In this document: piece by piece, positions 1-64,000 of the stretch
Numbering within the stretch: position 1 is the first letter of the stretch
Layout: the number at the start of each line of letters is the position of its first letter
Assembly: GCA_030141605.1 (NCBI GenBank)
Contig: JAQGDQ010000254.1
Location: forward strand, 186,001 to 250,000
Source: Tubiluchus corallicola
Lineage: Eukaryota > Animalia > Priapulida
Length of the DNA: 64,000 nucleotides
Direction: 5' to 3'
Program-made: the position numbers and the translations under genes
Notes under the pieces: generated by a model
What the model saw: only the letters and a program-made list of their open reading frames with translations
What the model was told of the DNA's origin: nothing
Database searches by the model: none

Positions 1-206
1 TACATATCTAAATGTAAACTATCATATAATTATCGATTATATTTTTTTATCGCATAGTCTCTTTTTTGTACAGTATGACGCCTCAAATTACCATATATTC
101 TGATAATTATCATATAAATGGTAACTCTATGCATGTTGAATTCTAGTTTGCAATGAGGCAAAGTGTATAAAAAAGAAAACCATTGCTCACTAAAAATTTT
201 CTTTAC

Positions 207-337
207 CTAGTCTCAGCAATCGGAATAAAGAACTTCTCATACAATATACCATTCTCCTTACGAGGAAAGATCTCTTCCTGATGTACAATCATGTTCTTTA
301 CTAGGGCATTCACGGCACTCTGGTGATGCACCGTGCT
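207..337 (-). CDS. SRGAP: srGAP exon, end of RhoGAP (STVHHQSAVNALVKNMIVHQEEIFPRKENGILYEKFFIPIAET); gene continues left of the window
   Basis: tttcag and gtaaag boundaries; phase 0 to 2; VN.LVK..I...EEIFP.....YEK motif. Confidence 0.9.
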
Positions 338-467
338 CTGAAATCAAACAGCAAAAAATTTAAAAATAAACTGTCATGAGTACTTCTCAAGTATTTTTAA
401 ATTTACATGTCACTTTTACCAATTAAAAACATCGAATAATTGGAATGCAACAAGTTGGGGTAAATTC

Positions 468-548
468 ACATCATCATTGCCATCATCATCATCATCATCA
501 TCATCATCACAATCATCATCACCATTTCAACATCATCTGTATCACCAC

Positions 549-596
<48 letters not shown>

Positions 597-632
597 TATA
601 TGCCCATCATCATCATCATTATCATCATCATT
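468..632. repeat. (CAT)n microsatellite in an srGAP intron
   Basis: Direct reading. Confidence 0.95.
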
Positions 633-1029
633 ATATGCCCATCACATCTATTACAGGCAAGATTTTCAAAAGAAATGTGCCTTCAAGACAGGTAAACACA
701 GCAGTTAATCCAACAAAAAACTAGACACTACTGCTCATATGCCAGTTGCCTGTTAGCACCAATTTCTGATTCGGATAAATTCTGAATAGATTGAAACAGC
801 CATATTCAGTTTTTGAAAGATTTTATGTGAACTTGAATCAAAATCAGGCGTTCAAAAGATGAAAGTTTTTTAACACTTCAACTGTTAAAAGCTACTTCAC
901 ATTTAAATCTCTACAGTAGAATATTAACAATCAAAGAATATCCTTAAAACAAAATTATGTTTGCGTTGGCATCACAAATCATACAACAAAAATGCTATCA
1001 ATATGATGAAAACGTATCAGCACATTTAC

Positions 1030-1232
1030 CTGATTAGTATCAGAAGGCATCGGAAGCAGAGTTGGTCCAAAGCAAATAGCAAGGTTGTACGGTTCCATCA
1101 TATTTTCATCACTAAATTCAGATAGATGATTCAGAAAAGAAAACAGGTATCGAAGCACGACAAAGACCGGTCGAGGAAGAGTCAGCAGTAAGCTCCGAAC
1201 TCTCTCAACAAAATACTCGGTTGGTTCTAAAA
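1030..1232 (-). CDS. SRGAP: srGAP RhoGAP exon (FLEPTEYF...RYLFSFLNHLSEFSDENMMEPYNLAICFGPTLLPMPSDTNQ)
   Basis: Inside ORF 979..1275; ttaccag and gtaaat boundaries; phase 1 to 0; N.M...NLAICFGPTL RhoGAP motif. Confidence 0.95.
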
Positions 1233-1944
1233 CTGGTAAAAAAGAATCAAAATTAAAATCAGTAATTGATGACACTCATTACAGTTTGTTTTTCTATCAA
1301 AATTCATGTTCTGGGGCACTAGATGCACACTAAAAAACACTAAATCAAAATAATGCCAAATCTTCTATACTAAATTTTTATGCATATATTATATTTTGCA
1401 ACCTTAGTGGTGATGTAAAAATCTACATTTTTCCAAAACACAAACTAGTTGTAAGAGCATGATCACAGATGAAAGGGAAAAAATATTACAAAGTTTCCAG
1501 TAAACCATGAGTAAAAAGCACCTATAGTATAAATATACTAAACACTGCTACATTTTCACAATTTTTGTAACAAACAAGCGTGGTAACAATCATATATATA
1601 ATTTAGTACTATACTCAGTGCAGAACTATACTAAATAGTATTTCAGAAACATAGGAAAAATTAACGTAAACATATTTTAAAGTTAAAAAATATGACATCA
1701 CAAAAATTAGTGTTACATTTTGAGTAAAGACTACTTTGCCTCATGTAAATGTTAATATGCAATTAGATGGTAGAGATCTTGTATAACTACATACCTGAAA
1801 TTACTTGATTAATACTCCTTAGTGAAATTTACAAAGACAAACATTTCCAACAGTCATTATTTCCACATTAACACTAACTGACACACAAAAAGCAACTGTC
1901 TGGATTAAAAAAATATTTACTTTTACAAACCAAAAGACACTTAC

Positions 1945-2079
1945 AGGCACATTTAACAAATTGGTCAAACATTGCAGCTGGTAAGAGCGGTTCCCTGAGT
2001 TCTCGGAGGTACATTTTAAGCAGACCAGCCACACTGTTTACGTCATTGCACTCAATTGCATCCGTTAGTGGGTCTTCTC
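1945..2079 (-). CDS. SRGAP: srGAP RhoGAP exon (GEDPLTDAIECNDVNSVAGLLKMYLRELREPLLPAAMFDQFVKCA)
   Basis: Inside ORF 1874..2182; gtgcag and gtaagt boundaries; 135 nt, phase 1-1. Confidence 0.95.
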
Positions 2080-3119
2080 CTGCACAACAAACAGATACTT
2101 GATAGATGAACAGAATGTAAATTTCAAAGTGATTTTTTTTAGTCGAATATAAATGGAAAAACCAGTCAGTAGCAGCTTTCATAGGCCTACTCTAATAAAA
2201 TGTTTGCAGTGAGGTCACTGCTTGACCCATTATCAAGGACATCCTTCTAAGATAAGCCCCTGAACCAGCAGAGGTGTCTCTGCCATGTATGTATATCCTC
2301 CCTCAATGAAGTAAACAGCCAGAATCAGTACGGTGAATGAAACTCCAAGAGCGAACATTGAACCCAGGTGATCACGAGCCATTCACACAGTCGTGTGCAC
2401 ATATCACTCTGACTGCCATGAAGAGCCTTACCCGAATAAATGTTGTCCTAACTTACTTAATGTAGCGCTTGTCACTCTTTAGAACATCTAGTCAGTTATG
2501 TTGACATAATAAATTTACTGATAAAAATATACAATTGTATGTGTATATACTCTGTGAAACTCTTTAATTAAATCCCTATGTGGTTTGTTTGACTTAGATA
2601 CTAATTAAGGGAGTACAACGGGTGGAAAGCCATGAGTGACCTAAGTTTTGACGAAACATACTAAACTGCAAGCTAGTTCTTCTGTAGATCTATTTCTTTC
2701 AAAAAAACTAGATGACTTTTAACATTAATTGCATTTTAACAGAATAGCAGAATAAATCAAAGTCATTCAAATACAAAAAAATCAAGTCTTTCTCTTTAAA
2801 ACTCTGCAGTTGGCTTGGTTCCCTATTCCTGGACTTCTCCAAAGCCTTTACTGTTGACGACATTCACATTGTTACGGATTATAGGCCACTGTAAAAGTCA
2901 CTAAGACAGGAAAAATAGTAAAATGAAATTTTAAAGTAATGATAATGTAATAATTAACATAATAATTAATGTTTTTAATATAATAATTTTTAATTATTAG
3001 CTGTTATGTTAAACTGCAGTCGTGTCAGAAGACACATACCAAGAAAAGGACTACCTCATCAGCATTTCTGGTAAGACGACAAAAATGCGAATAAAAATAA
3101 ATGGAAAATAAATAAAAAC

Positions 3120-3258
3120 CTTTTTCGAATAGATTCCTCAGTTCGTTGACCTCCACTTGCGACCCAGAAACCCGGAATATTCCCTGCTGGTGTAATCCGT
3201 GGATATTAATGGTTCGTATGCAGCTCTGTACAACCTGTGGTACATCTTGACCAGTAGC
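3120..3258 (-). CDS. SRGAP: srGAP RhoGAP exon with arginine finger (ATGQDVPQVVQSCIRTINIHGLHQQGIFRVSGSQVEVNELRNLFEK)
   Basis: ttttag and gttttt boundaries; phase 0 to 1; GIFRVSG catalytic Arg intact. Confidence 0.95.
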
Positions 3259-4777
3259 CTAAAACATGCAGCAAGCTCTTAGTGGTAATCTCATTAAGAA
3301 ATGCTTAAAGCCTTGCAGATTGCCAGGATTTGAATGAGGTTAATGTCATGGGCAGCTTAAGCAAAGTACGTCTCATCAGAATGATTGGAACAAAAACACA
3401 CAAACAAATTGGATCTATCTTATGAATAAATGGTGCTGTTTTAAAATGCTGCATGAAAGCAATAAGTATGCACAGCAGATATGTATATGTACATATATAT
3501 ACATATATAGTACTACTGTTTGTTGTATTACTATTATAGATATACTCAGTTAGCCGTAAATTGCTTGACTTTGAAAAATACTTAGTGAATATCGAGAGTT
3601 TTACCCTCCCCAAAACTACAAGAGGATACTGCACGTTGTCACTGCAACTACACAAATAAACTACACATATTATTCTTAAGAATAAATGGTGACGAGGAGC
3701 AGATTGAAACTGTCAAGAACTGTCTAGTGAATTTATTACTAACATGTTCATATTTTAGAAGCATTTGTGTGAAAGCTTCTCTGAAAAAAACAGGAAACTC
3801 AGTAGTAGATTCTGCTGTTTCGCCTAACATAGCCAACTTACTAATAAACTAAATTCATAAATAATTTATTAACAAAAAATTAACAAACTCCTCGATAGGG
3901 ACAATTATAGCTCATACTGCCATCTATTGTTGGATTTCCTAACTGCCTACAAAACATAATTCTGCTATTTCTGTGATAAATGTCCCATTGTTCATGCAGC
4001 GTTACACTCAGAAGAATAGTTCATTTTTTTCTGGCACTTAATGTACTAAATTGTAATTTTGTTCAATTAAACAGTCATTTATCCACCAAACTTCAGTTTA
4101 ATGCCGCAGCTACGAATATGCTAGGCATCTCAGTTAATTAGAAATTACTAATTCAGCAAATCAAACTGAAATTAGAATTAATTTACTTTACCTGTCCTTG
4201 GACTTCGTTAGTCTTGCGTATGATTATTTACTATTCAATTTATATTAAAAGGATAGCTGACTAGATGGCCTATTGATTGCCTCACTATTCTCTCTCACCT
4301 CCACTTGCATTAATAACTATTAGGACACATCTATCTGTATATACCTTTATATTCTTGATGTAGATTAGATGTGGTTATTGTATTTTTTGTAGTATGATGG
4401 ACAAAAATAAATTTTAATTCAATTCAATTCAATAAATTTTGAAGACAATTTCTACAGAAGGAAAGCAGCTAAAACCCAGAATCCTGGTCAAGTGCCTCCG
4501 GGTTTGACGTAAATGACGTGCATTGCTTTGACAAATCTGTAATTTTTCTTATTATCAATGCTTGTATGTGAAAATGCAAAAACTACCTAGAATTCTTTCT
4601 CATAACCATGCACATAAATTTTCATTTAACTTAACAATTATGTAAAAGAAAAAACGGAATTCCTAGTCTATCTTATGTAAGCTACTTCTTCGGCTTGTTC
4701 AGTACTTTGCCTGATAATAGATGGCGCCAGGTGTAAAACGACAATTCAAACTTGAAATTTTGAATTAGTTGCTTTAC

Positions 4778-4981
4778 CTCAACGTACTCCAACAAACTGC
4801 CACCAAACAATTTTGGCTGCAAGTTAGGCTTGTGTTGACCCGCTTTGCACTTCTTATGTTTTGACACCGGTGGTTTTTCGTAGTTATCATCCACGCACAC
4901 CTGCATGTGCTTCTCTATCATGGCGTGCTTTGCCTTCAGACGTGCAACTAGGTTGTTGTTCTGTATGTATTCTCGAAATTT
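4778..4981 (-). CDS. SRGAP: srGAP exon, linker into RhoGAP (KFREYIQNNNLVARLKAKH...QPKLFGGSLLEYVE)
   Basis: Overlaps ORF 4682..4921; ttttaaag and gtaaag boundaries; 204 nt; PKLFGGSL.EY marks the RhoGAP start. Confidence 0.93.
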
Positions 4982-5232
4982 CTTTAAAATAAAAAATGCA
5001 CATTTCTGACCATAATCTTATTACCTTAGCCAAGATGATGAAACAAATTCAAGTTAACAAAATAATCATCTAAAATTCTAGTGAAACTTTATGTCACACC
5101 AAAGATACTATTTTTCAGTTAATTTCACGAGAATGTGTTAAAAAACATTACAGTAGTCTTGTAACTAATAAATTTTGAAAAACATTACAGACCTGAAAGA
5201 AATTCAATTTTACTAAGTTTGACAAAACCTAC

Positions 5233-5388
5233 TTTTAAATAAAATGACTCGGTTTCAAGTCGCTGTTCGCGATTCCGTGCCATGGATTCAACTCTTCGCT
5301 GCCCAGCAAAATATTCGTAGCAGTTGTAGTCACAAATATTCACGATGTTCATTAGAGCTGTTTCAGTCGACTCTAAAGTTTTCCAAAT
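5233..5388 (-). CDS. SRGAP: srGAP exon (IWKTLESTETALMNIVNICDYNCYEYF...QRLETESFYLK)
   Basis: tttcag and gtaggt boundaries; 156 nt; WKTLE...DY.C...ETE.FY motif. Confidence 0.92.
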
Positions 5389-5875
5389 CTGAAATTTGAA
5401 AAGAAATATTTATAAAAACTAAGTTGGGCTGAAAAGTACCATTTCTTTTTAATCTTGCTAGTGAACGCTATAAGTAAATCTTAAATGGACGTTATTCTAC
5501 AGCCACTTTTGCAATGAAGAAACAAAGTAAAAATCTATGACAACTGTCCTGCACCAGAACAAATTTGATTTTCATAGAAATACTCCACTTTCAGATTTTT
5601 CTTTTTTTTAATGTTAGTCTCAGAATAAATTATTTTCATTTATAATATCTTGCAGTTTTGGACGTTACTATCACTGCACATGTATGACATGTATGTACTG
5701 TATTCACATGTAAAATATAATTCCTTGCTTCTTTCACAATTATGCAAACAAAAATAGATGGAGTTTGAATCTTTGATTTTCACTTGCTCTTGAATTTTGT
5801 GTTGGCTATAATACTGCATTACCGAATCACTGACCCGATAATTAATGCTTTATTATTCTGTGTGCATTTTTTTAC

Positions 5876-5977
5876 CTCTTCACTTTCAGTACGCAAATCC
5901 ATGAGCCGTGCACACAGTTGCCTATACCGTTGATCCACTTCTTCCTGCATTGACTTATGCATGAGAAATTGCGTTAT
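5876..5977 (-). CDS. SRGAP: srGAP exon (ITQFLMHKSMQEEVDQRYRQLCARLMDLRTESEE)
   Basis: ttgtag and gtaaaa boundaries; 102 nt, phase 0-0; RL..LRTESEE coiled-coil motif. Confidence 0.9.
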
Positions 5978-6990
5978 CTACAAACACAATAACAGTTTTC
6001 TTACAAATTTCTGTTTAACCAAATATTAGGTGAGCAATAGAGATTTATTAGTGTATGATAGTACTGTGACCTCTGAAAGTGACCCTGAAAAACACCACAA
6101 AGTGATCAAGAAAAACTAAAAATCATTATATTTATAATATAAAAGCCATAAGGAACTACAAGACAAAAATGTCTGCACAAACAACAGCTGAAAAAATGAT
6201 ACACTAAACTAGTAAATTTATGAACTTCTTTACTTTGAAAAAAACCAGGGTTAAAAAGGTTAAAGCAAGACTGAGACTCAGCAATACCGTTCTTGTTTAC
6301 GGATAGTGCACTCAACCATCTCATATTACAGAAAACAATCTAATCACCTTACACAACAACCGTCCTAATTGATAAATTGATAACACCTGCTATAATTTTC
6401 ATTAGTTTATAAATTACCACATGTCATTAATTTATCACTTAAGATAGATAATGTGCAAGTTGATTTGATTGTTTTCTGTAATGTAAGATGTTTGTGCACA
6501 AATGTAAGTGTTATTGTGGATGAAAACACGAGAAAAGAAAATTATTAGTTTGTATTGTCATAGGATTATCGTATTTTGGCATAGGTTTTCTTAGGAAGTG
6601 CTTTTGTCCACTATTTTTTGCAGACATTCTGACTTACGATTTTGATTGCTTTTGCTTCTCTCAATCTTTAAAGATGTCGATGATTGGACCAGCAAAAACT
6701 TAGCCCATAAGCAGACCATTTTTGCACAAGTATTCTGTTTTATTGTAAGTAGAATTCTAGCTAGCTAACTAATCTATTGTTTTACATAAGAAATCATAAA
6801 GGGTATAATTTCACTGCACAACTCAACTTAGCAATGCTAGTGGCTGAAACAGCAAAAATTTCGACTGCCATTTTTGTTCAAGCGTTTGTCGTATAATAAG
6901 TGGATTCACACTAATGAGTGTATTGTTTTATACAAGAAGTCATAAATATCATTGCACTTTGTGTATTAAATTAAATGTGAGATGCTTTAC

Positions 6991-7212
6991 CTCATCATCC
7001 TTATGTGGCTTGTACGTAAACTTCGTTGGAATTAAAAAGGCAGACCGGTAAGCCTCCAAAAACCTATCCTTATCTGCCCGAGCATCCAGTTCACGTATGC
7101 AGTGGTCCATGGCATCAATGCCAACTTCCAGAGACCTCTTCAGGGACTCATCGCAACTAATGTGCATCATCAGCGCACGTGCTACGGAATTGTGAAACCC
7201 AAAGTCTACCGA
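6991..7212 (-). CDS. SRGAP: srGAP F-BAR/F-BARx exon (SVDFGFHNSVARALMMH...FTYKPHKDDE)
   Basis: Overlaps ORF 6949..7170; cttatag and gtaaag boundaries; 222 nt, phase 0-0. Confidence 0.93.
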
Positions 7213-7674
7213 CTATAAGAAACACGGGAACAAGATGATGAAGTATTACAAAAATAAGTTAAATATTAGCCAGAAACAAGGTTGTGAAATGTAGCAAAGC
7301 TTTCAAAAATCTTGACAAAATTTAGTTTTAACTGTAAATGTACATACAGTATTTTAAGTTTTTTATACAGTTTAAAATAAACAAACTCAACTTGATGGTA
7401 GCATTGAGACCAAAATCAGACTCATTATCAAAGCAGTGCCTCTAAGTTGAGCCACTGAACTATAGGAGGTGTCTTAGCTACGTTCAAATAAGAGTAAGAA
7501 TAATAAGAGTAATAAGAATAATAATAAGTTTTTGTACATGGCAAACAGGCAGAATAAGTGTAGCAGTGAAATTCTGTTTGAAAAGTATAAAGCCATGACC
7601 ACTTAGCTTTGAACCCACCTGACACAGGGGTCACGATTAAATGGGATCAATGTTCAAACATTTTTTTTACTTAC

Positions 7675-7803
7675 ATCTATCAAGTCTGATATGTCGTCTA
7701 CATAGTACTTCTGGACAGCCGCATTGGCACTTTCCACACACAGTAGATACTCATTACGTGCTTTAAGTGCTTTAAGCCGAGTTTCCGCAAATTTACTTTC
7801 TCG
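7675..7803 (-). CDS. SRGAP: srGAP F-BAR exon (RESKFAETRLKALKARNEYLLCVESANAAVQKYYVDDISDLID)
   Basis: ttttag and gtaagt boundaries; 129 nt; KARNEYLL...KYY..D.SDLID F-BAR motif. Confidence 0.95.
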
Positions 7804-8618
7804 CTAAAAACATAAGTGGGAATTAGCAGAATTGGCAGACTAAACAGAAATTATACACTGCCAAACAGCTGACACACCAGCAAATTTGCCTATCAAAAAC
7901 TGCATTTAAAGCTATAAAAATATCAAAATTATTTTACATATGTTGATTACAGGTTATGACAAATATCTATTTCAGGTTACACAAATACACATATCTATTA
8001 TAGATATTACTCGTGTTAATTGTGGGTTTGTTCTGTCTCTAATAATAATCCTGATATTACCATTATTGTTTATTATAAGTATAGCATTTTGACTTAATGA
8101 CTAAAAATCACCAAACAATAAATCAAATATTGTTTTATATTTTGTAGAAAAGTTCATTGCAGATGTATAATATATATACTAAACAGTAATGACTGAAATT
8201 TTGTTAAAATGCTGTATCTTATGGATTCATACCTATTTTTTCCTAAACATCACTACTCTGTTTTTATAAGTTTGAGTGACAAACCTCAAGAAAATGTTCT
8301 AACCTAACTCAGCTTATTTAGAATAAGTTGCAAGTCAGTTTACAGTGTTGAGTCTGCGTTGCATGACAATCTTTTTAAACACATTCGTGTAATTAGTGTA
8401 GTTAAAAGAATAAGTACACCATTTATGTGCTCTGCTACATGCCTGTAAAGAACAATGTTTTCCAGGCAAAAGTCTCAAATACAAGGTTGCAAATCAGCAT
8501 TTAAAAAGCGATTTAAAATTAGGATAAACAAAAATAAGTTCATAAAAAACAAATGTAAAAAGCTGCTAAAACATGTTCTACTTAAACTGAAACCTTTGTC
8601 AATGCACTGATGAATTAC

Positions 8619-8777
8619 CTTTGTTGTCTCTTTGCGGAGGAGCCGAACTTTCCGACTTGCCGCTAATTTCTCTGTGCTCATTGACTGCTCAAGCTTCTGC
8701 TTTTGTTGCTCTACATTGCGCAGTTTTATCTCTGCATGTTTGTGCTCGGTCTGATATGTGTGATATGACTTCAAGGA
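8619..8777 (-). CDS. SRGAP: srGAP F-BAR exon (SLKSYHTYQTEHKHAEIKLRNVEQQKQKLEQSMSTEKLAASRKVRLLRKETTK)
   Basis: Inside ORF 8475..8855; ttcacag and gtaatt boundaries; 159 nt, phase 0-0. Confidence 0.92.
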
Positions 8778-9524
8778 CTGTGAACATAAAGAAATCTTTA
8801 ATATCAAGTGCAATTGTGTGCAGTCAGATAAATCAAAATAAATTATGATGTACACAACTAACGGATATCAACTATAAAATGCACTATTTTTCCTGTACGA
8901 TAGTCATTTCTTAATTAAGTACCATTTTAATTTTCTTGCATTGGTTCTAATTGGTGTTGGTGATATAAATACTAAAACATCTGTGAAAATGTCTATGAAA
9001 ACTTTTCACAGCAAGAAAAAAGTTCTTACAAATCTCACTGGCAAAAAATCGCTACAATGCTGTAGCGATAAAACCATCCACGTAAACATTAATTGCAGTG
9101 AGAAGTTACATTGTTCTTCATATCATCCGTGAAAGTGAGAAAAATGCCACCATGCTGGCTTAACAAGGTTTGCTTTATAGCTAAAATGTGGCAAACTTTA
9201 ACACTTTAATATAGTATGTTTAGAAAGTCAGAAATTATTAGTTATACAGAAAAAGTTATACACATATATTTGTATCATAGTAGTTTGCTTGTTTGCTGGT
9301 GAAATAAACTGAATTTGAAATTTGACCAGCAATTTGTCTGGCTGCAGTGAAAAAAGTTATTGCATGTCAGAGCTTTTTTCTTGTTACCTCATAATCAATA
9401 GTTAAAACATGCAAATGATTTAGAGAGCAACATTCATTTTCTCTGAGCATCATAAATGCGGGATATTCGCAGCGAGAAAATGCTACTCAAAACTCAATGC
9501 TACTTAGTGTGGCAACAAACTCAC

Positions 9525-9587
9525 CATTTGCAACTCATTCAGCACCTTTAGCAATTCTTCGTGTTCTTCAGCAGCTACTTCTCGACA
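9525..9587 (-). CDS. SRGAP: srGAP F-BAR exon (CREVAAEEHEELLKVLNELQM)
   Basis: tttgcag and gtgagt boundaries; 63 nt, phase 0-0; HE.L.KVLNEL motif. Confidence 0.92.
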
Positions 9588-10370
9588 CTGCAAAAACAGA
9601 GGCTCTTCTTGAGTGTTTTCAAAGTCAAAACAATTTATGCAGCACGAAGCCATTCTTCACTTTATTAAAATTGATAGATTTTGCTTTTTTGCATTCAATT
9701 TCACAAAAATTATTGATTATAATTATACAACTTAATATGAAATCCATTTAGTGAAGTAAAGAAATTGTGTTTATTCACCATTATCCTGTTCTTCTTTTAC
9801 AAGCTTCTCATTGTGGTTTCATTAATGAGTACTTGAATAGACAATTAGGCAATGCAAAAGTGTACATTTTCACGAAAAGTCTGTTCCTTCTTATAATAAC
9901 ATATACAATTTTGTTCTTGTTTACAAAGTGTTCAAAACTTAACATGTAATAAATGCCAGTAAGATGTAACAAAATAAGTTCTATGTAGAATAAAAATTGT
10001 AAAAGAAAGCTGAGTGGTCACAGTGTGTGTGCTTAGCAACTAAAGTTAGGCAGCACTGAGACTAGTCAGCAAAGGGAAAAGCGAGCTAAGCTAAGCTCGT
10101 CTGCTAAGCAGGTTAAAATATTTAGTGATGAGGCAATAAAGTGGTGGAGGTACTTAGCCACATTCGAATGTATGTGTAGGCTATATAACCTGATTCAGTG
10201 TCTCACCACTAAGTTTTTATCCCAGTTAGCAGAGTGACCCTGCCAAATTGTATAATACCAAAATATGCCAATGACTTTTAACCAGTAAACATTTTTTGGA
10301 TGTTAGATTAATTTCTGACACTTCACTTTTTTATTGGTTTTTAACATGTGAAAGTCATTTGGTTAGTCAC

Positions 10371-10536
10371 CTTTTTATGAAGTCTTTGCATGTCTTCGGA
10401 TATGTCCGCAAGGCGTGTGGTGAGCTGGGTGCTATAGATTTCACTCAACACAGCATGGTCACGGCTTTGCTGCTTGGCTTGTGATAAAACGGTCTGCCAG
10501 CAGGTGAATGCTGAAAATAACTGCCATTGGTCCCGC
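10371..10536 (-). CDS. SRGAP: srGAP F-BAR exon (RDQWQLFSAFTCWQTVLSQAKQQSRDHAVLSEIYSTQLTTRLADISEDMQRLHKK)
   Basis: ttacag and gtgact boundaries; phase 2 to 0; CW...SRDH..LS.IY motif of srGAPs. Confidence 0.93.
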
Positions 10537-10586
10537 CTGTAACATAGAAAAAAATCAAAAGATCAGCTCACAATTACAGTAAGTTT

Positions 10587-10931
10587 AATAAGTCTTTTTA
10601 CAGTTCCAGCGATTGATCATGATCGTGAAAAGGTCACAGGTTAAGTGTACTAGACAATGCATTTGTGTACACTTGACAATGCATTGCAGCCCAAGCAGTT
10701 GTAATAGTAACAGTTTTAACAGCTAGCTAGAACCTTACCTAGTTCATTTTTTCTTGTTCCCAAGCAAGATCCTGCTAGTAAATCACTCTACACACAAACT
10801 ATGCAGCTGAAGGCTTTGTTTTATGCACATGTCACGTGACGGTTGTAGTTAAGACGTGTTGCTGTGGTACACTTAACGTTTGACCTGCAGCAACTGCGTA
10901 TGTGCACAACGAAACTGTGAAAAGGCTTATT
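10587..10931. mobile_element. MITE family A, copy 1 (~345 bp, ~19-bp TIRs)
   Basis: aataagtctttttacagtt ... aactgtgaaaaggcttatt inverted termini; homologous copy at 39730-40112. Confidence 0.8.
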
Positions 10932-13102
10932 ACAGACATCCTTGCCAAATTACAGTTTCTACCAAATTATCAACTTTAAATGAACTAATGAAGTGAATAA
11001 AAATTAATTTTGGAACTTAAAAAGTTAGCTGATGCATAAAATATTAGTTCGATTAATGTATTGGAAAAGCATGACTTTATTGTTGCAGAACAACAACACT
11101 TAAATCATTTACAATGTACAAAACTACGTTTCGGCTTGATCAAAGTCATTCGCACAAAAATGACTTGGTAAAATAGATTTCTGTTTATTGGATAATAAGC
11201 TGTACTGATTAAAAACCTTTTCTTTAATAGTTGTCTGCTATATTCAGCAATTTGTGTTCAAAGATGGCTTGGATGAAACCAAAGCCTTGTAAAAGAGTTG
11301 AGTGGTACCAATTTATTGATGATGTTGCACTAAAACTACACTAAACTCTTCAAAGCAGAATAAACGAAACTTGTAAAATTTTGTGTTTTAAAAAAATCGA
11401 ATTGTCTGCAAATTATACAACAAATCTCAAAGCTAATACACCCTTTCCCTGCAATGGTTTTAACGATCAGTCAATAGATATCAGCCCAAAACATACAGCA
11501 AAACAATGTTGGTTGAAATCCATTTTATCCTTTTACAGCAGGATTTTTAGTTTATTCTGTAATTGACAATGCAACTTCAATGGCTAGACATGCTTGCAAA
11601 AGCCACTGCAATATGCACAAAATAAAAAATAAATAAATTACTCAAATTCGTCAGCACATAACTAAACTGAAATAAATTTTCTGCTATGTATGGGAGTAAG
11701 GCTTATTGACCAGTGCCAGCCTAATAGGGTAAATACACGTGGTAACAACAGTCTTGACAGTCTCTAATTGATGACAAATAAAACTGAAATACTGTGCAGA
11801 CATACACTTATGATAAAGAGCAGCAGTAAAGTAATAACGATAAATAGTAAAGCTTATAAAAAGGCAAACGAAGAAACAAAAAGAAATTTGCAGTATTTTC
11901 AGATTCCTACATATAATATAGGCTCATTTTATGCATTTGTGTTTCTAATATTGAGCATGAAATGACTATTTGATAACTCATGTTGTAACACTTGCAGTGG
12001 TGTCCTATCTACGAAATAGAGAAAGTGGAGGGGGAGATAAAATAATAAAACAACCGTCACTAGCAACTCTCAAACTTTTGACATATGCAGACACTGCAGT
12101 GCCATCTGTGCAAAAGCATGTGAATCAGGCAAGTTGCAAACTGGTGACATGTATCAAACTATGGCACCTACGTTTCATTTGAATCAGGCTGTTTAGGCTG
12201 TGCTAACTTTGTTAGTCTGTTACGAAATGATGTTGATCTTCTGAAAACATCAATACTACAGTGTAATTACTGAAAACAAAAATGACATGTTGTCTAAAGA
12301 AACAAGTGATACTGATCAAAGTTCCTATCAATCGTCAATATGAAATAAATGTACTAGTTTAGACTGTTTAGCATAATTTATCTATACTAATAATATAAAT
12401 TTGTCTTATAGAACAAATTTATATTGGCACTAACTAGGAGTTCTGTCAGCCACCCTCAGTTACGTAACTGCTCTGTAGAATATGATGAATTTAATGATGT
12501 TAATTTCATACTGTTTCACAACAAAAGTCTGTAAAAAGGGTTGGAAAAATTCTTTTATATAAACATGGTTTGAAATAATGATGTAAATCAGATGCAATCA
12601 AATATTTTAAAATATTTTATTAATTAGCTCCTAATTTATATCTCATTTGTCCCCATAACGTCCTTCAAAGGTTTCTGAATACCTCAAGTCATTTGGTTTT
12701 AAAGAAAACAACGAAAAATATTTAAGTAGCTAAATTCAGTAATTTAATTAACTGGATATAATTTTGAACCTAAATTTTGATAATAATGTATATTCAATTT
12801 TGCATACTTGGTTTTCTATGATTAATAATAATTTAATTATGGTTAACAGAACTACAAAGCGGCACGCATTTTAATGAAAAGAAAAAAACAAATAAAAAAG
12901 TATCACAAAGTGGAATTACTTGAGCCAGCAAATAACCCCTGCTAATTCAAGTAACCCTATTATATGGTATATAATGTGCTAGCAACTTTTCCTTACAATT
13001 TATCAAAAAAGATCAAGTTGTCACTACAAAAAGTCTAATATAAGCTTTCTTTCTTGTTATTAACATTAAAGTTTACGATTGCACATTTTATTTATTACTC
13101 AC

Positions 13103-13286
13103 TTTTGTTTTTCAGCTTTGTGTTTGAGCAACGTACTCTTGACTAGCTTATCAAGTCCACGTGCATACTCCATCTCCACTTCCGCCCTCCGTCGGAAGAA
13201 ATCCTGAATCTCTGTTACAATGGATGTCAGTTGGTCCACACGGATGTCTAGACATTTCAACTGCTCTGCTAACTGTTGCTTAATAT
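13103..13286 (-). CDS. SRGAP: srGAP exon, start of F-BAR domain (xIKQQLAEQLKCLDIRVDQLTSIVTEIQDFFRRRAEVEMEYARGLDKLVKSTLLKHKAEKQK)
   Basis: Manual translation; tttcag acceptor and gtgag donor; phase 1 in, phase 2 out; QL.EQLKCLD...QDFFRRRAE.E..Y is the srGAP F-BAR N-terminus. Not in the ORF track. Confidence 0.93.
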
Positions 13287-13842
13287 CTGAAATAAAAAAT
13301 TAGAAATGCTGAATTATGATGCATATATGTTTATAAACAAAAACCTATAGTTTTTAAGTGCATGTTATCTCAAAAGCCCTTACTGTTATATACTTTTATA
13401 CTTATGAAAATTTTTCACAATTTCAAACATAAGTTTTCGCTTGAACTTTTAAGGCACAGTTTAGTCACTGCCAATTAAAATGCAAGTATTCAAAGGTAAA
13501 GGCACTGAAAACAGGCTACCCTAAAAGATGAATTCCGTATAGTAATCACGCAAGTTATAAAGGTCTTAAAAGGTGACTTCCATATAGAAACCAGACAAGT
13601 TATAAAAGACATAATGTAAAGACACATAAAAGACGTATAGAAATGTAGAAATCATCGGTTAGCAGGCTACAATAAGCACAAAGTTTCTTTCTTTTTAAAC
13701 ACTCATTACACCTACTAGTATTCTTTGAAGTACTACTAGTAGACTTTGAAGAACGATCGAACACATCAGATAAAGAAGTTATCAGATCAGGTCTGGGTTG
13801 AGACAATAAGTTTAGGCCTGTACAATATGCATGGGCCACATT

Positions 13843-13990
<148 letters not shown>

Positions 13991-14604
13991 CTTACTATAT
14001 TTTGCTCCCATCGCTGCCACGGCACACTCTTCATCATCCTTATAAAACCTCTTCTTTTGCTTCACTTATTCTTATGAGCCTATGTACTCCTGACGGAAGG
14101 ATGGAGAGACCTTCGTATCCTCTTGTATTCCCACACTTGCTAAGGCAAAATTAGAAGCATGAACCAACATAGGGCGTACGTGCGTACAAAATCTGCTGGG
14201 GCTTATTATTTTTGGCAGCCATGGTTTGACAGATTCATACAGCTTACACCAACTGCGGAAAACATAAACAAGAACGATGTTTAGCAAAACAACCATATCA
14301 ACCCTAAAAAGCAATCTAGAAAAATAACCAAGCCGACGATGGGTGCCACAGAATTAGGTACCATCTTGGTGTATACATAGAACCAAAATATTTTTGGGAC
14401 AAAAAGAGTAATAAGACTTTCTATTTGATTTGGTTTTTATTGTTAATTTAAAAGTTCATGGTTGTGAAAGAATTTAGAAATCATGTATATCCTTCATATT
14501 TTCCTTAAAGTTAAATCTTGAACATTTTCAAGGTTCAGGTTCATGGCGACTGAAAAGAGGAACAGAAGCAGACGGAAAAATTAATAAGAGGTAAATGCCT
14601 GGAA

Positions 14605-14730
14605 GAAAAAAGAAATTGAGAAAGAAATGGAGGGAGGGAAAGAGAACGACAGAGAAAGTGGGGGAGAGAGAGAAACAGAGATAGAAAAAGAGAGAGAGAA
14701 AGAGAGGGAGGGAAAGATGGACTGAGGGAG

Positions 14731-14785
<55 letters not shown>
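14605..14785. repeat. Purine-rich tract with (GA)n microsatellite
   Basis: Direct reading. Confidence 0.95.
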
Positions 14786-14786
<1 letters not shown>

Positions 14787-17389
14787 CGCGAGCATAGAGT
14801 ATGAAGATGTGTGTTGGTGTGAGAGAAAGTACGTGAAATGTTTGGACTTTTTTGGCAGTAAATTCACCAAGTCTGTCAGGCCTGTACATTGACAGTCACC
14901 ATTTAACTAGGGTGGCCTGCTGTTCCCGAATTCATAAATATTCTAACAGCACGTGCCTTGAAGGAACAGTGTACAAGTTGCAAAAATGTAAACATCCTCT
15001 ACGCGACAACAACACACAAAACTAGGATTATTCCCCAAATACCAAAGTAGCGTGTTTAATCTTCCTATTCTATGTCAGAAAACCGGGATGCGTTTTGTCT
15101 TGGCACAGATCGACAGACAGTGAGAAACTCGCACAGGAAAAAGATCTAAAATTAGTTTCTGCGTAATCACAAAAACATACTAGGATTCACAATACGATCT
15201 CGCTTTAGCTGCAGTTCTTTCAGGCATTATCTGCATAGATAGACGATGAAAGAAATGATTAAAAGATTCATCATCATAATGCCAATTACGTCTATTGTAG
15301 ACATTAGGGAGGTAGACTTCTAAAATAAATTAAAATTGCCCTCAAGACAAAAAACTAGACAGTATTATGCCACTGGCTTGTCAGCACCATTTGCGAGCCC
15401 AGTAACGACAAAAGTCACACAAAACATGTATTGTTAACAGGAGAAACATGGGTAGTAATATTACTACGTAATCCCGAGATAAATATCTATGAGGAGAAAT
15501 CTAACAAAACTGCAGACGCCAATTTAGCACAATGACAACATGACGACAAAGCTCTATTCAATTGACATTTACACACAAAGCACGCCATTGGGGTTATTTT
15601 AAGTATTATCTTATAACTCTTGTCTCGCTAAACTAGAGTACTTTACAATCATATATTTTCAAACCATCGACAAAATAAATCAATAAGAATTGTCTCTTAT
15701 AAATTATTAATAAAGATTTGCAGAGTGTATGTATGCACATTTAAATAAGGCACGTAGCTACATACCGCAAACCAAAATACGAATATGAGAGAGGGTCATT
15801 AATAGGGTACCTATATTAATAACACATTCCACGTGGCATGTACTCTCTACTTGCTTTTATTTATAGTTTAGCATTTTCATCAAAAGTGTTAACAGATGTA
15901 AATTTATAGCTTGTAAAGGTAGTCTGATTCGTTTTAAATTAAAAGCAGATTTGCGCACATACTTTCCCAGTGTTTTTATTGGCCCTTAAACATATCTCTA
16001 ACCTCAAGAATGAAACCAGAAGCTCTTGAACGCTTTTAGTTAGAAAAGTAATTAAATATTAAATCACACCAAATGGAAACAGAATCTTTACACATTTTAA
16101 ACAATAATTGGTCAAAATAATAGCAAACAGTAATTTCACCACTGGTTCTATATATCAACTGGATGCGAAATTGGTCCTCAACACGGAATATGGAGCAAGC
16201 TTTTCGACTTCTATAAAGGTGGTTAGAACTTAGCAATAGGTGAAATGATTAAACATCGCGAAAAAAACTTACAATGTTTCATTAACAATGTTGCCCGGTA
16301 AAGCTAATTAGCTCATACCACAGTTCAGCGCAACTTTTTGATGGTGACGACATTATTATGTTAAATACTTTTACATAGTAAATTATGTTAAAAACGTGTA
16401 CCGGCATAATATTATAATTACTGGCAATTTAAGCAAAGCAACTTTACATCCAAGCACGACAACCTACAAAAATCCAACTACACAGGTGTAAGTCTGTCTA
16501 ATACGCTATCTCCATTTTCAGGAACTAACTAACAACTTATACGAGTTTGTTTTCTTTACAGTCTCATAATATGAGTTTAAATTAAAATGGATATATTATT
16601 TCTGCAATGCTACTCTGCGGTTACTCCGCAAAAGACGTAATAACAACATCGTCTTCCGGTTCATAACCTCAATTTTCCGTTTTATGTTGTTACACAAAAT
16701 AACCTGATTTGACTGAATGTTATTTCTATAACATATTAATTTCTAAATTAAGAGCAATATCAGATAAGCGCCCCACAGAAGATACATATGAAGTCATTAA
16801 CTTACAGAATAATAATCGTTTTAATTTTGCATACCTGCAGATACTTTCAAACGCTATTATCCCAGGTTTTAAAACAGGTTCCGACAGGAATCTAATTATC
16901 ATAATCATTTTATAACTTAATTATTGCAGCATAAGAAAAGCCCAGGGGAATGCATTTGTATTAAACTCCAATTCCTTAATTACGTTATGGACATAAAGTA
17001 GTTTTACAGGATTTACATTCAGATATTATAATCATAATATGATACTAAGGTCATGAACTCAGATTATGCATGACACCGGGCTTTGCAGTATGTCAAACTG
17101 TAAGTATAATGCTACATTAATAAAACTGATTCAGTACAGCTTGAGCTATAAACCCAGTAGTAATTCACCATACAGCTACAATGTCAGTTGGGAAATACGA
17201 AAGTTACTTGATCTCTAGAAGAATTTAAAAGTTTTATTGGGTGTTAGGAATGTACCTTCACTTTGTTCTCAGACCTGACGTAACACTGACGAAAGCGTTG
17301 CTGCTGGCAGGTCGCACATCGTAGTCGTAGCCCTAATTACCGTAACGTCGTCTGGCACTTGCAATAAAACTTGAAAAGCCACCCAGTCG

Positions 17390-18685
17390 GGGCAGTTACT
17401 CTTAATTCTCTGGTTTCGTAAAAAGTTCCGTTATTTTCATTTTGATTTGATTTTACAGATATTTTTGATCTGGAGACCTTGACCTTTGACCTTTTGAAAC
17501 CAATGGGTTTCCAGCACTTGACTAGACCAATCACTGTACCAAGTTTAATGATTATAGCTTCACAAATGCTATTTTCCGTTTTATTTATTCTTATTATTTA
17601 TTTCGTAATTTTCAAAGTACAATACACGAGTGACGAGGCAGTTAAAAAGTGAAATAAAATAATAAAGGACTACTACAAAACAGTGCAAATTAAAACAAAT
17701 GAAAGCTAATAATATAAGTAGAAGATTACGGTAAAAAACACAAAGAACTAAAGTAGCTGCTTACAAGTGTCTGTTAAAAACTAAAAATTTGCTAAAATCA
17801 ACATTCACATGTGGCAGTAGTTATTCCATAAAATTACAACTCTGTTGCTGAAGAAATGTTTAAAGCAATTAAGTGACCTTTTCTTTTTTTAACTTGTACT
17901 TTCTAATGGTAGCCCTTGTAATATTTGCAAGTGGTACAAAGTTTAAAAAAAGTTCACCCGAGATTCATATATCACCATAAACTATGCTATAGCACATAGT
18001 TAAATCATTATAAATGCGTCTTAATTCTACGGGTTCCAATTTGAGTATTGATAATCTATTAGTGTATGACGTGGAGTTTAACTTACATCTAGCAAGGAGT
18101 CTGCGTGTGAAATATCTTTGTACATTTTTCACAAAATCTACATCCTTTAGAACGTAGGGACTCTAGACAGGACTGCGATATTCGACTAATGGGCGTACAT
18201 ATGTTTTGTAGGCTGTAAGCAGTGCATGCTTATCAGATGTAACAAAGCAACGAAAAATCATATTGCTTACACGATTTGCTATAGCACAAATAGTAAGACA
18301 ATGAGTAGAAAATTTTAGATTTCTGCTAACTGTGATTCCGAAATCTAACACTTCATCTCTTAGCGGAAGATTAGTACTTTCCATTTTATAGTTATGGACA
18401 GGGTTTTTGTATCTTATATGTAGAACAGAGCATTTATTAACTGAAATCGGAAGTTGCCAGTTATTAGACCACTCGGAAATACAATTCATCGCATGCTGAA
18501 TGTTATCATTTCCAGTGTCAGCACAGTGATATAATTCTACATCATCTGCATATAGTTTACAATAAGTACTACCAATGACATCATACAGTTTTGGTTTTAT
18601 CATGCAGACAGCAGACGGATGGACAGGCAGACAGACAGACGCGATAAACTCCCTACTCCCTACCAATTTTCACACTAATATCGAT
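17390..18685. mobile_element. Non-autonomous Helentron/DINE-like (HINE-like) repeat split by the LINE; halves at ~17390-17562 and ~18584-18685
   Basis: Left half has gaccttgacctttgacc...accaagttt...gattatagcttca; right half resumes with gttttggttttatc and a (GACA/GACG)n microsatellite, an arrangement I associate with these elements. Confidence 0.5.
17563..18583 (-). mobile_element. 5'-truncated, decayed CR1/L2-type LINE (RT C-terminus, 3' UTR and AT-rich tail)
   Basis: ORF 18163..18666 has YADD, W..W.L..S..KC and L..YK..VRP..EY; SPV(W to stop)SP; downstream VQR.FTR and LE..ELRR...DL are still readable; (AAT/AAAT)n tail near 17580-17605. Confidence 0.85.
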
Positions 18686-20303
18686 ATTTGCAATAAAAAC
18701 TAGCCAGTTTAATGCTTGTGATGTGTGGCATAATTGTTACATGGACAGCGATTAAATCCAAAAACGGAGCTATCTAAAATGTTGCATCGCTTAATTCACT
18801 TTCAATTGCCAGTTCCATAAAGAAGCTGCCATCTGTCGTTTCAAGATAGAAAACTGTATCTGTAGATTCTGATGCAATTTTTTCTGCGAAATCGGTTCAG
18901 GACTGAGATGGCGCTTGATATTGTCAAACAATTATGAACCACGCAGTCAGTGCACGGTTTTCTCGATACAACTTGCGTAAACAGCACTTACGGGGAAGCC
19001 AGTTAATGTCTATGACGTCACTCAACTGACGCGCGTGGAGTTTAACGTCTGTTACGATGGATTCAGCTGTTTGAATTTATTACACACCCAGCGATCTGTA
19101 AACTCATAGTGACAATACATGTAGAATCAGGCAAAATTCGGTGTTTGTACGTATTTATTTTTGAGATAATATATATTAGAAGTCTGGTAGGCCTAAACTG
19201 TTGATAGGGCTACAATTATTAACTGGTTTTTGCTCAGAATCGAGGAATATGCTTCACACTGTACATACTGCAGGTAATGGCTTAGAGTCTAACATGCTCA
19301 AACACAATCAGCTGCACACAATTTCTGCACTTAAAAAACACGGATTATAAGTTTCTGCTGTTTTCAAAACTAATCATAGGTCTAAGTAGAATTTAAGCAT
19401 CACATCGGATTATTTCAGTTACGTTATATTCAGCATCAGAACAACGTTAAATTTTTCGGCTCACTATTGCCTGCAACACGGGCTGGGACAAAACGAGGTC
19501 AAGGCGGGTGGATCAGTTTCTTTTACTCTGCTGGATAATTACAAAATTACTGACTACCCTCTTACAAGCGCCACAGTTAAGTTATTAGGTGCCCAATTGA
19601 GTCTTTATGTGATTTCGTGTATCTCATACTTAAGATTGACTCGCTTTTATTAATTCCAATGTAGCGTTAATTGGCATTATTAGAAGCAATTGTGCTCCTC
19701 ACTGATAAATGCAAATAAATAGTAAAATGATTGTAAGGTGTCTCCAGTGTAACAGTAATTAAATCATTAAGTGCATGAACACAAATATACGTAGGATAAA
19801 CTTAGTGCAAAGTGTTTTAATTATGCTGTGTATTATCAAAAAAACTTTTGCTAAAAAAGAAACAGTGTGTATTGTTTCGAATGATCGACTAATTAACGAT
19901 TTTATTCGATCATCGTCACACGTGGTTTTCTAGATTGTGTAAATATCTATACTTTAGCGTGGCACTTAGGGTATATAACCTCCATATCGAAATTATAAGT
20001 TAAAATTGCAGGAGATTACCTCCCTCCCTCCATTAAATTATTTCTGAAAGACAGTACTAACAAGTAATTAATTCTGTATCATGCGTACTAAAAAAAAACT
20101 TTTCAATTTCGTCACATTTCGTTATGTGAAACTCTAATCATCCCAATGTTTATCTTTATAACTATATAATTATGGCTCAAAATACCAATATTCTTTCAGT
20201 TATAAGCAAGAGCCCTTTTGTCACTCGAAAAAACCTCAACCCCTTGCGCACGCCCAGAGAGGGCCTTATTTTATGCACGAAGCATCTGAATGCCTAAACT
20301 CAC

Positions 20304-20442
20304 CTGTAACAAGATGATGAAACTTATGATGATACGGTATGACATCAGAGCAATTATACACAGCTGGCTGTCCACACCACAAATTCAACACGTTACACGT
20401 TGGAAAGTTAGTCGGTAAACTCATAATGTTCACAGCTGACAT
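20304..20442 (-). CDS. SRGAP: Candidate alternative first coding exon of srGAP (MSAVNIMSLPTNFPTCNVLNLWCGQPAVYNCSDVIPYHHKFHHLVT)
   Basis: 46-codon ATG frame ending at a consensus CAG|gtgagt donor in phase 1, giving ...VT-DIKQQL. Confidence 0.45.
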
Positions 20443-22499
20443 GAAAATGTTTAAAAGTCACCAAAATGAGTTGACGCCGATCAAAATTAATAATGAGTTA
20501 CTATGCGCTGTACGCTTAGGCTGATACTCAAGCTCACATCACACTACTAGGACCAGTGATCCAGTAAAACCGGCTAGCTTTGTTCTGTGGAACTTCAACA
20601 TGCATCAGCCTTCAACTGATTTATAAACTACACACGTCACACGACAGCTGCAGTAGTTTCCTCAAACTACAACATGCACACGCTGATTTACAAATTTCCC
20701 GAAATCATCAGCACGATACAAACAGTTTATGATGCGACTGTCTGCGCTCTTGAGATTTTACGATAGGGGCCACACAAAGTAGCTGAACACACATCTATAG
20801 TCTAGCTTCAGCTCATTTTTTTACAATCAATGAAGCTCGTTGCTTTATGAAGCTGAAGTTACAAAAACTTATGAAATATAGGAAGATGTTCTATTGTTAC
20901 AAAGATATGCCACTAAAAATTTTCAATACTTATAAAATTGTCTTCGTTAGCCGAATACAAGTAGGCATGTAATGCGCCGACGTTACAAAATGTGCGGAAA
21001 TTCCTCGCTAAAAATCCATACAAATTTCAATAGCAACTGATTTTCCGAAACGACTTTCAACTTCTTTTTCACCGTGCAAGAAATCTCGAAGATGCAACCA
21101 CATTCACGTTTCAAGTGTTTTCTGACAGAACAAGATGATTTCCATGCTAATAACAACAACCACTCTTCACGTTTTCTATAAGAGGCACAAGAGCTACTTG
21201 TAGCAATGCGCTTTGCGAATGTAAACGAATTCTTGTTAAATTGAACGCACCAATGGCACCAACGTCAGTGAGCTCTAGCAACACCTAGAAAAAGAGCCCA
21301 ATGACAACAACCTTTTGTTTTTGCTTAGTTCCAGTTAAACCACTAATGTTTGGCTGACACTGTCCTCTTTCTTACACAGACAATTGGAAGAATAGTTGAA
21401 GACTTGTTTACAGCGCACCTATTCCTTTAATTAGCGCAAGCCATAATCGACAACCACATGTATGCACACTTACGCAGTCATCCACAACCACATGCATAAA
21501 CTAAATACACTAGCACATTCGTCAGTGGTGATTTTTACCGGGTGATGATACCACTAAAGAAATCTGCATGTGCAGCGGTAGCAGCAACAGCAAGGCATCT
21601 GTAAGTAGTTAATAAGCGGCAGGGAAAACATTCCAGCGTGTTGTATTCCTAGAGGATTAGGGAAGCAGTAGCGGCACTCGTGGCATTACAGGCAGGCAAA
21701 AACTCTTCCCCGAATAGGATAACACAAGAAACTAGGCACTAATGATACGTCGAATTAAGGTTATTATGTAATAGTTTTAAATCAAAAGATGGCGCCTAAA
21801 TCACAGTATCGGTTTCAAGTTTAATGGCACTTGTGATCGAGGTTAATCAATAAAAAGAAATATTTGGTGTTAACGGTTAAGTTAGTTCAATAAATTTTAT
21901 TATGTGTATAAGTTTGCATTAATGTTATTGTGTTGCAATAAGGGAGCTAAGTTTTGAGACTCCAAAAGCACATAGTTATAGGTTTGTTTTAATGTCGAGC
22001 AATAGAATATTACACAGCAACGTCTAACTAGGTGCCTGTGGTGTGTGATGCCTTTGAAGGCCATCAGCCTTCTGCTGGAGTTTGCACGACCTTGAGCCAA
22101 GAACAGAGGTGATGAGTGAACGGCCAGAGAGCGTCTGCTTGTGATGGACTAATTAATGTCAGTCACCTTTCCTTCATAAGTGCATAGCAAACTCTGCTGC
22201 ACGCAAAGGAAGTTGTCTGCATGGCTTCCTAAAATGGCACAGGCATCACATCCCACAAAAATGGTTCTCGCACAGGCAAAGAACTTCAATCCAGGGTAAT
22301 AAACAGCAAATTTCAACACAAGCTGTCCGAGCAGGGTGCCTCTTTTAGAGTTTAACTATTTACCCTACTTCCAAAAGGCGGCTCAAGTCCTAAGTAAAAT
22401 AGTACATACGTAGGACATAGTAAAATGAAGGTGTGATGCATAAAAAGTTAATTATTATTGTTCCACTACGCAGCCGTATGTTCTTCTTTTTCTTTTCCT

Positions 22500-22930
22500 T
22501 GGGTAAAGTGAAGTGCTTAAAGAAAAGGACAAGTGATTAACATGTTCTGTTTATTTTACTGTTATCGCTTAAACTTAGGAAAACATAACAAAGAAATTTT
22601 CAGAAACTGTCTACAAAGCATACAATTAATTTATACTACCACTTAGGCGCTGTAGTTACCGCCACTCACTCGAAAATTGTGACGTAACCAGCAGACTTCG
22701 TGACTTTTTGTAAGCGCAACGTAGCTTTCCGTATGCGCTGACGGAAATTGCTAGTGCGCAGCTTTTCTGCAACCGATGAACGACGTCACTGGTGGAAGAA
22801 TGGGCATTCAAAATGGGAGTGTGAAACGACTGTAGTTTTAAAGTGCTTTTACTAATTATACGAGGCACTTATAACATTTTTATTATTAAATCCTTCCGAC
22901 ATTTTTCTTCAAACATTGAAATAAGTCTAA
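22500..22930 (+). repeat. Interspersed repeat family B, copy 1
   Basis: Shares aaaggacaagt.a.tta.catg and gatgaacg.cgtca.tggtgg..gaatg.gc.ttcaaaatggga with 36480-36990 (inverted) and 57430-57930. Confidence 0.7.
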
Positions 22931-25900
22931 CTTCCCAGAAAACCTGCTTTTCCTTTAAATGCACGAGTTTGACGGCCTGATTGTTAAAAAGCAAAAAAGC
23001 AAGAACTTCATGCGCTGGACAGTGTGCCGCATGGCGGACGCACAGTTAATGCTTCAGAAATTGTTTGAAAAGCTTGCGCTGGTTTTACAACGACGAGCTG
23101 GCCTAACGTGTTTGTAACTCTAGGCAAAACAAGCGTCATCGATATTAAATATGATGTTTAAAAAGCGTTCTAATCAATTCTTAAAGCAACTTCTTCAAAA
23201 AATTATTAGCAAAGTTTCAATTTGAAGCTATAACTAACTAATGGAGTTTAATTCTTTTAATTCTCCACAAGAAAAAAAATGATCTTTTTATCTGCCTAGT
23301 GCCAGACAGCTTGACTAAGGCAAACAGCTAGTGATATATAGCTAGGCAGCAGATATACAACAAGAATAAGTATCCCGACACAGCTACACCCAAAACTATA
23401 TTTATGATGCACTGTAACAACATTATGATCTTTTAGTCACAAAGGCACATTAAAATAACTATACATTAAGGGGTTTTTAAAACACACTAGTCAAAGCGTG
23501 GCTCACATCAGAAGGTTTTATGCTTTAGGTACTGAAGACTGATTGTAATTCTTGCAGCAACCTGACAAAAATGTGCGAAAAATGTTCTAACCAAGTGCAG
23601 AATAAAAAATATAATTAGAGCCAATACAACTGAGTAGATTCGCTCTGCCCCTTGGCATACTTTTAACCCTCATCTTCCATTAAGGATGTCAAGCCAGCTT
23701 TTTTTGTACTATCACAATAAAAAGAAGATTTTTTTATGCACTTTAACTCAGCCACACACAAAATGTTTAAGTTAAGCTTATGTCTTAAAATTGAATCATT
23801 TAATATCTCTTATATAAACGCCTAGCAAGCGTACAGATAGCGCTTATTTTCAACGGCACTTATGGATAGATAGAGACTAATTTTCAGCGGCGCTTATGAG
23901 TTAACCAAATAATGGAAAAACTAGCCAGGCTGGACAGGACAATAACCCTCTTTACGCCTTTATTACTAGTCATTAGACTTGCCGTTGAACGTAAATTACC
24001 AACTGGTTGGAGGGCAATCAGCGTAGAAAGGCACCGCCTTATTGTAGTGTTAAATGGATGTGATAAAATTAGCGTCAGCGGAAAAATATCGTATAAGCAA
24101 TGCTTAGAACTGTAGTTACAACTAAAATGTGTAACGTGCGCACAATTAAAGCTGCACATCCATGTAGAAAGTGACTGTTCAGAGCTTTAGATAAACTGAA
24201 ATACGTAGGTTTTAATATTCACAGACCGCTGCAGTTAGGACTTTTAGCAGCAGAAATCTTTTTAACACGTATCAGAAATTGCCTGTACTTGACATGCAGC
24301 CATAATTTTATGAACGTTTGGCTTTTCAGTTGTTACTGCAGTTCTAAAACTGATGACATTTTTACTGACGCAAATTCACATCCATTTAAAACTACAATAT
24401 GGCGGTATCTTTCCACGCAGATTTTATCTCAATAACCAACCTATAGATAACAATTTACACTCAACAGCTGAGCCTAGTGAAGAGTAATAAACAAAATATT
24501 CAGAAAGCGTCCGAGAAGTACTATCATTCCTTTTTCCTCATGCTCACAGACATAACTAAACATAACTAAAAACATACTATGATCTATACTAATAACCAAA
24601 TATATAAATTTTAGTATTACGTGTGGTCATTTTCTCCAAATGTGTGTTTTGTCTATGTAATTTTCGAGCAACTGTAAGTTCTAACACAAATTATCTAAAG
24701 CTTTAAATTAACGCAAACTTTTATTATGTACCAAGTCAATAAAATAGTAAACTTATGCAGAAGCCGAGTGACAGACACAAACTTTACAATGAATAATAAC
24801 ATGTATAACGTCTATTAAAGAAAAGTAAAGGTGTAGAGTAAACAAAAGTAAAATATGATACGACATTAGCACATCTGTTAAGACTTAAACTACTGCTCAA
24901 CACTTGGCACCCAATTTTTCTAGTCTAACAGTGATAACATATGGCAGTTTTTTTTAAAAGAAAGAAAACAAATCTGAGACATAAATTAAACTGTCAAGGT
25001 TTAGTCAAATGTCCACATGTAAGGCAGACGCTGTAAGATGTTTAGGTTATGGTTACAGTTCTCATGATACCAGAGAAGAAGAACAGTGAAAAAACGCATA
25101 AATTTGTTTTTTTAAAAAAAGTTACAAAATTTCCACATAATCTATTGTGTGTTATTAGTAAAGCAGAAACAAATTACCTTACTATTTATTTTACAATTTA
25201 TTATCCCAAGCAAACCATCTAGCGCTCAAAATGACCGTCGGATCAGGATTAACACGTGTAATAGGCTCATAGTTACACTCGTAATATAATACACAGAATA
25301 GGGTCAGCTATTTCACCTACATCATAAGTCTTGCGTTGTAGGATTTAAAAAATTGAATATTTTGTCGTCAAATGTTACCCCTTAAATATATTATGCACTG
25401 TTACACTGCCTTAAAATCACAGTTCTTTACACGGTTAAAACGTGTCTGTCAGTAGGGATAAGAGACAATAATACTAGTATAAGATTTTTAAGTGTACCAT
25501 TTTATATTTTAAACGCATTTCGTGTAATTTTCGTTTTAATGTCTGAATATATACTAGGTGAAATGGTACACTGATATGGAGTCTGAACAAAAAGTAATTA
25601 ACTTAACTTGTCCTGGGCTTTCTTAAAATCGGCCAAGCACGAACCATGACTAGATGGATAGTCAATGCACCATAATTTAGTGCTGAAAGCTGTTGTCTTT
25701 ATTGCATTAATTATATTATTTTCCCAGCTGTAGATTTTATTTTTCAAGATTAGGAAAGTCAAGAAATTTATCAGTTATGCGTTCAACAGTACAGTATCTG
25801 TTCTAGACGAAAATATTTGACATAATGAGAGTTTAAGCACACAATTATTAAATTTTTAATTAGGAAGATACATTAAAGAAAGAAATGTTAAAAGATGGGA

Positions 25901-26570
25901 TTTGAACCACTGACGACCTCTGTTACACGCTCAGAGTACTTTGTGACCACTCAGTCCCTGTTTCAAATGCAATCTTTCACACAAATAAATGTAAATGCGT
26001 GTATGTAATTTTTTCCTTGGATAGGACGCTTTCTCAGATTACCAAATGGAACTCCAATAAGAATCGCTTTCAAGGAAGCCTTAAAACTTTGCCAAAAAAT
26101 CCTCCTGGCAATTTCTTTTTTAGCCATGACGGATTTAAAGTTTAATCCATTATTAATTATTCATTGTGTAATTAGGTTTTTGTGCAAAAGGTTTTAATTA
26201 AGTGACATTATGCATGCATCTACAGGCAGTTCGTTGAACTGATTTCTGTAAGTCAGTTGAAAAGTCCAGCAGATTATATATACATCGACAGAAGTCTATT
26301 TACTGTATATCACTAAAGCAGTCAAAGGCTGACTGATAGTGCCAGATGACAGCCGTGAATGTCATTCAACACGTCAGCATCAAACGATACCCAAGGGCAA
26401 AATTGTCGGATTTTCTCGTCATGTTTTTTCTAGAAGGTTATCAGGTATCAAAGGAAACGTTGCCATCCGGGATAAAGGGACAAAAAAGTTTTTACTGACT
26501 AATCCAAGACAGACGTCTTGGCGATTGGGTTTCTGAAAGCAGAGGTGAAAAGTAGAATTTGGGAGGTTGT

Positions 26571-26641
26571 CGCAAAAATACATGGCGATGTTATGAGGAA
26601 CAAGACGCAAAAATACATGGCGATGTTATGAGGAACAAGAC
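26571..26641. repeat. Perfect 35-bp tandem duplication
   Basis: cgcaaaaatacatggcgatgttatgaggaacaaga occurs twice head to tail. Confidence 0.9.
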
Positions 26642-27367
26642 CATGTAGCAATAACTAATAATAAAATTAATCGTTGATAATACTAAATCTGCAATATTAT
26701 AACTGCAGTAGGAAAATACTGTTCATAAATATAGTTCAAAAATTCGACTTGAAATTTTATATCGAGTTACATTCTGTTTTATTGCATACAGGGCTTGCCT
26801 TGCAGTAACACTGTGTAAAACTTGTAAATTTAAACTCCCACGATGACCATTAGGCGCAACCATTTTAACGGCAAGCTGTTTGAACCAAGTTTAGATAACA
26901 ATGCGTAAACTTTGAAAAAATAATCAGTGTTTGTACCAAACTCTTGCTAATTAAGCAAAAATTACTTTATATTGTCAGTAAAATCAATACTGTGCTTTTG
27001 TTGAAACAGTGGTGCACACTGGAATGGCGATGCAGAGACGTTTTATCAGATGACGCGAATTTTTTTAAATTATTAAGAATGTTCTTTTCCTGTGACATAA
27101 GTTTTTCAGACAACTAAGCATTATGCTAAGTAACATAACTTTTGAAAGATTTTTGTGATATACTTTAAAATACCCTTTTCCCCCTTTAAATCACACCGCC
27201 ACGTAAGAAACCTAAAAGAAATGAATGAATGCTATAGTAGAATTCTAGAAAAATTAATATTTATCCTAAAGATTTTTTGTGATACCTAGATATGCCTAAA
27301 AATATCGTCCACTATAAAAACGTTGTTATGGCTGAAGATTGAAGAGGCAAGATATCATTCACTTGTC

Positions 27368-27432
<65 letters not shown>

Positions 27433-27585
27433 AATGACGACAATGATGGCATTGGTGGTGGTGGTGGCAGTGCTGCTGCTGGGTGCTGGTGATGGTTGTG
27501 GTTGGTAGAAATGGTGGTTTTTGGTGTTGTTGGTGGCAGCGGCGACGTTGATGGCGATGATAATAGATGAGTAGCATTGATGATG
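27368..27585. repeat. (GAT)n microsatellite decaying into GGT/GCT triplets
   Basis: Direct reading. Confidence 0.93.
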
Positions 27586-28143
27586 GCACAGATGAGCTGC
27601 ACAGTCTATGTTACCTTGTTAAAGTTATTAACGTCTAGTATAATTCTATGATAATTTTGATGATTTTGTGTATTGTCAATAAAATCACTATCTCAAACCA
27701 ACATTCCAATAAATAAGAAAATTAAATTAAACGCAGATGGCACCACTAACGCACATGGTCACACGATTACTTTATACCGTTCATAAAGGAAAGACTCCAT
27801 GTGCTGCCATCTGTAATCAGAAAATGCAGACCTATTACGAATCAGTTTTCTAGAAAACGTAAGATTTATGTTTTCTTTAGAATAACGATTAGGGCCTGTG
27901 GATTTTTTGTAATGACAAAGGAATTCGAATCAGAGTTACAATCCCTGAACTGCCCAAATATACATAGTCAGTTTTAATATTAAAATTGAGGCTTGAAAAA
28001 CCTACTGGTGCTGATGTAGTGTTTTTAAGATCAAGGCTAGTCAAGGCTAAGCGCTCACAATCTAGCAATCTTAGTTTACATCAACTGGCTAGGAGCATTC
28101 CTACAGCTCATGCTATTAAAACGTCTGTTGGGTACAGTCCAGT

Positions 28144-28300
28144 CACTAGAGGCAGTGCCGTTCCGATCACGAACAAAAATCGACCCTAACCGATACCGAT
28201 TATTGATTTTTGCCAAAACCGATAACTGAACCCATACCGATTTTTTTTTCCTCGAAACCGATGCCGATACCGCATTTTTCGCGAATATCGGCAACCGATC
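28144..28300 (+). mobile_element. hAT-like DNA transposon terminus with (ACCGAT)n subterminal repeats
   Basis: At least six accgat/ccgata motifs clustered after a tagag start. Confidence 0.5.
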
Positions 28301-31300
28301 TATCAGAACAACGCTGATTAGAGGGATTTCAAAACCTGTATATTATTTGTTTAATTAGCATTCGCCTGTTTAGTAAAGTTTCCGTGCTTCAATAAAACCA
28401 TAAAATCTGCGTTTAAACAATTTGATGCTTAATGCTTGAAAATTATAAAATAGCGTTTGTTCGTATTGGACATTCTACTCATAATCTTATTTTCGCAGAA
28501 TTTTGCGATCGTACTCTGAACTCATAATCATGTTTTGTAACTATTAAGTGTTTAAGCATCGTAAGATGAAGCTCATTGGTGAGCCCATAAAAGATGTTTA
28601 TATTTATTTAACAACGGTAAAAACTACAACAACAACAGCTGTTTCCTGGATCCTGAACTCTCCTGATCTTGAAACAGCAATTTGAAGGAACCCAGACAGC
28701 TGGAAATAGTGTACGTAATCCCGAATGCAGTTCTTCGCATTAGTATTAACCAATAAATTCGCGAACTGCTCTGCAGCGCCATCTCTTGTTCATTTTACCA
28801 CTCTCTTATTGCTGGAATACTGCAAATTAACGGCCAGACATCGTGACCTGGAGACAAATGTCTGAATCTACTTTGCTCGTAACTTGGTGCTAAGGATGTT
28901 AATAGTTAAAGGTTCAGTAGTTAACACATTATGTCCAAAGTATACAATTTACAAAAAAACATGTTCAGTTTTGTGATTTGCTACATGGGAACAGCATGCG
29001 CACTAAACATGTAATGAAAATACGTACAGACACCTCTCTTTTTATCAAAAACTAAGAACTCTTTTATTAGACATAATGTGCCAACTCAACGACCAATTTA
29101 TATACGCAATATGAGAAAATCATACAGGTAGAAAGACTGTTAAGTTTATTATCGGATTCAATTTCTGCGTCATTTTCCATTTTCAAGGTATCGTGTATCA
29201 TTTATTCAAACGCCTACATAATTCAGTACAATACATTTCAAACTAGCTGAAGCATCTGTCACTGCTACAGCCTAGAGTGCTGAGAAAATCACCCCATAGT
29301 GACACTCGAATTTGCTTTTTGATGATGTAGCAGAATATAATGACATCCCTGAGGAGAGAGCAGATAATGCAAAATAAAAAAAACAGGAGAGAATGTAAAA
29401 ACGTAGAAATCCTTAAACAAAATCGGAAACGGAACGGAAGTTCGTTCACCGTCTACAAAAATGTTCGGCTCTTGATGCGGCATTTCAGGAGGATGTTCTA
29501 TACAAAAATTCGTCTTTTTTAAACTCTGCAACAAGGTTGAGTTGGATATTCCTTCTCTGGAAAAATTTATTGAAATGAAAGCGTTGATTGATCAAGCGGC
29601 CTAACAATAAACATGCTTAATAATCCCTACACATTGAAAGGTATTTTACGCAATCCGTCTCCAGATCAGCGATGAATGCTAGAATTTGCGTTGATGCTAA
29701 CGATACCAACAATCTTCAGGGCGAAGAAATTCGGTGACTAGACCACTGTCCCACCACTTGCAAAAAATGTGCTTGCATAAAGAGATGACAGGTTATTGGC
29801 ATATTTTAATAGTCAATCAATAAATGAGTTGTACTAAACTACTTGACTGGGGTGTGGGAGTAGAAAACCCTGGAGACGTTACATAAATTAGTAGGTGATC
29901 GTACACACCGCGCATGCGCAGAGTGCGTTCTTCGTAAATCATTTATTTATTGCTCCTACTTTACGACCCTCTCATTATGTCAAATGTAAAGTTTTAATCC
30001 TTTCCGACGTAATTTATTGTCTAACATAAAATTCAAACATGACAGGCGGATGAAATGATTAAAACCACGAGAAAATGCAAATGTAAAGTTTAATTACAGT
30101 GCAGACTGCCTCTCCATCTGTTAAAATACTTGTATTCAACTTACGTCTGCAAATTACACACCCTGAGGCCAAGCTCGCTACGCTTATGATAATTCTTGCG
30201 TTTTCGTAATATTTATTCAAGTGGTAACGACTGTTTTAGTCCAATCAAATAATTTGATTAACTCGTTTGCAAACAGAATTATGACCCATTAGAAGATCAA
30301 TAAGAAAAATCTTATGAAATAAGTTTATGTTACTCTGGCGGTCAGTCTTCGATCGCTTTTAGAATGTAGTGAATTTAAGAAAAGGCTTGACATTGTGTTA
30401 TTTTTATGTGCAATTACCACTCATCATGCACTCATTTTAGTACAAGCTAATGGTTTATTATGTTGCATACACATCTTTTGCTGTCCCCCGAATCGTGTTC
30501 TTTTATTTAGATTATTTATTTAACTAATATCATTATTATTATTGTTTTTGGTTTTAGTTTATTGACAATTAACTATTATTGTTTTGCTTTGTATTTTCCT
30601 TTATTGTTTTTGTTGTCCTACATCGCCACCTTTTCACTATTGAATATTAGTGTTTATTTTTATGAAACCTGCCATTTGTATGAAAAGACAGGAGACTAGA
30701 TGACCCTTTGGTCTCTCCCTGTTTTGCCCTGTCCATAATTATATTAATTCAATAGTGAATTAAGATTATTGCTATAAAAACACTGGAGAAAATAAAGCGT
30801 TCTATGTTCAATTAGATTAATTTTTGTCAGATTTTTGGCGTCTTCGTTACCGTTTCCGAGCGCTGCATACTTGAACGCGGTGAATGTGAATATAGCTTTA
30901 CTTTTCGATTAGAATTGAAAAGCTTGTCGAATATTTGAAAGATCAGAATCGAACTTGCATCTAAAATAGCATCGCAGGCAAAATTAGTTCGCATTTCCAT
31001 CCATAGGAGACGCATTTGAAGGCTGTAATAAATCAGTTCTCGTAGATCAAAACTTGTAAGCTTTCCTCAGAATGCTTAACAAATTGGTAGTGACAATCAA
31101 GCCTTCAATACATGAAATGCGATATAGTATAACTGAAGCTCTACAGTCTGTTACGAAAATAGTACGTAATTTTCAGTCACTAAGATCTTTTGAATAATCA
31201 TGTACACCCTTCTTGGCTGTACGGTCTGTTTATGCTCCTTGGTTCTGTATGTGCCCCCTGGTGTTACAGGCGGATTTTGATAATTTTATCCCGTGCAAAA

Positions 31301-33177
31301 AACCCTTATCGCTTCACACATGCCAACCTACTCGATAGAAATTCAAATCGATCGTGGTGAAATAAACCTTTATCAGTGAATGACATTTCAGAGAAACGCT
31401 GTTTTTAGCCATGCAATATAACAAGCGTAACGTAAACCGTTGGAAACAAGCAGCTGATATGCAACAACTTCACACACTGCAAAGTCTACAGCACCATTAC
31501 TCTGATTTTTTGATGACGTAATTCGGTAATGACTGTATCGTCTTTCTGAGTTCCGCCAAAGTCGTTTCCTTCAGGTGCTATAAGTATGGGTACTGAATTT
31601 GCAAAATTGTGGATGAAGCTTTTCTACACTCCTTCCAAAATAACCATTTGCAAAACCTGAAAACATGCTTTGCCGAGCAAACTGTCTTTCTTCTTCTGAT
31701 AGCAACTTTTAAACCAAGGCGTTAAAAGCATCAAAATGAAAATCACCTAAGAAGGACATTGTAAGACCAATTCTGGGATCTCGAAACTGCATGTACAATA
31801 CTAGGTCGCATGCTAAGCTGAAGTGAAGGGGAATTGTTGTACCACAAAAAGTGACCCAGCTCATACGAATAAGATTCTAGTAATGAAGACAATGAACTTC
31901 TTGCTTGTTGCAGTGAAACGAATTGTCTTTTACACAATTACCTAAAACAATCAGGCACGAATTATGTATATTTCTAACACATAATAAAATTTTATTCACT
32001 TCAAAATATAACAGCATTGAGCAATTATACTTAAAAATGCCTCCTTCAGCCTATTAAAATATTAAAATACTCCAAGAAAATAGGATATACGATCATGTAG
32101 AGTAGCTTAATGCTTAGCATGACAGGGCCAGGCTATCAGCTGTACTGAGACGGAGAACTAAGATCTGGAGCCCCAGTGGCCGGAGTACTTAAAGCCTAGG
32201 GGCCCCTCGTCATAAGTTAATAAGGTCTACTGTACAACGCATAACATCAGGAGCAATCTACGAGATTTACCTCAAAGTTATTATAAAAGAAGTTAATGTA
32301 AAATGAAAGTATGTATCATCAAGCAAATACGCGAATTTTTCACTCGCAATTCGAGTTTTTTCGACTGTTCTTTGCAGTAAAATATAAACGGTTTTCAAAC
32401 TATTGATTTTTGTAGTAACATTTGCTTTTGACTAAAGTATATCAATAACCTGCCAACTACGATTATCGGATTTTTCATCAAGTCTGCCTTGATTTGACAG
32501 GTGTCCTTGTCTTCCGGTTTGTTTAAACAGTTAACTTTGTCATTTCTGACGAACATGGGAAAATAGACAACTGAATGACGTCATCCGCCACAATAAATTT
32601 TGTCTAAATTTCCAGTAACTCAGCATTACCGTAGCAGTGTATGTCGCACAAAGAGCATACTGAATTACTGATTAGCTTCGTGAACTGTGAAAGGCACGCG
32701 GTTAAACCGTGAAGACATCAAAAGCGAATAAGTTCACGAAAATTAGTACCTGGTATACGCAAATTATGCATCTATATAAAGCAAACTTATTGTACATCTA
32801 CATACTATTAAAACCCCAGGGTGTTTGTTTTTTGTTGCATTGTATTTTATTTCATTTTAATATTTGTGTATTATACGGTCTTTGCTATCGGAATAAAAAT
32901 TTGAATTTTATAGAACTGAATTGTGTCAGACTCTGGAAATAAAGTTTTAGACCATGTTAATTTAGATCACTGCCTGCCCCCACATGGCGGCCGAAATGGC
33001 GTCAAAGTACCTTTAGCCATTAAGTCTTTTAAAGAGATTTCAGGCATTCCTAAGTTTGAATATCGACGTCTTCGCTCTATCCGAATAAAGAAATCCAAAA
33101 TGGCGGCCTAAATAGCATACAAAATAACACCTGCTAATAGCACATACAGCAGTTACATAGCTAACAAATGTACTCAC

Positions 33178-33307
33178 GATAAAATTCTGGCACTTTCTTG
33201 ATCCACGTGTTAGTGGAGTGCCGTCGGATCAGCAAGCTCACCCGTCGACTCGGTTCCGCATTTCTTAGGTTCATCAGGCCATCTTTGCGGCGAACTTGTG
33301 CATCCAT
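33178..33307 (-). CDS. SRGAP: Candidate first coding exon of srGAP (MDAQVRRKDGLMNLRNAEPSRRVSLLIRRHSTNTWIKKVPEFY); the exon extends with UTR to an acceptor at 33363
   Basis: ATG-initiated open frame ending in phase 1 at a gtgagt donor, matching the phase-1 acceptor at 13286; upstream ctttcctttttgtgtag acceptor. Confidence 0.6.
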
Positions 33308-33489
33308 TCAGACTTTCTTTCTCACTTCAGTTACTTATACAAGAAGTCCCTGACTTCAACTTTCTACACAAAAAGGAAAGAAGGTAATTATAACCAAAAG
33401 ATCGTTAATTCATTATGACTGTGATTACCAGGATTTTTTATAACCCATTGCAGTTTATTTTACTAATTATTACCCACTGCGTGTAATGA

Positions 33490-33585
33490 ATTGGAGAAAG
33501 GAGACGCTGAAAAATTGTGAGCTAGTCGGTATTTGAACCCGAGACCTTGGATTAGTACTCCCATGCAGCCATGCTCTATCATCCA
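33490..33585 (-). mobile_element. tRNA-derived SINE head relic
   Basis: Reverse strand reads gatagagc...gggttcaaataccg...caatttttcagcgtctcctttct. Confidence 0.5.
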
Positions 33586-36479
33586 CCCACCATGACAAAG
33601 CAGGACCTGAGATTTCCTCCGTGTAGCTCACAATCCAACAGCAATTTGGGAAAGTATTGATACAATCAAAAGAGTTTTATAATTTTCAGTATATTAATCC
33701 CTTACTGGTAGTGACAGGTACATTTTACGAAAACTGGCTGAATGAATTCGTGCATAGCGCTAAGAAATTTCATACGCACAAACTTACGAAGAAAATCAGA
33801 AAATCGTTCGTAAGAACTTTATCACTAGCTTTATCACTTATCACTGCATCACTAGTTGTGCCAGCACGGACATAGCTTTGTTGCTGGCATGGAAACGTAG
33901 TTTTGTAAAAATGCAACGACGTTCATCTTGCGGAAAGCTCTTTCTCACTATTATATTTTCATGCAGATGTATTATATCGTAAAATAAGATTTTTAAGCTA
34001 GCTTTTAGTAGAGTTATGTTAATATTTTTGTATGTATTTTATGTATTTATGTTTTACGGACTAGATTCCGAAATAAATAAATAATTCAATATTTCAATTC
34101 ACTAATTGAGAATTTTTTAGTCTATATCTGAAGTTTAGCGCCACTTTCTTCTGCTATCATGCTAAACGGTAAGAGTTTAGGTACTCTGTAAGATTCATGC
34201 ATGGCAACATATGGAACAGGGGTGGTATATAGGTGCATAATCACTGCAATACACTTATGTAGCCAAGTTCGACGTTTGAGTTTCATAATAGAATTATGAA
34301 GCCGTTCCACCACAAATTTCATGAATTTATCGCAGAGCTTACCACAAGTTAGTCGTAGGTCGATTTGCTGCAGAGAAAATTGAAAATCAAATCAGTGGCG
34401 CATTCTGAAATGCCCATTATATCAATATCACGCAACTGCAGTTCGGAAACTTTCATACTATTTAATTCACAACAAGCATAAGCATTAACTCTTTTCTTAG
34501 CCTGAACTTCATACTCATAGATAGATATATAAAATTTATTTTCGCCTCATCTATAAAACAAGATCACACAACTGCAGTAAATAGGAGCTCAACTTTGTGC
34601 CATAGGAGACCAAAATTTCACATAATTAAAATAAAACAATGAAAGAAAAGGGTGACATGGTGCGAATGTAGATGTACTAAGACCAAAAAGTAAATTGTAC
34701 GTTACAAAAGGCACAAAATTTGTGAACACTTAAACGATAAAATTAATAAATAATTGGTGTTTCACCTCATTTTATCTATACATGTAGTTTTCTCTTTTTT
34801 TCCAACACCTCAAAGCAGGCTTTGTCAGTGATTTTACGTGTCTCAGGATCTCGCATTAAATAAACAAACTTATTCCAGTTCATAACAATCACTCGATTTG
34901 CTGTGGCGCAGTTTTTCCAAAGGGCGTATTTACTCGTAGCACCACGACACTCGTCGTCACAACAATTAAATTTACAACGATAGTTTGAGCCTGGAAAGTA
35001 ACACTAAAACTCAAGCTGCGAAACAAAATCACTTTATTACATTCGCAGCACTACAATTAGGGAACAATGGATACAGCAGCAATAAAGATAGCAGGCGGTT
35101 AAAAATCTACACCAACCACAAACCGAACCTCCAAAGCGTGCATGACAGGCAAGAAAAACGTGATGCACACATCATCATAACACTCTTGCGAGTTTGCGAC
35201 GAAGTTACGCCGCAAAGATAACAAGACAACAACGCGTGTCTAGGTAAGCCATAAGGTTAAGCCTAGCAACACGGCATTTTTAATCATGGATTGTCCCAAT
35301 TTAGTTCTCTAATTAAAAGAAAGCGTTTTCCATCCACAGCTAGCAAAACACTTGTAAGGTCTGCTCGGTAACCCTTACTTTGTCATCACATTATTCAGTT
35401 TATTATGTATCACAATCAATTTTGTGCATGGTTGAGTCAATTCTGACTGAATTAATTCAACTTCTTATTTTAAATATTTGGGATTTGTAATTTAAATATT
35501 GTGACTCATTACACATATTACCAGATGTTGTCATATTTGTTACTGACTTTTTGTATGCCAATAAATGTTAAAAGTTATCTTGTACTGTCAAAACACTGCA
35601 TAATAGGTATTTCAAGTTTCAACTGTTAAGTCTCAGTGAAACTAACTATTATTAAAAATAGCTTGTTCCCGCATATTCATGGCACTATATAATAGACAAA
35701 AAGAAGAACAATGCAGTATAACTTGGCATTCAAAAATAACAAATAAACAGTCATTAACCTTTATTATTAAGAAGATAAAAAAATTCGGGTTTCTGAATGC
35801 AGGTTTCCATAGAAACTGGAAGACTTCAAAGTTGTGCAAAATCTTGAGACCCAGGGAATCTGTGCAGCCTCACTTACAGTAGGCTGTTTTCAATCGATTT
35901 CACTTAAATAAACAAATTTTAAGTCAGCAAGAAATATGGACAGCTTAAAGAATCCATTACTGGCGATTAGTTGTTTATATAAGATTAAATGCCGCAGGGC
36001 GTAGGACGCCCGCAGCGCCGCGTAACACATAATTCCCATAATTAATCATAGTAAGAAAATACAACGATAACCAAAATAAAAAGGTTTCTCCTATTTCCTA
36101 GGATCAAGGTCGTTCCGCATTTTAATTCTGCGCTATGAGCATAAAACCACAACCTATAACAACATACTCGTCTATTATGAATTTCACAAGATCAGAAATG
36201 GTGAGTAATAGAAAGTTACAATTTTTTGTTGTGTGAGGCTTCAGTATAGTGTAGCGCCTTAGCTCGATACAAACTATAATTTTATTTCTTTCCAAGTTTC
36301 CTGTTTGCTTTCAAATTTCACGAGCCTCAATCGATTTGTCAAACAGACTTCCTTTGCCGCAGCTTTCGCTATTAACAGCCAAGCTTTATATAACACGCCT
36401 GTATCTTAAGTGGCACTCTCTAACCAAAATTTGAAAAATTTAGAAGCTAAACAGAAAATGTAATTTAAATAAAACCCAA

Positions 36480-36990
36480 ACTATTTCAATGTTGGCGAAA
36501 AATATTAGAAAGATTTATTAATAAAAGCGCCTCATGTAACTAGTAAAATCATTTTAAAAGTTGCAACCATTTCACGCTTGCCCGTTCCCATTTTGAACGC
36601 ACATCCTCCCACCAATGACGGCGTTCATCGACTAAAAAAAGCAGCGCACTGTCAATTTCGGTCAAAAGTATAACAAGTTTCTTAAAAAAAAATAAACAGC
36701 CATCTTTGTGACATTTTTGCATGTACGATGGGTAATCTGCAGAAGTTTAAATTAGTTTAAGTCGAGGCGCTTACGAAGAATCACGAAGAAGCCCGTTACG
36801 CGCGGCTACCACCGCGCCTGAAAATTTCTATACAGTGGTAGCATAAATTAACTTTATGCTTTATTGACAGTTTTTAGCAGATATTTTTATTACGTTTTTC
36901 TAAGTTTAAGTGGCAACAGTAAAAAAAATAAACGCAACAACCAACATGCTAAGTGACTTGTCTTTTCCTTTAAGCATGCACAACCTTGAA
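36480..36990 (-). repeat. Interspersed repeat family B, copy 2 (inverted)
   Basis: Reverse complement aligns by eye to 22500-22930. Confidence 0.7.
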
Positions 36991-38140
36991 GCAATTTTGT
37001 GTTGTCAGAATAATGTTACTACAATCCTGCCAAAGTTTATATAATAGCTGCATGCATAGTTCATACTCTTGAAACACGGATGGAAGTTCATTTCATAGGC
37101 AGGAACTACAGAGTCAAATAAATAGGCAAAGAAGTACAAAGCAAACATCGTAGGATGTGAGAAGGAGAAAGAATGTCAATGAGTTGAACCCTTCTTTGCA
37201 AATGTCAAATTTTTTTGTGCAAAGTAATATGTGATCAAAGTGTTTCAAAACATCGATAGAGAACGAAAGTAGTTTACAGAAATTCGCAAACTTATGAAGC
37301 CAGGAAAATGTGTCGACTAGTGAGAGAAAATACGTCCACTGGGAGAAAATAGCGCTACGCAAGTAAAGTGCTTGTATTTTATTTAGTTTAGTAGGGTACC
37401 ATTGCCAATACACAGTAGTATTGGGTTATGAAAGCATACGTGTGCTATGAGAATTTTATATTTTGCTAAAACCGTGTTTTTCAAATCAGCAACACAATTA
37501 CGTCCGGACCGATGCAGCGGTACACTCACAAAGCATTCTGACGGGTGATGCATTAAAGCCCATAGCAAAGCAGCACGTAGCTGCAAAGTAGCAAACAGAA
37601 CGGCAGCTCAATTACATTGTTTTTCTTTGGCTGTAGATTAAACAAGTTACTACATATCTGGCTGTAAATGCATATAAACTTTGTAGAAATTTATGGTAAT
37701 TAATACATTTGTATTGGAATGATCTGTGAAATTAATTAACATGTGAAAATTAAACTATTGTGGAATAAAAAATAACTTCACCAAAGCGTGGAAGTTAAGG
37801 TCAAAAACTAAAACATGTCTGTGAATTCTGCCCAAATCCTCAACCATGCAACCTAATATCCATAAACTCAGCATTTGCAATGAAGAACGTAAAGTTGTGA
37901 GATGATTCACACAGCACCATTTGATCATGACTCATGGAGGCAACACACAGCAGCAGCCACAGCAACGGCAATAGCAGCAGCGGCAGCAACAGTGGCAGCG
38001 GCTACGAAAGCAACATTGCAGGAACAGTAACAAACTGTAACCTCGTTCAGAGGTAGCAGATCAAAAGTTTGGGCATTTTTAACGGTCGTTTGCCGCTATA
38101 TTTATTCTGCCACCTTTTTTAATTGCCGAACTGTTTTTTC

Positions 38141-38345
38141 TATATTATATTATGTTATGTTATGTTATGTTACGTTACGTTACGTTACGTTACGTTACGT
38201 TACGTTACGTTACGTTACACTACACTACACTACACTACACTACACTACACTACACTACACTACACTACACTACACTACACTACACTACACTACACTACAC
38301 TACACTACACTACACAACACTACACTACACCATACTATACTATAT
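38141..38345. repeat. Compound pentanucleotide array (TATAT/TATGT/TACGT/TACAC/TATAC)
   Basis: Direct reading. Confidence 0.95.
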
Positions 38346-39729
38346 TGTTTTTGACATTTTAGTTTCTAGTGTTTTCGTTTCTATACAGAAACTGGCATGT
38401 CACTCGGCCTGTTCTCCAGCCTCAACGTGCTATTCATCATCAGTGCACATCTGTTGGTGCCAGTTACCTGATAATCAATATGTGATTGCAATATTTTCTG
38501 TTAAAGTTTCAAAAACCGTCAACTTTGGCGTTTTGACGGATCCTGTCAATTACGGATTAACAACAGCCAGTCGTTTGACGTTTTCAGACCACCCGGTCCT
38601 CCATCCACTGGCGTTAGTTTTGTATTAAAAACTGATAATTAAAAAGCATGAACTGAGGTGTTCTATTTTAAAAAGTAAAAATATTATAAAACTGTGAACA
38701 GCCATATATACTGCTGCTACAAAATGAAGAGGCTCACGCCCTTACGCGAGCATAAAAAAAACGAGATCAGACGGAACCTATCTTGAAATCGCATGACATT
38801 CGCGAGAGTCACTCATATACGAGTTGCGCTCATAATTCATTATACTCTTTATGTAATTGTCAATAGCTACTTGCATTAGCTACAGTTTGTGCTGGCAATT
38901 CTAAAGCATTGGTAATTTAACATTTACAAACGAATTAACACAAGTCGAACATCATTACCACTAATTAAAAGCAACGCCACTAATTGCATATAGCACGCAT
39001 GAAACTAACCGAGCATACTCAATGCCTCCTACACACGAAGAAAGAGAAGCCAGGTTTTATTATGCGTTTTATACCAGGCATGCGATTTATAGATCATAAG
39101 TAAAATGAATCACACAGCCCACATACTCTGTCAGCTTGAATAGGCTTTTTGCTATTATTAGCTTTATCAACGCTGTAACAATCACCAATTTACCTGGTTT
39201 AAATGGCTTTTTGCCTATAATCCCTCTCCCTTGGACCCCCCGCTACCTTAATATTGATAACCAATAACGCACAAAAGCGATATGTCCAGGGGGTTGTTAA
39301 ACTGCGGTAATGGGTAAGGTTATGTAAAGGATAAAAAGATATACGTATCGACGTACATAGATATCGACGATACATATGCAAGCAATTTATTGAACTAAGT
39401 AATAGAATTAAGACACAAAAACAACATTAATTTTAGTTCAGTGAAAGTTAATCAATAGGAGATTTTGTAAAAATTTCTTCTCCTTGTTCTTTTTCTTCTT
39501 CTTACAGCGGCTATTTTTGTATTTCCTTGGTACTGACTTAGTTCAAAATTTCAAGCAGTTCCAGAACTGAACCACAAAAATTAAAACAAATAGACATGAA
39601 TGGTAAAGCTAAGACTGCCAAAAAACTGTACCCAATGACGTGTTGATGTAGACTCTAGAACTTAGATTAACAACAGAATCTGTTAGCAACAGTCACACAT
39701 CCAAGCACCAACCGGAAATGATCGTACTT

Positions 39730-40112
39730 AATAAGCCTTTTCACAGTTCCAGCGATTGAAGATGATCGTGAAAAGGTCAAACATTAAGTGTGCCAGACAA
39801 CGCATTTATGCACACTTGACAACGCCTCGCAGCACATGCTGTTGTAACATAACAGTTTTAACAGGTAGCTAGAACCTCACCTAGTTTATTTTTTCTAGCT
39901 CCCAACAAGATCCTGCTAGTAAATCACTCTACACACAGACTAATGCATAATTAAGTAAAACAAATGAAGATCCTGAACTGCGGCGGCATACGGCTTTGCT
40001 TTACCCACATATCACGTGATGGTTGTAGTGAAAGACGCATTGCTGTGGTACACTTAATATTTGACCTATAGCAATTGCGCATCCGCACAACGAAACAGCG
40101 AAAAGGCTTATT
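39730..40112. mobile_element. MITE family A, copy 2
   Basis: aataagccttttcacagtt ... aacagcgaaaaggcttatt; colinear with 10587-10931, sharing e.g. caagatcctgctagtaaatcactctacacaca. Confidence 0.8.
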
Positions 40113-41387
40113 GTGAGAAACCAAGCAACTATTTCAAATTCAAGGCACACAGACATCCCAAGGGACACAATGACGGAAAAGTTTTGCATCCCACCCCTCC
40201 CCACCTATATCAATTCCAACTTTACTCGAACCCTCTGTTGCATCTAATGACCTGACTATGTTGTAATAAAGTGTAGTTAATAACCAGCAGAGATGCGGTT
40301 AAATAAAAGTACACCCATCTGTCAAGTGAGTCATGCATAAAAGTGACAACTACCTGCGCCAGGGTAATTAACAGTAATGACCAATGACGCCTATTACTGG
40401 CATATTATACATAAGAGTGTCGCAGTGGAAGCCATAATGTCTGAGACTGAACCATGGCGCTTCATGGGGTGGAAAGATGTGGGAAAGCTACTTCTCGGAT
40501 ACTCATTTTAACTGCATCTTAAAAATATGCGCTTTGAAGTGCCTTTCGCAGGAATAATTTGCGCTTTTCCTCACAGAAGACCTAAGGTAATTCAGACAAA
40601 GTAAAAATAAAATAAATGTTCTGCACGTAGTAGAATCTATGTGGAAGCGAAAAAGTGGATTATGTATGACTGCAATTTTGAAAGTTCTCAGTTTACGTAA
40701 AACCTTTAGTAAATAAACCTACAATTATTGAAATAATTACCCAACGCTTTCTGTGTAAATTAAAGTCACACTAGCTTCTGATACGTCACTACGCTTCTGT
40801 AGATGGCGACAATGGCGCTGAAACAGCTTGGAAACAAGTGATGTCAGAATATATTTGCAAGAAAAACCAAGATAACCATAACTCATTTTTACGAACTAGC
40901 ACTCTTTGAAAGAACTTCTGTAAGGATTTTTTTAAATTTGTCGCTAAGTTCGCTTTGACCTTTAGCAACACCAGCCTAACATTTTAGTTGTTTATTATTC
41001 GGCATAAAAAATTAAGGGCAACCGCGCCGCAAGACTCGTTGTTTGTTGTTATTCGTGCAGGAAAGTGATTTACGGCCAATAATTTAGCAGACGAAAAAAA
41101 CTAATCCACCCGGAACCCAAACAATTCACATTGACAAAGTGTAAACAGACAGCTTCAAATGGCCAATTAATTTAATCTGCTGCGACGCCCATGGAAGATG
41201 ATGTTTTCGTCTTAACAACTGCGTTGGATGTGTTCTAGCTTATGAAAATCAACGAGGCTACGTTCGAACCTACTCAAGTTTAGTATTATAAAAGCAAATA
41301 AATTAAAAAATCACTAACATGTTGGGATAGTGTACTAAGTTATCTGGTCACAAATCGTTTAGTTTGCATAGTTTCGAAAAACCTGTT

Positions 41388-41411
41388 ACCCCCCCTTTCT
41401 CTCCCTCTCTC

Positions 41412-41454
<43 letters not shown>

Positions 41455-41464
41455 CTCTCTCTCT

Positions 41465-41506
<42 letters not shown>

Positions 41507-41605
41507 TCCCTCTCTTATTTTCTCCCTTTCTTTTCCCTTTTCTCTCTCACCGTCTCTCTCCCTCCCTTTTACTCTCACTTTCCCGGTCCCCCTCTCTCTC
41601 TCCCA
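41388..41605. repeat. (CT)n pyrimidine tract
   Basis: Direct reading. Confidence 0.95.
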
Positions 41606-43974
41606 CGAAGAAAATGGTTCATAATTATCATAACTCAAGCATTCTCTATCGGTAGGTCGGCTATACCTCAAAACATAGCAAGCCAAAATAATTTAGCAAG
41701 CAACAGCTGGAGTTCAGGCTTAAGCTAATTACGAAGGCTCGGTTCCACAGTAGAGCAGGTCTTGAGCCTGGAATGCCGTTTCTGACTTCCCATACCAAAA
41801 TTATTCCAAACAAACCACAGAATAATCACATTCCGGAAAAGGTGACCAAAACAGTTTTTTATACTGGCAAAAACTCAACAAAGCACGCGACTGTGGTTAC
41901 TGTGCAAACATTGTAAATATTTCTGTGGTTAAAAATGTTGTTTAGTAGGAACAAATAATGTCAGTGCGGTTTGTCAAAAATGTAGACACGCAAATTAGCA
42001 TACAAACATCGATCAGCGGCAGGTAAATTGCACCTGTAATCAATGTCACCAAAGAGACCGACTCGCGAGGTAGGAATTAATATGCAGCACTGGAAAGGTA
42101 CAGTGATTATCAAAAAACTTAAATTGTGGTGAAATTGCCGTTGCAAATAATAACACTAGGAACATCATCGAGTTTTAATTACCTATATTCAAAACTGAAC
42201 CATATAACAAGCTATTGCTTATTTAACTGGCAATGACTTTTCCTTTTTACTTTCATAATCACTGCATGCTTATGCAAATTTTGTTCAGATTATTGCTCAA
42301 ATATTGCTCAGTAAGCTTTAAACTGCATCTTCATAATTTTAAATATTTTTAACTAATTTAATATATACGCTCACCATATTTCTATGTTATGTACTAGCCG
42401 TATTTAGCTAATTTTTATCGATCTTGTTTTAAATCTTGTATTAATCCAGCTTTTGCTGCAATTTTATTGAAAACAAAACATTATATTATAGTCAGCATGA
42501 TTTCTTGTATGTTTCTGGACAAGTAATGTACAAATTACTACAACAACAGTTTTTTTAACCAACTCTACTTCGGAGTATTTGCTTATTAAACTCTGATGAT
42601 ATTATTATTAATCTTCAATGATATGAAATTGTTCAAGACTTTTGTGCTTTGCATTTGATCTTTTTTAAAATGCACAGATTAAAACGTTTCCTTACCACAT
42701 ATTTTGCAAGTAATTTCATTGCTGACTATTGTTGGCTATTGCAGCATTGCTGACTATTCTACCACACCGTCCACTACAATTTTCATATTTTTATACTCAC
42801 AATGGAAAACAGTTCAATGCTCCTTGATTCACGCGAAAAGTCAAATTTTTGGGAGAACTAATGTTTTTTTAAAAGAAAATTTTCTGTCACAACTACATGA
42901 GAAAGATTAAAATATAAAACTTCAAATTTGCCTTCGAAAATAGAAAAAGAAAGGCATTACGTACAGAAACCAATATAGAACACAGAAAAGACATAAAAAT
43001 GTAAAAAGATCTAAAGACAGTTAAAAAACTTGAAATAAAAATCTTTACAGCATTTCAAATGAAATGCAGATAACGAGTTGAACACTGAATATTAATTAAT
43101 TAATAAACGCAAAAACATCAACATTTCCATCAACAAGAATCACGTAGCAAGAGCATGGGATAAGCCCAAATGCCTACTGCGCATGCGTATGAACGAGTAA
43201 GAACATTTTAATGCCAGCCGACAGAAAAAACGCATAAGAACATTTCGCCAGAATTCAAGTTTACATGTAATTGAGCTTCATAAAAGTCATAATTTAAAAG
43301 AAACTTGTCTGCCACCAAGAATTCTGCTTCACCAAACACTAACAGCTGTTATAACGATGATTTTATGATGTGGGGCATATCTAGGTCATTTTCCACTTCC
43401 AGAGACGGCCCAGGGCAGCGATCAAAGGAAGAGAAGCCATTGGGGCAACAAAATCGTTCTGGTCACCTTACAGTCTTCACGCACAATTACGCCACTCGCC
43501 TTTTCTCGAAGATTTATCAAGAATTTCAACTTAATCCGGTTCCCGTTGTGCCTAAATCCCGGAAAACAGGATAAGCTGTAACTAACTGGGCTTCCCATGA
43601 TAAATATTTACCTGGAAGCGGTTGGGCAGATCTCCCGATAAAATGTTCCAGTTTAACGCTCCATTTTCACCAGGAGGCGGGGAGGTCAAAGTGCCCGGAT
43701 TTCGTAAAACGCTGCAGATATGGGGTTAGACAAGCAAAACGACTGTATCTAATGATTACTGATGAAGTCAATAATTACTGCAGAAATGTTGCACAGCAGA
43801 CGTAGCTGCCCAGTAGAAATGTTGGCAGAGAAGAAAAATATAAGAACAAAAGTGCGTCAACTTGCACTGAACAGAATGATTAACTGTTTACAATCTTAAA
43901 TTTATGACCACTTATTAGTGATGGAATGAATTCACAATAATGAATTTTTGACACTAAATTTAAATAAAAGGAAA

Positions 43975-44050
43975 GAAAGTCTTGACTGAGTCAGGATTTG
44001 AACTAGGAACCTTTCGATCACAAGTCCAACGCTATTACGATTATACTACT
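43975..44050 (-). mobile_element. tRNA-like SINE head or tRNA pseudogene relic
   Basis: Reverse strand gtagtataatcgtaatagcgttggacttgtgatc...agttcaaatcc has A/B-box-like sequences but no intact acceptor stem. Confidence 0.4.
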
Positions 44051-46364
44051 TGATACTTTGTGTTTAGAAATCATTTTAATTAGCTCACTTCAGAAATTAA
44101 TTAATTTTGGAGGCATTCTAACGGTTCCATTGCGGTAACAGCGTTAAACTGAATATTTATGAAGCCCAGCGAACAGACGGGCTTCAATATTTCAATGTTT
44201 TGCTAGTTAAACTGGAGATATCACCACTTGTTACATTCCAGTGATTCAACTTTCTTATTTTAGCTAACTTGACACACTCAAAAAGATGCTCTGTTGTATC
44301 TTGCAGAACATTACACAACGGGTATTGCAGGTCATCTACAAAGCTCAGTAGCCCGGGCACTGTTCACAGCAGAGTTATTCAGTACGAGTACCAAAACTAA
44401 TAAATAGCCTCAATATTTTACAGGAGAACTGTATTTTAATGTTTACACACTTACATTTTTAACGAAACGACTATAACCTGGCCACCGTCAATTGACAAGC
44501 AAATAATCAGCTGGCCACTGCTGCCTAAGAAAAAGTTGCGGAAATCTGGGAACGAAAGAGGTTTTCATAGCTACTATAATTAGTTTTTGAAAATTTTGGA
44601 TAATTTTACATCTGTGAGTATTCTGGTTAATGAACGAGCTGACGTTTTTTATCAGTAGCTTATTTGCATACGATTTCCACGCATCTGAAAGTAAATTAAT
44701 TCGTCTCGAGCAACGCAAATTTCACATTAAAGCAGTCACCATGAATATCGTTAAAAAATCAAATTTGGCACTTCAAAGCAACAACTGTGAACTCACATGT
44801 GTTTAGATTTTCTCGATTCGTGCAAGAGAAAATGCGCTAAGCGATGACCTGGCGTGACATAAATTTCACGCCTGGCACATTAAGGAAAAGATGTTGGAGC
44901 GCCTAATCTAAGAACGCAGTGCAGATGCGACTTTAGAAAACACGTTGGAATGATCAAACTCAGCTAGTTAGTAGCAATGTTCAAAGCGCTGAGGCATAAT
45001 GAAAAATACCTTCCCCGTAGTTTCATCCTACTATTCATACTCCACCCTACTACTGCTATAATTCAAAATTACAGAGAATGGCAAAAATGTATATTTTAAT
45101 AAGGTGTTACTTAAAAACGTTTAAGACAATGCTGTACCTAAAATTATTATTATATACAGGGTGTCCGAGATGTCACTATACACTTTACATTTTCTATATT
45201 TTAACAGACAAAGTAAAACGCTTGAAAATTGGTAGAGTCAAACTAAAGCTTTGGACAATTCTTTTAGTCAAATTAGAGAAAATGTGGAGAGAACTACTGC
45301 GTTAGCAGGCTTTGCTACTTTCACCTAGTATCTTCTTCAGTCTCCTCAACAATCATATGGCAATTCGGGCATCTTGCATTCATCAAGTTCTTATAACCTA
45401 TAAATGGTGAGGAAGGGCAGCACGTTCTTGAAAAATTACTTTATTAACAGTGTGATCTACACGGGGCTCTGAATTTCCGCTGAATTTCAGTTGGTGATCG
45501 AAGAACCTCATTCCTTAGGATGTATTATGACTCTACTGCTAGTTCAGTGGCTCATCATGATAATGCATCAAGTTTTAGTCTCTCCACAACCATCCAACTT
45601 TAAGCAGCAGGAACCGCCAATGAATGCTGAATTCCGGTTTGCAGGACGTATAAATTTTTGTTTTGTAGGATAAATTTACAAAAGGGTAGCGAAAATACTG
45701 AGCAATATACTCAACGAGCATCCAGTTGCAAGACATGCCGCTGAATCCTGGAATCCAGCTTGTGGTGTTTCAAAATGCATAAAAATTGCGCCCTGGGTCA
45801 TATCAAAAACATTAATTGTTGTATGTATGCAAATAAAAAGCAAAAACAAGTGTAAATGTTAGCAACTTACATACAGAAAGGTTATGCAATGTTTGTGCTT
45901 CACCAATGTTTCCTCTTTCCATCCAGAACTACTCACTAATGAGCATCATAGACACGAGGTCAAAGAACCTTATTTCCAGGTCAAAATCGATTTAACGAAG
46001 CCCATCTGCTTTCTTCATTAGTGACTGAGAGGTAATCCTCCAAGTTGTACCTACAGACAAATCATACAGAAATCTTATATTGACTTATTCCATCATTGAA
46101 TTCCTATATTAGTCAAGCGGCACTGGTATTCTAATGCAGGGTAAACTGAAGTTATCAATGCCCCATTTTCTACCAGAAGCCAATAGACGTGGATAAATAT
46201 TTTACATGGCAATCAGCTGATAAGGGGATAGCGTCAGTATTACTTATACAGTCGCTATTAAGAGATGGCTTATTGATCAAACCTCCAAGGAAGACTGTGT
46301 TATTAGCTGAAAAGGAAAATGGGCAGGAGAGAGTGGGGACGGAAGGAGAAAAAGAGGGAAAAAG

Positions 46365-46830
<466 letters not shown>

Positions 46831-48479
46831 AAGAAAAAGATGATCACTTAATCCATATACCTACTCTGCTCTTGTGAATTCACTAAGCTGTTATTCACAC
46901 AACAAAAAACACGTGTTTAATTACTCGGATGCACAAATATTCACGGATGAGAAACGGCTTATATGTAGCGTGCAATAATTTAATGCAGACTCGCTGTTAA
47001 CACTGACGACTCCCATAAACTAGAACGCACTGCTAGCACACGCAGCGCCACAGTAACCGCATCATTTGATCAGACTCAGGGAGTACTGCATTTCAACGTG
47101 TTCAGCTTTGCAAAGGCAGTGTTTGGTGTTGGCTTTGCGTAGAGAATTATTACTAAAGCCTACTCGCAACATACCAATAAAAAATGCGAATCTACACACT
47201 ACAGAAATCATCAAAAGATAGCACGTGCACGGGAATCGAAAAAATCATTGTAGAACTAAAATGATTAAATGAGGCTAATATGAATACGTGACAATCACTG
47301 ATAAAATTAACCATCATGTTATATTGTTGAAGAAAAGCAGATCGTAATACTGAAGAATGGGGTGTAATGAAAGATTAGAGTTCTAACATTATTGCTTTTA
47401 TTTCCATTTTTGCTTTGTACAAGTTTATCTTCTTGGCATGAGCCGAAATATTAATATCTAGTGAAACATTAATTTTTATTCTGTTTGCAGTAGTAATAGC
47501 TTGCATTTTGGAAATAAACTAACTTACCATCTCATACACAATATTTGTAATGAAATAAAAACAAACAGTTAGACAACTGCACGTCCGAAAATTAAATCAA
47601 TAATAAATTTGACGTACATTATGAGAAGGCAATAGCATCTGATAACGTGCATGAATTTTATTAAAATTTAATGAGAAAGGTTCTTAACTTGTATGAGCTT
47701 TAATGCAAACTACACGATAAAACACGATTTCATATTTTTTAATTTATACGTATCAGGAAGGTAAGCCAAACTGAAATTTTAACAAACAAAATAAATAAAC
47801 GAACAAACATTGGCGGAGTCAACATTCAGATCTTCATATTTTTACCCAGTATAACTGCACACAAATTTCACCATGCTTATTTTTCAGCTGACCTAACTAT
47901 CGTATCGACAGATTGTGGGAATCTTGCACGTACTCCACGTTGCTTGGAAAACATACTTCCTCCAATATTTGTGGTAAACCAACAGAGAAAAACCACACAA
48001 ACATATCAAGTCCATGTTCAACGAAGCCAAATTGTACACAAGTCATAATTATTTCTCATCGTTAACTTCCTATCACTACTCAACCTGGTCCTAGATGGCA
48101 GCACAGACCCAACATGTTTTCCAATAACTTAGTTCCATCCGCAAGCAGTGCTAGGCACTAAAATAACACAAACTAGGAAGCCAGAACTCTAGTTTTCAGT
48201 AAGCAAAATATTATTGGACTTGAAAAATAACATTTGGTAAGCAACTTTCAGGTTTACTTTTCAGTTATGCTTTTTTAAGAGGAGCACTGAAGCCTCTTTA
48301 CAAGTTGTATGTTAACTAAGACAGTAACAATGCAAATGCAAATTTTTTGTATGTTAATCATTCCTATATGTATACTTTAATGCAAAAATTGAACGAAAAC
48401 TTGATGTCATTTCAATGTCAAGTTATATGGAATAAGTGATTTCACTGACATGAAGTCCGTTTCTAAGCAATCAAGTATG

Positions 48480-48700
48480 GCGAATTAAAAGCTATGACCT
48501 TCAAACAAAAAGTTGATATCATTTCAAGGTTAAATTTTCGAACTATTATTCGCAAGACTTTCAGTACCAAATATACTCTAAGTTTCCTTATACCTCAAAA
48601 TAACGTCTGGACTACACCCATTAAGCTGAAACAGTTATACCAAAAAGATGACATCTTCATGAGAAAATGTATGCTTCCTAATTTAGCTGTCACTGAAAAG
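48480..48700 (+). mobile_element. Possible decayed pogo/CENP-B-type transposase N-terminal HTH
   Basis: ORF 48494 starts MTFKQKVDIISRL...IPQNNVWT..., resembling the T...K..II.RL...IP.ST pattern; the rest is unrecognisable. Confidence 0.3.
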
Positions 48701-49691
48701 TACAGAGGCGGTGCTAAAACTTATCAAAGTGGTGCACTAAACATTGCACATGACATTACTGGTCCAAAATGCACAGCACTGATTAATCGCTACCAAGATT
48801 TTTTTGGCTCAACTGGATATGTCATTTATCTAGAACAATACATTTACTGTTGTCATGAATCCGTTTTTCATGAATGTCATTTAAAACACTAATTACCAAT
48901 GTCAATGTAATCCATTTTTTCGTAAAAATTTAGGATACAAAGTAACTCCATTGACACTTTCTAATATTGAAAGCTGATAAAAGCTTATCATACGAATGCT
49001 GAGAACAAGGAACAGCATCACGGCAAACAGACATCTTTACAGAATTACTTTGCGAGTGACCTAACAATCAAATGAAATAGTGATCCTGCATTTTGTAAAT
49101 ATAAAAAGAAGCATTATTTAACCTTCTAGTCTTGCTACTTTGTCTAGGTTCAAAATTACGAAGAATTTATTAATGTTTGCATCAGCCCGTTGCATTTGTA
49201 AAAGCGGCAATTTCTGAAATTTTTATCAGACACTATAATTATTTTGCGCACAATATGTGTCTGTAGTTCCTTCTAATTCAATAATGATAATGTGAAAACA
49301 ACAACCGACAGAATTATATGATGTCATTTTATTAATGCGTTAAGCCTAGAAATGATGTGCAGCTACAAAACTGAAACACAAAAAAGAGTAGCAGATGGCA
49401 CTCCAATAATATTTAACAAATGCCAGTAACAATGTAAACCACAACCACAAAGAGTGTGTGAACAATAAATAACTGTGTGAAAGGTGTTAAAAGCATACTC
49501 AAAAAATACAATGAGTATGTGTTTAAAAAGTCACATAGTGATACAGGTGGAAGCCACATAGGTAAAGCAAGTATTGTATTATACTGCCTAAATTATATCG
49601 CAAAGTGCAAACTGAAAAGGAAAAGTGACATGTGACTTTCATTCTAAACTCCCACATTGAACAAGTCTATTCAGTATACCTCGAGAATGAA

Positions 49692-50010
49692 AGATTAGAT
49701 TAGATTAGATTGGATTGGATTAGATTAGGTTAGACTAGATTAGAAAAAACAGAAACACAAAAGTATAGAACAAAATAGAATAGAAATAGAATAAGGCAGA
49801 ATCAAATTAGGAAAGAAGGTGGAAGGGGAAGACGGACAGGAAGGGAAGAATAGAAGGGAAGGGGAGAGATGAGATGACAGAAAGAGGAAAGGGCATGGAA
49901 AAGTAGAGGAGATGAGACAAGAGGAAGGGGACGAAGGGAAAGGAAGCAAAAAAAGAGGTCAAGCCAAAAGAGAAGAGGGTTGAGAGGACAGGCAAGGATA
50001 GGAGAGGAGT
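49692..50010. repeat. (GATTA/GATTG)n and (AATAG)n pentamer repeats grading into a purine tract
   Basis: Direct reading. Confidence 0.85.
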
Positions 50011-51112
50011 ATCTTTTGTATACAAGGTATCTTTTTGTGTTGCAATATTCTCATTGCAGTAATAAATGGTAATGGCATTTGTCAACCTACTTCTGCACCA
50101 CCCTGTACAGTAAAACAAAAAAACACGATAATTTTTGTCATAGGTTATTTATATTTATTGCTAGTTAGCTTAAATTTAGCACACAGAAAATTGAAAAAAT
50201 AACTTTTTTGATATTTACTATTTCATAATTAAGATCTACTGATGGACCAAAAAGTAGATTTCTCAAGAGTAAAATCATCCACCATTATTTACCCAACCAC
50301 AAGTGCATTTTTTATATAAATTTAAACAGCTGCAATGCATTTTCTATCTCTAAGACTAAAAGCCAATCCTATAATTTTACTCAAGACTACCAATACTAAC
50401 ACAGCAATATCCATTATGTATTCCGGGTTAGTGTAATCATTCACCCCAGCATTATTTTAGCAGTTCCTGTCTGAAGATTTCGTCCTACAATTCAGAAAAA
50501 AATATTTATGAAAAATAGATATAATTGAGATGAAGAGAGGAAGAAAAGAGGGAATTGGGGCAAGGTAAGGAGAGAATGAAAGGGAAACAAAAGAGAGGGA
50601 GAGAGAGAGGGAGAGAGAGAGAGAGAAAGAGAGAGAACAGCGGGGGAGCGAAGAGCCAGTGTGAGAGCAGTAAAAACAAGCACAAAATTCAAGTGTTCAA
50701 AAAAGGTGAAACCATCACTAGATAGATAACTAATCTCGTGTAAAACCACTATGAATGCAATTGTATGCTAATCATGTTATTCAAGCTACAACCTTGAGTT
50801 AGTACCTGTGCTGCGACTTACATGCAATAAATACCATCTACAATAAATCCTTACTTTTTAAATAAATGCATAAATACTATAATATAAAAGAAAAAGCACT
50901 TACACGTCTTATTTATATCAGGAAGCATTATTGACTTTTACCATTCCGACTTATCTTCATGCTTTTACATTATTTGCTATGGAAGGCATGCCTTTATAAA
51001 AAAACTTAAACATAAACGTCAAGCTTTGCTGACTGACTTAGTAAGGTTAAGGAATGATATATGCGATCACAAAATACTTAGGTTTTACATTTACAAGTAC
51101 TTACCAAGCAAT

Positions 51113-51231
51113 CTAGTCCTGACAGACACATACATATTGAGCTTCATCATTTTGCTCAATGCATGATCCAGATGTTTTACCATTTTTTTTGCAACGGGCA
51201 TTACAATGACGATTGTTCGGAACATCACCAA
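51113..51231 (-). CDS. Defensin-like peptide, terminal exon (xGDVPNNRHCNARCKKNGKTSGSCIEQNDEAQYVCVCQD*)
   Basis: tctttttag acceptor, phase 1; CxxxC...GxC...CxC CS-alpha-beta signature followed by TAG. Confidence 0.85.
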
Positions 51232-51596
51232 CTAAAAAGAGTTAAGCTCATTAGTTTATGGACGGCAGCCACAGATGGTAGCTAATTATTAAATTCGTTT
51301 CTCTTTATTATGGATAGGTGGCTCTGATGCGCATTTACATCATCCTTATTTACATTATTAAGTTATCTGCAGAAGCATGCATATTGCATAATTACAATCA
51401 TTTTTTCATTTAAGTAAGGCGAGCGCATTAATGACCGTATGTAGGGTCGTACATTCACCTCACACTACTCAAATTATTTTATTTTATATTTATTGATGTG
51501 CTTTATATTGTATTTTTTGATGTATGAAATAAAATTCATAGTTCTGAATGACTACGTGCTGACTAATTATGCAGATTCAGGCGTGCTTTAGCAACA

Positions 51597-51695
51597 TGGG
51601 TTGACGGCTCACATGGTTAGAGTATGTGGCCTAAAGCCACAAATTTCTGGACTCGAATCCTGATGCACTAGCAATTTTCCCCGAGCCTCCTTTCT
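51597..51695 (+). mobile_element. tRNA-derived SINE head relic in an intron of the defensin-like gene
   Basis: A-box-like ggctcacatggttagag and B-box-like ggactcgaatcc; tail aatttt...ctcctttct shared with the minus-strand relic at 33490-33580. Confidence 0.5.
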
Positions 51696-52865
51696 AAATT
51701 TGACTGTTGATGGCAAACAACCTTGCTATTTCATTTTTTAATACATATTCACAATAGCTGCAAACAGCTAATTGCATATCACCAAGCGAGGTGTCGGACC
51801 TACAGAAATAAGTAGCATCGTATTTAAATTTTAGGAAATCTACATTAAATTAAAGTTAGTATGAGGCAAGAAAACACCCAAATTGCGATAGTATGACTCT
51901 GTGCTATACTATGAATTTGAGAAACAGAGTGTCTGATTAACAAATGGGTGAGTAAATGATGCTAAAACTGTTTCCAGGCAATTTCACCTGCCATTGCCAC
52001 TTTTTTACTAGGAGAGGATTAAAAATATTACGACATAACCACTGAAAAGTGTTGGTAATTAGCTAGATTCCAGTCTTGCTACGACCATTAAATTGTAGCA
52101 CTTGTAGTCCTGCCATTGAATTCTGTGATCTAGGTTGCAGAATGCAGAATTGTATAAAAAAGAATTCATATAGCAGGTGTACACAGTTCATTAACTAGAC
52201 TTTCTGACTCAAAAATCAGCTTAAAGAGAAAGAAAAGGCAATTTTAAAGTACATGTACATCCACAAAAACTTTCCATACAAAGTTATATTACTAAGCATT
52301 ATGCTTACTTGCCTGAAAGACTTATAATTGGAAAAAGATTCTTAATAATTTAAAATGTTCGTGAAAATTGGTAAAATGTCACCTTCCCAGTGTGCACCAC
52401 CGACTCACTAAAGCTGTCGTCAAAATGGCCGCACTCAACAGTCATCATGGGAGTTTAAATTTTCAAGTTTTATGCAGCTTTACCGCTAATACAAGTTATG
52501 CACCCAATAAGGCAGCATGCAGCTGATACAAAATTTCAAGGCATATTTTTTAGCATTACGTAACTAAAAGGTTTTCTCTTGCGTTAAGTAAATTTTATTA
52601 AAAATTGTCAAACTGAATTATCAAACATTTACATTTGCTTTCATCAAAAAAACAAAGAAAACTTGCAATCGAAGTTATTAGTCTTTCAGTTTAAAAATGA
52701 AAGCCAACACGAACACCTTAATGCACTTATATCATATACAACGAAAGGTGCAAAACAATTTTAGTATAACACTAAAGTTATTAATCAACAATACATGTTA
52801 AGCCTACGACTGTATGTGATTTGCATAACTAGAAAAAAGTAACATTTAGGGATTACTGAGCTTAC

Positions 52866-52904
52866 GCATTTTGCAAGGCCACGGTTGTCCCGGATCATCG
52901 GTCC
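52866..52904 (-). CDS. Defensin-like peptide, 39-nt microexon carrying Cys1 (RTDDPGQPWPCKM)
   Basis: ttttttttactctag acceptor and gtaagc donor; symmetric phase 1-1; supplies the first of six cysteines. Confidence 0.7.
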
Positions 52905-53497
52905 CTAGAGTAAAAAAAATAATCCAAGACAGCATTCATAATAATCAATAACTAAACAATACATATAAATTGATATATATATATATTCTGAATATATGTG
53001 TGTGTGTGTGCGTGCGTGCGTATGTATTGAAAAAAAAAATCATTGGACGTAACACAAAGATCACTAGATCAAATCCCGACTTTGTCCAGATTTTTTACAC
53101 TTCTTTCCTTTCAGTTTGGTTTTAAAATATCAATAATTCTGTGTTCTTTCCATCATGGTCAGAAGTAAATAGTTGTGAGTGCAATGTTCACGGATTAAGT
53201 GGCGTTACGTTATGCAGTTGCGGAATAGATGAAATCGGTTTGTATTGTTTTCAATGCACATTTTTATCAGACTTGCATTTAGCATTATTCTTTTCTTGCA
53301 GCTATTTCCTATTAGTATTTTATACACAGCTATTCCGCAGCCGGATAAACGCCTTCAGTATGCCTGGTAAACGCCACTCTGAATGTTGCTGCAATTCTTC
53401 TGATATATTTAACATGTTTCTAGACTACAAATTAAATGTTAATGATTCTCTGATAATGAAGCAGCACAACAATACTTGATATTCTTCTTAAAATGCT

Positions 53498-53774
53498 ATT
53501 TGCATTTAATGGAAAAGCCATATTCGTATCTCTCCTCACAGATAAATTGCTGAAAAAATTAATTAATTATGAGTCTATAGTTTTTACACTGAAATTACCA
53601 ATGATATTGATTCTACAATTTTGAGTACCACATCACCAATAACTATTCAAAATTGTAGAATCAATATCATTGGTAATTACAGTGTAAAAACTATAGACTC
53701 TTAATTAATTAATTTTTTTCTGCAATTTATCTGTAAGGAGAGATACGAATTTGGTTTTTCCATTAAGTGCAAAT
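53498..53774. repeat. Long near-perfect inverted repeat (~127-bp arms, ~20-nt spacer), fold-back/MITE-like
   Basis: 53498-53624 is the reverse complement of 53647-53774 with only scattered mismatches. Confidence 0.92.
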
Positions 53775-54086
53775 GACAAAAATGGTCATGCACAATGACA
53801 AATGGCGTGAAGATAAATTCTGATTTATGGCAACCATTAAAAAGATGCTAACTCTGCTATTTAACATTATTAAAGAATAAACAACAAAAATAGTTATAAC
53901 AACAAATTTTTCCAGGTGTATGCAAGTAAAGTAATTCATGCATTGACAAAAATGATATGACAAAACATGCTAAGAAATGGAAAAAAGCTAAGAAGTGAAT
54001 TACTTACTGGTTAACTGGCAAACGACTCTAAAAATTAAACATAATTAAATAACTGCTAAATATTATTCAGTTATCATGCAACATAC

Positions 54087-54156
54087 TTTGAGCTTGCACA
54101 ACTGCATTAAACATGATTGATACAAGAAGTAATGTGGCGAGGATTTCCTTCTTCAT
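54087..54156 (-). CDS. Defensin-like peptide, signal-peptide exon (MKKEILATLLLVSIMFNAVVQAQ); the exon spans 54087-54181
   Basis: ttttttcag acceptor at 54182; caaaATG start context; basic n-region, hydrophobic core, VQA|Q cleavage site; phase-1 gtatgt donor. Confidence 0.8.
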
Positions 54157-54910
54157 TTTGCACAGTCAATTCAGTCGGTATCTGAAAAAACAAAGGAGAC
54201 TGCAAATTAATTCTGTAACCGTAAAATACACTATTTACTTGCAATCACTAGCACTGTGTACGAGTAATTATATAAGTAACTGTATATAGATATTCAGTTG
54301 GTACTGAATACGTAGCCAGTAATCCTTTCCATTTGAATTCCTTGTCAAAATTCTTTCAATCGTATTACAGTCTTACCAAGCAAAGAACAGCTGTCAGCCA
54401 GTTTACTACTATTCAGCATCAATTGGCTATTTAGCACTTAGTTTTAGAAAAGGCGAAGTATATGAATCTTCATTCTTTCACATATTGTAATTAATGACAA
54501 CATATTTGCCCCATGAAGTTATATACACTAATCATTAGACAAAAGCCCATCAAATGAGTGTCAAAATGGGCAGCGATTTTACCCAGAATGGAAAGCTTAT
54601 GTTTACATTATAGTAAGCGAGATTCGTGAATAGCAATATACGTCAGTGATATAACGTACAGTTTGTTATGTATAAAAGAAAGTTATCGGTTTTTGGCCAC
54701 AAATGAATTCGACATCAATTATTTGATATTGCAAAATAAATTGACAAAAAGTACAAAATAAGACTTTAACAAAACTCATTTTAATGGGTCAAGAGGTTTA
54801 AGGTGACTATCTAAAAAACTGTAACAAAATTAAAGCACTAGAGTAGTACTTACTACTACACATGTAGTTCAAAAGAAAAAAGTAAACGAAATACTGAAAT
54901 CTAAACTTAC

Positions 54911-54982
54911 CAAACTGTAATGCCAAATGAAACGAAGGGCTCCAAGTGTGTTTTACATAGGGAAAAAGTTTCTCTTATATAA
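54911..54982 (-). promoter_or_regulatory. Candidate TATA box (TATATAAG, ~54974-54981) and short non-coding first exon (~54911-54950) of the defensin-like gene
   Basis: TATA-like element about 70 nt upstream of a consensus TTG|gtaagt donor at 54910, which could splice to the acceptor at 54182. Confidence 0.45.
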
Positions 54983-57429
54983 CTAGTGAGGTGACATAAA
55001 TAATGTCAGCCTTTGTTAGCAGTGACTGAATCATACAGCTGACGTTTGCAAATCCAATAATAAATTACTGTAAAACGCACTGACTTTGATCACCTAAACG
55101 GTTTGTTACTAAAATATTTATTACTGGAAAACAGAGTGACTTTGGTTACTTTATTTGTTTGCTTGGTTTATACTTGCAAAATTATTCAGAAAAAGTTTAA
55201 ATATAATAGATTGTGTTAACAAACTCAATATTGCATCTGAATTAGAGGGAAATCATAACATGTAAGTTGCAATCATCGATTATTCAATTACATTTCTAAG
55301 TTCAGTTGAATTTTTTTTCATGCCGCACAATGATAAAAGCCAACAATCTGACCATAGTCACAGGTTGTTTCCAATTATGCAAAATGTATCGTTACAATTT
55401 CTTGTTTTCCAGTTTTGGACTTCGTACATCCAGAAAACATTAAGCAAGCACTTACATGATCACTGATGTCCATATCATACCTGCTCATAGGTCAAATTCC
55501 TATCTTGGGCCAAACCTATTTTATGCAAGCTAATTTTTGTTTATCATATTTAAGAATATTACCTGGAAAACAACTAGTTTCATTTTAAAACTATATCGTT
55601 GCAAAATTAAAAATTAATTATTATTTGGTGAACTTAAAAACTAGTAACTTTTTAAGGAATCTGGAACTGACACTTTATATAAGGAAAGTTTGACTATAAA
55701 AATCATTTGAGTTTGAAACACAGTACATTGGCACAGTGTAATCTATTCAAAAAAACGTTTGTGCCACCTGACTTAATAATGAAACATGTTGGTAGCCTTT
55801 TGGTCCGTTTCAAGCATTTTGTTTGATTTAAGCTTGAATAAATTCACTAAGGTCTTTGAACAGTATTATTTCAGCAAACAGTTCAATATCACCCAAGAAA
55901 TTGGGGTGACTTTGATAATCTGTTCATTATGTAGGTTGTAGTTTACCACCTTGAACAACAGGATTTCATGTTATTTGTAAAAGGTGTTAAGTTTAGTACG
56001 TTTAGCATACAGACCTAAGTTTGCTTAGTGTATATCTTTCAAATTTTTCCATGGAAATTAAACCACATTTGAAAAATTATTATTAAATTTTTGGAACTAG
56101 AACAAGAAAAGAAATGTGAAAAAAATGATATTGAATTTGAACCAAGAGCCTCTGGATACCAATATATTTTACCTATCAAACTCTTGCAAATTGTCTGCCT
56201 TAATCAACATTCATAAAATTCGTAATTGGTTAGTACCAATAAAAATGTTGTATCATTACCACTAGCATAACATTGCAAAATAACACTGAAAAAATAATGT
56301 ACAATTTAACACTTAATAAATTTGAATGAAATAGTACAAATGCACTTTCTTACCAAGAGGTCTAAAACAGTATGTCCACAACAAAGCCATTTACATACCA
56401 ACGAACATTGTCAGACTGTCAGATACACAGATCTACAGCAACACACAAGCTCTGCCTCACTTAGCGATCGCAGCTGTGTCTCACATGCTTGTGACAACAG
56501 GTTACAAAATAACACAGAGAAAACAAAATATGACCGACATGATATTCCATATATCAGTATTGATGATGATTTTTCAGAATTTTTTGTGTTTACACAAGGA
56601 GCAAAACGTGGCCGAGTTCACTATAGTCAGCACAATGCATGTATAAACTGGCTAAATTAATTATTTATGTGCATTAATTTCATGCCAGACTATTATTTGT
56701 CTTTGTTTACTCAGTTTTCCAGTAATTTTAGAAAATGAATGCCAAAACTAGACATACATACGTATATCACTATTGTAAGATCGAAAATACTGATTATCGA
56801 TAATCGCTTAAATACATCAGCCAAATTTGCAATAAATCAATGGGAGAAGCACAATTCTGTTCGAAGAGGTGCTTCCTTAGTAATAGGTCAACTGGTGATA
56901 TCTAGCGGTGAACTGTCAGTGTTGCTTGTGAGTCCTCCTCATGTAAACAAAAGTCTTGTTGGTGCATAGTTTAGGAAGTCTATCACAATTACTTAATTTG
57001 TTAACTTTACTTTGTGCTAAGTTGGAACTTGGACCTCAAAATTGTATAGATGTCTGAAGCAGGCGCGGATTAGCTACCATAATTGGCAAACTAGCAACGG
57101 GCAGAACACAGCTTTCTGAGTTTAATTAAGCACAAAGGACTCCTGCCTATTAACTAAATGACTTTAGAAGCATTCCCAATTTGGTGAACACTTTGTTTTC
57201 TCTTTGCCTTCTCATTTCTAACAAACATTGGCAGTGACCTCAAAACGAGTACGTCCTTGCAAATGTTAATTATTTGTATATCTATTCCAAATCACCAAAA
57301 TCATCTTACTAGAGCGGTTTACTAAAAAAGTAAAAATAGCTTGAAATAGCTTACACAGATATGAACAAATGGGGTAGTCGAACAAACGTGGACCTTCAAT
57401 GCAGTTCAGAAGCCAAATCAGTTGATTTG

Positions 57430-57930
57430 AAAACAAAGGACAAGTCACTTAGCATGTCATGTTTGTTTTACTGTCATCACTTGAACTTAGAAAAATACAT
57501 TAAAGAAAGTTACCAAAAACTGTCTATATAGCATAAAGTTCATTTATAATACTGCTGTACAGAACTTTTCAAGCGTGGTGGCAGCTGCCATTCATTTTAA
57601 AATTATCACACAGCTGGTGGACTTCTTGACATTTTGTAAATGCATCATGACTTTCCGTAAGCATGAGCTGCTTAAACTAATTCAGACTTCTGCAAGTGTA
57701 CATGCAAAATATCACAAAATTAGCTGTCTAATTTTTGCAAAAACTTATACATTTGACGGAAGTTGACAGCACCGTTGCTTTTCTTCAGCTGATGAACGCG
57801 TGAAACAGTGGAAGAGTGGACCTTCAAAATGGGAACGGACATTAAAGTGATCTTACTAATTACATGTGGTGCTTATTACACTTCTACTACTAAATCCTAA
57901 GATTTGTTGCAAACACTGATATAAGCCTAA
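57430..57930 (+). repeat. Interspersed repeat family B, copy 3
   Basis: aaaggacaagtcacttagcatg ... gatgaacgcg...ttcaaaatgggaacgg ... ttactaattacatg matches the other two copies. Confidence 0.65.
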
Positions 57931-58287
57931 CTTCTGTGATGGCTTGGGCCTTTTCTTTAAAAGACCAACAGGCAAATACCAAACACCTAGCAGCTAATAC
58001 GGTTTGCAGCCCCCATGTTGGATATCAAACACATTCTTTTCCCGCCAGTTTCAAACAAAAGACTCAGTTAAAGATCGATAATTATGATATAACCAATATT
58101 AGTCGAACGATTAATCATTTAATTAATAGTCATTAGTATATTGTTCACTCATACAAAATACAATGTACAAAACAAAATAGCATCGCCGGAGCAATTACAT
58201 GATTTACATGTTACCTTAATACTGTTGTGCTCTTTTAACTGTATATACAATATTTCAGAATAGAATACAGCCTACTTAATACCAGTG

Positions 58288-58532
58288 TCAACGATGCATG
58301 CCTCTGATCTGACGGAAGTAATCCGGCGCTGCCTCATGCAACCACTCCGGATTGGTGACAATAAGATCACGCATGTAACATTTACTTGTCTGTACAAGTT
58401 CGTTGTATATCACGTAACCCGGCTTACACATGAACAAGCAAGACGACGGATGAATGCTGACTTTATGTTTTGTTGTCCCCAATGTAACATACTGGCCCTC
58501 TCTTTGTAGTTCTGCCGCATTCATAAACATCC
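58288..58532 (-). CDS. DHX33: DHX33 terminal exon, OB-fold (GMFMNAAELQ...IHPSSCLF...YNELVQTSKCYMRD...WLHEAAPDYFRQIRGMHR*)
   Basis: Inside ORF 58288..58554; ttacag acceptor, phase 1; IHPSS and WL.EAAP.YF are typical of the DEAH/DHX33 C-terminus. Confidence 0.9.
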
Positions 58533-59204
58533 CTGTAATCATCAATAAAAGCAAAAACTGTTACTTGTAAACCAATCAATTAATGTGCACTGTGTAGTCT
58601 GCACTAATAATAATATTATTACCAAAGCCTCAAAAAGGCATTTGCATGCAAATTTGCAACTCTGCAAAACCAGTAGTTCGCTAATGCACTTATATATCCA
58701 AAAAATTATGGATGTCAGAACAAAACTAGACTAGTGTCCCACATACTGTAGTCTGGCTCTGTAAACTAAATGACCTTTTTTGCTCAAGATTTGTAGGTAA
58801 TTTTTTTTTGGTAAGACCTCTTAACAATAAATTTATCAATGCAAAAGCCTAAAATGTACAGGACTTACGAATATGCAATGTTTTATCAAAATATTTCATA
58901 CATTTTCGTACCTAGAATTTGCAACTAGAACATCAAAAGGAAACCGCTAGGCAAGTGATTAAATGTTTAGCTTCAGAAATTTTTTGGGTAACAAGGTTAA
59001 TTCCAATGGGCGAGTGGGTAACAGATTCAAATCAAAACTGCTATGCTAGCCTATTAGCGCATGATAAATGTACCAGTCTACAAACAAAATGGCACTTAAC
59101 ATGATTGTTTTTACATACATAATGCACAAAAGGGAAGTAAAGATGACATAAAAGTAGGAAAGTTTCTTTGGGCACATACAGATTTTAAGTACGTGAAGGA
59201 AAAA

Positions 59205-59351
59205 TATTGAGTCAATTAAGCGGAGTTATTTCAGTCAAATACTGATAGTTTTTATGTATATTTGAAGAGAAGCAGCCCGTTCCAGGCGTTTTTGAGTCAA
59301 TTAAGCGATTGAATCAATTAACCGTGAGTCTATTAAGTGGCAACTACTGTA
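59205..59351. mobile_element. pogo/Tigger-like transposon end
   Basis: Repeated gagtcaattaagcg units ending in ...aagtggcaactactg|ta (CAGT terminus next to TA). Confidence 0.5.
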
Positions 59352-59607
59352 TAACAAAATTACATAGTTGGAAATAGTTCAATTAAACAGTAGGCACTAA
59401 CATATGTTGAGCATGCACAATTGTTAACAACCTCACAAGATTCAATGATGTGCACAATCATCAGTAAAAAAGGTGCAGCACTATGAAACATTAATAGTGA
59501 ATACATAGTATACTTAGTGAAGTAAATACCTCTTCCTCTTCAGGCAACGAAAGGGCGAAATAATCAAAAACCAAATAATCGACTTCACTTTGAATGAATA
59601 TGCTTAC

Positions 59608-59791
59608 CCTGAGCAAAACACCTGCGAACGGCTGCCAGATCCTGCCCGCAGGAGCGCAGGGCTATATTAGCTCTAATACACAAGTCTTTCAATTGCTGTC
59701 TAATCTTATGTGCCATTTGGAGATTTCGGAAATTGAGATAATTTTCAAAACACCATTTTTTCTGATTGGTTTCTAACACACTGCGAAACGC
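59608..59791 (-). CDS. DHX33: DHX33 exon (AFRSVLETNQKKWCFENYLN...IRQQL...VRRCFAQ)
   Basis: Overlaps ORF 59585..59779; ttttcag and gtaagc boundaries; phase 0 to 1. Confidence 0.9.
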
Positions 59792-60504
59792 CTGAAAAGA
59801 AACTTATACAGTGACAAACCTTCTGCTACTCAATTCAATTCAATTCACCTTGTATTTCAACATGAAAATGTCCATATATAGCACTAAAAAGATAAATTAC
59901 TATGCACACAAAGAATACTAACCCTACTAATTACATGCAACAACAACAACAAATATTAAAAGCTACCCACATCAAATAAGAAATTTGGGTTACCTACATC
60001 ATTGTCAACATGAGCAAAATCATTATTTTTGGTAACATTAAATATTATTGTTAAGGTGCATAAAATTTAAATTTTATAAAAAAGTAAAAGATTTAAAGAA
60101 AACCAAAGCAAGGACAATAAATGCAAATTTTAAAGATTAGCAAGCGAATGCCACACTCTAATGAAGACTCTCATTAGGTATTTGTTATCAAAGTGAACAT
60201 AATTAAGTAATTAATCGAAAATCACGCTTTTAAAGACTTAGAAGTCATTAATGTCCCATTTTCACTTAGTTGTTTAAATTTCTTTTCTTCCCTTTACCTT
60301 TGTTTCATCATCCAATTTTGTTGTGATTTTCTTAAAAAATAAAATATTAGAAAAACACCAAAGGTTGTGGTAGTGTTACCTAAATTTATGGCGTAAACAT
60401 GTACAATGGAGAGGTATTTTCAAAATTCTTCATTTGCCAAGCAATTTCGCACATAAACTACTGTTTTAGTTTTATATCACATATATAGAAAGCTTGAGAA
60501 ACAT

Positions 60505-61040
60505 ATCAAAGGAATTTAAAAACTTTTGAACAATATAGGAATTGCTGCCTCCAACATATCTTCACATTCAATGGCAAGATAGGCAAACAAATGTCAGGGT
60601 TCTGGAACAGGCACGGTGTACCAGTAAAGAAGCCATCGTTGCATGGTACCAGCTTCGTTGGTTTGCGCGTTACCGACAAATGCCTGAAGAATGTCTTACT
60701 AAACAAATTCTGTATAATGAACTTTCTGTAGGGAAAAAACAACAGGTGGTTAGAAGAGGAGCTGCAAAGATATCAATAAAGCATGTATGAAGAAGTTTCA
60801 CACCAACCCAGATATATGCAAAAAGATTGCCAATGTTTGAACCACTTGGCATCATCTTATTTGTGAAGGTAGCAAGTATTTTGAAGAAGATCATTGTGCT
60901 TGCATTTCGGAAAAAGGCAACAATGAAAGGAAAAAGAACAGCTGAGTCAAATCACAGACCATGTACTACCTCGGACCACAAAATGTAATATATGTGTGCG
61001 AAATTGAAGGTATAGTCATCAAAGAACACATCAGGTCATC
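60505..61040 (+). mobile_element. Decayed RTE-clade LINE 3' fragment in a DHX33 intron, antisense to the host gene
   Basis: ORF 60542..60790 has I.WQD..TN..VL..A...S.EA.....QLRW....RQMP...L.KQILY.EL..GK, typical of the RTE C-terminus; remnant Cys/His finger near 60985-61030. Confidence 0.75.
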
Positions 61041-61232
61041 TAATGATAAAACCATTAATGTTGGAGTACCATAGACCATGGTACTGCTAACTAAATTTAG
61101 GCTACACGTACCCTGATGTAAAGATTGCCAGAGAGAGAGAGAGAGAAACAGTTTTACAAATCAATGTGACATGCCAGCAGTTATTTAAGAACAACACTAA
61201 ACTTGCCATTTAGAAATAAATTACTCAAATAC

Positions 61233-61453
61233 CTTGTAAACATTCAAGTATGTCAGGAGGTCGCCATCACTGGAAACAAATTTGCGTCTTACTGCTAATG
61301 CTTCATCTCGCTTGACTTGTGGAGTAACTAGAATCGTGTCACAGGAGAGGACTGCTACCAAAGTGATGACTTCTTCGGTGCAGCCCGAATCGCGAGAGGC
61401 AATTATCACTTTAGACAGCTTGGGATCAAGAGGAAATGTTGACATCCTTTGAC
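61233..61453 (-). CDS. DHX33: DHX33 HA2-domain exon (QRMSTFPLDPKLSK...DGDLLTYLNVYK)
   Basis: Overlaps ORF 61221..61445; ttttcaag and gtattt boundaries; phase 1 to 0. Confidence 0.9.
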
Positions 61454-62625
61454 CTTGAAAAGAAAACAGGAATTTATTACAATATAAGGGTATTTTCGCC
61501 TACAAATACTATATATTAACACAGATTTTGAGGTAACAAATTTAACCAGCTTTCAGATGACTTGTTGAAACTATAACTAAATTAGTATGGACAAATCAAA
61601 GCAACAGAAAAAACTCGGTCTTCACAGTGAACGATAAATATGTTTTTTAAACCCTATGACTGAATTACAATTAATATTAGATAAAAAAAGCAAATTTTTA
61701 GTTCTTGAAAGTCAAACATTAAATATATGAGCAACAGCTTCATCTTCAAGTAAGCAGTTTGGTACTTCTGTGAAAAAGTCTCTCACCAATGGCGCTTAAC
61801 CACCAACAGTTTGGTCATAGCAGTCGCTTTTTTCTGCTTCTCACATGCTTACCCTGGATATTCAAAGATGAAGAACAATCACCTATTCATAAAACCCAAT
61901 TTTGTCCATGGAATTCTGTCATTCATAGGACACCTGCTTCCTGAAAACTTTAACTGTATTCAAGATGACATCAACGAATACCTTCTACAATAAGCAGGCT
62001 AAAGTATGAACTCTTCCCAGACATGCATTCATTTCTTTACCATTTCAGCATAACCTCTTCCTTGAGTGGCACTGTTTGGGACAATTTTTACAAAAAAATC
62101 AACAGCAACTCAGCACTTGAGTGCAGTATGTGCAATAGTTAAACATTTTACTGTAGCATTGATTCAGTTTTGATTATTCGTTTCACAAAAGGAAAAGACA
62201 TACAGGCTGTCAGGAAATGACAGCCTCGCTATAATTAAAAGTTACAATACGTACGTTGGAACATATTTTTCGACTGTCTATCCATCTACCTATGTTATTT
62301 CTTATTTTAACATTCTTTCCACTTCCATATTGTCATAAATCAAAAATCAACAAAGTTTCTTGAAGAAATGAGTAAAGACACCATTCCATTTGAGAAACAA
62401 ACATGAGGGTAAGGGATAAATGTCCATTTATCCTTTACTCCTCAGAGTTACAAATAATGTCAGTACTGAATATTGTGATAAATGTTTTTTACTCAAAATA
62501 AATGCTGTTCCTCATGGTGTTGCTCACTTTTATCTATCCTTTTCGGTTTCTTCTATGAAAAGGAAAGCAATCATTTCCTGACACCCCTATCAATTTTCAG
62601 GTACCTATTATGGCTACCAGATTAC

Positions 62626-62871
62626 CTATTGCAGTCAAACTCAGCTGTCCGCTTTCCTGCATAGCAGCACCTAACAACTGCAACTGCTCCGTAGCAGCCT
62701 GCAACGTCTGACTGTCCGGCTTATCAAGAAAGTCAAAGTTTTCCACATTTTTGAATCCCAGAGCCAACAGCTGCAGTACGACATGAGTTAAATTGCAACG
62801 CTTAATCTCCGGGACCGGATTGTCTGGCAGCTGCTTGTATTCTGACTGAGTATACAGTCGATAGCATGTAC
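62626..62871 (-). CDS. DHX33: DHX33 exon (GTCYRLYTQSEY...PEIKRCNL...FDFLDKP...LTAIG)
   Basis: Inside ORF 62597..62884; aatag and gtaatc boundaries; 246 nt, phase 1-1. Confidence 0.9.
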
Positions 62872-63524
62872 CTATTAGTAGCAAAACTACACAACTTGAT
62901 ATACAACTATTATTCCTTTTTCTTTGTTACCTTATTAAATTTGAAATGCATTTTGTTTAACACAAAATAATACAGAAAACTTTTCACAGTCACATTTCCA
63001 TTATCCTACTAGTAGAATTGAATAATGAAAAAAATCTAACTGAAAACCACACAACCATAAAAATGTTTAATAGTCAGATTTAATTAACTTTTGGTATTTC
63101 TGCCCCAAGATGACACTATTAATTGTGTCCCAAGGTACGTGGCGGCAAATCTATTTTTCAGAAGAATCCTGATTTTTCGCCAATTTTCGGTTCGGCTAAA
63201 ACACAACCATGTCCTTACAGTAACAAGTGATCAAACTAAATGCACAGCAATAATTAAAAATGTATATAAAAATTTAAAAATTGCATTTCCATATTTTTTA
63301 TCACTAAGATGAGAAAAACACTGATACACGTCAAACAAAATGACACATTGCACATTGGGAATAAAAATTAACTGATAGTTCTTGGAATAGCAGCAAATTT
63401 CGCTGCATTATTAACCGAAGCATAACTAAAATTAAAAGAAAAACAAAAAACATAAAATAAGAAAAATACATTAAATACAAATTATGGGTAAACAATTCAG
63501 CAAAAAAAGTAATTACAAGCTCAC

Positions 63525-63818
63525 CTCTCGATTCCCGGCCCGCCCTGCCGGTTCTCTGCCATGCTTGTGCTTTTGATACACGTTGAACTTTTAACAGGTC
63601 AAGACCACTTCCCGGTGCATAAGTCCTTGCTTTAACCATCCCAGTATCAACTACATATTTAATACCGCTTATGGTTACCGATGTTTCTGCGACATTTGTA
63701 GATACAATGACTTTCCGAAAACCAGGTGGTGTAGGTTGAAAAATTCTCATTTGTTGATGACTAGGTAAAGAGGCGTATAATGGCCAGACGAGCAGTCTTG
63801 GCATATTGGAAGGTAAAC
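63525..63818 (-). CDS. DHX33: DHX33 exon, helicase C domain, motifs IV-VI (PLYASLP...RKVIVSTNVAETSVTISGIKYVVDTG...QRTGRAGRE)
   Basis: Inside ORF 63331..63867; ttttag and gtgagc boundaries; phase 1-1; VQRVSK.QAWQRTGRAGRE is DHX33-type; upstream exons lie outside the window. Confidence 0.9.
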
Positions 63819-64000
63819 CTAAAACAAACAAACTAAGATTCAAAACTAAAAGAATAAGGCAATACAAGTAGAGTACAGAACTCCGTCAACAAGAACACCC
63901 ATTTTTGGTCTCCTGCATTCCTGCCGGTGCCCCCAAACCATATCAAAATTTCCTAGAAAATGGTTACACCACTTTTCGGCACCACAGCACCACATGAGAG

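Follow-up and report, generated by a model that had tools for sequence, protein, structure and literature searches.

A probable microexon-split gene of a likely scalidophoran for a predicted secreted CS-alpha-beta peptide

Do three short minus-strand coding pieces lying between a DHX33 gene and an srGAP-like gene make up a real gene, and what would its product do? We addressed these questions within the 64-kb window (the whole stretch of 64,000 nucleotides that was analysed). An initial annotation had described three minus-strand exons with GT-AG ends and phase-1 junctions encoding 75 amino acids, and all of its coordinates were confirmed in the sequence. What we have here is probably an intact gene of four exons, the transcription and splicing of which we infer; its secreted product would be a CS-alpha-beta peptide with three disulfides. 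Its coding exons are:

54087..54181, minus strand: coding exon 1, including a short part of the 5' UTR (from sequence; acceptor at the 99.4th and donor at the 96.1st percentile)
52866..52904, minus strand: coding exon 2, a 39-nt symmetric phase-1 microexon with Cys1 (from sequence and splice scoring)
51113..51231, minus strand: coding exon 3, with Cys2-Cys6, the helix and beta-hairpin core, GxC and the stop (from sequence, Pfam and fold model)

Translation would start at the ATG at 54156, and the 70-nt coding part of exon 1 (54156-54087), which ends at a phase-1 donor at 54086, encodes a signal-peptide-like stretch of 22 residues and the first mature codon. This N terminus has a basic start, a hydrophobic core (hydropathy maximum of 3.03 in a 7-residue window) and, by a hand rule, Val/Ala at -3/-1; cleavage would fall after Ala22, leaving 53 of the 75 residues of the precursor, and the mature peptide may begin with a pyroglutamate. 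The coding introns, of 1182 and 1634 nt, are both GT..AG and both in phase 1, and exon 3 is 119 nt long including the stop. With the junction codons read as X, the Cys gaps along the peptide are 11/3/9/10/1, which confirms the earlier spacing of C-x11-C-x3-C-x9-C-x10-C-x-C with GxC before Cys4 in minus-strand exon 3. The six Cys would pair as C1-C4, C2-C5 and C3-C6.

Across all six frames of the window the strict CxxxC..GxC..CxC pattern had a single occurrence, and none of 200 block shuffles contained it, so that a chance motif was rejected; the loose Cys pattern turned up in 10 of 200. Only the ATG of exon 1, out of 2523 in the window, passed a signal-peptide-plus-phase-1-donor rule, and no comparable one-Cys phase-1 microexon followed the window's other strong AGs (0/65 on the minus strand and 0/50 on the plus strand), both rules being generous because they were defined after the exons were seen. 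Among 85 candidate internal exons, the two that rank highest both start at 52904, each with exactly one Cys, and the exon-2 acceptor ranks first of the 145 AGs between exons 1 and 3 (99.5th percentile window-wide). Exon 2 has 59% GC, compared with a maximum of 56% in any other 39-nt window of both introns.

Three sequence signals upstream of the coding sequence point to a possible non-coding first exon: the TATA-like word at 54981, the GTAAGT donor at 54910 and a strong acceptor at 54181. The elements around the coding exons are:

54974..54981, minus strand: TATA-like word, putative core promoter by pattern scan
54911..54950, minus strand: putative first exon without coding sequence, its 5' end placed approximately (GTAAGT donor at 54910, 94th percentile)
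53498..53774, no strand assigned: 277-bp palindromic foldback element, MITE-like, in coding intron 1 (z -26.8, 0 of 200 shuffles)

The TATA-like word is one of three between the end of DHX33 and 54911, and the putative first exon introduces no upstream ATG into the model. The foldback element contributes nothing to the peptide, and mobile-element-like inserts are present in both coding introns. A weak test for kB-like sites in 54157-58200 gave 0 against 0.05-0.35 expected; GATA sites were below chance, and no Rfam match was found in 48000-58300.

Splice scoring, with a 13-site model built within the window, placed the exon-2 donor at the 71st percentile and the exon-3 acceptor at the 75th, under all 13 leave-one-out training acceptors. 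An in-frame alternative donor at 52856, 9 nt downstream of 52865, scored slightly higher, and its use would lengthen exon 2 to 48 nt and the first Cys gap to 14. Two weak sites among the four coding splice sites, the nearby rival donor, the inserts in both introns and a closest canonical AATAAA 953 nt beyond the stop would all fit a decaying or silent copy, or a real exon 3 spliced to upstream exons other than those proposed. We consider this very unlikely, since the three exons hold frame and phase, contain no stop and retain six of six Cys, and since the window's only signal-peptide-like exon sits 2.9 kb upstream with matching strand and phase. Transcript contigs of one run under the same species label (13.2 million letters) left the defensin and DHX33 exons alike uncovered at 85% likeness; because this assembly is shallow and comes from a diverged relative, it weighs neither for nor against expression of the defensin gene.

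The putative four-exon gene is flanked by the following genes:

58291..63818, minus strand: upstream neighbour, the last five coding exons of the DHX33 RNA helicase gene (domain and tree)
979..13286, minus strand: downstream neighbour, exons of an srGAP-like RhoGAP gene (2 of the 4 scanned exon frames carry a RhoGAP domain)

Contamination was rejected, as both neighbours are spliced metazoan genes with the same GC (31-35%). We take the RhoGAP neighbour to be srGAP; the relative's transcript assembly holds two spliced srGAP contigs of ∼91-94% identity that join two introns. Two heuristic scans did not locate the first coding exon of srGAP, and the defensin gene may be nested in a long srGAP intron. 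In trees drawn without nematodes, nematomorphs, kinorhynchs, loriciferans, tardigrades and onychophorans, DHX33 grouped with Priapulus (support 97/95 with 26 rows and 93/97 with 13 rows), and AU tests rejected its grouping with arthropods (p 0.021), lophotrochozoans (p 0.020) and ambulacrarians (p 0.008). This placement of the DHX33 sequence indicates a likely scalidophoran (priapulid relative) lineage.

The initial annotation had read the Cys frame as a CS-alpha-beta signature, and Pfam, structure prediction and fold searches all support that reading. With exon 3 alone, all six Pfam matches were defensin-fold families, and no defensin-fold match came from two frames read on the other strand of this DNA. 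Among the families that had been put forward, Toxin_3 just passed (21.7 bits against a gathering cut-off of 21.5, a margin of 0.2 bits), whereas Defensin_2 (14.4 against 20.4, among the two weakest scores) and Gamma-thionin were sub-threshold and Toxin_2 was absent from the six matches of exon 3; the second-best match was the pollen-coat SLR1-BP family (20.5 bits). The structure prediction proposed alongside the initial annotation, a single-sequence AF2 model of exon 3 that does not include Cys1 and leaves the third disulfide outside, gave a helix and a hairpin with a pLDDT of 84.9 (the five models span 75-85). The predicted helix (6-15) holds CxxxC, the second of the two antiparallel strands that follow it (20-25 and 32-37) holds CxC, and the gamma-core GxC at Cys4 sits in the predicted beta-hairpin. 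The superfamily is defined by this CSH motif, in which a helix carries CxxxC and the final strand carries CxC (PMC5116183), and both the motif and the order of a helix followed by two antiparallel strands were found in exon 3 and its model. The n-loop before Cys2, which rests on predicted splicing and spans 11 or 14 residues depending on the exon-2 donor, would lie inside the superfamily range of 4-16 (PMC5116183).

In VIA-align, the first 11 rows were all solved defensins or scorpion toxins, headed by eurocin (Z 4.3) and including plant NsD7 and drosomycin (both Z 4.0), with Z never reaching 5; the drosomycin match had an rmsd of 1.6 A over 32 residues at 34% identity. The top 29 Foldseek rows had probabilities of 0.94-0.99 and no E better than 0.05. 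The ESM Atlas returned a single row, a Toxin_2 cluster whose score of 0.75 makes it no more than a lead, and no row once Toxin_2 was excluded. Overall, these results predict a CS-alpha-beta (cis-defensin) fold for the exon 3 peptide.

Searches for relatives found no homologue among proteins of 75-2000 and 23-74 amino acids, exact-word seeding limiting both searches, and no paralogous exon within the 64-kb window. HMMER against 1.84 billion representatives gave four matches at E <=0.001 (an Ig-repeat protein, an FG-GAP/RTX protein and two low-complexity repeat proteins), all of which were discarded as repeat-driven noise. CS-alpha-beta peptides are known from nematodes, tardigrades, velvet worms, arthropods, molluscs, annelids, fungi and plants, and their trees come out unresolved (PMC5116183); none from a scalidophoran was found described in the literature searched. 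The peptide adds to a known superfamily a new member from a lineage not sampled before, and its fold and gene layout are ordinary.

What the peptide would do was approached through its closest likenesses. The best PDB sequence match had an E of 0.011, and the top PDB and Foldseek rows were long-chain scorpion Na+ channel toxins, at <=39% identity over 33 aligned columns. The likeness lies mainly in the helix and in the loop that precedes Cys4. The helix-to-Cys4 segment matched 29 PDB sequences, namely 26 long-chain scorpion toxins, drosomycin and two ARD1 entries; neither K+ toxins nor classical antibacterial insect defensins were among the 29. Together with Toxin_3 as the best Pfam family and the Toxin_2 cluster as the sole ESM Atlas row, these matches would suit a real gene whose peptide is an ion-channel modulator, or a toxin-like secretion aimed at prey, predators or the animal's own channels; drosomycin, too, reportedly interacts with a fly Na+ channel. 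We nevertheless hold this to be quite unlikely. The PDB rows are inflated, as a small number of scorpion toxins is represented there by many almost identical variants, no paralogue accompanies the gene in the window, and we know of no venom system in scalidophorans. Long-chain scorpion Na+ toxin genes share the phase-1 intron located where the signal peptide ends (PMC5308243), but the toxins have eight Cys, an N-C wrapper disulfide and a long C-terminal extension (PMC5116183, PMC4999892), whereas our peptide has six Cys, lacks the wrapper, stops two residues past Cys6 and is 53 residues long, against 63-66 in the PDB rows. Short-chain scorpion K+ toxins have a short n-loop and a Lys-Cys4-X-Asn signature (PMC8252768, PMC5116183), which is absent from exon 3, and the n-loop here is 11-14. 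The term "toxin-like" in the initial annotation therefore holds for the fold, but not for the K+ toxin signature or for the fourth disulfide and tail of the long-chain toxins.

The charge of the peptide is close to neutral (6 K/R and 7 D/E over 51 non-junction residues) and unevenly placed: all five K/R of exon 3 fall within residues 7-18, giving a basic helix, and the hairpin has three acidic residues and no basic one. The features that define the two scorpion toxin families are absent. Because the peptide is approximately neutral with an acidic hairpin, we favour, by analogy and with a probability of roughly 0.62, a target-binding, non-lytic host-defence peptide in the style of heliomicin and drosomycin. 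The secreted peptide would bind a specific microbial surface target and would not act by charge-driven membrane lysis; by analogy with the same two peptides, its role would be antimicrobial, with fungi or other eukaryotic microbes as the most likely target class. A glucosylceramide-type lipid as that target is a guess, and a doubtful one.

A near-neutral charge and an acidic hairpin, atypical for lytic antimicrobials, would also fit a real gene with a non-immune extracellular role, its peptide inhibiting an enzyme or, in signalling or reproduction, acting as the ligand of a receptor, like some plant CS-alpha-beta peptides. SLR1-BP as second Pfam match, LURE, SP11 and brazzein among the fold matches, the single copy in the window and the lack of a kB-like site in the scanned region point the same way. 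However, the signalling-type fold matches (Z 2.5-3.1) rank below the defensins, and most animal CS-alpha-beta peptides whose activity has been tested are antimicrobial or toxic (PMC5116183), and we judge such a role unlikely.

The models for the favoured host-defence reading resemble the peptide in part. ETD151, derived from heliomicin, has Cys gaps of 10/3/9/7/1 and a pI of 8.2 and needs fungal glucosylceramide (PMC11848316). Heliomicin, ARD1 and ETD151 share the six Cys and similar gaps (11/3/9/10/1 here), with a fold match of Z 2.7 for the group and weak ARD1 sequence matches over the helix-to-Cys4 segment (E 1.1-5.3); however, the hairpin here is three residues longer and acidic, 11 residues precede Cys1, and the peptide is approximately neutral where ETD151 is cationic. 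The drosomycin-type group, for which reports are confined to arthropods, nematodes, tardigrades and plants, includes three-disulfide DtDRS variants, cremycins and mehamycin, and its nematode members have a phase-1 intron (PMC9751787). Drosomycin itself matches in fold (tied with other defensins), but its sequence match is non-significant (E 1), and drosomycin-type genes have one or no coding intron, compared with two here. The fourth disulfide of drosomycin and plant defensins, which joins Cys at the N and C termini (PMC5116183), is absent from our six-Cys peptide. Plant defensin families (Gamma-thionin, SLR1-BP and PF24552) gave sub-threshold Pfam scores of 14.7-20.5 bits and fold matches of Z 3-4, and the plant defensin-like PDFL2.1 aligned over residues 7-36, but the gene here is an animal one with two phase-1 coding introns. 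Antibacterial six-Cys defensins of arthropod/mollusc type (Defensin_2) and the fungal eurocin and plectasin share the six-Cys array of the reference scheme (PMC5116183), yet the hairpin here is longer and the peptide is not cationic. Nematode ABFs, mollusc eight-Cys defensins and macins, unlike this peptide, have eight or more Cys (PMC5116183).

That the peptide is the first scalidophoran member of a drosomycin/heliomicin/long-chain Na+ toxin branch, with similar microexon-split defensins forming a hidden family in priapulid and kinorhynch genomes that lack annotation, is a long shot; ORF-based annotation can miss such microexon-split genes. Homologues of Toll, Pelle, Dorsal and Relish are present in Priapulus (PMC7056985), which is without big defensins (PMC7203481). 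Since this defensin is almost neutral, has an acidic hairpin and comes from an animal that is likely marine, activity that tolerates salt would be a reasonable expectation to hold of it as a candidate. Provided that it is expressed, the peptide would be a candidate for an immune effector of Scalidophora, and it adds a data point on the origin of the drosomycin-like branch, either ancestral in ecdysozoans or taken over from plants, a claim summarised in PMC9751787.

We re-examined three short minus-strand exons that the initial annotation had read as a CS-alpha-beta peptide gene, and the sequence features described earlier were confirmed. The features concerned are as follows:

54981: TATA-like word
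54910: GTAAGT donor, upstream of the coding exons
54156-54087, minus strand: coding exon 1, 70 nt, with ATG at 54156
52904-52866, minus strand: coding exon 2, 39 nt
51231-51113, minus strand: coding exon 3, 119 nt

As read from the sequence, the two introns (1182 and 1634 nt) both run from GT to AG in phase 1, and the joined exons encode a 75-aa precursor, 53 aa of which follow Ala22; both split codons were entered as X. The claimed Cys gaps of 11, 3, 9, 10 and 1 are present in the joined translation and, as had been stated, an ORF track misses the putative gene, because none of the three exon frames is among the 78 stop-to-stop frames of at least 60 aa in 40000-64000. Across its six frames, the window holds a single instance of the strict CS-alpha-beta pattern. 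None of 200 block shuffles contained that pattern, and a looser one appeared in 10 of them.

Splice sites were scored with models of 13 donors and 13 acceptors taken from exons of the neighbouring genes, the upstream RNA helicase gene DHX33 and a downstream srGAP-like RhoGAP gene; one training intron was later borne out by a spliced contig (joint 4981/5233). In these in-window models, the exon-1 acceptor (54181) and donor lie at the 99.4th and 96.1st percentiles, the donor at 54910 at the 94th, and the exon-2 acceptor, the top one among 145 AGs lying between exon 1 and exon 3, at the 99.5th. Two sites are weak. One, the exon-2 donor (71st percentile), still falls within the leave-one-out range; the other, the exon-3 acceptor (75th percentile), scores under all 13 training acceptors but is nonetheless the top AG within 51205-51600. 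Among 85 candidate symmetric phase-1 internal exons, the best two both begin at 52904, carry one Cys each and differ by donors 9 nt apart, giving a first Cys gap of 11 or 14; use of the alternative in-frame donor (52856, 9 nt past the proposed one) would add three residues to the n-loop between Cys1 and Cys2. Under rules set after the exons had been seen, exon 1 was the sole pass among 2523 ATGs for a signal peptide plus phase-1 donor, and no comparable one-Cys phase-1 microexon followed other strong acceptors (0 of 65 on the minus strand, 0 of 50 on the plus strand). The TATA-like word, which lies upstream of the donor at 54910, points together with that donor and the acceptor at 54181 to a putative non-coding first exon. 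We consider it improbable that the locus is silent or spliced differently.

The Pfam scan, structure model and fold searches were run on the 38 aa of exon 3 by itself, which hold five of the six Cys. All six Pfam families matched have the defensin fold: Toxin_3 (21.7 bits, alone in exceeding its cut-off, 21.5), SLR1-BP (20.5), Defensin-like (20.1), Gamma-thionin (17.7), AtDEF-like (14.7) and Defensin_2 (14.4). Two opposite-strand frames gave no defensin-fold Pfam match. AlphaFold2 without an alignment predicted a helix (residues 6-15) and two strands (20-25 and 32-37) with pLDDT 84.9 and pTM 0.52. Foldseek returned no match for this model at E <=0.001; its top rows were scorpion toxins and plant and insect defensins (probability up to 0.99). 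Against 48,161 chains, VIA-align gave 79 matches at Z >=2 and none at Z >=5, low values that would be expected because the model has just 38 residues, and the first 11 rows, tied within one Z unit, were defensins or scorpion toxins. By criteria in the accessible part of PMC5116183, the predicted peptide has the CSH motif, the typical six-Cys array and the GxC gamma-core, the last before Cys4 as claimed. Overall, the CS-alpha-beta reading is supported for the fold and likely secretion of the predicted peptide.

The description "toxin-like" stands for the fold only: scorpion toxins are among the top fold rows, but the defining features of both toxin families are missing. These are the Lys-Cys4-X-Asn signature of the short-chain K+ toxin family (accessible part of PMC8252768) and the wrapper disulfide and tail of the long-chain family, and by its sequence the predicted peptide is not a member of either. 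Ion-channel activity appears improbable. The phase-1 intron at the signal-peptide end is, as proposed, typical of scorpion CS-alpha-beta genes, being present in all those examined in PMC5308243 (as far as accessible), where one gene has a second phase-1 intron and two have a 5' UTR intron; the same source describes the signal-end intron as general in secreted proteins, and gene structure is therefore not diagnostic.

Transcription would start from the TATA-like promoter, and four exons would be spliced into an mRNA whose product would enter the ER, be cleaved after Ala22, form three disulfides and be secreted. The N-terminus may carry a pyroglutamate, depending on where cleavage occurs. Ahead of Cys1, a stretch of 11 residues that is acidic and rich in proline could be a pro-piece. 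The charge is nearly neutral (6 K/R, 7 D/E and 1 His among 51 non-junction residues); on the predicted fold, the helix carries basic residues, the hairpin acidic ones. Given general knowledge of antimicrobial peptides, this near-neutral charge and acidic hairpin disfavour a simple cationic lytic mode. The helix-to-Cys4 segment resembles long-chain scorpion toxins, drosomycin and the antifungal insect defensin ARD1, not to classical antibacterial defensins, although none of its 29 matches (E 0.12-9.4) is significant. The Cys gaps are near those of ETD151, a heliomicin-derived antifungal peptide whose activity depends on fungal glucosylceramide (PMC11848316, accessible part). Because of the near-neutral charge, the helix-to-Cys4 likeness and the ETD151-like gaps, we favour by analogy a target-binding host-defence peptide, most likely acting against fungi or other eukaryotic microbes (probability roughly 0.62). 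A glucosylceramide-type lipid as the specific target is unlikely, and so is a non-immune role.

Coding intron 1 contains a 277-bp near-perfect palindrome (53498-53774; arms 92-96% complementary, 16-nt loop), found once in the window, with a DNA hairpin of -115 kcal/mol (z -26.8); the element is MITE- or foldback-like. Coding intron 2 holds an interspersed repeat (52232-52550) with 72-74% identity to 26738-27180, 25 kb off. A 21-nt pair, 90% complementary, between exon 3 (51146-51166) and intron 1 (53936-53956) is probably due to chance. A 168-aa stop-free frame at 18163-18669 (minus strand; sub-threshold RVT_1 match, E 2e-5) is likely a LINE remnant. Heuristic scans located no first coding exon for the srGAP-like gene in 13400-58250, and the candidate peptide gene may lie nested within it. 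Spliced srGAP contigs from one run with the same species label match 4981-5336 and 7028-7805 at 91-94% identity, which is wide for one species; their source is possibly a congener or cryptic species. Many contigs of this run partly overlap intronic 10595-10931, which suggests a transcribed or high-copy repeat.

One exon of the window DHX33 shows at most 76% identity among the best 120 of 1142 matches; across five exons, Priapulus caudatus (61% identity) is top by summed bits (580 versus 543). The window copy joined Priapulus in a 26-row tree (support 97/95), which used 25 of the 120 proteins picked for taxon spread, and in a 13-row tree (93/97), both drawn without nematodes, nematomorphs, kinorhynchs, loriciferans, tardigrades and onychophorans. 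AU tests, whose groups were chosen after the first tree had been seen, rejected grouping with arthropods (p 0.021), lophotrochozoans (0.020) and ambulacrarians (0.008). On this identity, these trees and these tests, the window DHX33 is likely from a scalidophoran other than P. caudatus, as judged from one gene only.

Three protein searches, which have little power at 38 residues, returned no homologue of the predicted peptide. The accessible literature pairing priapulid, scalidophoran or kinorhynch with defensin or antimicrobial peptide yielded no effector peptide of this fold from the group and nothing on a kinorhynch defensin, and the accessible text on scalidophoran antimicrobial peptides contained no occurrence of "defensin". 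As far as accessible, PMC7203481, on priapulids and defensins, concerns the absence of big defensins, and priapulids are unmentioned in PMC5116183 (main text and five supplements), PMC6780910 and bioRxiv 10.64898/2026.03.03.709459. An earlier record may exist in subscription papers or Priapulus database annotations. Most invertebrate groups already have known CS-alpha-beta peptides, so one was to be expected here, and the predicted gene adds one more member to a known superfamily, in a lineage that has been sampled little. According to the accessible part of PMC9751787, the drosomycin-type branch is said to occur only in arthropods, nematodes, tardigrades and plants, a distribution put down to horizontal transfer. 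The accessible part of PMC5116183 shows that trees of CS-alpha-beta peptides lack resolution and that cremycins cannot clearly be called drosomycin-like. Because of these doubts and a weak sequence signal for membership, we regard a scalidophoran member of this branch as a doubtful reading of the predicted peptide. Such a member, if real, would favour ancient inheritance, because the usual placement of Scalidophora is as an early-diverging branch of Ecdysozoa that predates land plants.
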